Notes: generated from the letters alone by a model not told the origin. A DNA stretch of 56,986 bases from a virus (IMGVR_UViG_3300031857_020009:1-56986), one strand, 5' to 3'. Counted from the stretch's first letter, positions 1 to 56,986 are shown. Numbers and translations: made by a program.

Positions 1-290
1 GTAACAGTAACTGCAGTACCAATACCTACAATTGTTGCACATGGAGAATCTTGACCATATTGTGCAAATATGTTATCAGTCCAAGATTCAAATGTTCCAT
101 CAGTGAAATCTGCATAACTAAATGTACTGATTTCTCCGTAGTAACCTACTGTTACATCTCCGTTAATTGGTACAATTATTGTTTTAATATTTCCTGTGCA
201 AGGATCTGTATAACTATAATTATAGGTTTGTGCATATGCTAAACTAACAAATACACTAATAAATATTGATATGAATAATTTAAGTCTCAA
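1..290 (-). CDS. Secreted protein, truncated at the window edge (not in ORF track)
   Basis: TTG at 290 overlaps the TGA of the upstream gene. Frame stays open to position 1: MRLKLFISIFISVFVSLAYA-QTYNISYTDPCTG..., a Sec signal peptide with AxA cleavage followed by Gln. Confidence 0.75.
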   Translation of the reverse strand, partial: MRLKLFISIFISVFVSLAYAQTYNYSYTDPCTGNIKTIIVPINGDVTVGYYGEISTFSYADFTDGTFESWTDNIFAQYGQDSPCATIVGIGTAVTV

Positions 291-1012
291 TGCGTAAATA
301 TACCTTTGGTAATCATTCTGCTAACAATTCGACTTGAAGCCGTCTCAAGTGCTTTTTTGGTGCTGATACCTATGGTAGATTGATTGAACTTAACTTCATC
401 TGTTACATCTCCTAAAATCGATGACATTTTTACTGTGCTTGCTTCTCCTAAACCCGAACCCATTATCACTTGTCCAGTCTCAGCATCAACAAACTTAACT
501 TGTAATCCTAAACGAGTTGTTTGAGTAGTGGTTTGTTTGCCGTCTACTTTAACTACCTCATCTTCTGATACTGAAAAATCATAAACTTCAATATATACAA
601 AGTACTTTGCTAAAATAACATTGCCTTTAACTTCTATTTTATTTGATGATATTCCTTTATCAGATGCTTTATCTTGAGCAATCATTCGTTGCTTGATTTC
701 TTCTTTTTCTTCAGTAAACACAAAGCGATTAGTATATTCTAAATATTCTAACACGATGTTTGCAACACCTAAACCTACACGCTTATCTTTAAGTTCGGGA
801 TACATTTCATAAAGTTCTTCATTAATTCCAATTTTCAATACTTGAATTGGAATTTGTACTGCACCATCATAATCAGCTACAGCTTCAATGCTTTGTTTCT
901 TTTCAAACTCAGCTTGGTATTGTTCTGTTTTAACAGATCCTATACCTTGTGCTGAGGCTGACTTACAAGAAGCCAGCCCTAACACAAATAAAAATGGAAG
1001 TAATCTTACCAT
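287..1012 (-). CDS. CsgG/HfaB-family lipoprotein
   Basis: Lipobox LASC at residue 16; CsgG-like segments LGVANIVLEYLEYTNRFVFTE and RLGLQVKFVDAETGQVIMG. Confidence 0.7.
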   Translation of the reverse strand: MVRLLPFLFVLGLASCKSASAQGIGSVKTEQYQAEFEKKQSIEAVADYDGAVQIPIQVLKIGINEELYEMYPELKDKRVGLGVANIVLEYLEYTNRFVFTEEKEEIKQRMIAQDKASDKGISSNKIEVKGNVILAKYFVYIEVYDFSVSEDEVVKVDGKQTTTQTTRLGLQVKFVDAETGQVIMGSGLGEASTVKMSSILGDVTDEVKFNQSTIGISTKKALETASSRIVSRMITKGIFTH

Positions 1013-1329
1013 GACTCTTCTTCTACTTTTTTAGGTTTCTCAGCAGGTTGAGTTGCTGCAGGTTTTTCGACTATTCTTTCACGGATAATTGTGCCGCCGC
1101 CATTATCAACCTTTTGTTTGTTTTCTTGATTTTGTTGTACATTCACAACCACAGGTGCTGCTGCAGGTGCTGCTTGCTCTGTTTTAGTTTCTTCTTTTGG
1201 CTCTTCTTCATGACCACCAAACAATGTAACTCCTAACCAAGTTCCACCACCAGCTACAACCGTGCCTAATGTTCCAACGATAGTCTTCTTAAGACCACCC
1301 CATGTTCCATCATTCATTTCTTCTGACAT
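1006..1329 (-). CDS. Small single-pass membrane protein
   Basis: Gly-rich hydrophobic N-terminal helix followed by a low-complexity E/P/A/Q tail; coupled to both neighbours. Confidence 0.7.
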   Translation of the reverse strand: MSEEMNDGTWGGLKKTIVGTLGTVVAGGGTWLGVTLFGGHEEEPKEETKTEQAAPAAAPVVVNVQQNQENKQKVDNGGGTIIRERIVEKPAATQPAEKPKKVEEESW

Positions 1330-1330
1330 A

Positions 1331-3244
1331 TTATTCCTTTACTAATTTTTCTACTATCGGAGCATTTGTTTCAGTAGACAAACTTAATACGTACATACCC
1401 GGTGCTAAACGTCCTAAGTTCTTAACATATGTGTATTGTCCTGCAGGAAGCTGACCCGATAGTATTGTTACAACTTTTCTTCCTTGCAAATCATAAACTG
1501 CTAATTGAGCATCTGCGGATGCATTTTCTACATTAAATGTAATAGTCACATCATCTAATACTGGATTTGGATAAATTTCAACAGTATTTAAATCAATAAC
1601 CCCGCCTACTGAACTTTTAACTACTTGCAATATACCGTTTGTCGGAGTAATCTCAAGGTCTTTAGACACAGTATTTCCAGCATATTTCTCAGTTGTCCAA
1701 ATTGGAGATTCTGTCCATGCAGATTGAGGTTGTAATGCTAAGAATTGTAAACGAACTACTTCCGTATTGTCTTGTAATGGATTAGTATTGGTAGCATCAT
1801 ATCCACCCCAATGAATTTCTCCATTATTAGCATTAACATATGTCAACCATTTCATTGCAGGTGATGATGAATAGATATTTTTAAATTCTAATACTGTTTC
1901 ATCATAATCAAAACCAAATTGCAATGAATTAAGTTGTACACCATTTGTGTAAACTGTTACTGGAATATCAACCAAGTTACCTGCTTGCACTGATAAGTAA
2001 GGAACATTTACTTCAATTGATGTGGTTGGAAAATCATATTCAACTGTATTGTCAATGACATTGTAAATCTGAGAAGGAACACCTGGTGTTGGATCAATTA
2101 AAATATCAATCGGCGTCATACGTGCCATATGATAACCTGTACCATTTGCATCACCTGGTACTGCAACATAGAATGTTACCGTCGACGGTTGTCCTGCAAT
2201 AATCTCATAATTGAAGTTAGTTACACCTGGGATAGTTGAGGTATGGTTTGTCGATGAACCATCAATTGTAGCAAATTCAGTTGCTGTAAAGAATTTAACA
2301 TCTTTAGTGTTATTTGGCCATTGAGTAAAGTTACCTGCTACGCGACTAAATACACCGTATGCATCTGTAATTGTTACGTTGTTAGATCCATTTATATCCG
2401 CAGCATAATAATCAAAGCCAGACATTGTACCATTACCTAATACCCATTGATTAATTAATTGTGCATCTGTTGCAGATATAATATTACCTACACCCATTGT
2501 GTCACCTTTAATAGCTAAACGTACATCCCAATAGCTTGTATCAATGTTAACTGTAAATGTAAAGTTACCTGAGTTATCAGTTGTATAAGCAGAATGTTGA
2601 GTCCAAGTTGAACCACCTGCAGGACGACGCTCTAATGCAAATGGTAAGTCTTTAGCACCCGTACCAGTTACGTTAGTAAATGTTCCTGCAAATGTAAATG
2701 TAGGTAAAATGAATTCACCGCCATAGTTATGCAAATTCAATGTAGTATCAATACCAGCACCGGTTGCAGCATATTGTTGAAAGGTTTGCGTACCTGTCCA
2801 TGTCAATGGCGTAATTGATGCAATGTTGTTGAATACTGCTGGCGCTGCGTGAGTAAAGGTAATTGCAAAGCGCTCGCCGTTAGCTAAAGTATATGTAGCT
2901 GATGCACCCGTATATACTAAAGTAATTGTAATAAAACCATTAGCAGTATTAGTTACATATTGTAAATCTAAGTTCGTAGTTGAACCAATTAATGCAACCG
3001 TTGCATTTGTAAATGCTACATTGTCATAAAATACCCGGAACTGTGTTGCAGTGTATTTTGTTAATGTAGTGTTCTGCAATGTAATGTTTGCAGTTGTTGT
3101 TCCTTGCGATGTTGGTGCCACTTGGTATTCTGCATGGATCAAACCATAAATACCATTACCTGGTGCTGAAGGTGCTTGGGCTAATGTAACTGATGTTGTT
3201 AGTAAAACTGCAAGGAGCGTTAATAAACTTGTTAGTTTTTTCAT
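1331..3244 (-). CDS. Secreted cohesin/dockerin-like protein with T9SS type A C-terminal sorting domain
   Basis: Signal peptide; dockerin-like repeats (ISATDAQLINQWVLG, AADINGSNNVTITDA); cohesin-like VDIPVTV...LNSLQFGFDYDETVLEF; CTD IYPNPV...VYDLQGRKV...LAPGMYVLSL...EKLVKE. Confidence 0.85.
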   Translation of the reverse strand: MKKLTSLLTLLAVLLTTSVTLAQAPSAPGNGIYGLIHAEYQVAPTSQGTTTANITLQNTTLTKYTATQFRVFYDNVAFTNATVALIGSTTNLDLQYVTNTANGFITITLVYTGASATYTLANGERFAITFTHAAPAVFNNIASITPLTWTGTQTFQQYAATGAGIDTTLNLHNYGGEFILPTFTFAGTFTNVTGTGAKDLPFALERRPAGGSTWTQHSAYTTDNSGNFTFTVNIDTSYWDVRLAIKGDTMGVGNIISATDAQLINQWVLGNGTMSGFDYYAADINGSNNVTITDAYGVFSRVAGNFTQWPNNTKDVKFFTATEFATIDGSSTNHTSTIPGVTNFNYEIIAGQPSTVTFYVAVPGDANGTGYHMARMTPIDILIDPTPGVPSQIYNVIDNTVEYDFPTTSIEVNVPYLSVQAGNLVDIPVTVYTNGVQLNSLQFGFDYDETVLEFKNIYSSSPAMKWLTYVNANNGEIHWGGYDATNTNPLQDNTEVVRLQFLALQPQSAWTESPIWTTEKYAGNTVSKDLEITPTNGILQVVKSSVGGVIDLNTVEIYPNPVLDDVTITFNVENASADAQLAVYDLQGRKVVTILSGQLPAGQYTYVKNLGRLAPGMYVLSLSTETNAPIVEKLVKE

Positions 3245-3271
3245 TTATTCTCTCCTTTTTAATGTTCAATA

Positions 3272-3279
3272 ATAAATAT
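3272..3279 (-). promoter_or_regulatory. ATATTTAT motif, putative late promoter
   Basis: Same 8-mer found at gene boundaries at 7674, 12717, 15529, 19166, 21457, 34314 and 52537. Confidence 0.55.
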
Positions 3280-3296
3280 CAAACAGGAAAGATAAA

Positions 3297-3698
3297 CTAT
3301 TTACTTTCTAACATATCCATTATTCGTTTTTTAGCTTTTTCGCCCAATGGAATTGAATTGCCGCCTTCATCAATTTGAACAAATGTTATATGAGTCTTTA
3401 ATACTAAATCTTGTTTGCCAGTATAAACATTGTGTGCTCGGGCTTCCATGTACAATGTCATTGAAGTGTTGCCAACTCGTTTAGGATATCCATATATCTT
3501 TAATAACTGCGATTCCTTTGCAGGACGTTCAAAGTTACATTGGTCAATTGATACTGTAACCATTCGGGGTGTATCGCATAGTTGCATTGAATATCCTGCA
3601 GCTGATGCATCAATCCAACTCAATAATTTACCACCAAATAAGTTTCCATGAAAACCTAAATCGCTTTTTTTAATTGGATGTGTATTTAATAATTCCAT
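3297..3698 (-). CDS. Acyl-CoA thioesterase (hotdog fold, YciA-like)
   Basis: DLGFHGNLFGGKLLSWID...MVTVSID...F.RP...VGNTSM motif. Confidence 0.85.
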   Translation of the reverse strand: MELLNTHPIKKSDLGFHGNLFGGKLLSWIDASAAGYSMQLCDTPRMVTVSIDQCNFERPAKESQLLKIYGYPKRVGNTSMTLYMEARAHNVYTGKQDLVLKTHITFVQIDEGGNSIPLGEKAKKRIMDMLESK

Positions 3699-3701
3699 AA
3701 T

Positions 3702-4310
3702 CTAATCGAAGAAAAATATTTGAAAAAATCTACTAGATGGTATATCCCAACCAAAATAGTCATGTCCTGAATGTAATAGTTTGCCATCAAAAATAACTAA
3801 TCGATTGAACACATTGCCAACTGTATCTACTCGTTCATATGGTGTTGCATCTAGAAAAGTATGTTGATTAAAAACTAAATTTCCTTCTCCAGCTTCCCAA
3901 TTAATTTCATCACTATGTCGTTTTTTTGATTGTTTATGTCGAAAGAAACTAGTCCCAGATTGCGGAGGTGCATCGGGTGTTAAATAAATAACTCCTGCCC
4001 ATTTTTGTGCATCCATATGAAATACAGACGGTACGCCAGCTTTACATGATTGAAATCTACCATTGATTCCTACATCATACCAACCATATCCAGATTCTGT
4101 ATGATCTGATATTTTTCTTCCCATAATTTCTTCAAAACGTTCTTTTAAACCTTCGAATAGAAATTGTTTTCCTGTACGTAATCCGACAGCGCCTTGATCT
4201 TCATAATACAGCTGCTGCAATGCATAATCTCTAACAGCATATGGATCTTCATAAAAGTCATCTACAACGTAGAATCTAGGATTTTGATTTTTGTTTAAAT
4301 TGAAATTCAT
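3702..4310 (-). CDS. DUF6445-like putative 2OG-Fe(II) oxygenase
   Basis: VVDDFYEDP, HxD (FHMD), WAGVIYLTP, NRLVIFDGKLLHS, RFFQIFF. Start moved to ATG 4310, just after the thyA stop. Confidence 0.7.
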   Translation of the reverse strand: MNFNLNKNQNPRFYVVDDFYEDPYAVRDYALQQLYYEDQGAVGLRTGKQFLFEGLKERFEEIMGRKISDHTESGYGWYDVGINGRFQSCKAGVPSVFHMDAQKWAGVIYLTPDAPPQSGTSFFRHKQSKKRHSDEINWEAGEGNLVFNQHTFLDATPYERVDTVGNVFNRLVIFDGKLLHSGHDYFGWDIPSSRFFQIFFFD

Positions 4311-4314
4311 AATT

Positions 4315-5373
4315 TTAATTTGATAAAGGAAATTTAATTGTGGAATGAGATTGATAATTTTCAACGTAAAAGTCGGCAGGTTGAATATGTTCAATTTGAT
4401 CAAACAAACTTACATCCGGGTTCCAGAACTCATCATTCATAACCAATTGACCTAAAGCCATTGGGGAGCGTGTTAATTGTTCTAGAACGCCATTTTGTTG
4501 ATCTAAATAAATGTGACAATCACCTAAGTTGCCAATTAACTGATCTGCAATCATATTTGTTTCGCGTGCCAATATTTCTAACAATAAAGCATAAGAAGCA
4601 ATATTAAATGGTAATCCAAGTGGCGTATCTACTGAACGTTGATTCCACATTAAAGAGATTGCACGTTTAGGCGTCGAGTCCTTAGCAATTTCCTCAACTA
4701 TATAAAGATTCTCCCATTCGACATCAGTATTTTTCATAACCCATTTGACTTGTTCTTCCCACGTCAATTCTCTTGTATAAACTTGGAATCCATAATGACA
4801 AGGTGGTAGAACCATTTGGTTTATCTCACCTACGTTCCAAGCATTGACCATCAATCGTCTTGAGTCTGGATTTGTTTTAAGATCTTGTATTAGTTTTTGT
4901 ATTTGATCAATGCCTGGTTTTCGTTTGGTACGTGTACCTAATATGCGATTGGTTTCATATCGACTTCCCCACTCGCGCCATTGATATCCATATATAGGTC
5001 CTAACTCACCCCATACCATTGCCCAATTTTTATCAGTTTTGATAAGATTGATAAACTCTTCTTTTGTATAAGATGCTTCATGTTGAGTTTCTTCTAAATA
5101 ATTCTTATAAGCATCACCATCCCAGATATGGCAATTGTTATCAACAAGAAACTTGATGTTTGTATCACCACGTAAAAACCATAACAACTCAGTTACTATT
5201 GTTTTAAATGGCATCTTCTTTGTAGTCAATAAAGGAAAGCCTAAACTCATATCATGCCGAATCTGTCTTCCAAATACTGAACGCGTTCCTGTACCGGTAC
5301 GGTCTTGTTTAGTTACTCCATTAGTTAAAATGTCGTGTAGTAGTTTTAAGTAGTCGTGTTCTATGTTGTTCAT
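4315..5373 (-). CDS. thyA: Thymidylate synthase
   Basis: DRTGTGT, FPLLTTKK, ELLWFLRG, LPPCH, QRSVD, LGLPFNIASY, GDCHIY. Start at ATG 5373 (MNNIEHDY). Confidence 0.97.
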   Translation of the reverse strand: MNNIEHDYLKLLHDILTNGVTKQDRTGTGTRSVFGRQIRHDMSLGFPLLTTKKMPFKTIVTELLWFLRGDTNIKFLVDNNCHIWDGDAYKNYLEETQHEASYTKEEFINLIKTDKNWAMVWGELGPIYGYQWREWGSRYETNRILGTRTKRKPGIDQIQKLIQDLKTNPDSRRLMVNAWNVGEINQMVLPPCHYGFQVYTRELTWEEQVKWVMKNTDVEWENLYIVEEIAKDSTPKRAISLMWNQRSVDTPLGLPFNIASYALLLEILARETNMIADQLIGNLGDCHIYLDQQNGVLEQLTRSPMALGQLVMNDEFWNPDVSLFDQIEHIQPADFYVENYQSHSTIKFPLSN

Positions 5374-5543
5374 TTTGACCATTCTACAGTGAAACCAAGA
5401 TCCCAAAAGAATATGCTAGCGCTTAAGCAAACTAATCTTACATTGCGGGATATTTTGTTGTGTGTTACAAACATTGTAGGCCACAGAGCCATTTGTGTAA
5501 ATCCACCCCCTAGGGTAGCGTGTAAGTAAAATCTAATTTTCAT
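5370..5543 (-). CDS. Small hypothetical protein, 57 aa (not in ORF track)
   Basis: MKIRFYLHATLGGGFTQMALWPTMF...FFWDLGFTVEWSK; fills the gap and its TGA overlaps the thyA ATG (ATGA). Confidence 0.65.
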   Translation of the reverse strand: MKIRFYLHATLGGGFTQMALWPTMFVTHNKISRNVRLVCLSASIFFWDLGFTVEWSK

Positions 5544-5581
5544 TATTATACTTTATTACGTGATATCCGAGCCAACATAAT

Positions 5582-5824
5582 TCAATTATCCACACACTCA
5601 GTATCACTAGGGTTGTCCATTTCAACATATTCAGCATCTTTTATTGTTTCGCAAAATAAAAAGTGAGTATTAGATCTTAACACATGATCGGCTTCTCGCC
5701 ATTGCATATACAATTGTACATATTCCATATTAGGCTCTTCATCTAATTTTTTTGCAAAATGAGATATTGGTTTTTGATCTAATACAATGTACGCTCCATC
5801 TCCGTGTTTGTATACTTGTTTCAT
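5582..5824 (-). CDS. Hypothetical protein
   Basis: 80 aa ORF with ATGA overlap to the upstream gene. Confidence 0.65.
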   Translation of the reverse strand: MKQVYKHGDGAYIVLDQKPISHFAKKLDEEPNMEYVQLYMQWREADHVLRSNTHFLFCETIKDAEYVEMDNPSDTECVDN

Positions 5825-6030
5825 CTAATATACTTTTCTAATCCTAAAACAATTACATCTGATATTTGCAATTTAGGATTTTCTTTCATTATTCGTAATG
5901 CTTCTGTAACTACTTCTGAAGAAATACCAAAATCATCTGCTTCATGTAACACATACGTTACAACGTCCATGGACCGATTGATATCTTCAACCGGCCCAAT
6001 TTCGAAATATTTTTTCGCGAACGTCTTCAT
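5821..6030 (-). CDS. Hypothetical protein
   Basis: 69 aa ORF immediately after groEL. Confidence 0.65.
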   Translation of the reverse strand: MKTFAKKYFEIGPVEDINRSMDVVTYVLHEADDFGISSEVVTEALRIMKENPKLQISDVIVLGLEKYIR

Positions 6031-6032
6031 GA

Positions 6033-7682
<1,650 letters not shown>

Positions 7683-7690
7683 CTAATGAA

Positions 7691-9766
7691 TTATTTTGCG
7701 ATTTCCAAAAACTTTCGATTCAATGTTTTAGAAACATCTGTCATACTTTCTGGATTAATAAATTGAGCATCCGGACCATACATCTTGCGGAAATTATCAA
7801 CGGTTGACTCATATAAATAAGCATCTTTGATAAAGTAACTAACTACATTGATGCCATTCTCACGGAATCCATTTACCACTCGGCGAGTAAATTCAACGCC
7901 ATTGTAACTATAACTAGTTCCTCTAACACTTGTAGGCTCACCATCTGAGTAATTAACAAAGATACATTCATCACCCTTTGCATCAGCTTTGATATACTTC
8001 TCGATACTTTTGAAAGCAATGCCTTCCGGCGTGCAACCAAAACAATCTAGGTAACGGAACATTGTACGAATCTTATTCATTTTATCCTTTGCGGAATCAT
8101 ATGCATAAATAGTAACTGCTCGTTCGCCATTGTTATCAAATGTATGTGTACCTCGCAACGAAATTTGTACTCGGATGCCGGTTGTCATTGATGCTGCTTG
8201 TGCAACTGCAACCGCTGAGGTAATTGAATTACGAAACTTTTCGCCATCCATCGATCCAGATGCATCAATTGAAATATGAATAAAGTAATTCTTGAATCGA
8301 TCTGTAACAATTCTATGAAAAACATTTACATTATCATATCCTAATTGAGAAATCAATCTACGATCAATCTTACCTGATTGCAACCTTGTGCTTTTCAAAG
8401 TTCGATCTGCATTACGTAATTGCAATTTTCTACCTAACTGTTTACCTAAAACAATACCTCGAATAACGGCTTGGTCAACCCTTTTGATTGATTTAGCTCT
8501 CCATGAATCTTTTGCTACATCTGCTTCGAAGTCAACTCTACCACTAACATATTGCTCTGATTGAGAATCAAATAAGCCAGGCATTGCTGCAATGATACCG
8601 GGTGTGAATTTTTTAATAACAATTGTATCAACAATATCAGATTCGCCGCCGCCTGTTGCTACTTGTACCGTTTCTGTACCTGCTTCTCGGATTGCATTAA
8701 CGGTAGATGCTTGAGACTTTGATAACTTACCGGTCTTCTTTGTATCACCTTTTATGAAGCTTCGTTGCTTTTCAATTGCTTTATCTAATGACTTTCGATC
8801 TTTAGGAGATAATTGAGACTGAATTGATGTCATTGGGATATTGCTATCACCATCTTCATCAGATTCTGCATCACCTAAGTCTTCACCTAAGTCTTCACCT
8901 AAGTCTTCACCTAAGTTTTCACTTTGTCCTGCGGCTTGACCTGTTGCTGATATTTGTGTTTGTGGTTGTTCGTCTGCTTCTTCCAATGCTTTGCGAACAA
9001 CTGCATATACATCGATGGCAACATCTAATGCATCCTGTGTCGATTTGAGACGTGCAATATTTTTTAAATCAATCACATTCCAAATTGTTCGAAGATGTTT
9101 CAATGCATCTAAGTTTCTATTTGGATTAGTGAAGTTAATGATGTGGAATAAATAATCATCCAATGTCTCTTGTTTCTTTTCATCGAGCTTAAGAGCTTTG
9201 TCAATTACTTTGTCATTAAAGTATTTGTTATACATTGCTTCATAATACATACGATAACCTGGAGCGGTCTTATAAATATGAAAGTCAATGCGTCGATCTT
9301 CAACCCAATTCAAAAGATCTTTTATGATGCCATAATCTTCATCCGTTAATTTCATATCCGGGTCGGCACCTCGCATCATTACTCGTTCAGCCATTTTAGT
9401 ATCACTTATTCTACTAGTATAACCACCATTTGGATGTCTAAACATGTTAAAGTCTGTCAATGCAATATGCGAACCTTCATGAAGAGCTAATCCAACTGCA
9501 GGATCAAAATTATCACCATCTAATTTAGTTCCAATAACTACACGCTCGCCGTCGGTATAACTATTATCCGAACTTTGGAATACTACTGGAATTTGTTTAC
9601 CAGTAACAATATTAACAAAGTTACCAATTGCTCTTTGTGTTGCGGCTAATTTAGTATAATCAATACCAGACTCGCGTTTGAAGTCTGTATCAAAGTCATC
9701 CATCCAAAAGCTAGATGCTTGATCGTATTTATACTTGCCGTTAATAATTTTATTGATGATACTCAT
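7691..9766 (-). CDS. VWA-domain protein with N-terminal HExxH region (CobT-like partner of MoxR AAA+)
   Basis: LALHEGSHI...NWVEDRRID; SGKIDRR; MIDAS motif IDASGSM...GCTPEG...YSDGEP. Confidence 0.85.
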   Translation of the reverse strand: MSIINKIINGKYKYDQASSFWMDDFDTDFKRESGIDYTKLAATQRAIGNFVNIVTGKQIPVVFQSSDNSYTDGERVVIGTKLDGDNFDPAVGLALHEGSHIALTDFNMFRHPNGGYTSRISDTKMAERVMMRGADPDMKLTDEDYGIIKDLLNWVEDRRIDFHIYKTAPGYRMYYEAMYNKYFNDKVIDKALKLDEKKQETLDDYLFHIINFTNPNRNLDALKHLRTIWNVIDLKNIARLKSTQDALDVAIDVYAVVRKALEEADEQPQTQISATGQAAGQSENLGEDLGEDLGEDLGDAESDEDGDSNIPMTSIQSQLSPKDRKSLDKAIEKQRSFIKGDTKKTGKLSKSQASTVNAIREAGTETVQVATGGGESDIVDTIVIKKFTPGIIAAMPGLFDSQSEQYVSGRVDFEADVAKDSWRAKSIKRVDQAVIRGIVLGKQLGRKLQLRNADRTLKSTRLQSGKIDRRLISQLGYDNVNVFHRIVTDRFKNYFIHISIDASGSMDGEKFRNSITSAVAVAQAASMTTGIRVQISLRGTHTFDNNGERAVTIYAYDSAKDKMNKIRTMFRYLDCFGCTPEGIAFKSIEKYIKADAKGDECIFVNYSDGEPTSVRGTSYSYNGVEFTRRVVNGFRENGINVVSYFIKDAYLYESTVDNFRKMYGPDAQFINPESMTDVSKTLNRKFLEIAK
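8871..8922. repeat. 12-bp tandem repeat, ~4.3 copies, encoding (E-D/N-L-G)n
   Basis: tcacctaagtct x3, then tcacctaagttt, then tcac. Confidence 0.9.
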
Positions 9767-9784
9767 AGCTCTTTATTTTTATAT

Positions 9785-9813
9785 ATTATAAGAAATAAAT
9801 TGGAATAATCCAA
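9785..9813 (-). promoter_or_regulatory. TTGGAT-N17-TATAAT promoter (VWA gene)
   Basis: Exact 17-nt spacer; one of 11 such sites. Confidence 0.75.
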
Positions 9814-9822
9814 CCAGATAGT

Positions 9823-9850
9823 AAAAAAAGGAGACAATTTCTTGCCTCCC
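9823..9850 (-). terminator. Intrinsic terminator
   Basis: GGAGGCAA-GAAA-TTGTCTCC followed by T7 on the minus strand. Confidence 0.85.
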
Positions 9851-9868
9851 CTTTTGAGCTATGAAAAA

Positions 9869-11017
9869 TTAGAATGGCGTGTTTTCTGTATCCATGGCAA
9901 CATCTCCCGTATTGAAAATGTCATTCATTTCAGTTGCCATATGTTTTTGAATAATTTGCTTAACAAATGTTCTTTCTGAATCCGAACCACCCGATGCATC
10001 AAAGAATGGAAGAACTGCTACCTCTGCGGCTTCGGTAAGAGAGAAGCCATCTGCTAACAATTCACAAATTCGAACCGTCATACGAGTGGATACCATTGTG
10101 GTAAGTTTACCTTCTTCCGATCTCCATTCTTTACGAGTTGCGTCAGCAATATCAGCTACTGCGTGAATCATTTTTGCAGACACTGAATCTCCGAAGCGAC
10201 GTGTCAATAAGTCTTCTTCTTGAGATAAAGAAAGAATATCTACTTCAATAATTTCAAAACGGTCCATCAATGCACGGTCTAATACGCGTGTCGATGTATA
10301 TTCGGTACCGATGTTTGCTGTAGCAATAAAAGATACGCCTGGAGCTACGGTTACTAATGGAGCATTAATATCTTCATCAAGTCGAAGGTAACGCTGACCT
10401 TCATCTAATACTGTCATCAAGATGTTCCAAGCTTCAGGGTGCGCACGAGACAACTCATCCATAAGGATAACTGCATTCTCGGTTTGAATTGCTTTCACAA
10501 AGGCAGACTCGTCAAAAGTGGTTTGGCCATCTTTGAAGTGAGTGTTGCCAATAAGCGTTGCTCTAGGATCTTGAGTTGCACCCAAGTTAAAATAAAAGAA
10601 AGGACGATTGGTTGCTACTGGCAAATCTTTTGCTGCTTGTGTCTTACCACATCCTGCAGGACCAACCATCATTATGTTCTTTCCGCGGACTGCACTACGA
10701 ACTAAATACTTCCATTTAACATCAGACATTTCTAATGATGCTGGTTTGATTTTGTGAGCATTGTTAATTAATTGCAACTCTGGTGTTAATTCTTTTTTGA
10801 TTTCCATTACGGGTTCCGGTGTTGGGATTTCGCCTTCTCGAGCTACTCGCTTAGCACGACCCGTGTCTTCATCTAATACTAATAATTCATCATTTGCAAA
10901 TGCATGACTAATCATGATGCCGCGGAACTTATCCGTGATGTCAACATTAGTACCTAATTCGATGATTCTTTGTTTGCCATTTACTAAGGTTGGCACACCA
11001 ATTGTCTTGTTTTTCAT
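9869..11017 (-). CDS. MoxR/CobS-like AAA+ ATPase
   Basis: Walker A GPAGCGKT, Walker B ILMDELSRA, ATANIG, LDRALMDRF. Confidence 0.9.
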   Translation of the reverse strand: MKNKTIGVPTLVNGKQRIIELGTNVDITDKFRGIMISHAFANDELLVLDEDTGRAKRVAREGEIPTPEPVMEIKKELTPELQLINNAHKIKPASLEMSDVKWKYLVRSAVRGKNIMMVGPAGCGKTQAAKDLPVATNRPFFYFNLGATQDPRATLIGNTHFKDGQTTFDESAFVKAIQTENAVILMDELSRAHPEAWNILMTVLDEGQRYLRLDEDINAPLVTVAPGVSFIATANIGTEYTSTRVLDRALMDRFEIIEVDILSLSQEEDLLTRRFGDSVSAKMIHAVADIADATRKEWRSEEGKLTTMVSTRMTVRICELLADGFSLTEAAEVAVLPFFDASGGSDSERTFVKQIIQKHMATEMNDIFNTGDVAMDTENTPF

Positions 11018-11034
11018 AACTCTTTATTTTCTAT

Positions 11035-11063
11035 ATTATATGAAATAAGAGTTACGAATCCAA
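11035..11063 (-). promoter_or_regulatory. TTGGAT-N17-TATAAT promoter (AAA gene)
   Basis: Near-duplicate of the VWA gene promoter and leader. Confidence 0.75.
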
Positions 11064-11177
11064 CCTTTCATCGGACTTTTTATGTTTCTTTTTGCGAGAA
11101 TATGATTTTTTATTTTTATGCACGATAGGACGAGTAGCTTGCCAAATTTCCTGCATTGTTACTTCTATCTTTTCCAT
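11052..11177 (-). CDS. 41-aa basic protein with ArfA-like motif (not in ORF track)
   Basis: MEKIEVTMQEIWQATRPIVHKNKKSYSRKKKHKKSDERLDS; has its own promoter at 11184-11212. Confidence 0.65.
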   Translation of the reverse strand: MEKIEVTMQEIWQATRPIVHKNKKSYSRKKKHKKSDERLDS

Positions 11178-11183
11178 GACATG

Positions 11184-11212
11184 AATATAAGAAAAAGGAT
11201 ACAAAGATCCAA
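11184..11212 (-). promoter_or_regulatory. TTGGAT-N17-TATATT promoter
   Basis: 17-nt spacer; 6 nt upstream of the small ORF start. Confidence 0.7.
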
Positions 11213-11213
11213 A

Positions 11214-11963
11214 TTACCACTTACGGCAAGACCAATATCTTGCTGATGTTCTATCTTTGGCTGTATGACAACGGTGTCTAGCTCTAAATGAACGTCTACG
11301 TGCAGGGTTGCTCTTACGGATTCTCATATTAGGGTCGCCGAAGTTAACCTTTACAACGTTGCCTTTTTCATTCTTAACGTAGACTTTGAATTTCTTTACA
11401 TCGCCGCGCATTGGTTTGCCTAATTTAACTTTGCGACCTTGGTATTCTGCTTCTGTTATTACATCAAACTTACCAGCTTTGATATCTTCCATCATTGCAA
11501 TTGCACATTCTGTACAAATAGACATTTCTTCCATGGATTCCTTTTCTAATTCTTCATTTTTTGTTTTGTTACCCCAATTCTTAGCACCCTTTTTACGACA
11601 AGCTGAGAGAGCCAATGAACCATATGCTGATGGCCATGTTCCCCCATTGCGTGTGTAACGAGCTTTAACTTTGCGATAACATGCATCTCGTTTTGCTTTT
11701 TTCTCCTCATCAATAACTGCTTCAGCTTTAGGAGTACGTTTACCCATACCAACTCTACGCTTTTGTGCTACTAATGAATCCTTTTCTTTTTTATCAAATG
11801 AACTCCATGTTTTAGGAGTATCTTTAGAAACTTTTTTGCTAGGACGACATTTTTTTACACCTTTGGTTTTATCATTACCACAAGGACGTCCATGTTGATC
11901 AACCCATTTTTCTTTAACCCAGCGGCGCAAATCTTCATTCATTATGTCTTGCAAACGGATCAT
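11214..11963 (-). CDS. Highly basic multi-module protein (DUF5872/DUF6321-like modules) with I/L-x-E leader
   Basis: MIRLQDIMNE leader; modules LRRWVKEKWVD..., KRDACYRKVKARY...WPSAYGS, and AEYQGRKVKLGKP...FRARHRC...ARYWSCRKW. Confidence 0.7.
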   Translation of the reverse strand: MIRLQDIMNEDLRRWVKEKWVDQHGRPCGNDKTKGVKKCRPSKKVSKDTPKTWSSFDKKEKDSLVAQKRRVGMGKRTPKAEAVIDEEKKAKRDACYRKVKARYTRNGGTWPSAYGSLALSACRKKGAKNWGNKTKNEELEKESMEEMSICTECAIAMMEDIKAGKFDVITEAEYQGRKVKLGKPMRGDVKKFKVYVKNEKGNVVKVNFGDPNMRIRKSNPARRRSFRARHRCHTAKDRTSARYWSCRKW

Positions 11964-12712
11964 TATATCTCCTGACGAATTCCTAGCTTAGGTAAACGTT
12001 CTCTCCATACCTTTAAGATATTTTGTTTATCTGTTTCAGTTATAGATTGATTGCTAACCCATATATTTAAATAATTATCAACAACTTGTTTAAAAGGCGT
12101 ACGTGTTTTTTTAGCTCGCAAATACAATCCTTGAATCATTGCATCTATTTCTTTTGGCAATGTAAAGTATCGAGCTGGGGGCAATGCACCTGATTCAATT
12201 TTCTTGCGCATTGCTTGATCTGACGGAATATATTTACTGTCAATGGTATTCCAACCCGATTGAGTTACATGCTCAATTTCATGACGCAATGTATCACGCA
12301 AATCCATTGCAACTTCTGATAATACTTTTGGGTAATCTGCTGGGTCTAATTGAAATCGAATTTCAATAAGTGGAACTTCATTTGAATGACGTTGTGTGTT
12401 ATTGTAAGCATCGCCTCCTACAAACAAATCATTTAAATCTTCAATCCATTGTACTTTTAATTCCAAATAAAACTCAACAGGAATATCTGTATTTTCTATT
12501 TCTTCGAAGTATATATTATCAAATTTGGCAGGATCTTGTATATTAGGTACATCTTCGCCTTTTTTAAAGTATATTTTTTCTCCCCCAAAAAATCCTTCTG
12601 GATCTTTAGTACAAGCATAACTGTCTTTGATTACTTGTAATAGTTTACGAGACAATGTAGTCACTAAACTATCATAACGACCTTCTACAATTAACTTTTT
12701 TAAAGATATCAT
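11963..12712 (-). CDS. HExxH zinc-metallopeptidase-like protein with I/L-x-E leader
   Basis: Start at MISLKKLIVE; LRHEIEHVTQ plus downstream YFTLPKEIDA. Confidence 0.6.
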   Translation of the reverse strand: MISLKKLIVEGRYDSLVTTLSRKLLQVIKDSYACTKDPEGFFGGEKIYFKKGEDVPNIQDPAKFDNIYFEEIENTDIPVEFYLELKVQWIEDLNDLFVGGDAYNNTQRHSNEVPLIEIRFQLDPADYPKVLSEVAMDLRDTLRHEIEHVTQSGWNTIDSKYIPSDQAMRKKIESGALPPARYFTLPKEIDAMIQGLYLRAKKTRTPFKQVVDNYLNIWVSNQSITETDKQNILKVWRERLPKLGIRQEI

Positions 12713-12716
12713 ATTA

Positions 12717-12724
12717 ATAAATAT
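12717..12724 (-). promoter_or_regulatory. ATATTTAT motif
   Basis: 4 nt before the ATG of a leader-bearing gene. Confidence 0.55.
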
Positions 12725-13278
12725 CACTCAAGCAAATTGTAATTCCAATATTTTTCTTTGTCTTGATTGAAAGGATTGCCTGTTTGCTGATAGTAACAAT
12801 TCAAACAAAGCATTTGCAGGTTTTCTAATTGATGATTAGTTTCATCACCATCGATATGATCTAACAATACCGGAACGGTATCGTCAGTTATCCTACGTTC
12901 ATCATATCCGCAACTTGAACATTCTTCTTTAAATACTCCTAATGCTAATAATCTGTTGCGAAGTTTCCATGATGGATAATTAGGATGCTTGCCCATCAAA
13001 ATGTTATCAATTGAGTAGATACCCTTTGATGCTTTTTGTACATCCTTAGGAATACCTACTCCAAATTGATTTTTATGTAGCTCATATAATGTTTTACCTG
13101 ATTCTCGATCTGTATACATACGAGCATACTTTTTATAAGTAGTAAATGATACTTTAAGAAAGCGTGCTGCTTCTGCGTTGGATTTTGTATTATCCATTGC
13201 ATAACGAATTTCGCTTTCTGGAATATCTAAGGCTGTTTTACCAATTCCATATACATACTTATATTGTTTACCTTCCAT
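12724..13278 (-). CDS. HNH-endonuclease-like protein with N-terminal HTH
   Basis: SNAEAARFLKVSFTTYKKY; CSSCG...LDHIDGDETNHQLENLQMLCLNC. Confidence 0.75.
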   Translation of the reverse strand: MEGKQYKYVYGIGKTALDIPESEIRYAMDNTKSNAEAARFLKVSFTTYKKYARMYTDRESGKTLYELHKNQFGVGIPKDVQKASKGIYSIDNILMGKHPNYPSWKLRNRLLALGVFKEECSSCGYDERRITDDTVPVLLDHIDGDETNHQLENLQMLCLNCYYQQTGNPFNQDKEKYWNYNLLE

Positions 13279-13664
13279 TAATATACCCCATGTTTACGTA
13301 GTATTGCTACTGCGTCTTTTGGCATAGTTTTTTCATTATACATTTGTTGCAACAAATCTTTTAGTTTTATTGCTTTATCTGTAAAAAATGATGAATGAAC
13401 TTTTGATTGTTTTTGCACTTCTATAATCCAAAATGAATAAACAGGATATGAATCGTCAAACCTATCTGCATCTGTACGATTTTCCCAATATTCAATTTGA
13501 TCTTTCAATGGCCACATATAAATTGGAATATTTGGATCTTTTCTTCGACCAGATTTTTGAATCTGATGTTTTTCTTTGTTCATGTTTTTTGTTATGAACT
13601 TATCCATAATGTTAATTGAACGATCTTTTGGCGATTCGCCCGTGTGCGCAGATTTTCTACCCAT
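13278..13664 (-). CDS. Hypothetical protein
   Basis: 128 aa ORF overlapping its neighbours. Confidence 0.65.
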   Translation of the reverse strand: MGRKSAHTGESPKDRSINIMDKFITKNMNKEKHQIQKSGRRKDPNIPIYMWPLKDQIEYWENRTDADRFDDSYPVYSFWIIEVQKQSKVHSSFFTDKAIKLKDLLQQMYNEKTMPKDAVAILRKHGVY

Positions 13665-13842
13665 TTGTTTTTATTTTATTTGTTAGTATAACTATTTTAC
13701 GCCAAGCATCTTCCGCGGCGTATACATATTTTTTGAACTTAATAATGTCATGGTGACTTCGAGCGTTATCAGCACGTTTCATATTTCTATGATATGTTGC
13801 ATGTAATAAGCCAATTCGAATTTTTATAAAATATTTTAACAT
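13657..13842 (-). CDS. Hypothetical basic protein
   Basis: Likely start MLKYFIKIR at 13842, overlapping the clpS end. Confidence 0.55.
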   Translation of the reverse strand: MLKYFIKIRIGLLHATYHRNMKRADNARSHHDIIKFKKYVYAAEDAWRKIVILTNKIKTNG

Positions 13843-14096
13843 TTTTCTATTGTAACTTTTAAACCTTCTCGTCTTAACAATTTTGCAACATGTTCGCATT
13901 CTGAATATTTATCTTCAAAAATTGGACATCGTTTTGATTCATGTACCAATATTGTACATTGAACTGCTTGCAAATAATTATATCCACATACATCCATTAT
14001 ACTATCAATAACATGATCAAATGTATTATGATTATCATTATGCATAACTACTTTATATGTTCCCCGCTTCTTCGTCTGTAAGTTCTTTTTCGACAT
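13836..14096 (-). CDS. clpS: ATP-dependent Clp protease adaptor ClpS
   Basis: YKVVMHNDNHNTFDHVI...QAVQCTILVH...GLKVTIE. Confidence 0.85.
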   Translation of the reverse strand: MSKKNLQTKKRGTYKVVMHNDNHNTFDHVIDSIMDVCGYNYLQAVQCTILVHESKRCPIFEDKYSECEHVAKLLRREGLKVTIEKC

Positions 14097-14271
14097 CTCT
14101 TATAACCGCACATTGTTCATACATTTCTCGTTGTTCAGCATATTCGATGCAATGTTTTAAAAATGCTTTTCTACGAGCATAGTCCCATTCTGGTGGCCAT
14201 TCCCATTCTGATGTCATCATATGGTCAATTGATCGTATAAATAAACGTTCTATAAAATTTGCATCGAACAT
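14053..14271 (-). CDS. Small protein with UVR (UvrB/C)-like motif
   Basis: YAEQREMYEQCAVIRD resembles the UVR E.YE.AA.IRD motif. Confidence 0.55.
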   Translation of the reverse strand: MFDANFIERLFIRSIDHMMTSEWEWPPEWDYARRKAFLKHCIEYAEQREMYEQCAVIRDVEKELTDEEAGNI

Positions 14272-14276
14272 AACTT

Positions 14277-14305
14277 ATAATATTAAAATCGAATCAAATA
14301 TCCAA
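14277..14305 (-). promoter_or_regulatory. TTGGAT-N17-TATTAT promoter
   Basis: 17-nt spacer; upstream of the UVR-clpS operon. Confidence 0.7.
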
Positions 14306-14307
14306 AT

Positions 14308-15192
14308 TTACATAACCATTAACTTAAGATCATGATCTGTATTAGAATCTCCAGTGCTTAATTTTAAAATATACGTCCCAGGCATTGTTGGCGATTCAAA
14401 TTTTAATACGCCTTGTTGTACATTATCCCAATGATGTTGATCAACAGACTGGCCGGCGCTTGTATATATAATTAAATCGACTGAATCTAATGGTAATATA
14501 TCTGCAGATACGTTTATAGTAATCATATTTCCGGGCTTTGCTGGATTCGGATACATGTTATATTTAATACTAGATTTTGTAGTAGTTGTATTTTTTGCTG
14601 TAGCTGTATTAGTATTAGCTGGTAATTTACCTTTTATAAATTTATCAATCTTTAAAGCATTATCAATCCGTTGTTGTTTGCTTCCTGCTATTGGTTTGAA
14701 AACATTATCCATTAAGTTTGCAGCACTTGCAGCAATATCTCCAGCAACTATACTACGATCATATTTTTTAACATATTCATTTGATAAACCTTTGTATGAA
14801 CCATCTCGTTGTTTGTAATACATTAATGATTTATCAATACCGGGTACTGGTTTACCGTTCCATAGATATCCATTTAATAATTCGCATTTCATGAAATCCA
14901 ATTGTGTTGACAAACTACTCTTTGTTTTACCTATGAATTTTGCAAATGCAGTTAATGCTTGTTTACGTCCAAAGCCTGGATCCCATTGCATTAATCCATA
15001 TCCTCCGGTACCGCCTTCTTCAGTAGTATTAGGTTCACATCCAGATTCATGAGCTATGTTACCCGCTAATGCAACAGCCCCGGTGTAACTAAATCCTCGC
15101 GATTGCAACCCCGTAACAATATCTTTAGCTTTATCTAATTCGCCTGTTTCATTTAAATCAAACTCAAACAATAAGCTTTTCAAACGTATCAT
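14308..15192 (-). CDS. Phage tail-type lysozyme fused to a T9SS-CTD-like domain, with I/L-x-E leader
   Basis: MIRLKSLLFE; GAVALAGNIAHESG...GYGLMQW...QLDF; C-terminal MYPNPA...IYTSAGQSV...PGTYILKL. Confidence 0.8.
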   Translation of the reverse strand: MIRLKSLLFEFDLNETGELDKAKDIVTGLQSRGFSYTGAVALAGNIAHESGCEPNTTEEGGTGGYGLMQWDPGFGRKQALTAFAKFIGKTKSSLSTQLDFMKCELLNGYLWNGKPVPGIDKSLMYYKQRDGSYKGLSNEYVKKYDRSIVAGDIAASAANLMDNVFKPIAGSKQQRIDNALKIDKFIKGKLPANTNTATAKNTTTTKSSIKYNMYPNPAKPGNMITINVSADILPLDSVDLIIYTSAGQSVDQHHWDNVQQGVLKFESPTMPGTYILKLSTGDSNTDHDLKLMVM

Positions 15193-15524
15193 TATTTGCC
15201 TTTTTTATCGCGTATAATCAATTCACCTAATACTTCTAAACGACCTACTTCACGTTGAAATTCGATTGCTGTCATATCCAATGAAATCTTTTTAAGAGTT
15301 TCAGCAAATTCCTTTTTTGCAGAATCAATATCAAAGTTACCTGCAGTAGCTCGTTTATAATATGCAGCTTTTACTTTGAAATGATGCCATGTTAATAATG
15401 CTAATCCGCCTTTTTCTTCAGCAGTAGAAGCTATCTTAGCAGCTCCTTTGCCTCTTGTTTCTGCAAATTCCTCAAACTTATCGTTAGTTTGATTGGATTC
15501 AAATAATAAATTGTATAATTTCAT
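15192..15524 (-). CDS. Hypothetical protein with I/L-x-E leader
   Basis: MKLYNLLFE; ATATTTAT motif upstream. Confidence 0.7.
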   Translation of the reverse strand: MKLYNLLFESNQTNDKFEEFAETRGKGAAKIASTAEEKGGLALLTWHHFKVKAAYYKRATAGNFDIDSAKKEFAETLKKISLDMTAIEFQREVGRLEVLGELIIRDKKGK

Positions 15525-15528
15525 ATTA

Positions 15529-15536
15529 ATAAATAT
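15529..15536 (-). promoter_or_regulatory. ATATTTAT motif
   Basis: 4 nt before the ATG; same ATATTTATTAATATG context as 12717. Confidence 0.55.
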
Positions 15537-16201
15537 TACAATGTAGGAATCAGTTTATATGATTTACAACCAAATAACAACATGGATCTAAAATCAGCTT
15601 GTTGAAATGCATCTAACGAATGTTTTGATAATCGATTAAATCGTTTAATAACGGATATGATTTCGTCCCAATTGGTAAATTCTAATATAGTTTGTACGTA
15701 GTCGATATCAACTAACATATCTTGTACATTAGGATAATCCCATTCAATATGAACTACAGGCTGAACTCTATCTTCATTAATATAATCTATGCATAGATCC
15801 AGACCGCATTTGAAACTAGTACTTAATATTCGTACTAACTCTGGTCGCTGTTTAGAATAACGTTTTACTTGTTCTGCTGCATCGCCAGCAATAGGATATC
15901 TAAAAACAAATTGACTATGATCTAATATCAATTCAGATGTGTTTTGTTGAATCAACCATGGTTGAATAATTGCATGCGCTCCTTTTGCTGCATCGCCATC
16001 TTTATACCAAGTAGTGTCGTGCTCTAAAGAAATGCCATTATGTTTATGATATTCTTGTTCAATTTCATTCAAATCAAAACCTTCATGATCTACATGGCAT
16101 GTACCATTTAATAATACACGTTCTGCAATATCTTCTGGTAATGGTTTTGTTATTTGAATGTTTGAATATATTGGTTTATGTGAAATATAACTTAACATCA
16201 C
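15536..16201 (-). CDS. Hypothetical protein
   Basis: 221 aa ORF, ATGA-coupled to the upstream gene. Confidence 0.7.
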   Translation of the reverse strand: MMLSYISHKPIYSNIQITKPLPEDIAERVLLNGTCHVDHEGFDLNEIEQEYHKHNGISLEHDTTWYKDGDAAKGAHAIIQPWLIQQNTSELILDHSQFVFRYPIAGDAAEQVKRYSKQRPELVRILSTSFKCGLDLCIDYINEDRVQPVVHIEWDYPNVQDMLVDIDYVQTILEFTNWDEIISVIKRFNRLSKHSLDAFQQADFRSMLLFGCKSYKLIPTL

Positions 16202-16596
16202 ATCATGTTTTTTATTATGTTTGCAAAATTTGTTTTTGAATTATTAAAATCAGAATCAGCATCATCAAACAATTTAGTTTCAAATGAATTTTTGCTTTTT
16301 TGTATCAAACAAACCGTAGCATCGAATTGTTCTAATCCATTAAGTAAATATACAATACCAAAGTATGCATATGTATCTGAAACTTTTGCTACGAATTCAG
16401 CTTTAGAAAATATCAATTTCAATGTACCTAAATCATCTATAGGTGCACTAAACACATGTTCTTTATTTTTTAATCCTAAATATGAAAATTTAGCAGATGT
16501 TTTCATTTGTTTTGAAAACTCTTTAAAAAATGGTTTTGCTAAAGACATTGGATCTACAACGTTATTTTCCGTTAATATGTTTTTAAGTTTCATCAT
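16198..16596 (-). CDS. Hypothetical protein with I/L-x-E leader
   Basis: MMKLKNILTE. Confidence 0.7.
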   Translation of the reverse strand: MMKLKNILTENNVVDPMSLAKPFFKEFSKQMKTSAKFSYLGLKNKEHVFSAPIDDLGTLKLIFSKAEFVAKVSDTYAYFGIVYLLNGLEQFDATVCLIQKSKNSFETKLFDDADSDFNNSKTNFANIIKNMM

Positions 16597-17009
16597 TTTG
16601 TTAAATCCTTATCATCTAAAGCACCTCCAGTAACCCAAGCAGTACAACTTCTGCTGCCGGCACATTTAAAATGAAGGAAGTTGCAATAACCCAAATCGGC
16701 TTTTTCGATAGTAGCCATTGCATCGATATTTTTTTCATTGCCTTCGATGCCCTTAGCCATACAACCCCACATCTTATTCGAAACATCGAATGCTGCACAA
16801 TTTGCACATTTCATGGTTTTTGCAGTTGCTTCATCAATCTTCCAACGCTTTGCAGCATCTTTCCAATACTTGCCAGGTTTTTCTGGATTTGCTGGACCGT
16901 AATAGTATTCATCTATTGCATGTTGTCTATTTTTTAAATTAACATGTATATCTTGTGTTGCAATCGGACAACCCGTCTTAGCTTCTATTAATAGATGTTT
17001 TAACTGCAT
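16593..17009 (-). CDS. Cys-rich protein (HiPIP-like Cys spacing) with I/L-x-E leader
   Basis: MQLKHLLIE; CANCAAF...GYC...FKCAGSRSCTAW. Confidence 0.6.
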   Translation of the reverse strand: MQLKHLLIEAKTGCPIATQDIHVNLKNRQHAIDEYYYGPANPEKPGKYWKDAAKRWKIDEATAKTMKCANCAAFDVSNKMWGCMAKGIEGNEKNIDAMATIEKADLGYCNFLHFKCAGSRSCTAWVTGGALDDKDLTK

Positions 17010-17482
17010 TACTTGCCTCGTTTATTTTTTGATATTTCAACTGCTGCCAATTGAGCTAATGCTGCCTTTTTAGATTTAGCTTGTTTAGATAAACGACGAC
17101 CAGTTTCAGTTGTAGCAAAATAACCCGCTTCTGTTTTTTCAATTCGTTCTGGCATTAATTGTTTTAAATGATTTTTAAATCCTGCAGGAACAAATTGTGG
17201 TTGTTGCATATTATATGAATTCATTTCTGCATCATGATGCATTTCATTCATTAAGAAATCGCCAACTTCTTGTACATCATCTTTCGATGTTGCAATATGA
17301 TCAGCGGCCCAATCATGTCCATCATTTAATATTTCTTGAACTTGATTAGCATCCATCTCTAACATTGCATCTACATACTTTTTAATAAGTTTTAAATTAC
17401 CAAAAAACATGTAATTGCCATTTTCATCATTACACCCGCCATCGCCTCCGCAACCGCAACTACATTCATTTAATTTTTTCAT
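17009..17482 (-). CDS. Hypothetical protein with short LxE leader
   Basis: Start at MKKLNE-CSCGCGG; internal LKQLMPE followed by a basic tail. Confidence 0.65.
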   Translation of the reverse strand: MKKLNECSCGCGGDGGCNDENGNYMFFGNLKLIKKYVDAMLEMDANQVQEILNDGHDWAADHIATSKDDVQEVGDFLMNEMHHDAEMNSYNMQQPQFVPAGFKNHLKQLMPERIEKTEAGYFATTETGRRLSKQAKSKKAALAQLAAVEISKNKRGK

Positions 17483-17484
17483 AT

Positions 17485-17952
17485 TTATCCTCCTACAGCA
17501 AATAATGCTCGTACCCACGCTGAACCATTATATATATACAAATAATTATTAGCAAAGTCCCAATATACACTGCCGCGGGTTGGTGTAGAAGGTTCTGTAG
17601 TTGGTAATATGAAATTACCTGATGATCCTAATGTACTTAAATTCATAATCATCGTACTAGAACCAGTAATACTTCCTCCTAGTGATCCATTTAATGTTGT
17701 ACTACCAGTAACTGCTAAACTACCAGTAATTCTTGCAGAACCAGTAAATGGAAAACTAGTTGCATTTGCTGCAAAAGATGCAGTTGTTGCAAATGATGCA
17801 CTAGTTGCTATACCTACTAAAGAACCACTAAATGAACCTGTAGCTACAATTGTATCTGTACTAACACCACTTAATGCATCAATAGCTCTAGTAATGTGTT
17901 CTGCTTGAATAGTGCCGCCATTAGTAATACCGGTTTTATTTATTATCGCCAT
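17485..17952 (-). CDS. Putative virion structural/fibre protein
   Basis: Repeated (I/F/V)TGS and ATSAS(F/Y)A motifs; C-terminal P..P..GSVYWD...LYIYNGSAW. Confidence 0.6.
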   Translation of the reverse strand: MAIINKTGITNGGTIQAEHITRAIDALSGVSTDTIVATGSFSGSLVGIATSASFATTASFAANATSFPFTGSARITGSLAVTGSTTLNGSLGGSITGSSTMIMNLSTLGSSGNFILPTTEPSTPTRGSVYWDFANNYLYIYNGSAWVRALFAVGG

Positions 17953-18124
17953 TTATATTCCTTTTTTTATATATAGGCCAATTTTTGGTTTTTTCATCTA
18001 ACCATTCTGCACGTTCGTCACAGCCGCAGTCTTCATTTAATATCTGAGCAATTTGTTTTGCCAATTGATCTAAACCTGTAGCTTTAGTTATTTTTTTAAT
18101 ATCACTACCTAATCCTTTAGACAT
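17936..18124 (-). CDS. Small conserved-type phage protein
   Basis: MSKGLGSDIKKITKATG...DCGCDER motif. Confidence 0.6.
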   Translation of the reverse strand: MSKGLGSDIKKITKATGLDQLAKQIAQILNEDCGCDERAEWLDEKTKNWPIYKKRNINGDNK

Positions 18125-19160
18125 AGCGGTCTCCATTTCTAATTTTATTTGCCAATTGTATCATTAATGTTTGCCATTGAGGTGTTCTAGGTATTTCAAA
18201 TACTTGTGTGCCTGGATATGTATATGTTTGTTCTGGTTGCATTAATTGCATATGACCTGTATCATCAATTCCTAATACTTGATGTGGAACTTGTTTCATT
18301 GTAATGTTATTACTTGGAATCATTGTACACTTACCTGGGTGTTTCCATTGGCCCATTGCATCGTGCACCGCATTCGTATGTTTCATCACATGATTCCAAT
18401 CTTCCGTAGTCATAAGTTTTTCTTGCATAACATGTTTTGCTAACATATCACTAACTGATTCGAATTGTACATTTTCTAGTGTCATCTGCTTCATTGCATC
18501 TATATGTAACAATTCTTTCAATCGATCAATCAAACCTTTATTTCGCAAATATTTAAATGCTAAATTTTCAACTGAATATTCTCCTTCTGCTTCTAAACCT
18601 GATTTCCTTAAGTTTCGAAGACGTAATAATATTTCGTGAATTCGTTTTTCTAGATTAGGATTATTTTCTTTTAAATTTTCAATCTCCCAAATAAATGGCT
18701 GAGCTTTCATTTCAATTAAAGAATCATCAATTGATATCAAATCAGCTTTCGGACGATTTATCCATTTATTATGAGTTATAGAATATATACCAACCGACGA
18801 ATGTAAATCTTCATTCATATCTTGTGCGTACAATTCTATATTAATACCTTTATATTTTAAAGGATAATTATGATTCCAAATTGCTTTTTTTAAATGAAGA
18901 TAATTTTTTGTCATATGCAAATTATCACCAACTTCCATATAGTTAATTACTACATGTAAATCAATATCACTATATTTAGTCCAATTATAATTTGCATTAC
19001 TACCAATTAAGATGACATCTAGTAATGTGGTATCAATTTCTAAAAATTCATAAAATTTATTTGCAATTTTCATGAATCCTTCTTGCAAACCAGGACGTAA
19101 TTCACCTGCTTCCCATATTGCAGGATTCAATTCACTATGTGTATGATATTCTTTTAGCAT
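18117..19160 (-). CDS. Pol-beta-superfamily nucleotidyltransferase with extra C-terminal domain
   Basis: LIGSNANYNWTKYSDIDLHVV (GS...DxD), IELYAQD, GEYSVENLAFKYLR; N-terminus MLKE. Confidence 0.75.
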   Translation of the reverse strand: MLKEYHTHSELNPAIWEAGELRPGLQEGFMKIANKFYEFLEIDTTLLDVILIGSNANYNWTKYSDIDLHVVINYMEVGDNLHMTKNYLHLKKAIWNHNYPLKYKGINIELYAQDMNEDLHSSVGIYSITHNKWINRPKADLISIDDSLIEMKAQPFIWEIENLKENNPNLEKRIHEILLRLRNLRKSGLEAEGEYSVENLAFKYLRNKGLIDRLKELLHIDAMKQMTLENVQFESVSDMLAKHVMQEKLMTTEDWNHVMKHTNAVHDAMGQWKHPGKCTMIPSNNITMKQVPHQVLGIDDTGHMQLMQPEQTYTYPGTQVFEIPRTPQWQTLMIQLANKIRNGDRYV

Positions 19161-19165
19161 CTATT

Positions 19166-19173
19166 ATAAATAT
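19166..19173 (-). promoter_or_regulatory. ATATTTAT motif
   Basis: 5 nt before the ATG. Confidence 0.55.
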
Positions 19174-19175
19174 CA

Positions 19176-19523
19176 TTATTTCCAAAATAGCTGTACTAAA
19201 ATAAGTGAGAATGCTAATACTAAAGATATTCCAGTTTTTACATTAATTGCTTCTTCTCGAAACATATATGTCATAACAGTAAATATAAAAATTCCTGCAG
19301 TAAATGATATAAATCTGCCGGGCCAAAACAAATTTTCAAAACCTGAAACTGAGAATTTAGTTGCTTCCATAAACAACCATGTTATAGGTATACCTAATAC
19401 CATCAATAGGTATCTATATTCTTTTGCCCATGGCCAAATTAAAGGTCCATTAACTTGAACCCATACTATAATTTGCCCAAATAAAAATAAAAAGAAAGAA
19501 GCAGCGATGTGTTTATAGTTCAT
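19176..19523 (-). CDS. Small 4-TM membrane protein (DMT/SMR-like topology)
   Basis: Four hydrophobic segments in 115 aa. Confidence 0.65.
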   Translation of the reverse strand: MNYKHIAASFFLFLFGQIIVWVQVNGPLIWPWAKEYRYLLMVLGIPITWLFMEATKFSVSGFENLFWPGRFISFTAGIFIFTVMTYMFREEAINVKTGISLVLAFSLILVQLFWK

Positions 19524-19528
19524 AATAA

Positions 19529-19557
19529 ATAATAAGGAATATTATGATTACATCCAA
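19529..19557 (-). promoter_or_regulatory. TTGGAT-N17-TATTAT promoter
   Basis: 17-nt spacer. Confidence 0.7.
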
Positions 19558-19558
19558 A

Positions 19559-19984
19559 TTATTTACGATCGCCTTTATGTAGATCTACTTTGTCTAGAAT
19601 TGCATTCAATGCTTCCATTTTAATGAAGCCTGCCATTGATGCATTTTTTAATGCACTAATTAATTGAAATATAATAAAAGGGACTAGAACGGTCTCACTT
19701 AACCAACTAGTCCCTTTAAATCCTTTTTCTACCATTAACAACGTTGTAAGAAGAATAATCCAACTTACTAAAGTTTTCAAAACTTTAAGTGCTTTAAAGG
19801 TTTGAAATCCTTCTCGTTTTACTCCAGCAATTACGCCAAAGAAGCCATCTGCCATTACCACTCCAACCAATGCCAAATATTGATCTGAATTTGCCATTGC
19901 TAAGTTGAAAAAATAAGTGCAGATGAATGCTGCAATTGTACTCACTGAATATATCCCCGCGGTTGTTAATGTAGTTGTTTTCAT
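19559..19984 (-). CDS. Holin (phage holin family 4-like)
   Basis: Several TM segments; VMADGFFGV...EGF...QLISALKNA pattern; in the lysis cassette. Confidence 0.7.
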   Translation of the reverse strand: MKTTTLTTAGIYSVSTIAAFICTYFFNLAMANSDQYLALVGVVMADGFFGVIAGVKREGFQTFKALKVLKTLVSWIILLTTLLMVEKGFKGTSWLSETVLVPFIIFQLISALKNASMAGFIKMEALNAILDKVDLHKGDRK

Positions 19985-20574
19985 TATTTTATATCCGCTG
20001 ATTCAATTAATGTATAAGTAAATGATTTACCATGGATAGCAGCTGCTTTACGACAAATTGTCATAAATGCTTCGAAGTCAGCTGACTTCTTAAATACTTG
20101 ACATCCTTCGGACCAATTCTCAACATATGTCGAATCTGCACCTGCTTTGTGAATATTGATTCCAAATACTCCTTCAGCAATTTTGCTTTCGTCATAAGTC
20201 ATATCACGATTTGGATCGCGAAAAACTTTAACTGGTTTTGCTTGTTTAAGAGCCTCATATTTGCCTTGATGTAATCCTAAAGTATGAGAACCTCTATATT
20301 GTCCTTCTACTAAACGTGCTACACCTGCTGCATTATGATATTCTTTAACTCCTTTTGTACCTGGATCGGTTGTACAAGGCCACGATGCAAATTTCCATTC
20401 ACCATTTTCTTTATACGACACAGTCATAGTATCATCAAATACATTAGTTACTTTGTTTCCCGTATCTGAATTTCTAACTCCTACGATATTAACGTCGAAG
20501 TCTTTTGCGCCTTCAAACCAAACATACCCTTTGGCTTTAACAGCTGTTTCGATTTGTTCTCTTGTATATGCCAT
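19984..20574 (-). CDS. YkuD/L,D-transpeptidase-like cell-wall enzyme
   Basis: GINIHKAG...VENWSEGCQVF (H...S.GC catalytic motif). Confidence 0.65.
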   Translation of the reverse strand: MAYTREQIETAVKAKGYVWFEGAKDFDVNIVGVRNSDTGNKVTNVFDDTMTVSYKENGEWKFASWPCTTDPGTKGVKEYHNAAGVARLVEGQYRGSHTLGLHQGKYEALKQAKPVKVFRDPNRDMTYDESKIAEGVFGINIHKAGADSTYVENWSEGCQVFKKSADFEAFMTICRKAAAIHGKSFTYTLIESADIK

Positions 20575-20576
20575 AA

Positions 20577-21188
20577 TTATTTCACGTATTCGTAATATTT
20601 TTTAGTTTTAGCATTTCTATCTTCTAAACCATGAGTTCCGCCGTTGATTCTTTTTGTCAATGCTAAGATAGCTGCATCATTAACGCCTTGATCACAAATA
20701 GACCAGAGTTTATTGCGATCAAAAAAGAACATTGCTGATTCAAATGCATATGTTGTTGCAACTAGATCTGGGGTATCTAGTATTTCTGGTTTTTTAAGAT
20801 ATTCTGCAAATGCTGCATAATTCGATTTTCCTGTGAGTTGTAGTGCACCTCGGCCCCGATACTTCCAACCATCCCCTGATGCTTCATCGCCATTCCCCAT
20901 TCGGCTTGCATATACTCGGTTGGCAATCTTTTCTGGTTGCCGCGCATAAGACTCTTCTAATGTTCCAGGAAAGTATTTTCCAAAGATCCCTTGTAGACCT
21001 TGTGCTGAATAATTTAAATTTTCACTAAATGCTTTGAACCCACCTGACTCATGTGACGTTTGAGCAAAAAAGTGAGCTGCTCTAACTGGAGTTAATTTAT
21101 AAAACTCCATTGCTTTTTTCATTGTGCCCGGCCCAAATGCACCATCTGCCGTAACACCAATTTTTTCTTGTAAACTTTTTAAACTCAT
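20577..21188 (-). CDS. Endolysin, glycoside hydrolase family 19
   Basis: N-terminal LQ...G...ADGAFGPGT; AHFFAQTSHESGGF..ENLNYS, YRGRGALQLTGKSNY, TKRINGG. Confidence 0.9.
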   Translation of the reverse strand: MSLKSLQEKIGVTADGAFGPGTMKKAMEFYKLTPVRAAHFFAQTSHESGGFKAFSENLNYSAQGLQGIFGKYFPGTLEESYARQPEKIANRVYASRMGNGDEASGDGWKYRGRGALQLTGKSNYAAFAEYLKKPEILDTPDLVATTYAFESAMFFFDRNKLWSICDQGVNDAAILALTKRINGGTHGLEDRNAKTKKYYEYVK

Positions 21189-21439
21189 TATTCCTCCTCA
21201 GTAGTAGTATCTTTTCCTTTTCCTGCAAATTTTTCTAAACCTGCAATACCTAAACTACCTAATGTTACAATAACGAATGAGTTGTAAATATACTCATTCA
21301 ATTTTAACTCATTACCAAAATATCCGGTAATTAAATCAACAAACATTGCGATTGTCATTACTGCAAATGACATGAAACCAATAATAGTTTTTTCATTGAA
21401 GTCATTTGAATTTTTAAAAATGTCTGTAAACTTTGCCAT
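21188..21439 (-). CDS. Small 2-TM holin-like protein
   Basis: Two TM helices and a charged C-terminus; directly upstream of the endolysin. Confidence 0.55.
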   Translation of the reverse strand: MAKFTDIFKNSNDFNEKTIIGFMSFAVMTIAMFVDLITGYFGNELKLNEYIYNSFVIVTLGSLGIAGLEKFAGKGKDTTTEEE

Positions 21440-21456
21440 AAATTCTCCCTTTTTGT

Positions 21457-21464
21457 ATAAATAT
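21457..21464 (-). promoter_or_regulatory. ATATTTAT motif upstream of the lysis cassette
   Basis: Recurrent motif. Confidence 0.55.
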
Positions 21465-21484
21465 GTTATAAAAAGAGAAATGCG

Positions 21485-22258
21485 TTAGTTTACAATATAC
21501 TTATGATTAGTTTCAATATCATGTTTAATATACGAACCCCATTTATATTTAGCATATTCATGTCCATCTGATTCAGATTGTTTTCTTTGTTGTTCTTTTT
21601 CTGCAGTCATTGTAGTTAATGATACAAAATGATAAAAATGACAATTCCATGTTCTGATCATCTTAAGTCCGGAAAGAGAACATTTTAAAAAGAAATCCCA
21701 ATCGGCAACCATTCCTAATTCATAATTTTCATCCCATCCACCTAATCGTATATAATCTAATTTAGACATAAAAATAGGCAATGTAGAACCAGTTTCTTCT
21801 TTTTTATCTCCAGATGCATAATGATAATCAAATAACCAAAATGCTTCTAAATCAAATGTTTTTGGATCTCGACCCAAATCTTCTATTATAAATTGTTTAA
21901 ACATACTAGGATATGGTTCAATCTGATTAGGTGTTATAACAGTGCCATCTTCCCAATCATCCTCTAAAGTAGTATCCCAAAATCTAGGAAATACATTGTC
22001 ATCATTTACTATTAATATTTTGTCATGTTTAGCATTGTATACGCCTAGGTTAGTTCCCCGACAAAGACCTTGATTAATTTCTAAATTCAATATATCAATT
22101 GAATCTTTCCATCGGTCTAAGACCTCTTTATTTAAGTCATAGAAGCCATCTACAACAACTATTATTTGATTTTTATTTTGTTGTCCAGTAATAGCTGATT
22201 TTAAACATAAATCTAAAGCATCTGGGCTTTTATATGTTGGTATAATTACTGATATCAT
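21485..22258 (-). CDS. Glycosyltransferase family 2
   Basis: MISVIIPTY, IIVVVDG, LIVNDDNV, GGWDE...DWDF. Confidence 0.85.
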   Translation of the reverse strand: MISVIIPTYKSPDALDLCLKSAITGQQNKNQIIVVVDGFYDLNKEVLDRWKDSIDILNLEINQGLCRGTNLGVYNAKHDKILIVNDDNVFPRFWDTTLEDDWEDGTVITPNQIEPYPSMFKQFIIEDLGRDPKTFDLEAFWLFDYHYASGDKKEETGSTLPIFMSKLDYIRLGGWDENYELGMVADWDFFLKCSLSGLKMIRTWNCHFYHFVSLTTMTAEKEQQRKQSESDGHEYAKYKWGSYIKHDIETNHKYIVN

Positions 22259-22950
22259 ATTGAGGCCCAATTAGTTAATGGAGATAACCATGCAGTTTCT
22301 CCATGGGTTGAATAACCAGGTAATGTCGTTATCAATAATTCATTTAAATTTCTCAATTCTAAAAACATATGAAAATCATTAGGATGAGTTGATGATGTAT
22401 GTTTTCTTAATATCATTTCTGTTCGTTTTAGTGTAGATACTTTAGATGCAAATGTCATTGTAGTACTATTTGTAATCTTCCAATGACATGAATTAGTTAA
22501 ATAAACGCGCGTATCTTCAGCTCCACCCTCACAATATGGATTGCCTCCATTTTGCGGACTTAAATATTTATCTGGATGGTCATATAATGCAACGAACGAA
22601 GCTCCTAATGTAAAACCTTCTTGCAATACATCTGGAGAATAACGTTTATGTAGATAATCATTTTCAACGAAATAAACAATTTCATCATCATTCCATTGCA
22701 ATGCTTTATCTAAAGCTAAATTAAAAGTGCCGGCACCATGGCCTATAGAAACTTTTTCGATATTATCTGGATTAATATAATTTATAATCATATTAATAGT
22801 ATCATCACTACAATTATCTGCAATAACATATATGTCATTAATATGTTCGTAAAATATATTACAAAAATTTCGCAAACATAATTCATTATTAATATATTCT
22901 GGCTTTTCTTTTTTATAACCAGCATCTGATATTCTATAGATTATTTTCAT
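22255..22950 (-). CDS. GT-A fold glycosyltransferase-like protein
   Basis: VIADNCS, IVYFVENDYLH. Confidence 0.65.
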   Translation of the reverse strand: MKIIYRISDAGYKKEKPEYINNELCLRNFCNIFYEHINDIYVIADNCSDDTINMIINYINPDNIEKVSIGHGAGTFNLALDKALQWNDDEIVYFVENDYLHKRYSPDVLQEGFTLGASFVALYDHPDKYLSPQNGGNPYCEGGAEDTRVYLTNSCHWKITNSTTMTFASKVSTLKRTEMILRKHTSSTHPNDFHMFLELRNLNELLITTLPGYSTHGETAWLSPLTNWASI

Positions 22951-23963
22951 AACATTGTTTTTATATATTTAACATAATTTTGAGATGATTGAAATACATC
23001 GCCTCCAGATATAGTTGTTTGTAAGTATTCATTAAATTTACCATGATCTAGTTGATATTGAATAGAATCAAATATTTGTTGTTTATTTAAATCAACTAAG
23101 CCTGGATAATGCTCAAATTTGCCAATTTGACCGCAACCTTTAATCAACACTGTAGGAATTCCTAATTGAATTGGTTTAAATGCTAATGTAGATGGGGCTG
23201 ATATAACTACTGCGGATTTTGCTATTAAATCATCAATATTTTCTGAATTTGTTATGACTTCACATTCTAATAAATTGTTTACATATGAAATGTCATTAAC
23301 ATAATCCGGTTTATCGAGTCTTGTTTTTATTTTTACTTTTATTGGCAAGTTAAACTGTTTAGATAATTCTAATATTCCAGATTCTTGAACAAATCTTTGA
23401 TCAAAATTAATAGGAAATATAGATCCGCGGTTTCCTAGGAAATTAGTTATAACTAATATATGTTGGGGTTGAACTACTACATTAACTAATGTGTCATTTG
23501 CAGGAATGCCACCATTATGAAATTCCATTTTAACAGTATAACTAATACCTGATGCGTCTTTTGTAATATTTTCATTTCCGTGGACATTGCCAATTACTTT
23601 GATATTTCTATGCTTACATTCATTATAAAAATGTGGAATATTAAATTCTTGCATTTCTCGATTATCATCATAAATTACAAATTTGTATGAATTTATGTCA
23701 ATAAAATTTAATAATGATTCGTGAATACTGTCTCCGTGGAATTTAATTCCAGGCCCTTGTATTACATTATTAAAATACTGATTGTATTTATTAATTGCAA
23801 CAAGCCGCTCATCAATATCACCAACCCATGGGGTATTTAAACTAAATAACCCAACGCAAAACAAATCAATTTCATATTCAATTGATAACAATGGTATTAT
23901 AGGCCAAAGCTTTTCAGCAACTCTATGATTTGTAAATAATAATAATATTTTACTTTTTGACAT
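22947..23963 (-). CDS. Putative GT-B transferase (sialyl- or polyol-phosphate-transferase-like)
   Basis: C-terminal IDDLIAKSAVVISAPSTLAF...LGIPTVLI; position in the glycan island. Confidence 0.5.
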   Translation of the reverse strand: MSKSKILLLFTNHRVAEKLWPIIPLLSIEYEIDLFCVGLFSLNTPWVGDIDERLVAINKYNQYFNNVIQGPGIKFHGDSIHESLLNFIDINSYKFVIYDDNREMQEFNIPHFYNECKHRNIKVIGNVHGNENITKDASGISYTVKMEFHNGGIPANDTLVNVVVQPQHILVITNFLGNRGSIFPINFDQRFVQESGILELSKQFNLPIKVKIKTRLDKPDYVNDISYVNNLLECEVITNSENIDDLIAKSAVVISAPSTLAFKPIQLGIPTVLIKGCGQIGKFEHYPGLVDLNKQQIFDSIQYQLDHGKFNEYLQTTISGGDVFQSSQNYVKYIKTML

Positions 23964-24663
23964 ATCGATTAGATCTAGGTAAACATTTAAATTGATCTGT
24001 TAATGGCAAATATGTATTTCTATAGTTATGCGAAACAAATGTTTGTTTTAATCCATTAACTTTAACGCCTGGATGTTTCCATAATGAATACATCATTGAA
24101 ATTTGATCTTCTGTATTCCATTTTGCTGTCTCATCAAACCATGTTTTATTAAAATTTCGTATTATTTCGTTATTTCTTCGATATAATATACCATTTTCAT
24201 ATAAGCTATTGTTTTCTGGATATCCTTGTTGTTGATAATCTAAACCTTGATTAATAATCATCTCCTTAGGATCGCGCGGTGGGTTTCTATTGATAGTTTC
24301 ATTTACTTCTTGATATAAGCACGTTCGATCACAATGAAGATGAACTGCTAAATCAAAATCATTCAAATGTAATGAAAATAAATCATGCGGGTCATATGTA
24401 AAATAAATTTCATTATCCATCCATAACCATGCATCATATTCGGGTAATAATTCTTCAGGGGATGTTTTGCATTTTCTAGCAGTCCATCGCCCAGATCTCC
24501 ATACATCCATTTTACGTACATCCCAAAAATTGGATTCTAAATAATCACTATTAGTAAACGCAATATAATCTATTCCGTCTTTGTCATGTACATATGGTAT
24601 AAGATCTCCATATAAATAATCCGGGTGATCTGTAAATAATGCTGTATAAACTGCTAATTTCAT
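23950..24663 (-). CDS. DUF616 (TOD1/MUCI70)-like glycosyltransferase
   Basis: VYTALF, DYIAFTN, H.DRTCLYQE, LYENGILYR, DQISMMY. Confidence 0.7.
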   Translation of the reverse strand: MKLAVYTALFTDHPDYLYGDLIPYVHDKDGIDYIAFTNSDYLESNFWDVRKMDVWRSGRWTARKCKTSPEELLPEYDAWLWMDNEIYFTYDPHDLFSLHLNDFDLAVHLHCDRTCLYQEVNETINRNPPRDPKEMIINQGLDYQQQGYPENNSLYENGILYRRNNEIIRNFNKTWFDETAKWNTEDQISMMYSLWKHPGVKVNGLKQTFVSHNYRNTYLPLTDQFKCLPRSNRYVKK

Positions 24664-25301
24664 GCTAAGCCTTTCCAAGTTGCACCATTACTAGTCCAAT
24701 AATGATTAATTTCTATTTTTGGTGTATAAAAAAATGAATATCCAAGTTCAACTTGATCAATAGCCCAATATCTATCTTCTTTGCCTACTAGTTTTTCATC
24801 AAATGGATACTTTGATAAATGTTCTTTAGTATAAAAACAAAATGCATTATGTAAAAAGTATCTGTCTTCAATAGTTGAAAATAAATTAGTAACTTCTTTA
24901 GTTCCAAAATGACTCCAGATATATCTAGGTGTTATTTTTTTACCTCTATATATAGGAGTTTGTTTTCCAAATACTGCTACATGATTTTTTAAACAAGACT
25001 GAACATATTCATAATCCATTTTATGAATCTGAGAATGTGCAGATAAAATTAAAATAATATCATTACTACATCGTTTTACCGCTTCATTAATAGATCTACC
25101 AGGACTATAATTATCAATATTGAATATTTGTATATTTGTTTTAAGCGAAAATAAATTTACAATTTCTATAGAATCATCATTAGAATTATTATCCATAATG
25201 ATAATTTCCGGATCTTTAAAATGATCGATAACTGATTGAATTGCAAAACCTATATATTCAGATTCATTGCGATTTCTAATTATAACTGAAATTTTATCCA
25301 T
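24660..25301 (-). CDS. Glycosyltransferase family 2
   Basis: ISVIIRNRNE, IIIMDNNSND, PFDEKLVGKEDRYW. Confidence 0.85.
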   Translation of the reverse strand: MDKISVIIRNRNESEYIGFAIQSVIDHFKDPEIIIMDNNSNDDSIEIVNLFSLKTNIQIFNIDNYSPGRSINEAVKRCSNDIILILSAHSQIHKMDYEYVQSCLKNHVAVFGKQTPIYRGKKITPRYIWSHFGTKEVTNLFSTIEDRYFLHNAFCFYTKEHLSKYPFDEKLVGKEDRYWAIDQVELGYSFFYTPKIEINHYWTSNGATWKGLA

Positions 25302-26091
25302 TAAATCTACCTGCATAATTCGTTCTAGAATCAAATTCTAATTCATTATAACTAGTTCCATGATCTATCATCATATCATGAATATAATTAATATATTTAC
25401 GTAATCCAAGTAATTCATTTGGAAGTATTGCAAACTTATTATCTCTACCTGGAAGATTATTATCGATTGTAAAATGTTTTTCGATAACAACTGCGCCTAA
25501 TCCTAATGCAATTTTAGCAGATTCAATTCCTTCAATATGATCGCTATATCCAATTAAATCATGAAGTTGTTTTAACGCAATCATTTTTGGAAGATTTGCG
25601 ATTTCATATTTTCCAGGATATACTGAAACGCAATGCATTAAATATAATGTTGCTTTATTAAAGAAACTTATACTATATTTAATTTCTTCTAATGTCGATG
25701 TACCCGTTGACATAAATACTGTTTCAAAATGATCGTTGCAATATTTAATTAATTCAATATTTCTAGATTCGAAACTAGGTATTTTAACTGAATTACATTT
25801 TAATTCCGCTAATAGTTTAGCATCTTCAATACTAAAAACTGATGATAAGAAGGAAATATTCATTTCTTTACAATATGAAATTAATTCTTCATGACGCTCT
25901 TTTGTTAATTCAGCTTGCTCATAAATCTCTCGACGGCCGTCAATATCCCAGTCACCTGTTTTTAATCTAGAAACAGACCAAGTTTGAAATTTAGCATAAT
26001 CAGCTCCGCTCTCTGCAGCAGCTTTAATCATTTCTTTTGCTAAATTCATATCACCACAATGATTCCAACCAATTTCTGCTATTATTCTCAT
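25294..26091 (-). CDS. neuB: N-acetylneuraminate/nonulosonate synthase (NeuB family), no C-terminal SAF domain
   Basis: IIAEIGWNHCGD, AKFQT, KIPS, MSTG, HCVSVYP, GYSDH, IEKHFT. Confidence 0.9.
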   Translation of the reverse strand: MRIIAEIGWNHCGDMNLAKEMIKAAAESGADYAKFQTWSVSRLKTGDWDIDGRREIYEQAELTKERHEELISYCKEMNISFLSSVFSIEDAKLLAELKCNSVKIPSFESRNIELIKYCNDHFETVFMSTGTSTLEEIKYSISFFNKATLYLMHCVSVYPGKYEIANLPKMIALKQLHDLIGYSDHIEGIESAKIALGLGAVVIEKHFTIDNNLPGRDNKFAILPNELLGLRKYINYIHDMMIDHGTSYNELEFDSRTNYAGRFNG

Positions 26092-26092
26092 A

Positions 26093-26680
26093 TTATTTTC
26101 TTTTTAATAGCCAAATAAAATAGGCATCGGTTTGGTTGCTAGTTGTTTCTAAAATTAAATCATATTTTTGTAAAAATTGATCATAATTGTGAAATAGTCT
26201 AGGATGTTCCGGTGTTTCGAATTCTTTTTTTAGTTCGCGTAACATAATGTATTTAGGATTCCAATTTTTTAAAATCATTTTGATAATATAATCAGCCTTT
26301 TCATATTGTAAATGCATAAAATGATCTGAAACTAAAAACAAATCTAAATCTTTAATAATATTATTATCGATAATATCTTGCGAGTCTCCTTCATAAAATG
26401 TAATAATATTCTTTATTGACTCAGACATATTATTCTTAGATGATTCCGCAAATAGATCACTACAATAAATGTTATTAGTTTTAAACTCTTCATTAATATA
26501 ATGCAAATTTCTAGCTGGACCTGATCCTAATTCGAAGATCTTTGATTCAGAATTTAAAACATTATGTTGTTTAAGTAGTTTAACTAATTCTTTTGAATTT
26601 TCATGTAATATTGAACTTGCGTTCATTCCTACTGCATTTTGATAATCGGATGGAAACCGTTCTTTTCCAAATTTTGCCAT
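26093..26680 (-). CDS. Class I SAM-dependent methyltransferase
   Basis: IFELGSGPARNL motif I. Confidence 0.7.
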   Translation of the reverse strand: MAKFGKERFPSDYQNAVGMNASSILHENSKELVKLLKQHNVLNSESKIFELGSGPARNLHYINEEFKTNNIYCSDLFAESSKNNMSESIKNIITFYEGDSQDIIDNNIIKDLDLFLVSDHFMHLQYEKADYIIKMILKNWNPKYIMLRELKKEFETPEHPRLFHNYDQFLQKYDLILETTSNQTDAYFIWLLKRK

Positions 26681-26681
26681 A

Positions 26682-27245
26682 TTAACCTATTTTTTGTTCT
26701 ACTTGTTTTAAATCATCTAAATAATGAATATCAGTTGCAGCATCTTGTATACAACCAATTCTTTTACTAACCATTGAATTTTTTAAATACTCAAATTTAA
26801 AAATTCTAACAGACCCGCTTCGTTTATATGAAGGATTAATAGTAATTAAATCATCATAATTATTTGAAATCATATAATCAATACATTCGTCTAATGTATG
26901 AGATCTATCTGGATTATCTGGCTGTAATGCTACAACCAAATCATACTTTCCATCTTCAATTTTACTACAAAATTCAATATATACATCAGTTACTTCAGCA
27001 TCTTTTAAAAGATGTTCAGGTCTTGCAGTCCATAATACATCATTTTTCAAAGCAATATCCCATACATCTGGACTTTCTGATGAAACTACAATTGTAGGGT
27101 TATACTTACTTAATTTTGCATATTCAATTGAATATTCAACCATAGGTTTTCCATTTATTCGTTGAATATTTTTATTCTGAAGTCTTGTTGAATCTAATTT
27201 TGTTGGTATTATTACTAATACCTTTAAAGTTTGTTTACTGCCCAC
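26682..27245 (-). CDS. neuA: CMP-nonulosonate synthetase (NeuA/KdsB-like cytidylyltransferase)
   Basis: IIPTKLDSTRLQNKNI...GKPMVEYSI, RPEHL, LQPDNP, TDIHYLDD. Confidence 0.8.
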   Translation of the reverse strand: MGSKQTLKVLVIIPTKLDSTRLQNKNIQRINGKPMVEYSIEYAKLSKYNPTIVVSSESPDVWDIALKNDVLWTARPEHLLKDAEVTDVYIEFCSKIEDGKYDLVVALQPDNPDRSHTLDECIDYMISNNYDDLITINPSYKRSGSVRIFKFEYLKNSMVSKRIGCIQDAATDIHYLDDLKQVEQKIG

Positions 27246-28171
27246 GTATATGCCTTTCTTTGTCCTTCGCGAGTCATTCCGCCAATATGTGGAGTAACTA
27301 TTATATTTTTTTTATTATTCATTGCTATGATTATCGGTGATTTAGTTAAATCATCAAATTCATTTTCTATAACATCAGTTCCATATCCGGATATTAAATT
27401 TTTATCTAGCGCATCGACAATATCATGTTCTTGTACAATTTCTCCGCGTGATGTATTTATAATATAAGGACTATTTTTACATAATCCAAGAAGTTTATGA
27501 TCTATCATATATTTAGTTTCATCAGTAACATGTACATGCAATGAAATTACATCAGATGTTTCAAACATATGTTCCAACGTTGTATAATGATTTAATAAAA
27601 ATGAATCTGAAAAATTTTGTTTTTCATATGGATCATAAACTTTTACGTTAGCTCCAAATGCATTACAATATTCGAACATCATTTTTCCTAAACGTCCATA
27701 TCCGATTATACCAATATTCAATCCTTTAATTTGCCTGCCTACGAAATTAGTATAGTCCCATTTATATTCAGAAACGTGTTGATTTGCAGTTGGAATATTT
27801 CTTAATAACGATAACATCAATCCGAATGCTAATTCAGATGTAGATGGCAATTGTTTTATTAATTCATAATCTTTAGTTAAAGAATATATCTTAATATTAT
27901 TAGAATTACAATATTCTTGATCGATATGATTCATTCCAGTTGAACATGTATTAATTAATGTTACATCAGTACCATTTAATAATTCATGATCAATTTTATA
28001 TGTCTGTTGATTTGGATTACAAATTATAGTATCAATTTTTTCTTTTAATAAAAGTTCTCGTACTTCAGCTTTAGATGCAGTTTCATTTAAAAATACATCT
28101 CCTTTTGTATGTAATATATCTAATATACCATTAATATGCTGGATCGGAGTAATAACCGCTATTTTCATCAC
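27224..28171 (-). CDS. D-isomer-specific 2-hydroxyacid dehydrogenase
   Basis: STGMNHID, GIIGYGRLG, SLHVH, INTSRG, TPHIGG. Confidence 0.9.
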   Translation of the reverse strand: MMKIAVITPIQHINGILDILHTKGDVFLNETASKAEVRELLLKEKIDTIICNPNQQTYKIDHELLNGTDVTLINTCSTGMNHIDQEYCNSNNIKIYSLTKDYELIKQLPSTSELAFGLMLSLLRNIPTANQHVSEYKWDYTNFVGRQIKGLNIGIIGYGRLGKMMFEYCNAFGANVKVYDPYEKQNFSDSFLLNHYTTLEHMFETSDVISLHVHVTDETKYMIDHKLLGLCKNSPYIINTSRGEIVQEHDIVDALDKNLISGYGTDVIENEFDDLTKSPIIIAMNNKKNIIVTPHIGGMTREGQRKAYTWAVNKL

Positions 28172-29111
28172 TATATACCTTGATTATTTCATCTATAACT
28201 TGATAAGTTGAATAATTTATATTAAAGTTAATTAAGTCTTTTGCTTTAGTCGTATTTGCAAATCGTTTCATGATTTCTTTATAATTTCCAAATACTTGTT
28301 CTCGATCATCAAAAATTAATTCAGATTTTGAATTGGTTTTAGATATAATATATTCAGCAACTTCTCGTACCGTAGTTTGTTCATCGGTACCTAAATTAAT
28401 AATTTGTCCATTAACTGAATCCATATGTTGTATTAATTTACTTAAACCATATGCAATATCTAATGCGTGACTAATTGATCTGGTTTGCATCCCATCTCCA
28501 TGAATATGAATTGATTCACCTTTCAAAGCTTTATCTACAAATAATGGTATATGGCCACCTGACCAACTTTTATTAGATCTCCAAGATGCACATCCAAATA
28601 CTCTAACTACACATCCTTTTAAATCTGATTGTTGAATTTCATTAAAAATAAATTGTTCGCCATACAATTTAGATAACGCATATGAATATCGTTCATTGGT
28701 AGGCGGACCTATAGTAATTGATTCAGATTCTAAAAATGTTGTAGAATTTCCATATACATCTGATGTTGACGTAAATATTAAAAATGAGCCATTTTTTACT
28801 GCGTCTGATACGACTGTTTCGATCATTTGATAATTTTCCTTTAAAACATCAACTGACTTTATAATACCATTTGCTGGCTTTTTCATTGATGCTAAATGAT
28901 AGATAGCATCAAACTCTTCTTTCCAAAGATTTAAAAATTGTACTTTTGTTTTTTTAAATTGGAAATTTTTATTTTGATGAGCATTTTTTAAATTTTCAAT
29001 ATTTCCATATGACATATCATCTACGCCTACTACGCTGTGTCCTTGTTCTAATAAAAAATCTACTAAATGACTTGCAATTAAACCTGCAGCCCCCGTTACT
29101 AATATTTTCAT
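28131..29111 (-). CDS. NAD-dependent epimerase/dehydratase
   Basis: LVTGAAGLIAS, STSDVYG, YALSK, HGDGMQTRS. Confidence 0.9.
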   Translation of the reverse strand: MKILVTGAAGLIASHLVDFLLEQGHSVVGVDDMSYGNIENLKNAHQNKNFQFKKTKVQFLNLWKEEFDAIYHLASMKKPANGIIKSVDVLKENYQMIETVVSDAVKNGSFLIFTSTSDVYGNSTTFLESESITIGPPTNERYSYALSKLYGEQFIFNEIQQSDLKGCVVRVFGCASWRSNKSWSGGHIPLFVDKALKGESIHIHGDGMQTRSISHALDIAYGLSKLIQHMDSVNGQIINLGTDEQTTVREVAEYIISKTNSKSELIFDDREQVFGNYKEIMKRFANTTKAKDLINFNINYSTYQVIDEIIKVYSDENSGYYSDPAY

Positions 29112-30064
29112 AATTCGTATTTTCTTAATGGTCCTGTTTGTATATCGTGTTTGTAATATTCTCCAATTAACGTATTATCGTAACTTTGTTTAATTGATTC
29201 AAAAGTATTTGTATTTTCATAATCCCAGCCCCATCTAGAACGCCATGCATTGAAATTTGAATATTTACCAAAATGATATTCATTTCCTGATTTAGCACCG
29301 GTGGCGGAATTAGCATTAATATTGTATTTTTCTTTTAAAAATTGATTATTTAAACAATATAAATTTGTTAATGTTAAACATGGAAAATTTAAATAATTAA
29401 ACTGCATTGCAATATCTGGTAACCATAAATGAAAATGATATTCATTTGTTGGTTTGATATGTTGATTCCATAGTGAAACATTTATACCAACTGCTGCCCA
29501 CATTGGAAATTCTGAAATAAATGGTTGATTCCAATTTCCAGAATTAATTAATGTATCTTGTTGTTTAGGACATAACCATCTTCCGGAATTTGATTGAATT
29601 GATAAATGTGCCATTCCAATCATCCCTAAGGGCGTTTCTCCATTATTAAACTTATCTAAACAATCATTAGTATAATCTCCATTATCTAAAACATTGAATC
29701 CGACAATACCAAATTCATTCAATTTTTCTTCTGAGATATATCTAGATAATGTTTTAAAGAAATTTTCAGAAATTGGATATATGTCATGTTGAAAACAAAC
29801 TACCCATTTACATTTTGGTCGATTTTCATTAATAAAATCAATTAATGTTTGCGTTGCCATTTGAACGCCTCGATCTTTATTCTCTAAAAAAACTATGTTA
29901 TTTTCGGAACAATATTGTTTTCCTTTTCGAATTTCATCTTCAGAAGAATTATCATCTACATTAATTAATTCAAATCCTTCGGTGTTGATGTTTTTAAATA
30001 CTTCGCCTTTGAGCATATCATAATTATTGCGCGAAGATATGTATATAATTAAATTATCATTCAT
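29108..30064 (-). CDS. GT-A glycosyltransferase
   Basis: LINVDDNSS, VVCFQHD. Confidence 0.65.
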   Translation of the reverse strand: MNDNLIIYISSRNNYDMLKGEVFKNINTEGFELINVDDNSSEDEIRKGKQYCSENNIVFLENKDRGVQMATQTLIDFINENRPKCKWVVCFQHDIYPISENFFKTLSRYISEEKLNEFGIVGFNVLDNGDYTNDCLDKFNNGETPLGMIGMAHLSIQSNSGRWLCPKQQDTLINSGNWNQPFISEFPMWAAVGINVSLWNQHIKPTNEYHFHLWLPDIAMQFNYLNFPCLTLTNLYCLNNQFLKEKYNINANSATGAKSGNEYHFGKYSNFNAWRSRWGWDYENTNTFESIKQSYDNTLIGEYYKHDIQTGPLRKYEL

Positions 30065-30917
30065 ATGATCCTATATAGTTTAAAATATAATCTTTAATAT
30101 TAAATTTACATTCCCAATTCAATACAGTTTTAGCTAAAGTAGAATCGCAAAGTGTATTAATTGCTTCACCTGGTTTATCATCATCATATACAATATAATC
30201 ATATTCAAACATATTTGCAATTTCTTGTATAGAATAATTTTTACCAGTACCTAATTCAAAAATATGACCCCATGCATTTTTTTTAAAAATCAATAATAAT
30301 GCAAAAACAATGTCATTAACGTGTGTAAAATCTCTACGTTTGGTGCCATCGCCATATATTACTATAGGATGTTTAGTTTCAATAGCATGTTCCCATTTTC
30401 CAATAACAGTACAATATCCACCCTCTTTAAGATGATGTGGTCCGTATACATTATAAAATCTAGCTACTGATGCATTTAAATTATAATGTTGTTGAAATAA
30501 ATCAATTATTTCTTCCCCAATATCTTTGCTAAACGTATATGGGTTCTTAAATTTACCAGAATGATGTGAGCTAGACCCAGCATAAACTAATGGCGTATTT
30601 GTATCTACACAAAATTTCGCAATTTTCATAGTAGATACTGCATTGTTTTCAAAATATTCTACTGGTAAATTAAATGAGGGCTGAATTCTAGCAATTGCAG
30701 CTAAATGAAATATTATATCAAATGATCCATATTCAGAAAAATCAGATATAGTTAACAAATCTTGTTTAATATAAGTAGCTCCCTCAATATGATTACTTTC
30801 AAATCCTGTAAAATAATTATCAATTGATATTACATCAAAATTATTTTGAAGTAGTAATTTAATTAAATTGGTTCCGATAAACCCGGCACCGCCAGTTACT
30901 AAAGCTCGTTTTTTCAT
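30057..30917 (-). CDS. NAD-dependent epimerase/dehydratase
   Basis: LVTGGAGFIG, YTFSK, RFYNVYGP, GDGTKRRDFTHV. Confidence 0.9.
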   Translation of the reverse strand: MKKRALVTGGAGFIGTNLIKLLLQNNFDVISIDNYFTGFESNHIEGATYIKQDLLTISDFSEYGSFDIIFHLAAIARIQPSFNLPVEYFENNAVSTMKIAKFCVDTNTPLVYAGSSSHHSGKFKNPYTFSKDIGEEIIDLFQQHYNLNASVARFYNVYGPHHLKEGGYCTVIGKWEHAIETKHPIVIYGDGTKRRDFTHVNDIVFALLLIFKKNAWGHIFELGTGKNYSIQEIANMFEYDYIVYDDDKPGEAINTLCDSTLAKTVLNWECKFNIKDYILNYIGSYE

Positions 30918-31543
30918 AAAGTATCGTAATATTTGTTTTGTTTTTCTTGTCGATCAATTGTCTTAGGATGATATAAGGCCCATTCTTCTAATAATGGCAA
31001 CATACCATGGTGCTTAAATCCATTTAATACTTCATGGACTCGATTAACCCATTTAATTTCTGGTTTATTTTTATAAATTCGCATCTGCCAATCTGCCCAA
31101 TTTACCCAACCCTTTTCATTCACATTCCATCCCCAACGACGAATATGTTCTTCAGTTAATCCTTCAACCGTATTTACCCGCGGTACTCGAATCATATCTG
31201 CTAATGGATTTTCTTCTAATAATAATGGAAGATTTTTCATTAAATTTTCATGAGGAATTTCATCTGCATCTATTTGAAAAATCCACGTACCTGAGCATTT
31301 GGATGTTAATAAATTTTTCCAATCTGCGAAATGTCCTCTAAATGAATCTTCAACTAAGTTAATTTGATCATTAGAACTCAATTTATGTAAATAACCTAAT
31401 AATTCAGAAGTAGGTTCATTTTTTGATAAATCTACTAATACTACAATTTCATCTTGTAATCTTTTATGTTCTAACAAGAAAGAAATAAGTCGTTGTATTT
31501 CAATAAATTCATTACATACTGTTATAGCGTAACTTATTTTCAT
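30914..31543 (-). CDS. Glycosyltransferase family 2
   Basis: ISYAITVCNE, WIFQIDADE, WVNRVHE. Confidence 0.85.
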   Translation of the reverse strand: MKISYAITVCNEFIEIQRLISFLLEHKRLQDEIVVLVDLSKNEPTSELLGYLHKLSSNDQINLVEDSFRGHFADWKNLLTSKCSGTWIFQIDADEIPHENLMKNLPLLLEENPLADMIRVPRVNTVEGLTEEHIRRWGWNVNEKGWVNWADWQMRIYKNKPEIKWVNRVHEVLNGFKHHGMLPLLEEWALYHPKTIDRQEKQNKYYDTL

Positions 31544-31544
31544 G

Positions 31545-32804
31545 TTATACCTTTTGTAACTTAGGTAACTGTAATTTATTTAAATTTGGAAGTTTTATTT
31601 CAACTGGTTTAGGAATTGATTCTAATAATAAATCTAAATCATTAATAAAATTAGAAAAAATCTTTGTAACTGCAGCATCATTAAAATTAGATTTTGCAAA
31701 AAATCTTTGTCGTTTTGCTAATTCTAACCAAGTTTTATAATTTGAGTTAACTTCTCTGAGACAATGAACTGCGTGATTATAATCTGCAGTAAACCATTTT
31801 GCATTTTTAATTAAAAACTCATTCTGCGCAGATGGATGAATTTCAGTTAATTTTCCATTAACACTGCAAATAAAATCTTTTTTAAGAAAATCAGATTGAC
31901 CGGAATAATGTGGTGCGATAATTGGCTTTGCAGTTGTTGAAAATTCTAACAACGGACGGCCGAAGCCTTCTGCTTTTGTTAATGAATACATTGCTTTAAT
32001 CTTTGGGTGCATATACAATGAATTCATTTGTTTATCAGTTAAATCGCCATGTAATATGTATACATTAGGTAATCGATCTGTTTTCTTATATAAATTCTTA
32101 ATTTGTTGTAGTTTTCTTTCAATTTCTAATCGATCGGTAATTGAATATGTAGCACCGCTTGTTTTCAAGATTAATGCTGGTTGATTTTTTTTATTCTTGA
32201 ATGCTTCAAAAAATGAATAAACTGCGCCACTGATATTTTTTCTATCTTCTCCCAATTGTCCTTGCAGCCAATGCCCAACTGTCAAATATGCAAATGTCTC
32301 AGGAATATCATCTAATTCTGATATCATAGATTCATATGTTCCATCATATATAGTTTCATTAAAATATTCTGGAATTACATGAATTTTAGTTGTTAATGGT
32401 TTATTATGATCGAGTGCAGTCTTTTCAAAAACTTGTTTTGTAAAGTTAGTAGGAACGATAATCATATTCATTGAATTTAATCTATCAATCCACTCCGGTG
32501 GGCATATATCACCCTCTGTACCCGCAGTAACACCTATATTAATTTTTCCAACTGGCTGAAATTCATTAGGAACGGTAATTTGAACCCAGATATCTGGTTG
32601 ATCAGATAATGGTAATGGAACTATTCTAGATTTAATTTCATTACTTAATGGAAACGTAAATGGAGTGTGACCCCACGGCAATGAAACTAATTTAATATTC
32701 CATTCTAAATTTTTATGTGCAATTAATTGTGAAATTACTTCGCGGGCATGATGTCCATAACCCGACTGCGTTGCAACTGGCGATGCTATAACTACATTTG
32801 TCAT
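31545..32804 (-). CDS. GT-B glycosyltransferase (GT4-like)
   Basis: TQSGYG, DRKN, KAEGFGRPLLEF. Confidence 0.85.
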   Translation of the reverse strand: MTNVVIASPVATQSGYGHHAREVISQLIAHKNLEWNIKLVSLPWGHTPFTFPLSNEIKSRIVPLPLSDQPDIWVQITVPNEFQPVGKINIGVTAGTEGDICPPEWIDRLNSMNMIIVPTNFTKQVFEKTALDHNKPLTTKIHVIPEYFNETIYDGTYESMISELDDIPETFAYLTVGHWLQGQLGEDRKNISGAVYSFFEAFKNKKNQPALILKTSGATYSITDRLEIERKLQQIKNLYKKTDRLPNVYILHGDLTDKQMNSLYMHPKIKAMYSLTKAEGFGRPLLEFSTTAKPIIAPHYSGQSDFLKKDFICSVNGKLTEIHPSAQNEFLIKNAKWFTADYNHAVHCLREVNSNYKTWLELAKRQRFFAKSNFNDAAVTKIFSNFINDLDLLLESIPKPVEIKLPNLNKLQLPKLQKV

Positions 32805-34291
32805 TATTGTACTATTCCTGTATTTTTATATTTAATATCTTTAAATTCTGTGAATGTATATGATGGACGAGTTTCTTTATTAACCTCAAATAAATAATCA
32901 ATCATATGAATCATCTTTTCACCCATTTGTTCTGCAGTTAAACCATTTTGCATTGCCCATTCTCGGCCAATCATGCCATGCATGAATCTAGTAGCAAATG
33001 GCAAATCATACCAATAACGAATTGCATCAGCTACATCCTCATATCGTACTCGGTCATCGAATATATATGGCGTTTGTGGAGAACCTTGAAGTGATCTGTT
33101 ACTTGGAAATACTGGTTTAGCCCAGTGACCATGTTTTGTAAATCGACCTGTGTGGTTAGTTGCAAATTCACCATCGAAACGAATCCATTCTCCATTTTCA
33201 TCTTCAAAACCACATTGATCTTGTAATCCGCCAGTTACATTATTAATAATCGGCGTACAAGCTAAAATTGCTTCTGTTGAACTTAAACCCCACCCTTCAT
33301 TACTAGCAATATTGACAACAACATCTGCTACATTGTACAATGCATTAAGTTCTTCTGTTAATAGTTTTTGTTCTGAAAAGATTATTTTACAATCAGGTGC
33401 TACTGCATTTCTCACTGCAATTAAATCGGTGCCATTTTCATCAACTGCTTGAGTATGCATTACTAGTCCAACTTTATTCTTTTGGTCTTCTGGTAATGAA
33501 TCAACAAACGTTTTAAATGCTAGGATAACATCCCCTGGTTGTTTTCTTCGAATATTTCTATTATTCCAAAATACCATGAAATCAATATCATTTTCTTTTT
33601 TGAATCGATCGTGCATTTTTTTATACATTTCATCATCCAATTTAAGTGGTTTGAATTTATTATGATTCAATCCATGAGGCACATATCCTGTAACTATATC
33701 ATTCCATTTGACATCTGCAGGAACGGCACCTTCATCATAATCTACAACACCAAATCCGTTCTGTTTAAGCACTTCTCTATGGATATTATCAGATTGCTTA
33801 CTAATTCCCATAATTAAATCGCAACTACCATAAAATGGTGCATTCCACATTGGATAAGGTAAATCATCCCAAATAGAGTAATAAACTAATGGAATATTAT
33901 AAGTAGTTTTAATCTCATGTTCTAATGCGTACAACCAAGTCCAATAACGAGGATCAGTAAAATGAAAAATTGCATCTGGTTGTTCTTGGTTAAGCAACGC
34001 AAATAAAATATTGCGATCTCCATAACCTGACCACGGAATCAATTTAACATTGGCATCTGCTACTCCAGTTTCTTGAGCAATTATTTGAGATAAGTCAATA
34101 CCTTTACCATGTTCTGGATGTTGTAATGCAGCACCCAATTGTACCCAATCGTAATGGTGAACGGTATTGTAAATGATTTCTTTGCTAATAGTGCCTATAC
34201 CAGATGGTAAACGAAAATCATCTGCTAATAACAGAATTTTTTTCTTTTTAGGCTTGTTTGGATCAATTTTTTGTAACTTTGGTAATTCCAT
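32804..34291 (-). CDS. GT-B glycosyltransferase (GT4-like)
   Basis: YVPHG, NRNIRRKQ, LYNVADV...SNEGWGLSSTEA. Confidence 0.85.
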   Translation of the reverse strand: MELPKLQKIDPNKPKKKKILLLADDFRLPSGIGTISKEIIYNTVHHYDWVQLGAALQHPEHGKGIDLSQIIAQETGVADANVKLIPWSGYGDRNILFALLNQEQPDAIFHFTDPRYWTWLYALEHEIKTTYNIPLVYYSIWDDLPYPMWNAPFYGSCDLIMGISKQSDNIHREVLKQNGFGVVDYDEGAVPADVKWNDIVTGYVPHGLNHNKFKPLKLDDEMYKKMHDRFKKENDIDFMVFWNNRNIRRKQPGDVILAFKTFVDSLPEDQKNKVGLVMHTQAVDENGTDLIAVRNAVAPDCKIIFSEQKLLTEELNALYNVADVVVNIASNEGWGLSSTEAILACTPIINNVTGGLQDQCGFEDENGEWIRFDGEFATNHTGRFTKHGHWAKPVFPSNRSLQGSPQTPYIFDDRVRYEDVADAIRYWYDLPFATRFMHGMIGREWAMQNGLTAEQMGEKMIHMIDYLFEVNKETRPSYTFTEFKDIKYKNTGIVQ

Positions 34292-34313
34292 TTATTCCTT
34301 TTATAACTTTATT

Positions 34314-34321
34314 ATAAATAT
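34314..34321 (-). promoter_or_regulatory. ATATTTAT motif heading the glycan island
   Basis: Followed by AAAGTTATAAAAGGA, as in the groEL leader. Confidence 0.55.
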
Positions 34322-34324
34322 ATA

Positions 34325-34729
34325 CTAACCTAGTATAACCACCGGTTTTTCTAGCTTTTTAACATTATTATATGCTGTTTGAAGAACTGGATCTAATTTA
34401 GATTCATTGTTTAAAATCATCATGTAATCACAACGTTGTGCAATTAATTTCATGCGATGATGTAATTGAGAAAAATGATATGTTTTACCATAATATGTTT
34501 CTGGCATTGCTGAATACATATTATATCCTGAAAATGAAGGATTAAATTCTTCATATTGCAAACCGAACTCAATGGCATATTTTTTAATCATATGATTTGC
34601 GCCCTCATTGCCTCCGGCGCCAATCACAACCAATTCTTCACTAAACTGTTGTTTCAATCTTTGCAAAGTTTCTTGTACTTTGCGTTTATTCTGCCAATTC
34701 GTATTTCCTATAACTGCTACTCGTTTCAT
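34325..34729 (-). CDS. SLOG-family (DUF2493/YspA-like) protein
   Basis: RVAVIG...VVIGAGGNEGAN...YAIEFG...KPVVI. Confidence 0.6.
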   Translation of the reverse strand: MKRVAVIGNTNWQNKRKVQETLQRLKQQFSEELVVIGAGGNEGANHMIKKYAIEFGLQYEEFNPSFSGYNMYSAMPETYYGKTYHFSQLHHRMKLIAQRCDYMMILNNESKLDPVLQTAYNNVKKLEKPVVILG

Positions 34730-34938
34730 AATTTTTCATACAAAAATTTAACGCCTTTGGGCATATAACCATAAACTATTCGAAGTGCTTCTTCTAATAA
34801 CTTTTTATTTGCTTTACTTGTCGGGCCATCATGATTTGTACATAATGTATATTCTTGCGTAGTAAAATGCATACCTTGCCAAGTTGAATGATTACGCATT
34901 TCAAATTGATAAACGTATATGTGCTTATGATGAAACAT
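34726..34938 (-). CDS. Hypothetical protein
   Basis: 70 aa ORF directly under the promoter at 34944-34972. Confidence 0.6.
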   Translation of the reverse strand: MFHHKHIYVYQFEMRNHSTWQGMHFTTQEYTLCTNHDGPTSKANKKLLEEALRIVYGYMPKGVKFLYEKL

Positions 34939-34943
34939 AATAT

Positions 34944-34972
34944 ATTATATGAAAACTTATTCGCGAATCCTA
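34944..34972 (-). promoter_or_regulatory. TAGGAT-N17-TATAAT promoter
   Basis: 17-nt spacer variant. Confidence 0.6.
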
Positions 34973-35913
34973 TTTTCTTTAGGACAATTTACGTAATCTG
35001 TTTTAAATGGGCAATACTTACAATTCTTATCGCCTTTGCCCGAAAATGCATGATATACTGCGTCTGCTTGTTTATTACCTTCTGCATCAAAACAATTTTC
35101 AACAAATGCATCAATTTGACGCTGTACTTTCTTTTGCGTAACGGAGCCAGCTGATGGACGATGGTTTTGAATGCGCTTTTGTGGGAACATTGAATCTTCG
35201 ATCAATTTGCGTTTCACAATAAAGAATTCAACATCGATATTTTCTTGTGGTACGCCAAATTGCTTTGAAAAATAAGTTTTATATGCAACCAATTGGGCAG
35301 ACTTCAATGAATCTGATTTTTGATATTTATTCCAACCTGAGCGAGATGTTTTGATATCAAACAACACAATACGATTGGTTGCTGGATGACGCATTACAAC
35401 ATCAATGAAACCATACCAATAAACTGAAGGATTCTTTTCTGATGCTTGAACACATAAATCTAATTCGATGCCTACAAGCTCCCAACCCTTCGAAGAAAAA
35501 TATTGTGCTCGACGTTTCTTAAACCATTCTAATATTGCAACACCATCTTCTAGATATTCTGCTAATTGCAATGGATTAGAAAAATGTTCTCCACCCATTT
35601 CTGTTACGCACTTAACATATTCTTCGCGAAGCTTGTTTTGCAATATGCTACGGAAATCTAAATTCTCTGCTTTCTTTACAGATTCATTATACATTACCGT
35701 AAGAAAGTATTGAAATGTCTCGTGGAAGGCAGTACCAAACGTTGTGTCAATGGATGCTTGGAATGGAGCTAATCCATCAATGTAGGCAAGTTTCCAAGAT
35801 AATGGACATCGTTCATACATTGACCATTGTGAATAAGATATTTTTCTAGGCACTGTATCTGGGTCTCGTAATGATAAACGATAGATAGGTGCTACATATT
35901 GTCCAGCTTTCAT
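34957..35913 (-). CDS. PD-(D/E)xK exonuclease, Cas4/RecB-like with Fe-S cysteines
   Basis: ISYSQW..YERCP, GTAFH, GFIDVV, FDIKT, QL..Y, CKYCPF...C. Start moved to ATG 35913. Confidence 0.85.
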   Translation of the reverse strand: MKAGQYVAPIYRLSLRDPDTVPRKISYSQWSMYERCPLSWKLAYIDGLAPFQASIDTTFGTAFHETFQYFLTVMYNESVKKAENLDFRSILQNKLREEYVKCVTEMGGEHFSNPLQLAEYLEDGVAILEWFKKRRAQYFSSKGWELVGIELDLCVQASEKNPSVYWYGFIDVVMRHPATNRIVLFDIKTSRSGWNKYQKSDSLKSAQLVAYKTYFSKQFGVPQENIDVEFFIVKRKLIEDSMFPQKRIQNHRPSAGSVTQKKVQRQIDAFVENCFDAEGNKQADAVYHAFSGKGDKNCKYCPFKTDYVNCPKENRIRE

Positions 35914-35919
35914 ACTATT

Positions 35920-35948
35920 AATATAAGAAAAATAATTCAAGAACACAA
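35920..35948 (-). promoter_or_regulatory. TTGTGT-N17-TATATT promoter
   Basis: 17-nt spacer; the upstream hexamer overlaps the terminator T-tract. Confidence 0.55.
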
Positions 35949-35975
35949 AAAAAGCTCGACATTTCTGCCGAGCTT
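35947..35975 (-). terminator. Intrinsic terminator
   Basis: AAGCTCGGCA-GAAA-TGTCGAGCTT followed by a T-tract. Confidence 0.85.
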
Positions 35976-35992
35976 CCTTGTTGTATAACTTG

Positions 35993-36565
35993 TTATTCTT
36001 TTTCTAAATCTTGTTGAATGAATGCTAAAACATCTTGTAACAATTCATCTTTTATATTAGACATTTCTTCATAGAATTCTTCTGTCCAACAATCATCTTC
36101 ATCTTTATATTCATCTAATTCATCAAAGTCTGGATGAAAATAATCAATATCTCGGAATTTTTGATTTGATGCTGCTGCGCCGATGAAATTGTAACCTTCG
36201 TCATCAAAAGTGACGGTCATGGCAACATCTTCATATCGATTTCGAAGAAAATCACTTAATTTATAAAATAATGCTTCAGGAAAATCCCAAGCAGATGTCA
36301 TGTTAATAATTATGCTTGAATCTGTTGATCGATCAACATCGTCAAAATACATCCATTTAGCGCCAACATTATCGAGCCACCATTCTCTTGTATCTTCTTT
36401 ATCTGGATATAAATTATCCATCATGATGTTGCAACAAGCTTCAATTCGCTCGCCCCATGTTATATTTTCATCTTTCGGATCTAATCCAATCCACTCTGCA
36501 AAATTATTACAATCTTCTTCTGATTTGAATGTAATTTCAAAATAACTATAAACGTGATTTGCCAT
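35993..36565 (-). CDS. Acidic DUF1281/Api92-like protein
   Basis: MANHV...W..DNVGAKW...TSAWDFP pattern. Confidence 0.55.
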   Translation of the reverse strand: MANHVYSYFEITFKSEEDCNNFAEWIGLDPKDENITWGERIEACCNIMMDNLYPDKEDTREWWLDNVGAKWMYFDDVDRSTDSSIIINMTSAWDFPEALFYKLSDFLRNRYEDVAMTVTFDDEGYNFIGAAASNQKFRDIDYFHPDFDELDEYKDEDDCWTEEFYEEMSNIKDELLQDVLAFIQQDLEKE

Positions 36566-36573
36566 TTTTCTAT

Positions 36574-36602
36574 ATTATATAGAATTATTTGTTAGAATCC
36601 AA
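36574..36602 (-). promoter_or_regulatory. TTGGAT-N17-TATAAT promoter
   Basis: 17-nt spacer. Confidence 0.75.
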
Positions 36603-36788
36603 TTGTTCTTTCAAATAAATGTCAATAAGATCTTTTGTCTTAGTTAAATCTTGTTCAAAGGAACCTTTATGCCGACATCTTACAATGCGTTTAATGATAT
36701 CAAATTCATAGGTATTCAAACCCCACTCTTCTGCAAATTTATAAAGGCTATCCTTGCCTTTGTAGTGTGTTTGTGTATTTATACTCAC
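36585..36788 (-). CDS. DUF3310-like small protein
   Basis: THY...F.IIK.I.R..HKG..QDL.K pattern. Confidence 0.55.
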   Translation of the reverse strand: MSINTQTHYKGKDSLYKFAEEWGLNTYEFDIIKRIVRCRHKGSFEQDLTKTKDLIDIYLKEQLDSNK

Positions 36789-37237
36789 TTGATTCCTTTC
36801 AACATTTTCTTTTTGTCGCCTTCGCTGTATCCGTACATTGTTAAAATGCGCTCACAACTTGTTTTATCCATTAATTCAACATAATCAGATGCTTCTGATT
36901 TGCTTATTTGATAATGTTCAGCTATTTGAGCAACTAATTCTTTGTCAAACTTATCTTCTGATTTACCTTTTATGTATTTTGCAAATGCTTTGTTATTTGG
37001 CAGTAATTCATGATACAATTTATATGTCTCTTGCGGACGAAGTAATCCAATTGTATATGTTTGAAATTCGTTGATTAATTCTGTTAATTCCATTCGCATT
37101 GATAAGAATCGATTCATCATGTAAGGGCTGAATGCTTTTTGATCTACATCGGACCATTTTGACCATTCTTTCTTTTTATGAGTCACCCCATCAATAAAAT
37201 CAAACATTGTAGCTGCTTTACGTTTTTCTTCTGCCAT
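36785..37237 (-). CDS. Clamp loader small subunit (T4 gp62-like)
   Basis: FDFIDGV...FSPYMMNRFLSM...FAKYIKGK; close to the clamp loader ATPase. Confidence 0.7.
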   Translation of the reverse strand: MAEEKRKAATMFDFIDGVTHKKKEWSKWSDVDQKAFSPYMMNRFLSMRMELTELINEFQTYTIGLLRPQETYKLYHELLPNNKAFAKYIKGKSEDKFDKELVAQIAEHYQISKSEASDYVELMDKTSCERILTMYGYSEGDKKKMLKGIK

Positions 37238-37452
37238 TATAAATTGTATTTTTTACGATATTGTTGTTCTAATTGTTCACCCATTCCTATTTCTAGTATA
37301 ACTGCCTTATCTGGTATTCCTACTAGTTTCTTTGCATCTAAAATATCATCTATAGATTTATTTCGATATGATTTCATTTTTGTGTTTGCATTACTTCTAT
37401 TAGAAGTTTTAAACACAATGGTAACTAAATCTTTATGATATGATATCGACAT
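37237..37452 (-). CDS. Hypothetical protein
   Basis: Likely start MSISYHK at 37452 (TAATG overlap). Confidence 0.6.
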   Translation of the reverse strand: MSISYHKDLVTIVFKTSNRSNANTKMKSYRNKSIDDILDAKKLVGIPDKAVILEIGMGEQLEQQYRKKYNL

Positions 37453-37670
37453 TATTTTTTTACTTTGATTGGTTGAAATTCTTCTGGAATACAGCCGCAA
37501 TCATCACAACGAAATACCGGAATTGGTACCATTGTGTCTTTATCTGCTCCAGTTAAGAATTTTGACACTTTATTGATTGCCATTACTTGACGAAAATACA
37601 TACCATCACATTCTTTGCATTGAATTGGTTGCATATCATTAGGTCCAATATTAACATTCATTTTACTCAT
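37452..37670 (-). CDS. Small zinc-ribbon protein
   Basis: CKECDG...FRCDDCG. Confidence 0.7.
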   Translation of the reverse strand: MSKMNVNIGPNDMQPIQCKECDGMYFRQVMAINKVSKFLTGADKDTMVPIPVFRCDDCGCIPEEFQPIKVKK

Positions 37671-38593
37671 AGTTCTCCTAATAAATTAACAAACATTGCC
37701 ATAATATTAATTTCTTTATCTACAACTGATGCATCTTTAAATTGCGATTCTGCAATAATTAAAATGCATGGTGCAACATGACCTGTTGCAAACTCATCTA
37801 AGCTGTCATACAGAAATGTATATAACGGAGTGAAATCTTTTACTTTGCTATCTGCAACAATTTGACGTACTTTATTGAATGATGCTTTTTTGTCTTTAGC
37901 ATTTTTTAATACTTCCAAAATTTCAGTCATATAATTTGCTTGAATAGCGCTTGCTTTATCTAATTGCAATTTTCCATTAACAACTGATGCTTGTGCTGCA
38001 TTAAGTGCTCGACGAATATCTGGATATGATGCATTGATAATTGCAGCAACATCTTTAATATCATATTCAACACCTTTTTCATTTAAAACAGCAACCAATC
38101 GTTTTGCTACATCTGGTTTACCTGGAGGTGTAATTGCAAATGTCTGACAACGAGATTGAATTGGATCAATGATCTTTTCAACATAGTTACATGTTAAAAT
38201 AAAACGTGTTGTTTTACTATATGTTTCCATTAAATTACGTAATGCTGCTTGAGCATTAGGTGTCAAATAATCAGCTTCATCTAGAATAATAATTTTCCAA
38301 CGGCGGAAACCTACTGTTGATGCATATCGCTTAATCTTATCTCGAACTGCATCTACTGAGTTTTCATCCGAAGCGTTTATATACATTAAGTCAGCATCCA
38401 CGCTATTTGCAATAATCTTTGCCAAGGTAGTTTTACCAGTACCAGCTGAACCATAAAATAACAAATGCGGAACATCGCCGTTTTCAATGAAAATTTTAAC
38501 TTTTTCAATGATGTGTTCATTGCCAATATACCCCTCCAATGTATCTGGGCGGAAGGACTCAACCCAAAGTGTATTTTCTTGTTGTCCAAACAT
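37667..38593 (-). CDS. Clamp loader ATPase subunit (RFC/T4 gp44-like)
   Basis: LWVESFRP, GSAGTGKTT, INASDE, IILDEAD, IQSRC. Confidence 0.95.
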   Translation of the reverse strand: MFGQQENTLWVESFRPDTLEGYIGNEHIIEKVKIFIENGDVPHLLFYGSAGTGKTTLAKIIANSVDADLMYINASDENSVDAVRDKIKRYASTVGFRRWKIIILDEADYLTPNAQAALRNLMETYSKTTRFILTCNYVEKIIDPIQSRCQTFAITPPGKPDVAKRLVAVLNEKGVEYDIKDVAAIINASYPDIRRALNAAQASVVNGKLQLDKASAIQANYMTEILEVLKNAKDKKASFNKVRQIVADSKVKDFTPLYTFLYDSLDEFATGHVAPCILIIAESQFKDASVVDKEINIMAMFVNLLGEL

Positions 38594-38600
38594 AATTTAT

Positions 38601-39029
38601 TTATTTACCTGTTGATCCGAAACCTTTTTCTCCTCGTTTTGTGCTAGAATCTAATGAACCTACTGCTTGCCATTGTATTCGTTCCACCGGAGCTATTACT
38701 AATTGTGCAATTCTATCACCTGATTTAATTTCGAAGTCATATTGGCCATGATTGATTAAAATAACGCCAATTTCGCCTCGATAATCTGCATCAATGGTGC
38801 CTGGGCTATTTAATACAGTAATACCATAATTCTTAGCTAACCCACTTCGAGGTCTTACTTGTATTTCATAACCGTATGGAATTTCAACTCGCAAACCAGT
38901 TGTTATCAATTTAAACTGACCTGGTTTTAGAAGTCCATTTTCTGCACTTTTAATATCTAGACCAGCACTCCCATTAGTTTCATATTGTGGGAGTGCATTG
39001 TCTGAATTATTTACTATTTTTACTACCAT
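38601..39029 (-). CDS. dut: dUTPase
   Basis: AGLDI, RPRSGLA, GTIDADYRGEI, RIAQLV, RGEKGFGSTG. Confidence 0.97.
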   Translation of the reverse strand: MVVKIVNNSDNALPQYETNGSAGLDIKSAENGLLKPGQFKLITTGLRVEIPYGYEIQVRPRSGLAKNYGITVLNSPGTIDADYRGEIGVILINHGQYDFEIKSGDRIAQLVIAPVERIQWQAVGSLDSSTKRGEKGFGSTGK

Positions 39030-39030
39030 C

Positions 39031-39741
39031 TTAGTTTTGTAGCATTACTAACCAATAAGTTGATTCAAAGTCAGCACCAGTAAATTCAATACGAGCTAAG
39101 CCATCTGGAGATACTTTTAATTCTCCCGAATCTCCGCGGTTTGCTACTAATACTTCTTTTAATTTATCTGCCGAGAAACAAACCGGGTCCATATCGGCGC
39201 CTGGTGTGGTTCCTACTTCAAAAGAAATATTATCTGCATTTACGGTTGAATAATTGATAATGAATTTAACATTACCATTTACAACTTGCACTGCAAAATT
39301 CTTTGCATCTGGTAGTGCATTTTTTGCTTTGATAAATTTACTAATAAATTCTTCATTTACCGGGATTGTAACTTCATAGTCAGGCTCTGCATTGATTGAG
39401 GGTACTGCCGGAATAACTGTCGTGTCAGCTAACATAAAAGTTGCTTGTGTACTACCTTCAGAAATTTTCATTGCATAATTCTTACCAGCTGCCTCTTTTA
39501 CATCAATTGTGATATTTTCATTTACAGCTCCTAGCATCTTAATTAATGCTCCGGTATGATTAATACCTAACATACCTTTCATAAATGGTGCGGTATTCCA
39601 TTTAATTTTTCCTACGATGGTTTGATCCATATCAATTAGTTCACACCCAATTGCACCATCTTGTTCTTTCAACGTAACCGCTTCGCAGTTTCCTGCTAAA
39701 TAATAACGATTGATAAACGATTGTAACTTGCTTTTTTCCAT
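39031..39741 (-). CDS. Sliding clamp (T4 gp45/PCNA-like)
   Basis: 236 aa; FMLADTTVIP and a C-terminal STYWLV pattern; adjacent to the clamp loader. Confidence 0.7.
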   Translation of the reverse strand: MEKSKLQSFINRYYLAGNCEAVTLKEQDGAIGCELIDMDQTIVGKIKWNTAPFMKGMLGINHTGALIKMLGAVNENITIDVKEAAGKNYAMKISEGSTQATFMLADTTVIPAVPSINAEPDYEVTIPVNEEFISKFIKAKNALPDAKNFAVQVVNGNVKFIINYSTVNADNISFEVGTTPGADMDPVCFSADKLKEVLVANRGDSGELKVSPDGLARIEFTGADFESTYWLVMLQN

Positions 39742-39753
39742 TTTTTATTCCAA

Positions 39754-41013
39754 TTAAAAAGTAAAGAATTTATTAAATTGTTCTGCATCCGTTGTGGATA
39801 TACTACTTCCACCGAATTTTTTATATGTTTTGATATATTTTTCGTATACTTGTGGTGCATTGTCTGGGTCTGCAAACATTTCATGCAAAGAAAGAATTAC
39901 ATCATATAAATCTTTCGGAATCATTGTTTCTAATAATTCAACATGGCTATCAACCAATTGATTGATTTCATTTGCAGCCTGTACATATAAATGCGTATTA
40001 TGTACAACCATTCTTGGCATAGCTTCTTGCGAATAACGATCTAAACCTGCATCTGTTTTACCACCTAATAAATCATACGTGAAATCTTCACACGCAGGAC
40101 ATCCTAATGCACAAGGAACATGTTGTGATAAATCAATTGCAACCTCACCCGTTTTACCTTGACGAATATGTGCTTGTCGACGATATTCTGCATTCTTTGG
40201 AAAATATAATTCTGAAAAGGTTTGTGACTTGTAATTTGTAGAATGAAGATATGTTCCAAATACTGGATATTGGCCTGGTGAACTAGAATCTGTTGTGATA
40301 TAGATTCTATTACCATAATGTATATTCATTAATTTTTGCAATGTTGCTAAAATGAAAAAATCAGATATTTTACTAATACCAAGTAAGTGAACATATTCTA
40401 ATCGTTCATTTTCAAATTCGCGCTCTTTAAGCATCAAAGATACCGCAAACATGAAATCAACTAATTTTTGCGGACCCCCAATTGCCCATCCTTGAAAATC
40501 AAAATGCTTAAATTTATGATACCACCAAGTATACTCATCTGTGTTAGATCCTTGCAACATGTTAAGAAACTTAGTCTTGCCGCTTTGATGTTTTTCAAAA
40601 TATGCAAAGTTATCATAACTAATGTCAGCACATTCAACAAATTTATTTTTATATTTTGTCTTAGGTGGAATATCTAAGTTTGCAGCAACATCACTATTTG
40701 CTTCTAACCAATGAAAAATCTTTTCGCGCAATTCATTGCTATATGGTAATGCTCCGGTTGCAATCTGATAACCTCCTGAATCACCAAATACCAAAACATC
40801 TTTTTCTAATCCTAGTTGATCGCGGAAATCCATTTTCTTGTAATGATGTCCCGCTGTAATCAAGAAGTATGGGTGACGCCATTTTTCTGGATATCGGGAA
40901 TCAAAGAACTTGACAGGATCGCCGCTTGTAAACTTCATATCTTTCTTAAATGCAGATACCATAGAACCTGCAGATAAAGATGGAAAGTATATGAATCTTT
41001 TATTATCGCTCAT
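39754..41013 (-). CDS. dpdA: DNA 7-deazaguanine transglycosylase (TGT-like)
   Basis: FGDSGGYQ, LDIPP, MLQG, GWAIGG, VHLLG, TDSSS; Zn site C..GCPAC...HN; folE/queD/queE nearby. Confidence 0.8.
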   Translation of the reverse strand: MSDNKRFIYFPSLSAGSMVSAFKKDMKFTSGDPVKFFDSRYPEKWRHPYFLITAGHHYKKMDFRDQLGLEKDVLVFGDSGGYQIATGALPYSNELREKIFHWLEANSDVAANLDIPPKTKYKNKFVECADISYDNFAYFEKHQSGKTKFLNMLQGSNTDEYTWWYHKFKHFDFQGWAIGGPQKLVDFMFAVSLMLKEREFENERLEYVHLLGISKISDFFILATLQKLMNIHYGNRIYITTDSSSPGQYPVFGTYLHSTNYKSQTFSELYFPKNAEYRRQAHIRQGKTGEVAIDLSQHVPCALGCPACEDFTYDLLGGKTDAGLDRYSQEAMPRMVVHNTHLYVQAANEINQLVDSHVELLETMIPKDLYDVILSLHEMFADPDNAPQVYEKYIKTYKKFGGSSISTTDAEQFNKFFTF

Positions 41014-42028
41014 TGTATTCCTTTAAATTATTAATTAAGTTTGTTGCTGAAAAAAAGTTATTGTGTAATTTATTTACCAATTGTGCAATTGGTTCTGATA
41101 AATCTTGTTGTTCATATTTCAATATTGCAGTAACTGCGTCATCTATACTGTCAGCTTGTTTAAATAACGGATCATACATTTCTGTATATGATAAACGATT
41201 TGGAACAATTGGGCATGCTCCAGCACACGCAGATTCATACATTGAAATACCTAATGTTTCTTGATCTGCAAATGATACTGCAAATTTAGATCTTTGAAGC
41301 AATTCATGATATTCTGTTTTAGTTAAATTCATTTCCATTGCTACGCAAAATTGATAATGTTTTAATTCAGGTCGCGATGCTAATTCTTGAAATAAATCTA
41401 AACGCTTTTCTGGAGCAATACGATGTGGAAAAACGATGATATTTTCTTTTTTAGCCCAAAGCTTCGGAGCAATCATGTCATGAGTGTATTCCATTGGCCA
41501 GCCCGTACGATTAAATGTTGGATTTAAATAAACATCATATGTTTTACGCATTAAATCAAAATGTGCTGCGGTTGCAATCCAATTATGATCATATGCCGCA
41601 ATCATTGATTGCTCAGCGTGCCTAATCCATGGTTTATCTCCTACGAGACGACCTAAAAAATCATTTGGGTCATATGAACCCGCGTGCCAAAGTCCGTGCG
41701 TTACAACGGGAATATTTAAAAGCTCGCTCATATATTTTACATTAATGATACCTGGATGCCACGCATCTGTAAAGATAATATGATCTCCTGCTTTAATATG
41801 TCCTTTAGTAAACAAGTATGCCAAATGATAAACTTGTTTTGCTTTATACATGTTAGTACCGCCAAAATTTAAAAATGCACCGGGTGTCGTTGCTTCTGGA
41901 ATAAACTGGTCTCCTTCTACAACATGAACATCGAATCCATTATCTCGTAATAGTTTTGGTACATGAGTTTTCCATTCGCACGTATATCGTGTCGGTATTG
42001 ATTCTAAATCTACTAAAAATACTGTCAT
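41003..42028 (-). CDS. GT-B glycosyltransferase in the dpdA operon
   Basis: VFPHRIAPEKR, YHELLQRSK...QETLGISMYE...PNRLSYTEMY. Confidence 0.8.
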   Translation of the reverse strand: MTVFLVDLESIPTRYTCEWKTHVPKLLRDNGFDVHVVEGDQFIPEATTPGAFLNFGGTNMYKAKQVYHLAYLFTKGHIKAGDHIIFTDAWHPGIINVKYMSELLNIPVVTHGLWHAGSYDPNDFLGRLVGDKPWIRHAEQSMIAAYDHNWIATAAHFDLMRKTYDVYLNPTFNRTGWPMEYTHDMIAPKLWAKKENIIVFPHRIAPEKRLDLFQELASRPELKHYQFCVAMEMNLTKTEYHELLQRSKFAVSFADQETLGISMYESACAGACPIVPNRLSYTEMYDPLFKQADSIDDAVTAILKYEQQDLSEPIAQLVNKLHNNFFSATNLINNLKEYNER

Positions 42029-42029
42029 A

Positions 42030-42380
42030 TTATCTTTCAATGATTGCACCATTTTCCCAATCTTCCCAAACTTCTACTTTATAAAGAGATGGAAATTGTT
42101 CTAATAACCATTCTCCAATCATTTCGCACGACATTGAATCAAATTCCAATACATTAGTTATCGGAGATGTAAATCCAATACGTAATGCTTTTTGTATCTT
42201 GCGATTCAATAAAATAAACTCTTCATCGCGATCTGTATGTGTTACAGATGCATAACAACGAAAGCCGAACATATGTCGGTGACGATATGATAAAAATGCT
42301 ACTTCTGGAAAAACATCTTTAGCATCGGGCCAACAATGAAACCCTTCAATACTAAATGTTACTACTACGCTGTACTTCAT
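42030..42380 (-). CDS. Second QueD-like T-fold protein, DpdL-like (putative CDG decarboxylase)
   Basis: EGFHCW, LSYRHRHMF (LxxxHRHxF), SCEMI, EVWEDWENGA. Confidence 0.65.
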   Translation of the reverse strand: MKYSVVVTFSIEGFHCWPDAKDVFPEVAFLSYRHRHMFGFRCYASVTHTDRDEEFILLNRKIQKALRIGFTSPITNVLEFDSMSCEMIGEWLLEQFPSLYKVEVWEDWENGAIIER

Positions 42381-42798
42381 CTGCTATCAACTTTTTAAAT
42401 TTAGTGGTTGACCAACCATGGTCTCTGTTCAAATAACGAATTGGAAATGCTAAATCATCTCCCGTAAATGGTTTATCAATATAATCATCTCCTAGATATC
42501 TAACAACCGTTGTATTATTATTTTCATACAAATGAGTTACTTCAAAATTCTTGAGATGAGTGTATAATTCTTTTTCTCGAGTATATGTTAATATGCAATC
42601 AATTTGATGTAATGATCCTAATATGTCCATACGTTCTTCTACACTCAATATCGGTTTGCATTTTTCGGGACGTTCTATTGTTGGATCGGTATGTAAAAAT
42701 ACTACTACTTCATCACATTCATCCATCATCTGGTCGAATATTGCAATGTATCCTGGATGAATGACATCAAAACTACCTGCTATAAGTCCTTGAATCAT
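42352..42798 (-). CDS. TagD-like cytidylyltransferase
   Basis: GSFDVIHPGY, KPILSVEER, LGDDY, R.HGWSTT. Confidence 0.8.
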   Translation of the reverse strand: MIQGLIAGSFDVIHPGYIAIFDQMMDECDEVVVFLHTDPTIERPEKCKPILSVEERMDILGSLHQIDCILTYTREKELYTHLKNFEVTHLYENNNTTVVRYLGDDYIDKPFTGDDLAFPIRYLNRDHGWSTTKFKKLIADEVQRSSNI

Positions 42799-43244
42799 TG
42801 TTCGAATCTATCAAATTTATAATCATCTGGCAATACTTGTTGCATATTATGAACCGTTGTACAATACAATGAATAATCATTATATACAACTTTAATGCTA
42901 TCTGTTTTCTTTAACAATCCAGCATCCTTTTCATTAAGCATCAAAAGAATATGTGCTCGAATTCTAATCATCGGCGGTATCTTTTCTAACATACCAGGTT
43001 CAACTTCAATTGAGACAAATTGTTTATCAGACATCATATTGAATATATTGTCCCAATTAAATCCTTTTAAGTTGCCATCAATTAGTTGACGAGTTGCTGG
43101 AGAACAAATATAAACATGTGCTACAGGTTTCCAATGTTCTTTTCCTAATAACAATGTATTGAAATTAGAAACAAACATTGTTTCTACATCGGTAAATCGA
43201 CCTTCTACTTCTTTGCCGAACCATACGCTTTTATAACCAATCAT
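42795..43244 (-). CDS. Hypothetical protein (first gene of the dpdA operon)
   Basis: VWFGKEVEGR...DDYKFDR; directly under the promoter at 43250. Confidence 0.7.
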   Translation of the reverse strand: MIGYKSVWFGKEVEGRFTDVETMFVSNFNTLLLGKEHWKPVAHVYICSPATRQLIDGNLKGFNWDNIFNMMSDKQFVSIEVEPGMLEKIPPMIRIRAHILLMLNEKDAGLLKKTDSIKVVYNDYSLYCTTVHNMQQVLPDDYKFDRFEQ

Positions 43245-43249
43245 ACTAT

Positions 43250-43278
43250 ATTATAATGAATTTATTTTTATTTTCCAA
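43250..43278 (-). promoter_or_regulatory. TTGGAA-N17-TATAAT promoter
   Basis: 17-nt spacer; upstream hexamer lies in the last codons of the polymerase gene. Confidence 0.75.
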
Positions 43279-45784
43279 ATGAAAAGAATTTAGCTACATT
43301 ATTATTTTCAGGAAATGCTCCCCAATTCATTGCAGCATAAAAGTCATCTAATTTGTTTTTTAATTCTTTATCAAAAATTTTATTTCGATCGATATACTGT
43401 TCAACAAATTCTTCAATAACTTTTGGGTCTTGATAACCTCGAAGTGCAATTGTTTCAAAGCCATATGGATTATCTGATACATATGCCCATTTAACCTTTT
43501 CGCCATCTGTAATTGGATCGATATCTCGAATATTATGCATACTTAGCAAATCATTGAAATTGATTGCAGATTTAACATGAGCCGGAGTACCTGATATATA
43601 ACCTGTGAAAGGTTTACGCTTCTTTGTATATTTTGATATTTCTTTAACGCCGGAATTCTTCATTACATTTAATACTGGAGAATTTTTTAATCCAGATTTA
43701 AAGTTATGAATCATATCAGTGGTTGCAGTCTTATCTTTTTCTTTAAGTAGATGCCATAAAGTTTCCTTCATGATCATTTTAAAATCAGTTGGGAATGAAG
43801 ATCGAACTACATCTAATCCTTTGATGTCTAATTTATCCGTAGGTTTACCTTCTTTAAAAATAACCCACTGTGCATATCGTTTTTTTGCAATCCATAAACC
43901 AGATTTTGCAACATATTCTTGTTTAATTTTAAAACGATGCGTTTCTGTGTTATGAAATACTACCGAATATCGATCATACATTTTGTTTACTAATCCTTGT
44001 ACTTCAGATGCAATTGCATTGGTTTGATCAATCATAAATTGCTCATTAGTTTCATCAAAATTCGGGTATCTTTTTTGAATAAGCGGTAAACTGGATACAA
44101 AGGTTGAATCTGTATCAGTATAAAATGCAAATTCTGCTTTACCTTTAGTTGAATTAATAAAATAGTCTTGACCTATTTCTTTTGTATAATGATTATTGAT
44201 AACTTTTGCTGAAAATTTAATAATACTTTGACCAACTGCCGTAATTGCACCTGCATTATCTAAATCATGGAATCGGAATGTTTTAAGTCCTAATACTCCA
44301 TAAAATGAATTGAGCAATACTTTTTGTGTTAATTGCAATGCATCATAGAATTTATATTCTTCAGAACCTACTTCATATTCATCTCGTTTGTCTTTATATT
44401 CAACACGTTCATCAAACCATTTTTCTAGAATAGTCGGAAGAAATCCTCTGTTCTTTGTTTGATAAACTGCACCATTTGATGCAACGGTATATTCATTATC
44501 AAGCAACCATTGTTTAGCATCTTGTATATGAGTGCCATCATGCAAAGTTACTTGCTGCGGTTCTTTCTTTAAAAGGCATTCTTGATCCCATTTTGATATA
44601 ACTCCTACTTTAGTTTCCGGAGAGATATTCAAACTCATGATGATACTTGGATAAAGTGAAGTTAAGTCCAAGTCATATATCCATTTGTATAATCCAGGTA
44701 CAGGATCTTTTACATATGCACCTGCAAGTGCTTCTGCTTCTGTTTCCTCTTCAATGAATCTAAATTGCTTGTTAGGTGCAACTAATCCATTGCGTTTTAA
44801 ATCTACAATTGCAGCACCATCTAAGTATTTAGATGCATAATAAACATCTTCATATGGAACATGTCCTTTATGACATATGGTACGAGCAAGATTTAATAAT
44901 TGTGTCTTTTCATCCAATTCATAAACCAGATTAACGTCGACCATGTTATATTCAACAAATTTGTGAATATCTGTTGCAAAGAGTTGATTTAAATCGCCAT
45001 CATATTCTACCTTACCTCGACCTAATTCAAATTTAGAAACAGTGTCTAATCGGTAATTTGGTAATTCTGTATATGTAAACTTTTTATAGAGTGTCAAATA
45101 ATCTAAACTAGATACGCCAAAGATTTTATATCGTTCGCGATTCTTATTCCATTCAACGATGCCTGCAGGAGATAATTTTTTAACTGCTTGTGCACCCAAT
45201 ACTCGTTTGATGCGATTTACTAAATATGGAATATCATAGTTGTCTGTATTCCATCCTGTGATAACTGTAGGTTGTACTGCAGCAAAAATATTGATAAATC
45301 GTGTCAACATATCTGCTTCAGTGCGAAATATTTCTACTTTATAATCTTCAGTTTTGAAAGCCGGCGTGTTAATTCGGTTTTCTTCATCGAGTAACAATAC
45401 TCTGCGATCTCGTCCTGCTTTATCATAATATGCAATAGATGTAATTCGTAAACGAGCTTCTTCTGGAGTAGAATATCCATTTTCATCCCGTTCAGACTCA
45501 ATATCAAAAAAGAAATCTCGTTGACCTTTAGATGGAGTATCAGATTCATAATATAAATCAATCAATGTTCGTAATTCTTCATTGAGATCTGATTCATATG
45601 CATTTCGGTTATCTTTATGATTGCCTGGAACTTTTGTTAATATAGCTCCATCTAATGATTGACACTCACCTTGAGCATTTGGTAAATATGCATATGGTTG
45701 AAATGGAAATTTCTGATGACCTAGTTCGTCATCCCATACGTGCATTATGTTATTTTTCTTATCGTAACCGATTGATTGATACAT
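43268..45784 (-). CDS. DNA polymerase family B (T4 gp43-like)
   Basis: Exonuclease motifs FDIE, GWNTDNYDIPY, YNMVDV; polymerase motifs DLTSLYPSII, KVLLNSFYG, YTDTDS, KKRYA. Confidence 0.97.
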   Translation of the reverse strand: MYQSIGYDKKNNIMHVWDDELGHQKFPFQPYAYLPNAQGECQSLDGAILTKVPGNHKDNRNAYESDLNEELRTLIDLYYESDTPSKGQRDFFFDIESERDENGYSTPEEARLRITSIAYYDKAGRDRRVLLLDEENRINTPAFKTEDYKVEIFRTEADMLTRFINIFAAVQPTVITGWNTDNYDIPYLVNRIKRVLGAQAVKKLSPAGIVEWNKNRERYKIFGVSSLDYLTLYKKFTYTELPNYRLDTVSKFELGRGKVEYDGDLNQLFATDIHKFVEYNMVDVNLVYELDEKTQLLNLARTICHKGHVPYEDVYYASKYLDGAAIVDLKRNGLVAPNKQFRFIEEETEAEALAGAYVKDPVPGLYKWIYDLDLTSLYPSIIMSLNISPETKVGVISKWDQECLLKKEPQQVTLHDGTHIQDAKQWLLDNEYTVASNGAVYQTKNRGFLPTILEKWFDERVEYKDKRDEYEVGSEEYKFYDALQLTQKVLLNSFYGVLGLKTFRFHDLDNAGAITAVGQSIIKFSAKVINNHYTKEIGQDYFINSTKGKAEFAFYTDTDSTFVSSLPLIQKRYPNFDETNEQFMIDQTNAIASEVQGLVNKMYDRYSVVFHNTETHRFKIKQEYVAKSGLWIAKKRYAQWVIFKEGKPTDKLDIKGLDVVRSSFPTDFKMIMKETLWHLLKEKDKTATTDMIHNFKSGLKNSPVLNVMKNSGVKEISKYTKKRKPFTGYISGTPAHVKSAINFNDLLSMHNIRDIDPITDGEKVKWAYVSDNPYGFETIALRGYQDPKVIEEFVEQYIDRNKIFDKELKNKLDDFYAAMNWGAFPENNNVAKFFSFGK

Positions 45785-45787
45785 ATA

Positions 45788-46291
45788 TTATTTTTCGTAA
45801 ATGTCTAATAATTCTCGTTTGATTCCATTGTCATCTAATCCATATCCAACTACCCATTGGTCTTCAATTTCAAATGCATAGAAATCTGTAATCATTGGAC
45901 TAGATTTTCTTTTAAGCAAAGTAACAACTTTAACATCGACAGCACGGCGAGAATTGACCATATGCAATGCTTCCATCATTGTAGCACCTGTATCTAAAAT
46001 ATCATCTACAATATAAACTCGTTTGCCTTGTAAATCCAATTCAATGTCTTTAGTGATAGTAATACCGCCACTATTATCTTGTCCTTCATATGACTTTAAA
46101 CGAATACAATCAATTTCGCAATGAATTGACATCATTCTAGTTAAGTCGGAAAAGAAATGTAATGCCCCATTTAATACACAAATCATCACAGGGGGCAGTG
46201 AATTGGATGATTTCATATGATCGATAGAAATTTGCTGTGCTAATTCTTGTACGCGATCTGCTATTTGTTCTTTTGTGATGATTTTTTCCAT
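45788..46291 (-). CDS. hpt: Hypoxanthine-guanine phosphoribosyltransferase
   Basis: VLNGALHFFSDL, VYIVDDILDTGAT, WVVGYGLD. Confidence 0.9.
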   Translation of the reverse strand: MEKIITKEQIADRVQELAQQISIDHMKSSNSLPPVMICVLNGALHFFSDLTRMMSIHCEIDCIRLKSYEGQDNSGGITITKDIELDLQGKRVYIVDDILDTGATMMEALHMVNSRRAVDVKVVTLLKRKSSPMITDFYAFEIEDQWVVGYGLDDNGIKRELLDIYEK

Positions 46292-46497
46292 GTTTCGTAT
46301 ATACCGAATAAATTAATTGAAATAATAATAGCACTCAATGCTAAATGACTGTAATTGTCAATAAAACAATCATATACAATCCAACCGATGTCGCCTAATA
46401 TCCAAGCGAACATTGCTGGTCTGCGAATACATTTAGCATTGAGTACATATCCTAATAATACCAATGCAGTGCTAATCCAACCTAATGCGTCGATCAT
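46261..46497 (-). CDS. Small 3-TM membrane protein (PnuC/SemiSWEET-like size)
   Basis: LGWISTALVLLGY...WILGDIGW...INLFGIYETW. Confidence 0.6.
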   Translation of the reverse strand: MIDALGWISTALVLLGYVLNAKCIRRPAMFAWILGDIGWIVYDCFIDNYSHLALSAIIISINLFGIYETWKKSSQKNK

Positions 46498-46793
46498 TAT
46501 TTTGAATTTACTAATCCAATTTCGGATTCGCGAATCAACATGTAATCTGTATCTTCTAAAATGATACTTTTATTTTCACCTAAGTTAGATTTATACACAT
46601 AAACCTCATCATCAACTTTTACAGTCATCGGAATACGATCACCGGTTTGTGTAAATAAACCAGCACCTGTTGCTACAACTACTCCTTTTGTGAAATTCAT
46701 ATCTCGATCTACTAAGATAATTCCGCCTTTTGTCTTTTCTGCTACTTTTTCTACTTTGATCAAAACTTGATCACCAATTGGGTTCCAATTCAT
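46497..46793 (-). CDS. groES: Co-chaperonin GroES
   Basis: PIGDQVLI, KTKGGIIL, GVVVATGAG, LIRESEI. Confidence 0.92.
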   Translation of the reverse strand: MNWNPIGDQVLIKVEKVAEKTKGGIILVDRDMNFTKGVVVATGAGLFTQTGDRIPMTVKVDDEVYVYKSNLGENKSIILEDTDYMLIRESEIGLVNSK

Positions 46794-46803
46794 AACTTAT
46801 TCC

Positions 46804-47052
46804 TTATTGATTAAATGATTCTGTAATACGTTGTTCGGTGATATTATTACCTACTAATCTAGTAATTTCGTGGCCATCTTGTGTTATAATAATTGTAGGC
46901 ACATTTCTAATTGAATATTTATTACAAGCTTCTGTGTTAGTATCTACATCTAATATAGTTATTGGAAATCTACTTTGCATTGCTTGAATTTTCGGCTTTA
47001 AAAGTTTGCATGGGCCGCACCATGGTGCTGTAAAATATAAAATCTGTTTCAT
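46804..47052 (-). CDS. Thioredoxin
   Basis: FTAPWCGPCK, IRNVPT. Confidence 0.92.
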   Translation of the reverse strand: MKQILYFTAPWCGPCKLLKPKIQAMQSRFPITILDVDTNTEACNKYSIRNVPTIIITQDGHEITRLVGNNITEQRITESFNQ

Positions 47053-47114
47053 TTTATTATATTATATGTTATTTTAACATCATTTCCAAATGTCGTTGTT
47101 ACTATCCAATTCAT
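47049..47114 (-). CDS. 21-aa mini-ORF coupled at both ends (not in ORF track)
   Basis: MNWIVTTTFGNDVKITYNIIK; ATGA overlaps with both neighbours. Confidence 0.5.
   Translation of the reverse strand: MNWIVTTTFGNDVKITYNIIK
47061..47089 (-). promoter_or_regulatory. TTGGAA-N17-TATAAT promoter
   Basis: 17-nt spacer; upstream of thioredoxin-groES-hpt-polymerase. Confidence 0.75.
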
Positions 47115-47308
47115 TTTCGGTCTCTTTGTGAAATCCAAAACTTTAATTCTGATGTCGTTGGTACTTTTGTTAAATCGAAATGTCGAACATATTCATCTGC
47201 TAAAAAAGCTGGCAGTTGAACTGCTTCATACGTTAAATGATTCCATGTTACCATATTTAAATGGTTCTTTTTACGTTTTGGACGTTTAAGTGGTGTTTGT
47301 CGTTTCAT
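47111..47308 (-). CDS. Hypothetical protein
   Basis: 65 aa with a basic N-terminus; TAATG-coupled to queE. Confidence 0.6.
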   Translation of the reverse strand: MKRQTPLKRPKRKKNHLNMVTWNHLTYEAVQLPAFLADEYVRHFDLTKVPTTSELKFWISQRDRK

Positions 47309-48084
47309 TATACTCCTCGTTTAGTGTCAAATGCAATGATATGGTCTCTTCCGGTCATGTTATAACCCTTTTCAGCACACATATCAAATACAATTGGATA
47401 CATTTTAATTAATTCATCTCTAGTGTCGCCAGCTGGCATAATAAATGTTTTAGATTTTGGAATATTGAGTAACACTCTAAATTCTTCAATCTCTTCTAAA
47501 TTATATGCTGTACCATCCCATACTGGTTTATAATGATAATCTGTATGGTATTTAAGTGTTTGTTTGATTATATCTAACTTGAGACGGAATTTATTGTGTT
47601 GATCAATCATTTTTTGGTCTACAATATTGCCAAGAGGTGTAGTAACACCAAGTACGGGAACACTATTGCCAAACTTAGGACTGAGACTAATAAGACCAAG
47701 TGGATAATCGGTCTCAATAAAATGTGATCCTTCCGTCTCAATAGTGATAAGAATGTCTCTTTCATGGGCAAAATGTGTTAATTCATTTACTAATGCTGGG
47801 TGCATTGTCGGAGAACCGCCAGTTAACATCATTTCTTTGATATGAGGATTCTCATCATAAATTGCAATGATATCATTAAAAGTAAATGTACCTTTTTCTG
47901 GATGGATACTTGTATACCAAGAGTCACACCAACCGCCTTCGCCAAAATAGCATCGATGGGTGCATCCTGTAGTTCTAACTGCAATAGTAGGTCGACCAAA
48001 TCGACTGCCTTCTGATTGCACACATCGGTACAATTCTACTATTGGTAATGTTTTTGTGTAATCTGTGATTCTTCCTGGTTTCAT
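47308..48084 (-). CDS. queE: 7-carboxy-7-deazaguanine synthase (radical SAM)
   Basis: ELY.CVQSEG, GCTHRCYFGEGGWCDS, LTGGSP, IETEG, SLSPK. Start moved to ATG 48084. Confidence 0.9.
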   Translation of the reverse strand: MKPGRITDYTKTLPIVELYRCVQSEGSRFGRPTIAVRTTGCTHRCYFGEGGWCDSWYTSIHPEKGTFTFNDIIAIYDENPHIKEMMLTGGSPTMHPALVNELTHFAHERDILITIETEGSHFIETDYPLGLISLSPKFGNSVPVLGVTTPLGNIVDQKMIDQHNKFRLKLDIIKQTLKYHTDYHYKPVWDGTAYNLEEIEEFRVLLNIPKSKTFIMPAGDTRDELIKMYPIVFDMCAEKGYNMTGRDHIIAFDTKRGV

Positions 48085-48091
48085 AACTGGC

Positions 48092-48439
48092 TTAAAAAGG
48101 TAATTCATCATCATCGGTATCGACATGGACGGGTTGATTATCTAGTTTATAAATTAATTGATTGAATTTATTTTCTAACTCTACAAGCTTTTGATATACT
48201 TTATCAAGCATATATGCTGGAGGAGAAGGTTCATTGCCAAAATGTTTATCCAAAAATGTTCTAGGATAAGTTGCGACGTGTTTGTAATTATCTCGTTGTG
48301 ATGATTCTGGCAGTTCACGCCATACAACTTTAATACCATCTCGTTTTGCAGCTTCAGCCACTTCTCGACCTATGCCATTAAAAGAAGATGCACGGCCGGT
48401 GTATTCATACACTGATAAGTATTCATCAACACTCCTCAT
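48092..48439 (-). CDS. Hypothetical protein
   Basis: 115 aa between queD and queE; ends in the acidic tail DDDELPF. Confidence 0.65.
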   Translation of the reverse strand: MRSVDEYLSVYEYTGRASSFNGIGREVAEAAKRDGIKVVWRELPESSQRDNYKHVATYPRTFLDKHFGNEPSPPAYMLDKVYQKLVELENKFNQLIYKLDNQPVHVDTDDDELPF

Positions 48440-48908
48440 AGATACTTGAATTTTTATCGTTTTCGAAACATTCTACTTTAATCACTTTGCAACGACCTGC
48501 ATCTGTTTTGGATAATACTTCATTGAAATGATCAAATACTAATTTAGCATTACTTTCAGCACCCATCTTTTCCAAGAAGTGTACTTTGCAAATGCCTTCC
48601 ATTGCCATTGATTCAAATAAATCGCGATATGGATCATCTGCTTGAATTAGAGTTGTATGATCCCACATATGATCCATCCAATCTTTAAGACCATTGCCTT
48701 TTGGTGGAGTCTTGAAACCTCCATAATCAACAATCCAATTCATATCATCAAGTTGATTTTCTTCTAATGGTTCGTTAGATGCAAACCATACTTTAAACTT
48801 TAATGCATAACCATGTAGCAATTCACAATGCGAATGTGATGCTTTCCATTGACGAATTGCCACTGAATAGTTATCAAATACCTTTGTTGAAATATATCTT
48901 TTAGCCAT
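48426..48908 (-). CDS. queD: 6-carboxy-5,6,7,8-tetrahydropterin synthase
   Basis: SHCELLHGY, WIVDYG, DHTTL, GAE, VECFENDKN. Confidence 0.9.
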   Translation of the reverse strand: MAKRYISTKVFDNYSVAIRQWKASHSHCELLHGYALKFKVWFASNEPLEENQLDDMNWIVDYGGFKTPPKGNGLKDWMDHMWDHTTLIQADDPYRDLFESMAMEGICKVHFLEKMGAESNAKLVFDHFNEVLSKTDAGRCKVIKVECFENDKNSSIYEEC

Positions 48909-49608
48909 GAGTGTAACCTTTCACAAATTGATAAAATTCTGAACGAGCATTACCATCTTCTAAAAATGCTCCTGTGAGTTTTGCTGTTTTCATTGATGCA
49001 CCGCGGTGCTTAACACCTCTACATGATACACAATTATGAGTTGCTTCAATCATTACAGCAACGCCTTTGTTATCTGTAATAAGTTCGTCAACTGCGTGTT
49101 GAATTGCTACTGTTAATTGTTCTTGAATTGCACCGCGTCTGCCAAAGTGTTCTACTACTCGATTCAATTTACTTAAACCTACTACATTGCCATTCTCTGC
49201 TGGAATATACGCAATATGAACTAAGCCTTCAATAGTTTGGTGGTGATGTGAACACATACTTGTCAATGGAATGCCGCCTTCAAATACAATACCATCATAA
49301 CCATCACTCGGAAATGATGTGATATCAGACATTGGCTCATAACGACCTTTCCATAAGTCATTAACATATGCCTTTGCTACTCGTTTAGGTGTATTATCTG
49401 AATTCGGATCATTTTCCCAATCTACTCCTAATGCTTTAAGAAATTCACCATAATAGAATGCTGCCATTTTAATAATATGCTGCTTCTCATCTTCAGTTAA
49501 TCGAGCATCGGGGCCTTCGATAGCTTGTTTATTAGCTAATTGCGTAGAAATACCATTAGCAAAACCTGATTTTACTAATTCTAAATTTTGTCGTTGTTTC
49601 TCTGTCAT
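48901..49608 (-). CDS. folE: GTP cyclohydrolase I
   Basis: TPKRVAKAY, SMCSHH, GLSKLNR, IQEQLT, HNCVSCRGV. Confidence 0.95.
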   Translation of the reverse strand: MTEKQRQNLELVKSGFANGISTQLANKQAIEGPDARLTEDEKQHIIKMAAFYYGEFLKALGVDWENDPNSDNTPKRVAKAYVNDLWKGRYEPMSDITSFPSDGYDGIVFEGGIPLTSMCSHHHQTIEGLVHIAYIPAENGNVVGLSKLNRVVEHFGRRGAIQEQLTVAIQHAVDELITDNKGVAVMIEATHNCVSCRGVKHRGASMKTAKLTGAFLEDGNARSEFYQFVKGYTHG

Positions 49609-49629
49609 GTTATAACTTCTTTCAATAAT

Positions 49630-49658
49630 ATAATAGTAAATTTATTTGGTATTTCCAA
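49630..49658 (-). promoter_or_regulatory. TTGGAA-N17-TATTAT promoter
   Basis: 17-nt spacer; upstream of folE. Confidence 0.7.
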
Positions 49659-49659
49659 C

Positions 49660-51444
49660 CTACCCATCACAACTTAAACAATCCGGGTCCATTGCTCGTG
49701 CTGCAATATCACCTCGCAAAACTGATTCGGTGCGCATATAATAAAGTGTCTTGATTCCTTGTTTCCAAGCTTCAATATGAATTTGATTAATCCATTTAGG
49801 AGAAACTTCCGATGGAAATGCTAAATTCAAACTGACTGATTGATCTACATATTGTTGACGTATGCCGGCTTGTTTAACAAGTTCCAATTGATTGATTTCT
49901 TTGAATGTTTTAAATACATCTTTTGACCAATCAATTTCTTTGTTTTGGAAAGCTGTTTCTGATATTTCATCGCGATGCATTAATTTTCCGGCTACGAAAC
50001 CCCAATTATCTAATTCATTAAGGCCTTGTACAGAGCCGCCATCTTCTAAAATTTTATCCCATGTCTCTTTTGTATTGATTCCAATCTTACGAAGAGCTTT
50101 TTCTAATTCGCGATTCTTACGAATAAATGTACCTTTTGAAGTTTGTTCTGTAAATACATTTGCTGCCCATGGTTCAATACCTGCAGAAACATTGCCTGAT
50201 AATTTTGAATTCGATACTGTAGGTGCAATTGCTCTTAAGTGAGTGTTACGCATACCGGTTCCAACACACCATAATGGCTCTCCATATTCATTTGCCATAT
50301 CTCGGCTTGCTCTTTCAGATTCAATTTTAATTTGACTGAAGATTTTGCGTGTTTCAAATTGTGCAGGCAATCCTTCGAAAGCCATTCCTTTTTGTTGCAA
50401 ATATGTATGCCAACCTAAAACTCCTAAACCTAAAGCACGACCTTTTTCCGCACTTCTAACAGAGTTTTCAAAGCCTCGCATATTCTTGGCCCTTTGTATA
50501 AATTCTTCTAGGACGCCGTCTAAAAACCAGGTTGCTGTGTATACTAGGTCGGTATCTTTCCATTCATCATATTTTGCAATGTTCAAAGACGACAAACAAC
50601 AAACAAATGAGTGTGATTCATCAGTATGCAAAGTAATTTCAGAGCAAATATTTGTCATGAATACTTTTAATCCATTTGTTTTATATGCATCTGGATTCTG
50701 TTTGTTTACATTACCCTTAAACATGATATATGGTTCACCTGTTGCTTTACGCTTTTGAAGTACTTTACCCCATTTTCTACGTGCTTCGGGTTCGCCTTCT
50801 TCTAATTTACGCATAAATTTATCTGATACAACTACACATTGGTGCATATTCAAACATTGACGATTTACATCGCCCTTTGGTTCGCGGATTTCTAACCAAT
50901 CTTCAAAGTCCGAATGATCTATATTTAAATTAACAGATGCAGCACCTCTACGTACCGATCCTTGATTTGTTGCTAAAATAGTAGAATCATAAATCTTAGC
51001 AAATGGAACTACGCCATCCGATGTACCATTTTGTGAAATTTTGCTACCTGCGGGACGAATCATATTCATTCCGATACCTACTCCTCCGCCATGTTTAGCA
51101 AGAAGCATCATTTCTAAATTTTTGCCGCCAATATCTTGAATTGAATCTGCAACATCGATACCAAAACATGAAATTGGTAAACCTCGATCTGTACCTGTAT
51201 TAGAAAGAACTGGCGTTGCTAGATTCAACCAACCTCTCCATATATAATCAAAAAACTTAGATGCTAATTGTGGTTTATCTAAACGACGTGCTACAGCTGT
51301 TGCAACGCGCCAATATGCATCTTTCGGCTTTTCGCCAGCTAACAAATATCCTTTTGAAATTGTTTTTACATATATTTCAGTGTTACCCCATTCTGGAAAA
51401 TCGACTCCTAATTCCCAACCCAATTCTTCTGCGTAATTTTTCAT
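49660..51444 (-). CDS. nrdA: Ribonucleotide reductase class I alpha subunit (short, no ATP cone)
   Basis: ATPVLSN, ISCF, TNICSEI, CCLSSLN, AIAPT, KTLYY, C-terminal CLSCDG. Confidence 0.95.
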   Translation of the reverse strand: MKNYAEELGWELGVDFPEWGNTEIYVKTISKGYLLAGEKPKDAYWRVATAVARRLDKPQLASKFFDYIWRGWLNLATPVLSNTGTDRGLPISCFGIDVADSIQDIGGKNLEMMLLAKHGGGVGIGMNMIRPAGSKISQNGTSDGVVPFAKIYDSTILATNQGSVRRGAASVNLNIDHSDFEDWLEIREPKGDVNRQCLNMHQCVVVSDKFMRKLEEGEPEARRKWGKVLQKRKATGEPYIMFKGNVNKQNPDAYKTNGLKVFMTNICSEITLHTDESHSFVCCLSSLNIAKYDEWKDTDLVYTATWFLDGVLEEFIQRAKNMRGFENSVRSAEKGRALGLGVLGWHTYLQQKGMAFEGLPAQFETRKIFSQIKIESERASRDMANEYGEPLWCVGTGMRNTHLRAIAPTVSNSKLSGNVSAGIEPWAANVFTEQTSKGTFIRKNRELEKALRKIGINTKETWDKILEDGGSVQGLNELDNWGFVAGKLMHRDEISETAFQNKEIDWSKDVFKTFKEINQLELVKQAGIRQQYVDQSVSLNLAFPSEVSPKWINQIHIEAWKQGIKTLYYMRTESVLRGDIAARAMDPDCLSCDG

Positions 51445-51461
51445 TGTTTTTTCTTTTCTTG

Positions 51462-52457
51462 TTACCATAAATCTGACCAATCTTCACCTTCATTTGCTTT
51501 GCTATAATCTGTTGGACGTACTGCAAAGAAATCAGTGTGGGTATGTCCGCCCGTTAGATGATAAAACCAATCTAACTGTTCCGCTGATTTTACATTGTAT
51601 GAAAAAGTAGATTCATATCCAAGCTCAGTTAATTTTTCATTTGCTCGCTTACGAATAAAATTCTTTAAATCAGTCTTTTTAAGATTCTCTAAATCTCCTT
51701 GTTCAAACATTTTGTCAATAAATTGTTCTTCCATTTGACCCATATATTCGGCTGCTTGTTCAACCGATGTACGAACTGCGTCTTTTAGTTCCGGATATTC
51801 TTCACACATATGACGAAATAATTGACACCCCATTTTTGAATGAAGTGATTCATCTCGTACTGACCATTTCATTTGTTGACCAATACCCTTTAACATGTTG
51901 CGCATTTGAAATGAATACAATACAGCAAATGATGAATAAAGTGATACTCCTTCAGCAAATGCAGAAAAGATTGCTAATGAACGAGCTACTTCTTGTCGAG
52001 CTATAGGATTTGATGCTAAATCTTTATGAGTCCACTCTGCAGATGTTGAAGTTAAAAATTCAAACTTTTCAGCAATTGCTGGTTCATGAAGAAATGCTTC
52101 AAAATTTTCTAATCCTAATGTTTCATTAAGATATGAATATGCGGTTGCATGAATTGTTTCTTGCGACCCAAACATCATTGCCATTTGCTTAATCTCATGT
52201 TTCGGAAACCATTTAGTTACCATGGTAGTCCAATAATCAGATACAGCACATTCTGTTTGAGCAAAACCCAACAAAATGTTACCGACCAAATTCTTTTCGT
52301 GTGTTGCTAAATTTTCATTCCAATCTTTAATATCGCCTTGCATTGGAATTTCCGTATGCAACCAAAATGCTTGTGCTTGTTTTAACCATCCTTCATTGTA
52401 ATAAACAGGATATTCAAATGGTTTAAACGGAATTCGATCTTCAAATAGTTTTGGCAT
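51462..52457 (-). CDS. nrdB: Ribonucleotide reductase class I beta subunit
   Basis: FWLHTEI, QETIHATAYS, EGVSLYSSF, RDESLH, DFFAVRPTDY. Confidence 0.95.
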   Translation of the reverse strand: MPKLFEDRIPFKPFEYPVYYNEGWLKQAQAFWLHTEIPMQGDIKDWNENLATHEKNLVGNILLGFAQTECAVSDYWTTMVTKWFPKHEIKQMAMMFGSQETIHATAYSYLNETLGLENFEAFLHEPAIAEKFEFLTSTSAEWTHKDLASNPIARQEVARSLAIFSAFAEGVSLYSSFAVLYSFQMRNMLKGIGQQMKWSVRDESLHSKMGCQLFRHMCEEYPELKDAVRTSVEQAAEYMGQMEEQFIDKMFEQGDLENLKKTDLKNFIRKRANEKLTELGYESTFSYNVKSAEQLDWFYHLTGGHTHTDFFAVRPTDYSKANEGEDWSDLW

Positions 52458-52498
52458 CGTGTCCTTTAAATATGTTAATAACTTAATTTTTTTAGATG

Positions 52499-52524
52499 AA
52501 AAAAGGAAGGCCGAACACCTTCCC
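52499..52524 (-). terminator. Intrinsic terminator after the helicase gene
   Basis: GGAAGGT-GTTCG-GCCTTCC followed by T6. Confidence 0.8.
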
Positions 52525-52548
52525 TATTCATTTTATATAAATATACTT

Positions 52549-53904
52549 TTATCCAAATTGTCCACCGAGATCTTTGAACTTTTGGGCTAAATTTTTCTTC
52601 ATCATGTTTTCGCCAGTCTTCATGATTTGTGTGGTCTGTTTTCCTTGAGTTGTTTGTGGTTCAAAGAATTCAAATTGACCATTATTTGTATTGATCTTAC
52701 TCGGTAACGTAATACCATCTGGGCCAAATCGATTCTTAATAACATGACCTCTACCAGTGCCTGACATCTTATCTTCTACTTTACGAGACAATGACATCAA
52801 GAAGTCAGCAACCATTACTTTCCCATATGACGATGCAATCTTATCTGCTTCAATAATATCTTCTTCTAAGGCGCTTCTTCCTGCTTGCGATGCAGTCCAT
52901 ACTGGAATTTTATACTCGCCCGCCATTCCACGCAGCTCCTCGTATAAGTCCTCTAAGGCTTCGTGTTTGTCCTTTTTAGTATTTACTTTGAGCAAATCAC
53001 CATAATCTACTACAATTAAATCGGGCGGTTTGCCTTGCATTATGGTTTTTTCAATATGAGCTTTCAATGCCATTACTCCAACTGACTTTGTTGGATAATA
53101 TTTAACAATCAATGATCCAGATAAAGTTTTCATTTTTTCTTCAACTGTATCTTGATGATGTTTTAATGTCTGTGCATTAATACCAGTTAATACGGAATCA
53201 TATCGTTGACCTACATAATTTTCATTAAGCTCTAATGTATAATGTATAACTGTCTTGCCTGCTCTGACCGCATTTGCACCAATGTTAATAAGCATCCATG
53301 ATTTACCAATACCTGCAGGTGCCATTACTACTCCTAATTCGCCCGGAGCCAATCCTCCATCCATTAAGTCATCAATAACATCCCATCCGGTGGTAATTGT
53401 ATGTCGAGCTGCTTCATTGTAACGAGATGCTACATCATTAATATAATCTAAACCAATATTAGTGTCAGCGCCAGCTTTCATGGCACTATCCATTTTGCTT
53501 TTTATTTCATCATAATTACCCATTTTTAATAGGTTAACAGAATCCATAATAGCTCGCTTAATTTCTTGATTCTTACAAAACTTAAGAATTTCATCTTTTA
53601 CAAATGATAAATCATCTGACTCCATGTATCGAAACACTTCTTTGAGTTGTTCTAATACTGCAGTTTTAAGAATATCATTTTCAATTTCAGTAACTTTTAC
53701 TTTGAGAACATCTTTAGACGGTGGTGCTTTATATTGTCGAAAATGTTCTAATATCACATCAAGCAACCAACTATTTGAATCTGATTCAAAATAATCAGCT
53801 TGAATAATATCTGCAATTTGTTGTAAAAATATTCTATCCGTAAACATCGCGGATAATACCTTCACTTGGAAGCCATACCCGTATTCACTTAGTTTGTCAG
53901 TCAT
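52549..53904 (-). CDS. Replicative DnaB-like helicase (T4 gp41-like)
   Basis: APAGIGKS, YTLEL, IVVDYGDL, WTASQ, KNRFG. Confidence 0.93.
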   Translation of the reverse strand: MTDKLSEYGYGFQVKVLSAMFTDRIFLQQIADIIQADYFESDSNSWLLDVILEHFRQYKAPPSKDVLKVKVTEIENDILKTAVLEQLKEVFRYMESDDLSFVKDEILKFCKNQEIKRAIMDSVNLLKMGNYDEIKSKMDSAMKAGADTNIGLDYINDVASRYNEAARHTITTGWDVIDDLMDGGLAPGELGVVMAPAGIGKSWMLINIGANAVRAGKTVIHYTLELNENYVGQRYDSVLTGINAQTLKHHQDTVEEKMKTLSGSLIVKYYPTKSVGVMALKAHIEKTIMQGKPPDLIVVDYGDLLKVNTKKDKHEALEDLYEELRGMAGEYKIPVWTASQAGRSALEEDIIEADKIASSYGKVMVADFLMSLSRKVEDKMSGTGRGHVIKNRFGPDGITLPSKINTNNGQFEFFEPQTTQGKQTTQIMKTGENMMKKNLAQKFKDLGGQFG

Positions 53905-53912
53905 ATATTATT

Positions 53913-53940
53913 TATATAAGGAAAAAATCCTTGGAACCAA
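53913..53940 (-). promoter_or_regulatory. TTGGTT-N16-TATATA promoter-like variant
   Basis: Degenerate member of the motif family upstream of the helicase. Confidence 0.45.
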
Positions 53941-53943
53941 ATA

Positions 53944-54996
53944 TTATTTGTGTGTTTGTTTTGCAAATGCATTCAAAGACAACCAAGTGTTGTTTAACCA
54001 CTCTGGTAAATTTTTCATTATGGCCCACATCTTATCTTCATAGAACAATCGTTGAAATTCTGAACGATTTAATTCTGATATAGGCTGTTCCATGATGCCT
54101 CGAATTTTGCTAGCTGTTTGAGCTGGAATATCTAATAATTTGATATTCATTAGTTGATAGTTTTGTTCAATGATTCTTGCATTATCTAAAATCTTTTGGT
54201 ATGATTTAGATTCTTTAAGATTGTTTCGACTTTTATCTAATAACTCATCAACCGAATATTCTGCAGGCTGTGCTAATTCTGGAATTAATTTTAATATAGT
54301 CTTTGGACCAATACCATTTACCCCAGGAATATTATCAGATGCATCTCCCGTAAATGATCTATAAATAACCATATTGTTCGGATGCACTCCAAATTCTTCT
54401 TGTACTGCTTCTACATCATACATTTTCTTTTTGATAGGAGACCAAACTCGTATGCGATCATCTACCAATTGGTAGAAATCTCTATCCGTAGAAACAACGG
54501 TAATCTTTTTGCAAGTATCTTCATACATTTGTGCAATATACGCAATTGCGTCATCTGCTTCAATGCCATCTATGGCCATGAATGTTACTGGCAAGTTATC
54601 TAAATAAGAAACTAAACGACTAAATTGATGTCGCATCGATTCTTGTTCATCTTCAATAGTTGAATCATGATGATCGTGTCTACGAAGCTTTGTTTTATTA
54701 GCTCGATTTGCTTTGTAATCACCATAAATTTTTTTGCGTTTAGCAGATCCACCTCTGCCATCAAACACAATAACACAACGTGTAGGTTTAAAGTCTCGTA
54801 TCGTTTTACCTACTGAATATAAAAATCCAGTAATGCCGCCGATATGATCACCATCTTCATTATAAGCAGGTGTTGCTCCAAAACTTCTAATAAAGGTATT
54901 GAGTCCGTCAAATACCATGAGATGATCATTAACATCTAACGGACTCGAATTCCTTTCTTGTTGTAACTGTTTGAATAATTGTTGATACTTATTCAT
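53944..54996 (-). CDS. 5'-3' exonuclease/flap endonuclease (T4 RNase H-like)
   Basis: DGLNTFIR, VFDG, YKANR, EADD, STDRDFYQL, GDASDNIPGVNGIGPKT. Confidence 0.93.
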   Translation of the reverse strand: MNKYQQLFKQLQQERNSSPLDVNDHLMVFDGLNTFIRSFGATPAYNEDGDHIGGITGFLYSVGKTIRDFKPTRCVIVFDGRGGSAKRKKIYGDYKANRANKTKLRRHDHHDSTIEDEQESMRHQFSRLVSYLDNLPVTFMAIDGIEADDAIAYIAQMYEDTCKKITVVSTDRDFYQLVDDRIRVWSPIKKKMYDVEAVQEEFGVHPNNMVIYRSFTGDASDNIPGVNGIGPKTILKLIPELAQPAEYSVDELLDKSRNNLKESKSYQKILDNARIIEQNYQLMNIKLLDIPAQTASKIRGIMEQPISELNRSEFQRLFYEDKMWAIMKNLPEWLNNTWLSLNAFAKQTHK

Positions 54997-56159
54997 TATC
55001 CTTCTTCATCGATGAATTCGTCTGTGATTATTACATCATCAATACCACCATCAATTCCAGCTTGATATTTGAATATGTAAGCATCGCAAATTCTTCTATA
55101 TAACCTATCTTTTGCTTCCGGATTATTAATAACCTTTTCAACAAAATCTTTACTTTGGAATTTCATTTCACCAAACGTTTCACCTGTTTCATGATCAACA
55201 TCTTCTAATGTATACCATGCACCTGATTGTTTGACTAAATCAAAATTCTTCATGATTGATAACCAACCGCCGTAATTGTCAATACCACTATCATAGTAAA
55301 TTTCATAATCTACTTTGCGATGCGGCGGACCCATACGATTTTTAACTACCTGCACATTCGTTTTGCTTCCTACAACTTGTTCTACGCCGCTAACTTTAGC
55401 TTTGATCATTCCTGTATTTTTAAGACGAAGACGAACTGATGCATGGAATGGAATTGCCTTACCACCTGCAGTTGTCCATTGGTCTCCAAATGATACGCCT
55501 AATTTGGTACGTAACTGATTTGTAAAGATGAGACAAATACGCTCACGTGCAATCCAATTGGTTACTTTACGCATTGCCTTTGATAAGATGATTGACTTTG
55601 AAGTTGCATAACCATCTTTATCATATTCAGCTGACATTTCGATTTTTGTAGATGCACCCATAATTGAGTCTACTACAATTGTAACTAAACGATCTTTATC
55701 TGATTTGCGAACTCCTTCTACAATTGTTTCAATAGTTTCAAAGATTTCTTCAATTGTCTCTAATGGAACATATAGCATTGTTTTTAAATCAACACCAATA
55801 GCCGTTAGGAATTCGGAGCTAGTGGCAGATTCTGTATCAATATAAACAGCCAAGCCGCCTTTCTTTTGCGTTTCTGCTAAAGTGTGTGCTGCTAATAATG
55901 ATTTACCTGATGCTTCTAATCCTGTAATTTCAGTAATCCGACCTACGGGAAATCCGCCATATGGTCGGTTTGAAATTGCTAAATCTAACATTGAACACCC
56001 GGATGAAACCCATTCGGACACATTACTTGGAGAATCTTCATCGCCATCTAGAAAGAATGCAGTTTTAAGATTTTGACCTTTAAACTGCTTATTGATACTT
56101 TCAGCTAATGTATTTGCTAGAGTGTCTGTCAATTCCAGTTTACTTTTACCTTTTGCCAT
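54996..56159 (-). CDS. recA: RecA/UvsX recombinase
   Basis: GLEASGKS, YIDTE, IVVDS, FTNQLR, GGKAIPFHASVRL, VVKNR. Confidence 0.93.
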   Translation of the reverse strand: MAKGKSKLELTDTLANTLAESINKQFKGQNLKTAFFLDGDEDSPSNVSEWVSSGCSMLDLAISNRPYGGFPVGRITEITGLEASGKSLLAAHTLAETQKKGGLAVYIDTESATSSEFLTAIGVDLKTMLYVPLETIEEIFETIETIVEGVRKSDKDRLVTIVVDSIMGASTKIEMSAEYDKDGYATSKSIILSKAMRKVTNWIARERICLIFTNQLRTKLGVSFGDQWTTAGGKAIPFHASVRLRLKNTGMIKAKVSGVEQVVGSKTNVQVVKNRMGPPHRKVDYEIYYDSGIDNYGGWLSIMKNFDLVKQSGAWYTLEDVDHETGETFGEMKFQSKDFVEKVINNPEAKDRLYRRICDAYIFKYQAGIDGGIDDVIITDEFIDEEG

Positions 56160-56174
56160 TTTTATGACTCCTTC

Positions 56175-56945
56175 TTAATTAAAAAGATCATTAAATGCAT
56201 CAGCAACATTGTCTACTTTAGTAGCTGCTGGCTTTGATGCAGGTGCAGATGCGGGTGCAGATGCTGGCTCTGATTCTTCAACATCAGAATCTGCATTTTC
56301 TGGATTCATCCATTCTGCTAATGCTTTTTCTAATTCATCATAAGATGGCTCAGGAAATAAATCAGTGATTTCAGGTTGATTCATGATTTTTTGTGCAATC
56401 TCTTTATCTTCAGTTGCTGGCTGAGTATTAGGTTTAACTCGGATTGCTGTTTTTGGATATGCTCCAGCTCCTTCTGCAGGTGTAAATTCTACATCAATAT
56501 CTCGACCATTCATTAAGTCTGTGATATCGCCATAGTCTGCATCAGAAATTATTGATAACAATTCAGTGTAAATTGTTTTACCAAAACCCCAAAACTTTAC
56601 GCCTTCAGATTCTTTGCCACGAATAATTACGGGAACATAAGTACGCATCTTGGGTTCAATTTTACGACCCATTAGCCAATCTTCTTTATCGCCAGTCTTT
56701 TTAAGTTTGTCTGCAAATTCTACAATTGGATCTGCATTACCAAATGTAATTGGAGATAACATTGATTTTTTACTAATGTCATAGTGGAAGTACAATTCTA
56801 GGAAAGGATTGTCTTTGCGATGCACGTAAGGAACGATTCGAACTCGTGTCTTGCCTGCCTCAGGCTTCCATACGTTGTTTTTCTTGTCATCGGTTTTGTT
56901 TAATTGATTAAGTTTTGCTTTGATAGCGTCAAGGTTAAGTGCCAT
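56175..56945 (-). CDS. Single-stranded DNA-binding protein (T4 gp32-like)
   Basis: WKP...RIVPY, EGVKFWGFGK, DITDL..GRD; acidic tail with PASA repeats ending AFNDLFN. Confidence 0.85.
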   Translation of the reverse strand: MALNLDAIKAKLNQLNKTDDKKNNVWKPEAGKTRVRIVPYVHRKDNPFLELYFHYDISKKSMLSPITFGNADPIVEFADKLKKTGDKEDWLMGRKIEPKMRTYVPVIIRGKESEGVKFWGFGKTIYTELLSIISDADYGDITDLMNGRDIDVEFTPAEGAGAYPKTAIRVKPNTQPATEDKEIAQKIMNQPEITDLFPEPSYDELEKALAEWMNPENADSDVEESEPASAPASAPASKPAATKVDNVADAFNDLFN

Positions 56946-56986
56946 AAGTACTCCTTTAGTTAATTAAGTTAATAAAATATAAAAAT

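Follow-up and report, generated by a model that had tools for sequence, protein, structure and literature searches.

Positions 3-3279 of the window (the whole stretch of 56,986 nucleotides that was analyzed) are best read as the upstream half of a conserved gene block that encodes seven or eight exported proteins, and we consider it highly likely, with a probability of roughly 0.9, that this block is an envelope module made by a phage. That the block works as a lectin display on a cohesin scaffold exported by T9SS is a tentative reading, to which we give somewhat less than even odds. The observation on which the first-pass annotation of this DNA was based has been confirmed, and its interpretation is partly supported.

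Layout and phage origin of the block

Four coupled genes (A-D) occupy positions 3-3244 on the minus strand, all with export or membrane signals as the first-pass annotation had described. Genes A and B are separated by a 1-nt gap, whereas B and C overlap by 7 nt and C and D by 4 nt. The features are as follows:

3245..3296, minus strand, intergenic spacer upstream of A (52 nt), holding ATATTTAT and an AGGAG-like stretch right before the ATG
1331..3244, minus strand, gene A, an open reading frame (ORF) of 637 amino acids
3176..3244, minus strand, predicted signal peptide of A, residues 1-23, MKKLTSLLTLLAVLLTTSVTLAQ (Kyte-Doolittle hydropathy and invariant Q23)
2705..3175, minus strand, N-terminal beta-rich domain of A, residues 24-180, of uncertain family
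2255..2704, minus strand, Ig-like domain and dockerin-like module of A, residues about 181-330 (Dockerin_1, 4uyp_B)
1577..2047, minus strand, predicted cohesin domain of A, residues 400-556 (Pfam Cohesin in homologues and PDB profile matches)
1334..1576, minus strand, T9SS type A C-terminal sorting domain of A, residues 557-637 (PF18962, TIGR04183)
1006..1329, minus strand, gene B, an ORF of 107 amino acids
287..1012, minus strand, gene C, an ORF of 241 amino acids
3..290, minus strand, first 96 codons of gene D, an ORF whose TTG start overlaps the stop of C and which runs off the contig end

The spacer is a putative promoter and translation start region. The motif that had been pointed out before gene A, ATATTTAT, occupies 3272-3279 and precedes the ATG by 27 nt; of 27 relatives, 16 keep it no more than 70 nt ahead of gene A, it precedes gene 14 of the cultured Flavobacterium phage immuto in the form AATATTTAT, and it also occurs 23-31 nt upstream of a GroEL gene (start 7643) and of the gene at 32804-34291. 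However, it is not enriched in the window as a whole (15 copies observed versus 17.4 expected).

The DNA of the window is phage DNA and not a host flank, since its record is a viral one that contains a phage replication module (DNA polymerase, RNR, DnaB, UvsX, and clamp loader genes, present on the strand of the block) and since the block was found again in 80 IMG/VR loci as well as in the complete genome of immuto (genes 14-18). The order A-B-C-D is kept in 65 of these 80 related phage loci, and in the remaining 15 the contig breaks off no more than 1.8 kb past C or 0.5 kb ahead of it. The order is embedded within contigs of up to 308 kb. A scan covering one genome for each of 185,579 species returned five loci in total: small or phage-like MAG contigs carrying all or part of the block account for three, and the other two hold distant homologues from bacteria; close homologues of the block were absent from bacterial chromosomes in this set, and the block is phage-only. 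The assignment of this DNA to a phage rather than to a host flank or a chimera was thus borne out. A bacterial homologue of C in a Cloacimonadota MAG is located directly behind two Por_Secre_tail proteins. Genes A, B, C, and D are all matched at a level of at least 99% by contigs from RNA libraries of three studies, which lends weak support to transcription because DNA can occur in such libraries. Flavobacterium sp. LMO8 is the recorded host of immuto and the sole host on record.

Predicted products of genes A-D

Judging from its domain matches, A ends in a genuine T9SS type A tail, in agreement with the canonical C-terminal domain claimed initially: Por_Secre_tail (PF18962) was matched with 42.7 bits, above its cut-off of 27, and an E-value of 7.1e-11 (45.8 bits in a six-frame search), TIGR04183 with 42.7 bits against a cut-off of 23, and the tail is present in all 27 A homologues. 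At the other end of the protein, the Kyte-Doolittle 19-residue maximum is 1.96 at residue 4, the segment ends in TLAQ-A, and Q23 is invariant in the 27 aligned homologues; the signal peptide was judged by hydropathy and sequence and not by a dedicated predictor. A is presented here as a probable T9SS cargo and scaffold protein that would be exported and attached to the cell surface. In Flavobacterium, many cargo proteins of type A are released and do not stay anchored, and hence attachment is not assured.

The cohesin and dockerin domains ascribed to A are matched in part of its homologues, Cohesin in most and Dockerin_1 in fewer, and the copy in the window falls under both cut-offs. Pfam Cohesin (PF00963) was detected in 22 of the 27 aligned homologues (best E-value 2.7e-12) but not in the window's own A at E <= 0.01. 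The immuto protein gp15, which matches Cohesin with an E-value of 5.9e-9 (36.7 bits against a cut-off of 24.1), aligns to A residues 400-556 with 32% identity (E-value 5e-29), and the six best PDB matches of a profile of this domain are all cellulosomal cohesins or cohesin-bearing scaffoldins (E-values 0.0037-0.055), with the best one, 2vn5_A (0.0037), matched over the full length. Type I dockerins consist of a duplicated Ca-binding loop-helix repeat. In the window's A, the score for Dockerin_1 (PF00404) is 18.6 bits (E-value 0.0021), under the cut-off of 22.9, for which reason we call the module dockerin-like; the PDB dockerin 4uyp_B matches residues 245-314 (E-value 0.004), and Dockerin_1 was detected in 8 of the 27 homologues at E <= 0.01. 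One fitting Ca loop is present, D283-I-N285-G-S-N-N-V-T-I-T-D294, with D283, N285, and D294 invariant in the alignment of 27 homologues, and the first repeat is degenerate. CarboxypepD_reg was found in 3 of the 27 homologues. As a lead only, residues 24-180 might possibly form a second cohesin-like domain: an Atlas feature search (score 0.93) found Cohesin in 13-25% of the members of 28 of the 30 nearest named clusters. These residues showed no similarity to the C-terminal cohesin (hhalign, probability 0.5%), and no similar PDB chain was found for them.

B, which had no match among Pfam, NCBIfam, and PHROG families, is predicted to be a bitopic inner-membrane protein or anchor. It is composed of an acidic N-terminus, KK, a Gly-rich hydrophobic segment, and a low-complexity tail of ~65 amino acids rich in Pro, Glu, Lys, and Gln; its last residue, W107, is invariant in an alignment of 27 sequences. 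The hydrophobic segment is weak (Kyte-Doolittle maximum of only 1.29, under the usual 1.6), so both the membrane segment and the topology are put forward as predictions.

C is the most conserved gene of the block, with a median identity of 80% to the copy in L003 (a contig that encodes a C protein 97% identical to the one in the window), compared with 55% for A and 47% for D. Its N-terminus, MVRLLPFLFVLGLASC, is a lipobox (LASC), the Cys of which is present in 16 of 23 phage copies and in nearly all distant homologues and is missing in the other 7 phage copies; Q22 is invariant. The description of C as CsgG-like stands by way of intermediate homologues and not by a direct match. Pfam CsgG (PF03783) was not matched by the protein at E <= 0.1 or by the window in six frames at E <= 10, and a profile of the phage C proteins matched no CsgG chain in PDB by sequence. 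However, the C-family profile matches three proteins, P0203, P0206, and P0188, at E-values of 1e-18 to 3e-21, and these pass Pfam CsgG with 63.7, 50.5, and 43.9 bits against a cut-off of 20.8 (best E-value 1.9e-17); in total, 12 of the 30 distant C homologues scanned pass it. Through these intermediates, and only through them, C is classified by sequence as an exported, lipoprotein-type member of the CsgG/LpoB fold superfamily. A structural model of C is poor (pLDDT 54); Foldseek ranked CsgG, HpaA, PelC, FlgT, and LptE at the top for it, with probabilities of 0.96-1.00 and TM-scores of only 0.24-0.27 for CsgG chains, and VIA Z was at most 5.3. As modeled, C would share its fold class with LptE of LptE-LptD and PelC of PelB-PelC as well as with CsgG.

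The CsgG pore is built by membrane-spanning beta-hairpins. The model of C, too poor to be decisive on this point, contains a long hairpin (residues 137-176); averaged over the family, the outer half of this hairpin is polar (E150-E152 and K159-R167). CsgE, CsgF, CsgA, and CsgB were not among the Pfam matches of block genes in the window, L003, and immuto. C does not look like a curli-type pore, and the earlier suggestion of a CsgG secretion pore is not upheld.

The part of D within the window comprises a signal peptide, with a hydrophobic N-terminus (Kyte-Doolittle 19-residue maximum 1.80) ending in AQ, and a small N-terminal domain with a Cys pair, in which D29-P30-C31-T32 and P83-C84 are invariant in D alignments. 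That the operon continues past the window, as had been expected, can be seen in L003, which contains the rest of D and further genes. The full-length D of L003 has 501 amino acids, and its C-terminal 216 amino acids (outside the window) are modeled as a barrel of 12 long strands (pLDDT 83.2, pTM 0.76); in relatives, a hypervariable disordered linker joins the N-terminal domain to the barrel. D, whole only in relatives, is thus read as a small N-terminal domain tethered to a confidently modeled 12-strand outer-membrane barrel. The best folds found by Foldseek are the autotransporter beta-domains of EstA (E-value 8e-8), NalP, Hbp, and EspP, and also intimin; TM-scores on the query were 0.54-0.65 for the beta-domains of EstA, NalP, Hbp, EspP, and BrkA. 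The model also matches the 12-strand porins KdgM (TM-score 0.72, rmsd 3.6) and NanC and resembles the nucleoside channel Tsx. A C-terminal 12-strand barrel with an N-terminal domain on a long linker would recall type Va autotransporters, but neither a helical linker nor a beta-helix passenger was seen in D, and neither C nor D belongs by sequence to the LptE-LptD, PelC-PelB, or autotransporter families. No barrel family was matched by 28 D barrel domains at E <= 1. A word-index search with the barrel returned 110 proteins of 118-378 amino acids, none with a functional name; the sole Pfam tag among them is Lectin_C on P0368. BFVD already holds uncharacterized phage barrels and "autotransporter beta-domain" proteins.

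Downstream genes and related systems

In L003, D is followed by genes for an exchangeable lectin with a dockerin-like module (E), a secreted nuclease, a second CsgG-fold protein (G), and an HExxH protein. The heads of 27 E proteins contain Lectin_C (21), Laminin_G_3 (11), GEVED (4), and Ig_7 (1), and all 27 share a module with a DVNNDGxIxxSD loop. This C-terminal module is homologous to A residues 146-341 (29% identity, E-value 2e-21), by which the earlier idea of a surface assembly is extended to lectin heads on a module related to the middle of A. A T9SS tail is lacking in E. Among 36 close phage pairs with cohesins 71-86% identical, 11 have E modules less than 40% identical, and the rank correlation between E-module and cohesin distances is only 0.35; such swapping of E modules while cohesins stay similar argues against a tightly matched cohesin-dockerin pair. 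G is a shorter paralogue of C (hhalign against the C family, probability 96.4%, E-value 1.3e-9).

The same block is present in the same order in genes 13-19 of Flavobacterium phage vB_FspM_immuto (MW353175, genus Immutovirus). A is split in two there, into genes 14 and 15 (34% and 32% identity), gene 16 corresponds to B, gene 18 to D (26%), and gene 19 is a homologue of G. Gene 17 corresponds to C, with 78.5% nucleotide identity over window positions 568-942 and 71% protein identity to the L003 copy, but its product lacks the lipobox Cys, unlike the C of the window. Gene 13 encodes a C-type lectin with the C-terminal module of E and gene 12 a secreted nuclease, both upstream in this phage. The record annotates these genes only as "cohesin domain-containing", "lectin C-type", or hypothetical proteins, and the accessible text of the literature naming immuto deals with DNA modification, polymerases, and ecology, the block not being among the topics found.

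Several known systems share parts of the block. The best solved relatives of the A cohesin are scaffoldin cohesins, and a dockerin-like module with a DxNxDGxIxxxD Ca loop sits on a separate protein with variable binding heads. Compared with cellulosomal pairs and their non-cellulosomal relatives, however, the block is phage-encoded and its setting is that of a didermic, Bacteroidota-type cell, a T9SS tail would serve as the anchor instead of SLH or sortase, A has only one clear Ca loop, the heads are lectins instead of enzymes, and binding is predicted. Phage genes with T9SS type A sorting domains were described in "Cryophage", for which hijacking of the host T9SS was proposed (Bellas et al. 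2020, PMC7468147, accessible text). Like A, the Cryophage proteins are phage-borne type A cargo and vary between phage variants, but they comprise enzymes and a PA14 protein encoded within variable islands, and no mention of a cohesin, a CsgG-like protein, or a barrel was found in the accessible portion of that paper (PMC7468147). According to the accessible portions of PMC7029224 and PMC9004378, pelagimyophages and the Methylophilales phage Melnitz carry a csgG/csgF "curli" cluster, with uptake, "sibling capture" aggregation, and lysis timing as proposed roles. It resembles the block in that a phage CsgG-family gene absent from the host lies in a variable region near lysis/replication genes. 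In contrast, the CsgG of these phages is close to bacterial curli CsgG and accompanied by CsgF (PMC7029224, PMC9004378, same portions), whereas C fails Pfam CsgG and is accompanied by lectins, a barrel on a tether, and a cohesin protein with a T9SS tail.

Possible roles of the block

An infected Flavobacterium-type cell would put the block products into its own envelope. If the block serves for lectin display, all block proteins would cross the inner membrane via Sec, and the host T9SS would carry A over the outer membrane by its C-terminal tail; the cohesin of A may then bind the Ca-loop dockerin-like module of E, so that the lectin would hang at the cell surface. B (an inner-membrane anchor), C/G (rings under the outer membrane), and D (the barrel) might make up the portion within the envelope, serving either to anchor the assembly or to let it pass. 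The exit of E from the periplasm is unexplained in this scheme, since E lacks a T9SS tail.

A lysis role, which the first-pass annotation did not consider, fits as well, because endolysin-like genes start 2.7-5.4 kb past the end of gene C in 31 of the 60 loci that extend 6 kb or more downstream, and directly behind the block in those loci that were read through. B, C/G, and D would then span or weaken the envelope as infection ends, acting like spanins, disrupting the outer membrane, or timing lysis. PHROG endolysins were confirmed in L004, L011, L047, and L084, and a holin-like membrane protein of 82-88 amino acids precedes the endolysin in L004 and L011. Two-component spanins consist of a small outer-membrane lipoprotein and an inner-membrane protein with a helical periplasmic part. 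B and C were considered as such a pair and rejected: C is a globular protein of 241 amino acids, the tail of B is of low complexity, and the gene overlap, as in spanin pairs, is the only shared trait. A role in lysis has also been proposed for csgGF/CsgG of Melnitz (PMC9004378, accessible portion). We nevertheless regard a lysis accessory as unlikely: the other 29 loci and immuto have no endolysin behind the block with the probes used, the block in the window comes after nucleotide-metabolism genes, and C differs from the small o-spanins in being large, globular, and 71-93% conserved, with 7 of 23 copies lacking the lipid-anchor Cys. Moreover, the T9SS-tagged cohesin protein and the exchangeable lectins would not be accounted for.

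More unlikely still is superinfection exclusion or receptor masking, in which the exported proteins would cover or jam the receptor structures of related phages, with the tail of A occupying the T9SS or the lectins coating surface glycans. All block products have predicted export signals, A has its T9SS tail, and the lectin heads change fast from one close phage to another, as an arms race would predict. Flavobacterium phage resistance has also been mapped to gliding and T9SS genes (10.1101/2020.10.02.323337 and PMC9804748, accessible text). However, neither the high conservation of C nor the D barrel would be explained. Most known exclusion systems consist of one small membrane protein, in contrast to a block of eight genes.

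We give little credence to scavenging, i.e., a new outer-membrane channel (C/G with D), the secreted nuclease, and the lectins capturing outside nutrients such as DNA and glycans, which would feed the replication of a very large phage genome. A signal-peptide Endonuclease_NS gene lies inside the block in 24 of the 80 loci (L003 included) and is missing in most; ThyA and RNR genes adjoin the block in the window, and the modeled barrel resembles the channel Tsx and small sugar porins (KdgM, NanC). Uptake has been suggested as the simplest role for phage curli pores (PMC7029224, accessible portion). Scavenging, however, has no place for the cohesin, the dockerin-like module, and the T9SS tail, and the long tether and N-terminal domain of D would be unexplained.

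Finally, it is very improbable that the block is no functional phage module but host flank, a chimeric assembly, or plain virion proteins: although the contig is a fragment (CheckV completeness 24%) and the block sits at its extreme end, the conserved order in long contigs and a complete cultured phage genome and the lack of close homologues on bacterial chromosomes speak against the former two, and the signal peptide or membrane segment on each product, lacking in virion proteins assembled in the cytoplasm, and the absence of any PHROG structural family match speak against the latter.

We found no paper describing the block. In the lectin-display reading, its likely purpose would be to let infected cells bind glycans or other cells, or to cover phage receptors.

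Phage origin and layout of the gene block

The window, which is a whole IMG/VR virus record (56,986 bases, completeness rated 24%), encodes among others a DNA polymerase, both RNR subunits, a DnaB-like helicase, UvsX, a clamp loader, GroEL and thymidylate synthase, and all 67 ORFs of at least 100 aa lie on its minus strand except four that are nested inside longer minus-strand ORFs. Among 50,697 phage records, the sole nucleotide-level match was to three isolates of the cultured Flavobacterium phage vB_FspM_immuto (immuto; host Flavobacterium sp. LMO8), with 78.5% identity at 568-942, within gene C. Considering that the record is viral, that phage replication genes are present and that the block recurs in viral contigs and in cultured immuto, the window is phage DNA, as the first-pass annotation had assumed, and not host flank. 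It contains the first three genes of the block and a 96-codon stub of the fourth.

Genes of the block within the window
1331-3244, minus strand: gene A, ORF of 637 aa
1006-1329, minus strand: gene B, ORF of 107 aa
287-1012, minus strand: gene C, ORF of 241 aa
3-290, minus strand: gene D, 96 codons, cut off by the window start

Only 1 nt separates A from B, the B/C and C/D overlaps measure 7 and 4 nt, and a thioesterase gene (3297-3698) lies upstream of A beyond a 52-nt spacer. The proposed continuation of the operon past the window was observed in L003, a viral contig with a gene C product 97% identical to that of the window, in which the full D is followed by E, F, G and H. The genes are co-transcribable, and every product carries an export or membrane signal.

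The element ATATTTAT is located at 3272-3279, 27 nt before the ATG of gene A, with an AGGAG-like stretch after it. It was ruled out as a motif over-represented across the window (15 copies observed versus 17.4 expected from shuffles). Despite a diverged surrounding spacer, it is retained at most 70 nt upstream of A in 16 of 27 relatives; its form upstream of immuto gene 14 (genes 14 and 15 correspond to A) is AATATTTAT, and, in similar context, it also precedes the GroEL gene and gene 32804-34291 by 23-31 nt. A putative role as promoter is plausible. Two classes of promoter-like elements seem to occur in the few real intergenic gaps (7644-7690, 9767-9868, 34292-34324 and 36566-36600; minus strand), namely TATATTTATA upstream of GroEL, gene 32804-34291 and gene A, and TATAATATA(G/T)AAAA upstream of genes 7691-9766, 9869-11017 and 35993-36565, possibly corresponding to two temporal classes.

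Four RNA-library runs from four studies were compared with window positions 1-12000, and in three runs contigs of at least 99% identity matched A, B, C and D in part, with one contig spanning the C/D junction. These data are assembled contigs of partial cover, which cannot give starts, strand or level and whose uncovered stretches mean nothing; since they possibly derive from carried-over DNA, they provide weak support for expression. At the phage GroEL gene (6033-7643, minus), contigs stacked up to depths in the hundreds to thousands, mismatches and loose ends being frequent, most likely owing to cross-matching from cellular groEL and not to phage expression.

Several other features were observed in the window. 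The 294-aa product of 14308-15192 (minus) matches Phage_lysozyme2 (E 3.5e-19) and has a C-terminal T9SS-tail-like domain (19.5-22.5 bits, under the cut-off of 27; the tail reads YPNP...GTYILKL) with no N-terminal signal peptide seen; it could be a lysozyme with a sorting-domain-like fold. A MoxR/AAA_5 ATPase gene (9869-11017, minus) adjoins that of a 691-aa protein (7691-9766) with a weak CobT/VWA-like match, which looks like a predicted MoxR-VWA pair in a phage. The region 22001-32000 has low GC (27-29% versus 31-39% elsewhere) and dense short minus-strand ORFs, and two glycosyltransferase genes follow at 31545-34291; possibly this is an island for surface sugars or DNA modification.

Gene A and the lectin protein E

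Gene A starts with a typical signal peptide (hydropathy maximum 1.96) and ends in a T9SS type A sorting domain, which scored 42.7 bits against cut-offs of 27 (Pfam) and 23 (NCBIfam) and 45.8 bits in a six-frame search; the T9SS tail reported for the first gene product in the first-pass annotation was thus confirmed. The cohesin-like and dockerin-like domains described there are supported through homologues and solved structures, although the window's own A reaches neither Pfam cut-off. Residues 245-314 gave 18.6 bits with Dockerin_1 (cut-off 22.9) and match the solved dockerin 4uyp_B (E 0.004), and their loop D283-x-N285-...-D294, invariant across 27 homologues, presumably corresponds to the dockerin calcium loop. 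The Cohesin model was not reached by the window's A in Pfam. A profile of residues 400-556 nevertheless retrieved cellulosomal cohesins as its six best PDB matches (top 2vn5_A, E 0.0037, full length), and immuto gp15, which is 32% identical to residues 408-625 (E 5e-29), passes Cohesin with 36.7 bits versus 24.1. Among the aligned A homologues, Pfam at E <= 0.01 detected the T9SS tail in 27/27, Cohesin in 22/27 (best E 2.7e-12) and Dockerin_1 in 8/27. Neither hhalign against the cohesin domain (probability 0.5%) nor the PDB (no matches) supports the N-terminal domain (24-180) as a second cohesin; its nearest clusters in an Atlas feature search were Cohesin-bearing (28 of 30, score 0.93), which is only a lead.

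E is a secreted protein whose C-terminal module bears a DVNNDGxIxxSD loop and is 29% identical to A residues 146-341 (E 2e-21). Its heads in 27 loci comprise Lectin_C (21), Laminin_G_3 (11, with Lectin_C), GEVED (4), Ig_7 (1) and one unassigned.

Genes B, C, D and their neighbors

No other gene of the block is as conserved as C: its median identity to the L003 copy over 80 loci is 80%, ahead of B (61%), A (55%) and D (47%). The lipobox of the window's C is LASC; the Cys is present in 16 of 23 aligned phage copies and the Gln at the likely signal-peptidase site in all 23. Direct searches connected C to CsgG neither in Pfam (for the window, not even at E <= 10) nor by sequence to a PDB CsgG chain. 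The phage profile of C retrieved only 275 proteins at E <= 0.001 from 1.84 billion representatives, and when 30 distant homologues were scanned with Pfam, CsgG was detected at E <= 0.01 in 14 and above cut-off in 12 (for example P0203, 63.7 bits, and P0206, 50.5 bits), with LpoB as a second match; among the matches listed, 2 of 120 close homologues carry the JGI name CsgG. The structure model of C is poor (pLDDT 54.3, from 23 close sequences), and the top Foldseek matches to it (CsgG, HpaA, PelC, GNA1162, FlgT and LptE) reached a TM of only 0.16-0.29 and a VIA-align Z of at most 5.3. A predicted long hairpin (137-176) has a polar outer half in the family average, and no curli partner genes were found among the Pfam matches of block genes in the window, L003 and immuto. 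The tie to the CsgG superfamily, which runs through intermediate homologues, is indirect but solid. Because intermediates pass CsgG while a direct match and curli partners are lacking and the hairpin is polar, C was filed in the CsgG/LpoB superfamily and not as a curli-type channel; the earlier CsgG-like label therefore holds at the level of the superfamily, but not for the direct model or the curli context. Five distant homologues are fused to a caspase-like Peptidase_C14 domain (three) or a Ser/Thr protein kinase (two) (P0221, P0225, P0226, P0233 and P0260), which hints that this CsgG-like subfamily may be able to act as a bacterial periplasmic sensor or anchor module. G (147 aa) is a shortened C paralogue (hhalign probability 96.4%, E 1.3e-9).

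No Pfam, NCBIfam or PHROGs family matches B. The protein opens with an acidic start and KK, continues with a single Gly-rich hydrophobic stretch whose hydropathy is weak (1.29), and closes with a tail of roughly 65 residues in which Pro, Glu, Lys and Gln abound; the terminal Trp is invariant in 27 sequences. We infer from this layout that B is probably anchored in the inner membrane with its tail in the periplasm.

In L003, D has 501 aa: behind the signal peptide lies a domain of about 90 aa whose Cys pair is invariant, then a linker and a conserved 216-aa C-terminal domain. The linker, in which Asn, Ser, Gly, Thr and Gln abound, can be nearly absent or several hundred residues long across 27 homologues. 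The N-terminal domain had no match in direct family searches, and no Pfam barrel family was detected in the C-terminal domain in any of 28 copies. The confident model of the latter (pLDDT 83.2, pTM 0.76) has 12 long antiparallel strands, and its best structural matches are 12-strand barrels, namely the autotransporter translocators EstA (E 8e-8), NalP, Hbp, EspP and BrkA, as well as intimin, KdgM (TM 0.72 on target, rmsd 3.6), NanC and Tsx. A word-index search with the barrel found 110 proteins, all from its own phage relatives; BFVD contains other uncharacterised phage barrels and 'autotransporter beta-domain' proteins. H (149 aa) has an HExxH motif and no family, and A, C, D, E, G and H, like B, had no PHROGs match. 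Some relatives also carry one or two extra small membrane-protein genes between B and C; the loci concerned with H and with these insertions are L003:14297-14746, L083:6635-6994 and L084:5914-6957.

Distribution, alternative readings and significance

Gene C has 190 confirmed viral-contig matches, of which the best 80 were taken (contigs up to 308 kb); 79 of these and immuto form the 80-locus set, with L003 as the reference. C is present in 80/80 loci, and A, B, C and D occur in that order in 65, the remaining 15 being cut by a contig end near C. A scan of 185,579 bacterial and archaeal species (one genome each) with a 10-sequence alignment (A5) yielded five loci, three of which are MAG contigs with the block or parts of it, one of them (254 kb) also bearing tail-collar-like genes by reading of its sequence. 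The other two are distant bacterial homologues. In an Ignavibacteriales MAG, the C homologue is followed by a second CsgG-like gene and a CHASE2 cyclase, and in a Cloacimonadota MAG (L087:451-7564) the C homologue has 36% identity and passes Pfam CsgG. The latter gene comes directly after those of two large Por_Secre_tail proteins and a GLUG-repeat protein, and the locus is one bacterial instance of a CsgG-like and T9SS-cargo pairing. The phage-versus-host synteny comparison suggested in the first-pass annotation thus gave the same order across phage loci and only five loci in the genome scan, and the block is essentially phage-only.

Pairwise distances based on alignments A6, A7, A9, A10 and A12 were compared over only 20 loci. 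Those of the A N-terminal domain track both domains of D as well as G (rank correlation 0.83-0.85; own cohesin 0.57), B versus C gave 0.68, and the E module tracks nothing (0.12-0.39); since one deep clade split dominates these distances, the correlations are only a lead as to which proteins touch each other.

The block comprises one protein with a T9SS tail and a cohesin, two with dockerin-like modules, one of which bears exchangeable lectins, two CsgG-fold proteins and one tethered outer-membrane barrel. In our main reading, to which we assign a probability of about 0.4, A would leave the cell via the host T9SS, its cohesin would keep the lectin protein E at the surface, and B, C, G and D would make up the envelope portion, serving either to anchor the assembly or to let it pass. 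Several findings count against such display: the window's own A stays below the cut-offs for Cohesin and Dockerin_1, no route that would take E across the outer membrane is known, and E modules are exchanged among phages with similar cohesins (less than 40% identical in 11 of 36 close pairs; rank correlation of cohesin and E module distances 0.35). Type A cargo of Flavobacterium is also often released and not anchored.

An extended form of this reading, which we consider unlikely, is a self-contained viral surface organelle, a cellulosome-like adhesion device built by the phage, in which CsgG-fold rings together with the tethered 12-strand barrel would hold in place or let pass a cohesin scaffold that is exported by the T9SS and carries interchangeable dockerin-lectins. 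Infected cells would then stick to glycans, particles or uninfected hosts, adhesion would bring the burst onto new prey, and lectin exchange among near-identical phages would tune what the infected cell sticks to.

An accessory role in lysis is similarly doubtful. Endolysin-like genes come directly after the block in the loci read through and start 2.7-5.4 kb past the end of gene C in 31 of the 60 loci whose downstream DNA extends for 6 kb or more, but with the probes used they were not found in the other 29 or in immuto. Superinfection exclusion, by which the exported products would keep out further phages, is somewhat less probable. A scavenging channel with a nuclease seems improbable; F is a signal-peptide Endonuclease_NS protein, present in 24/80 loci. 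That the block is an artefact or encodes virion proteins is very improbable, given its recurrence in a cultured phage.

Phages carry single envelope genes such as those for T9SS cargo, CsgG/CsgF and outer-membrane barrels, and to our knowledge none of these has a tested function. The presence of several envelope parts in one conserved block, including a cohesin, dockerin-like modules and fast-swapping lectins, suggests a built structure and not a stray gene. Published examples are phage-encoded T9SS cargo in 'Cryophage' (PMC7468147) and phage csgG/csgF clusters in pelagimyophages and Melnitz, with proposed roles in uptake, aggregation or lysis timing (PMC7029224, PMC9004378). In the immuto record, the block is annotated only as hypothetical, cohesin-domain and lectin proteins; the six listed of the eight papers naming immuto deal with other topics, judging by title and abstract opening, and a search of the openly searchable literature, supplements excluded, found no paper on the block.

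The block is a real, conserved and undescribed phage envelope module whose parts are of known kinds, and the cultured, non-pathogenic pair of immuto and Flavobacterium sp. LMO8, which carries it, makes it directly testable. If A and its cohesin do display E at the surface, this would show viruses giving the bacterial surface an adhesion apparatus of their own, with consequences for aggregation, attachment to particles and the spread of phages in lakes.
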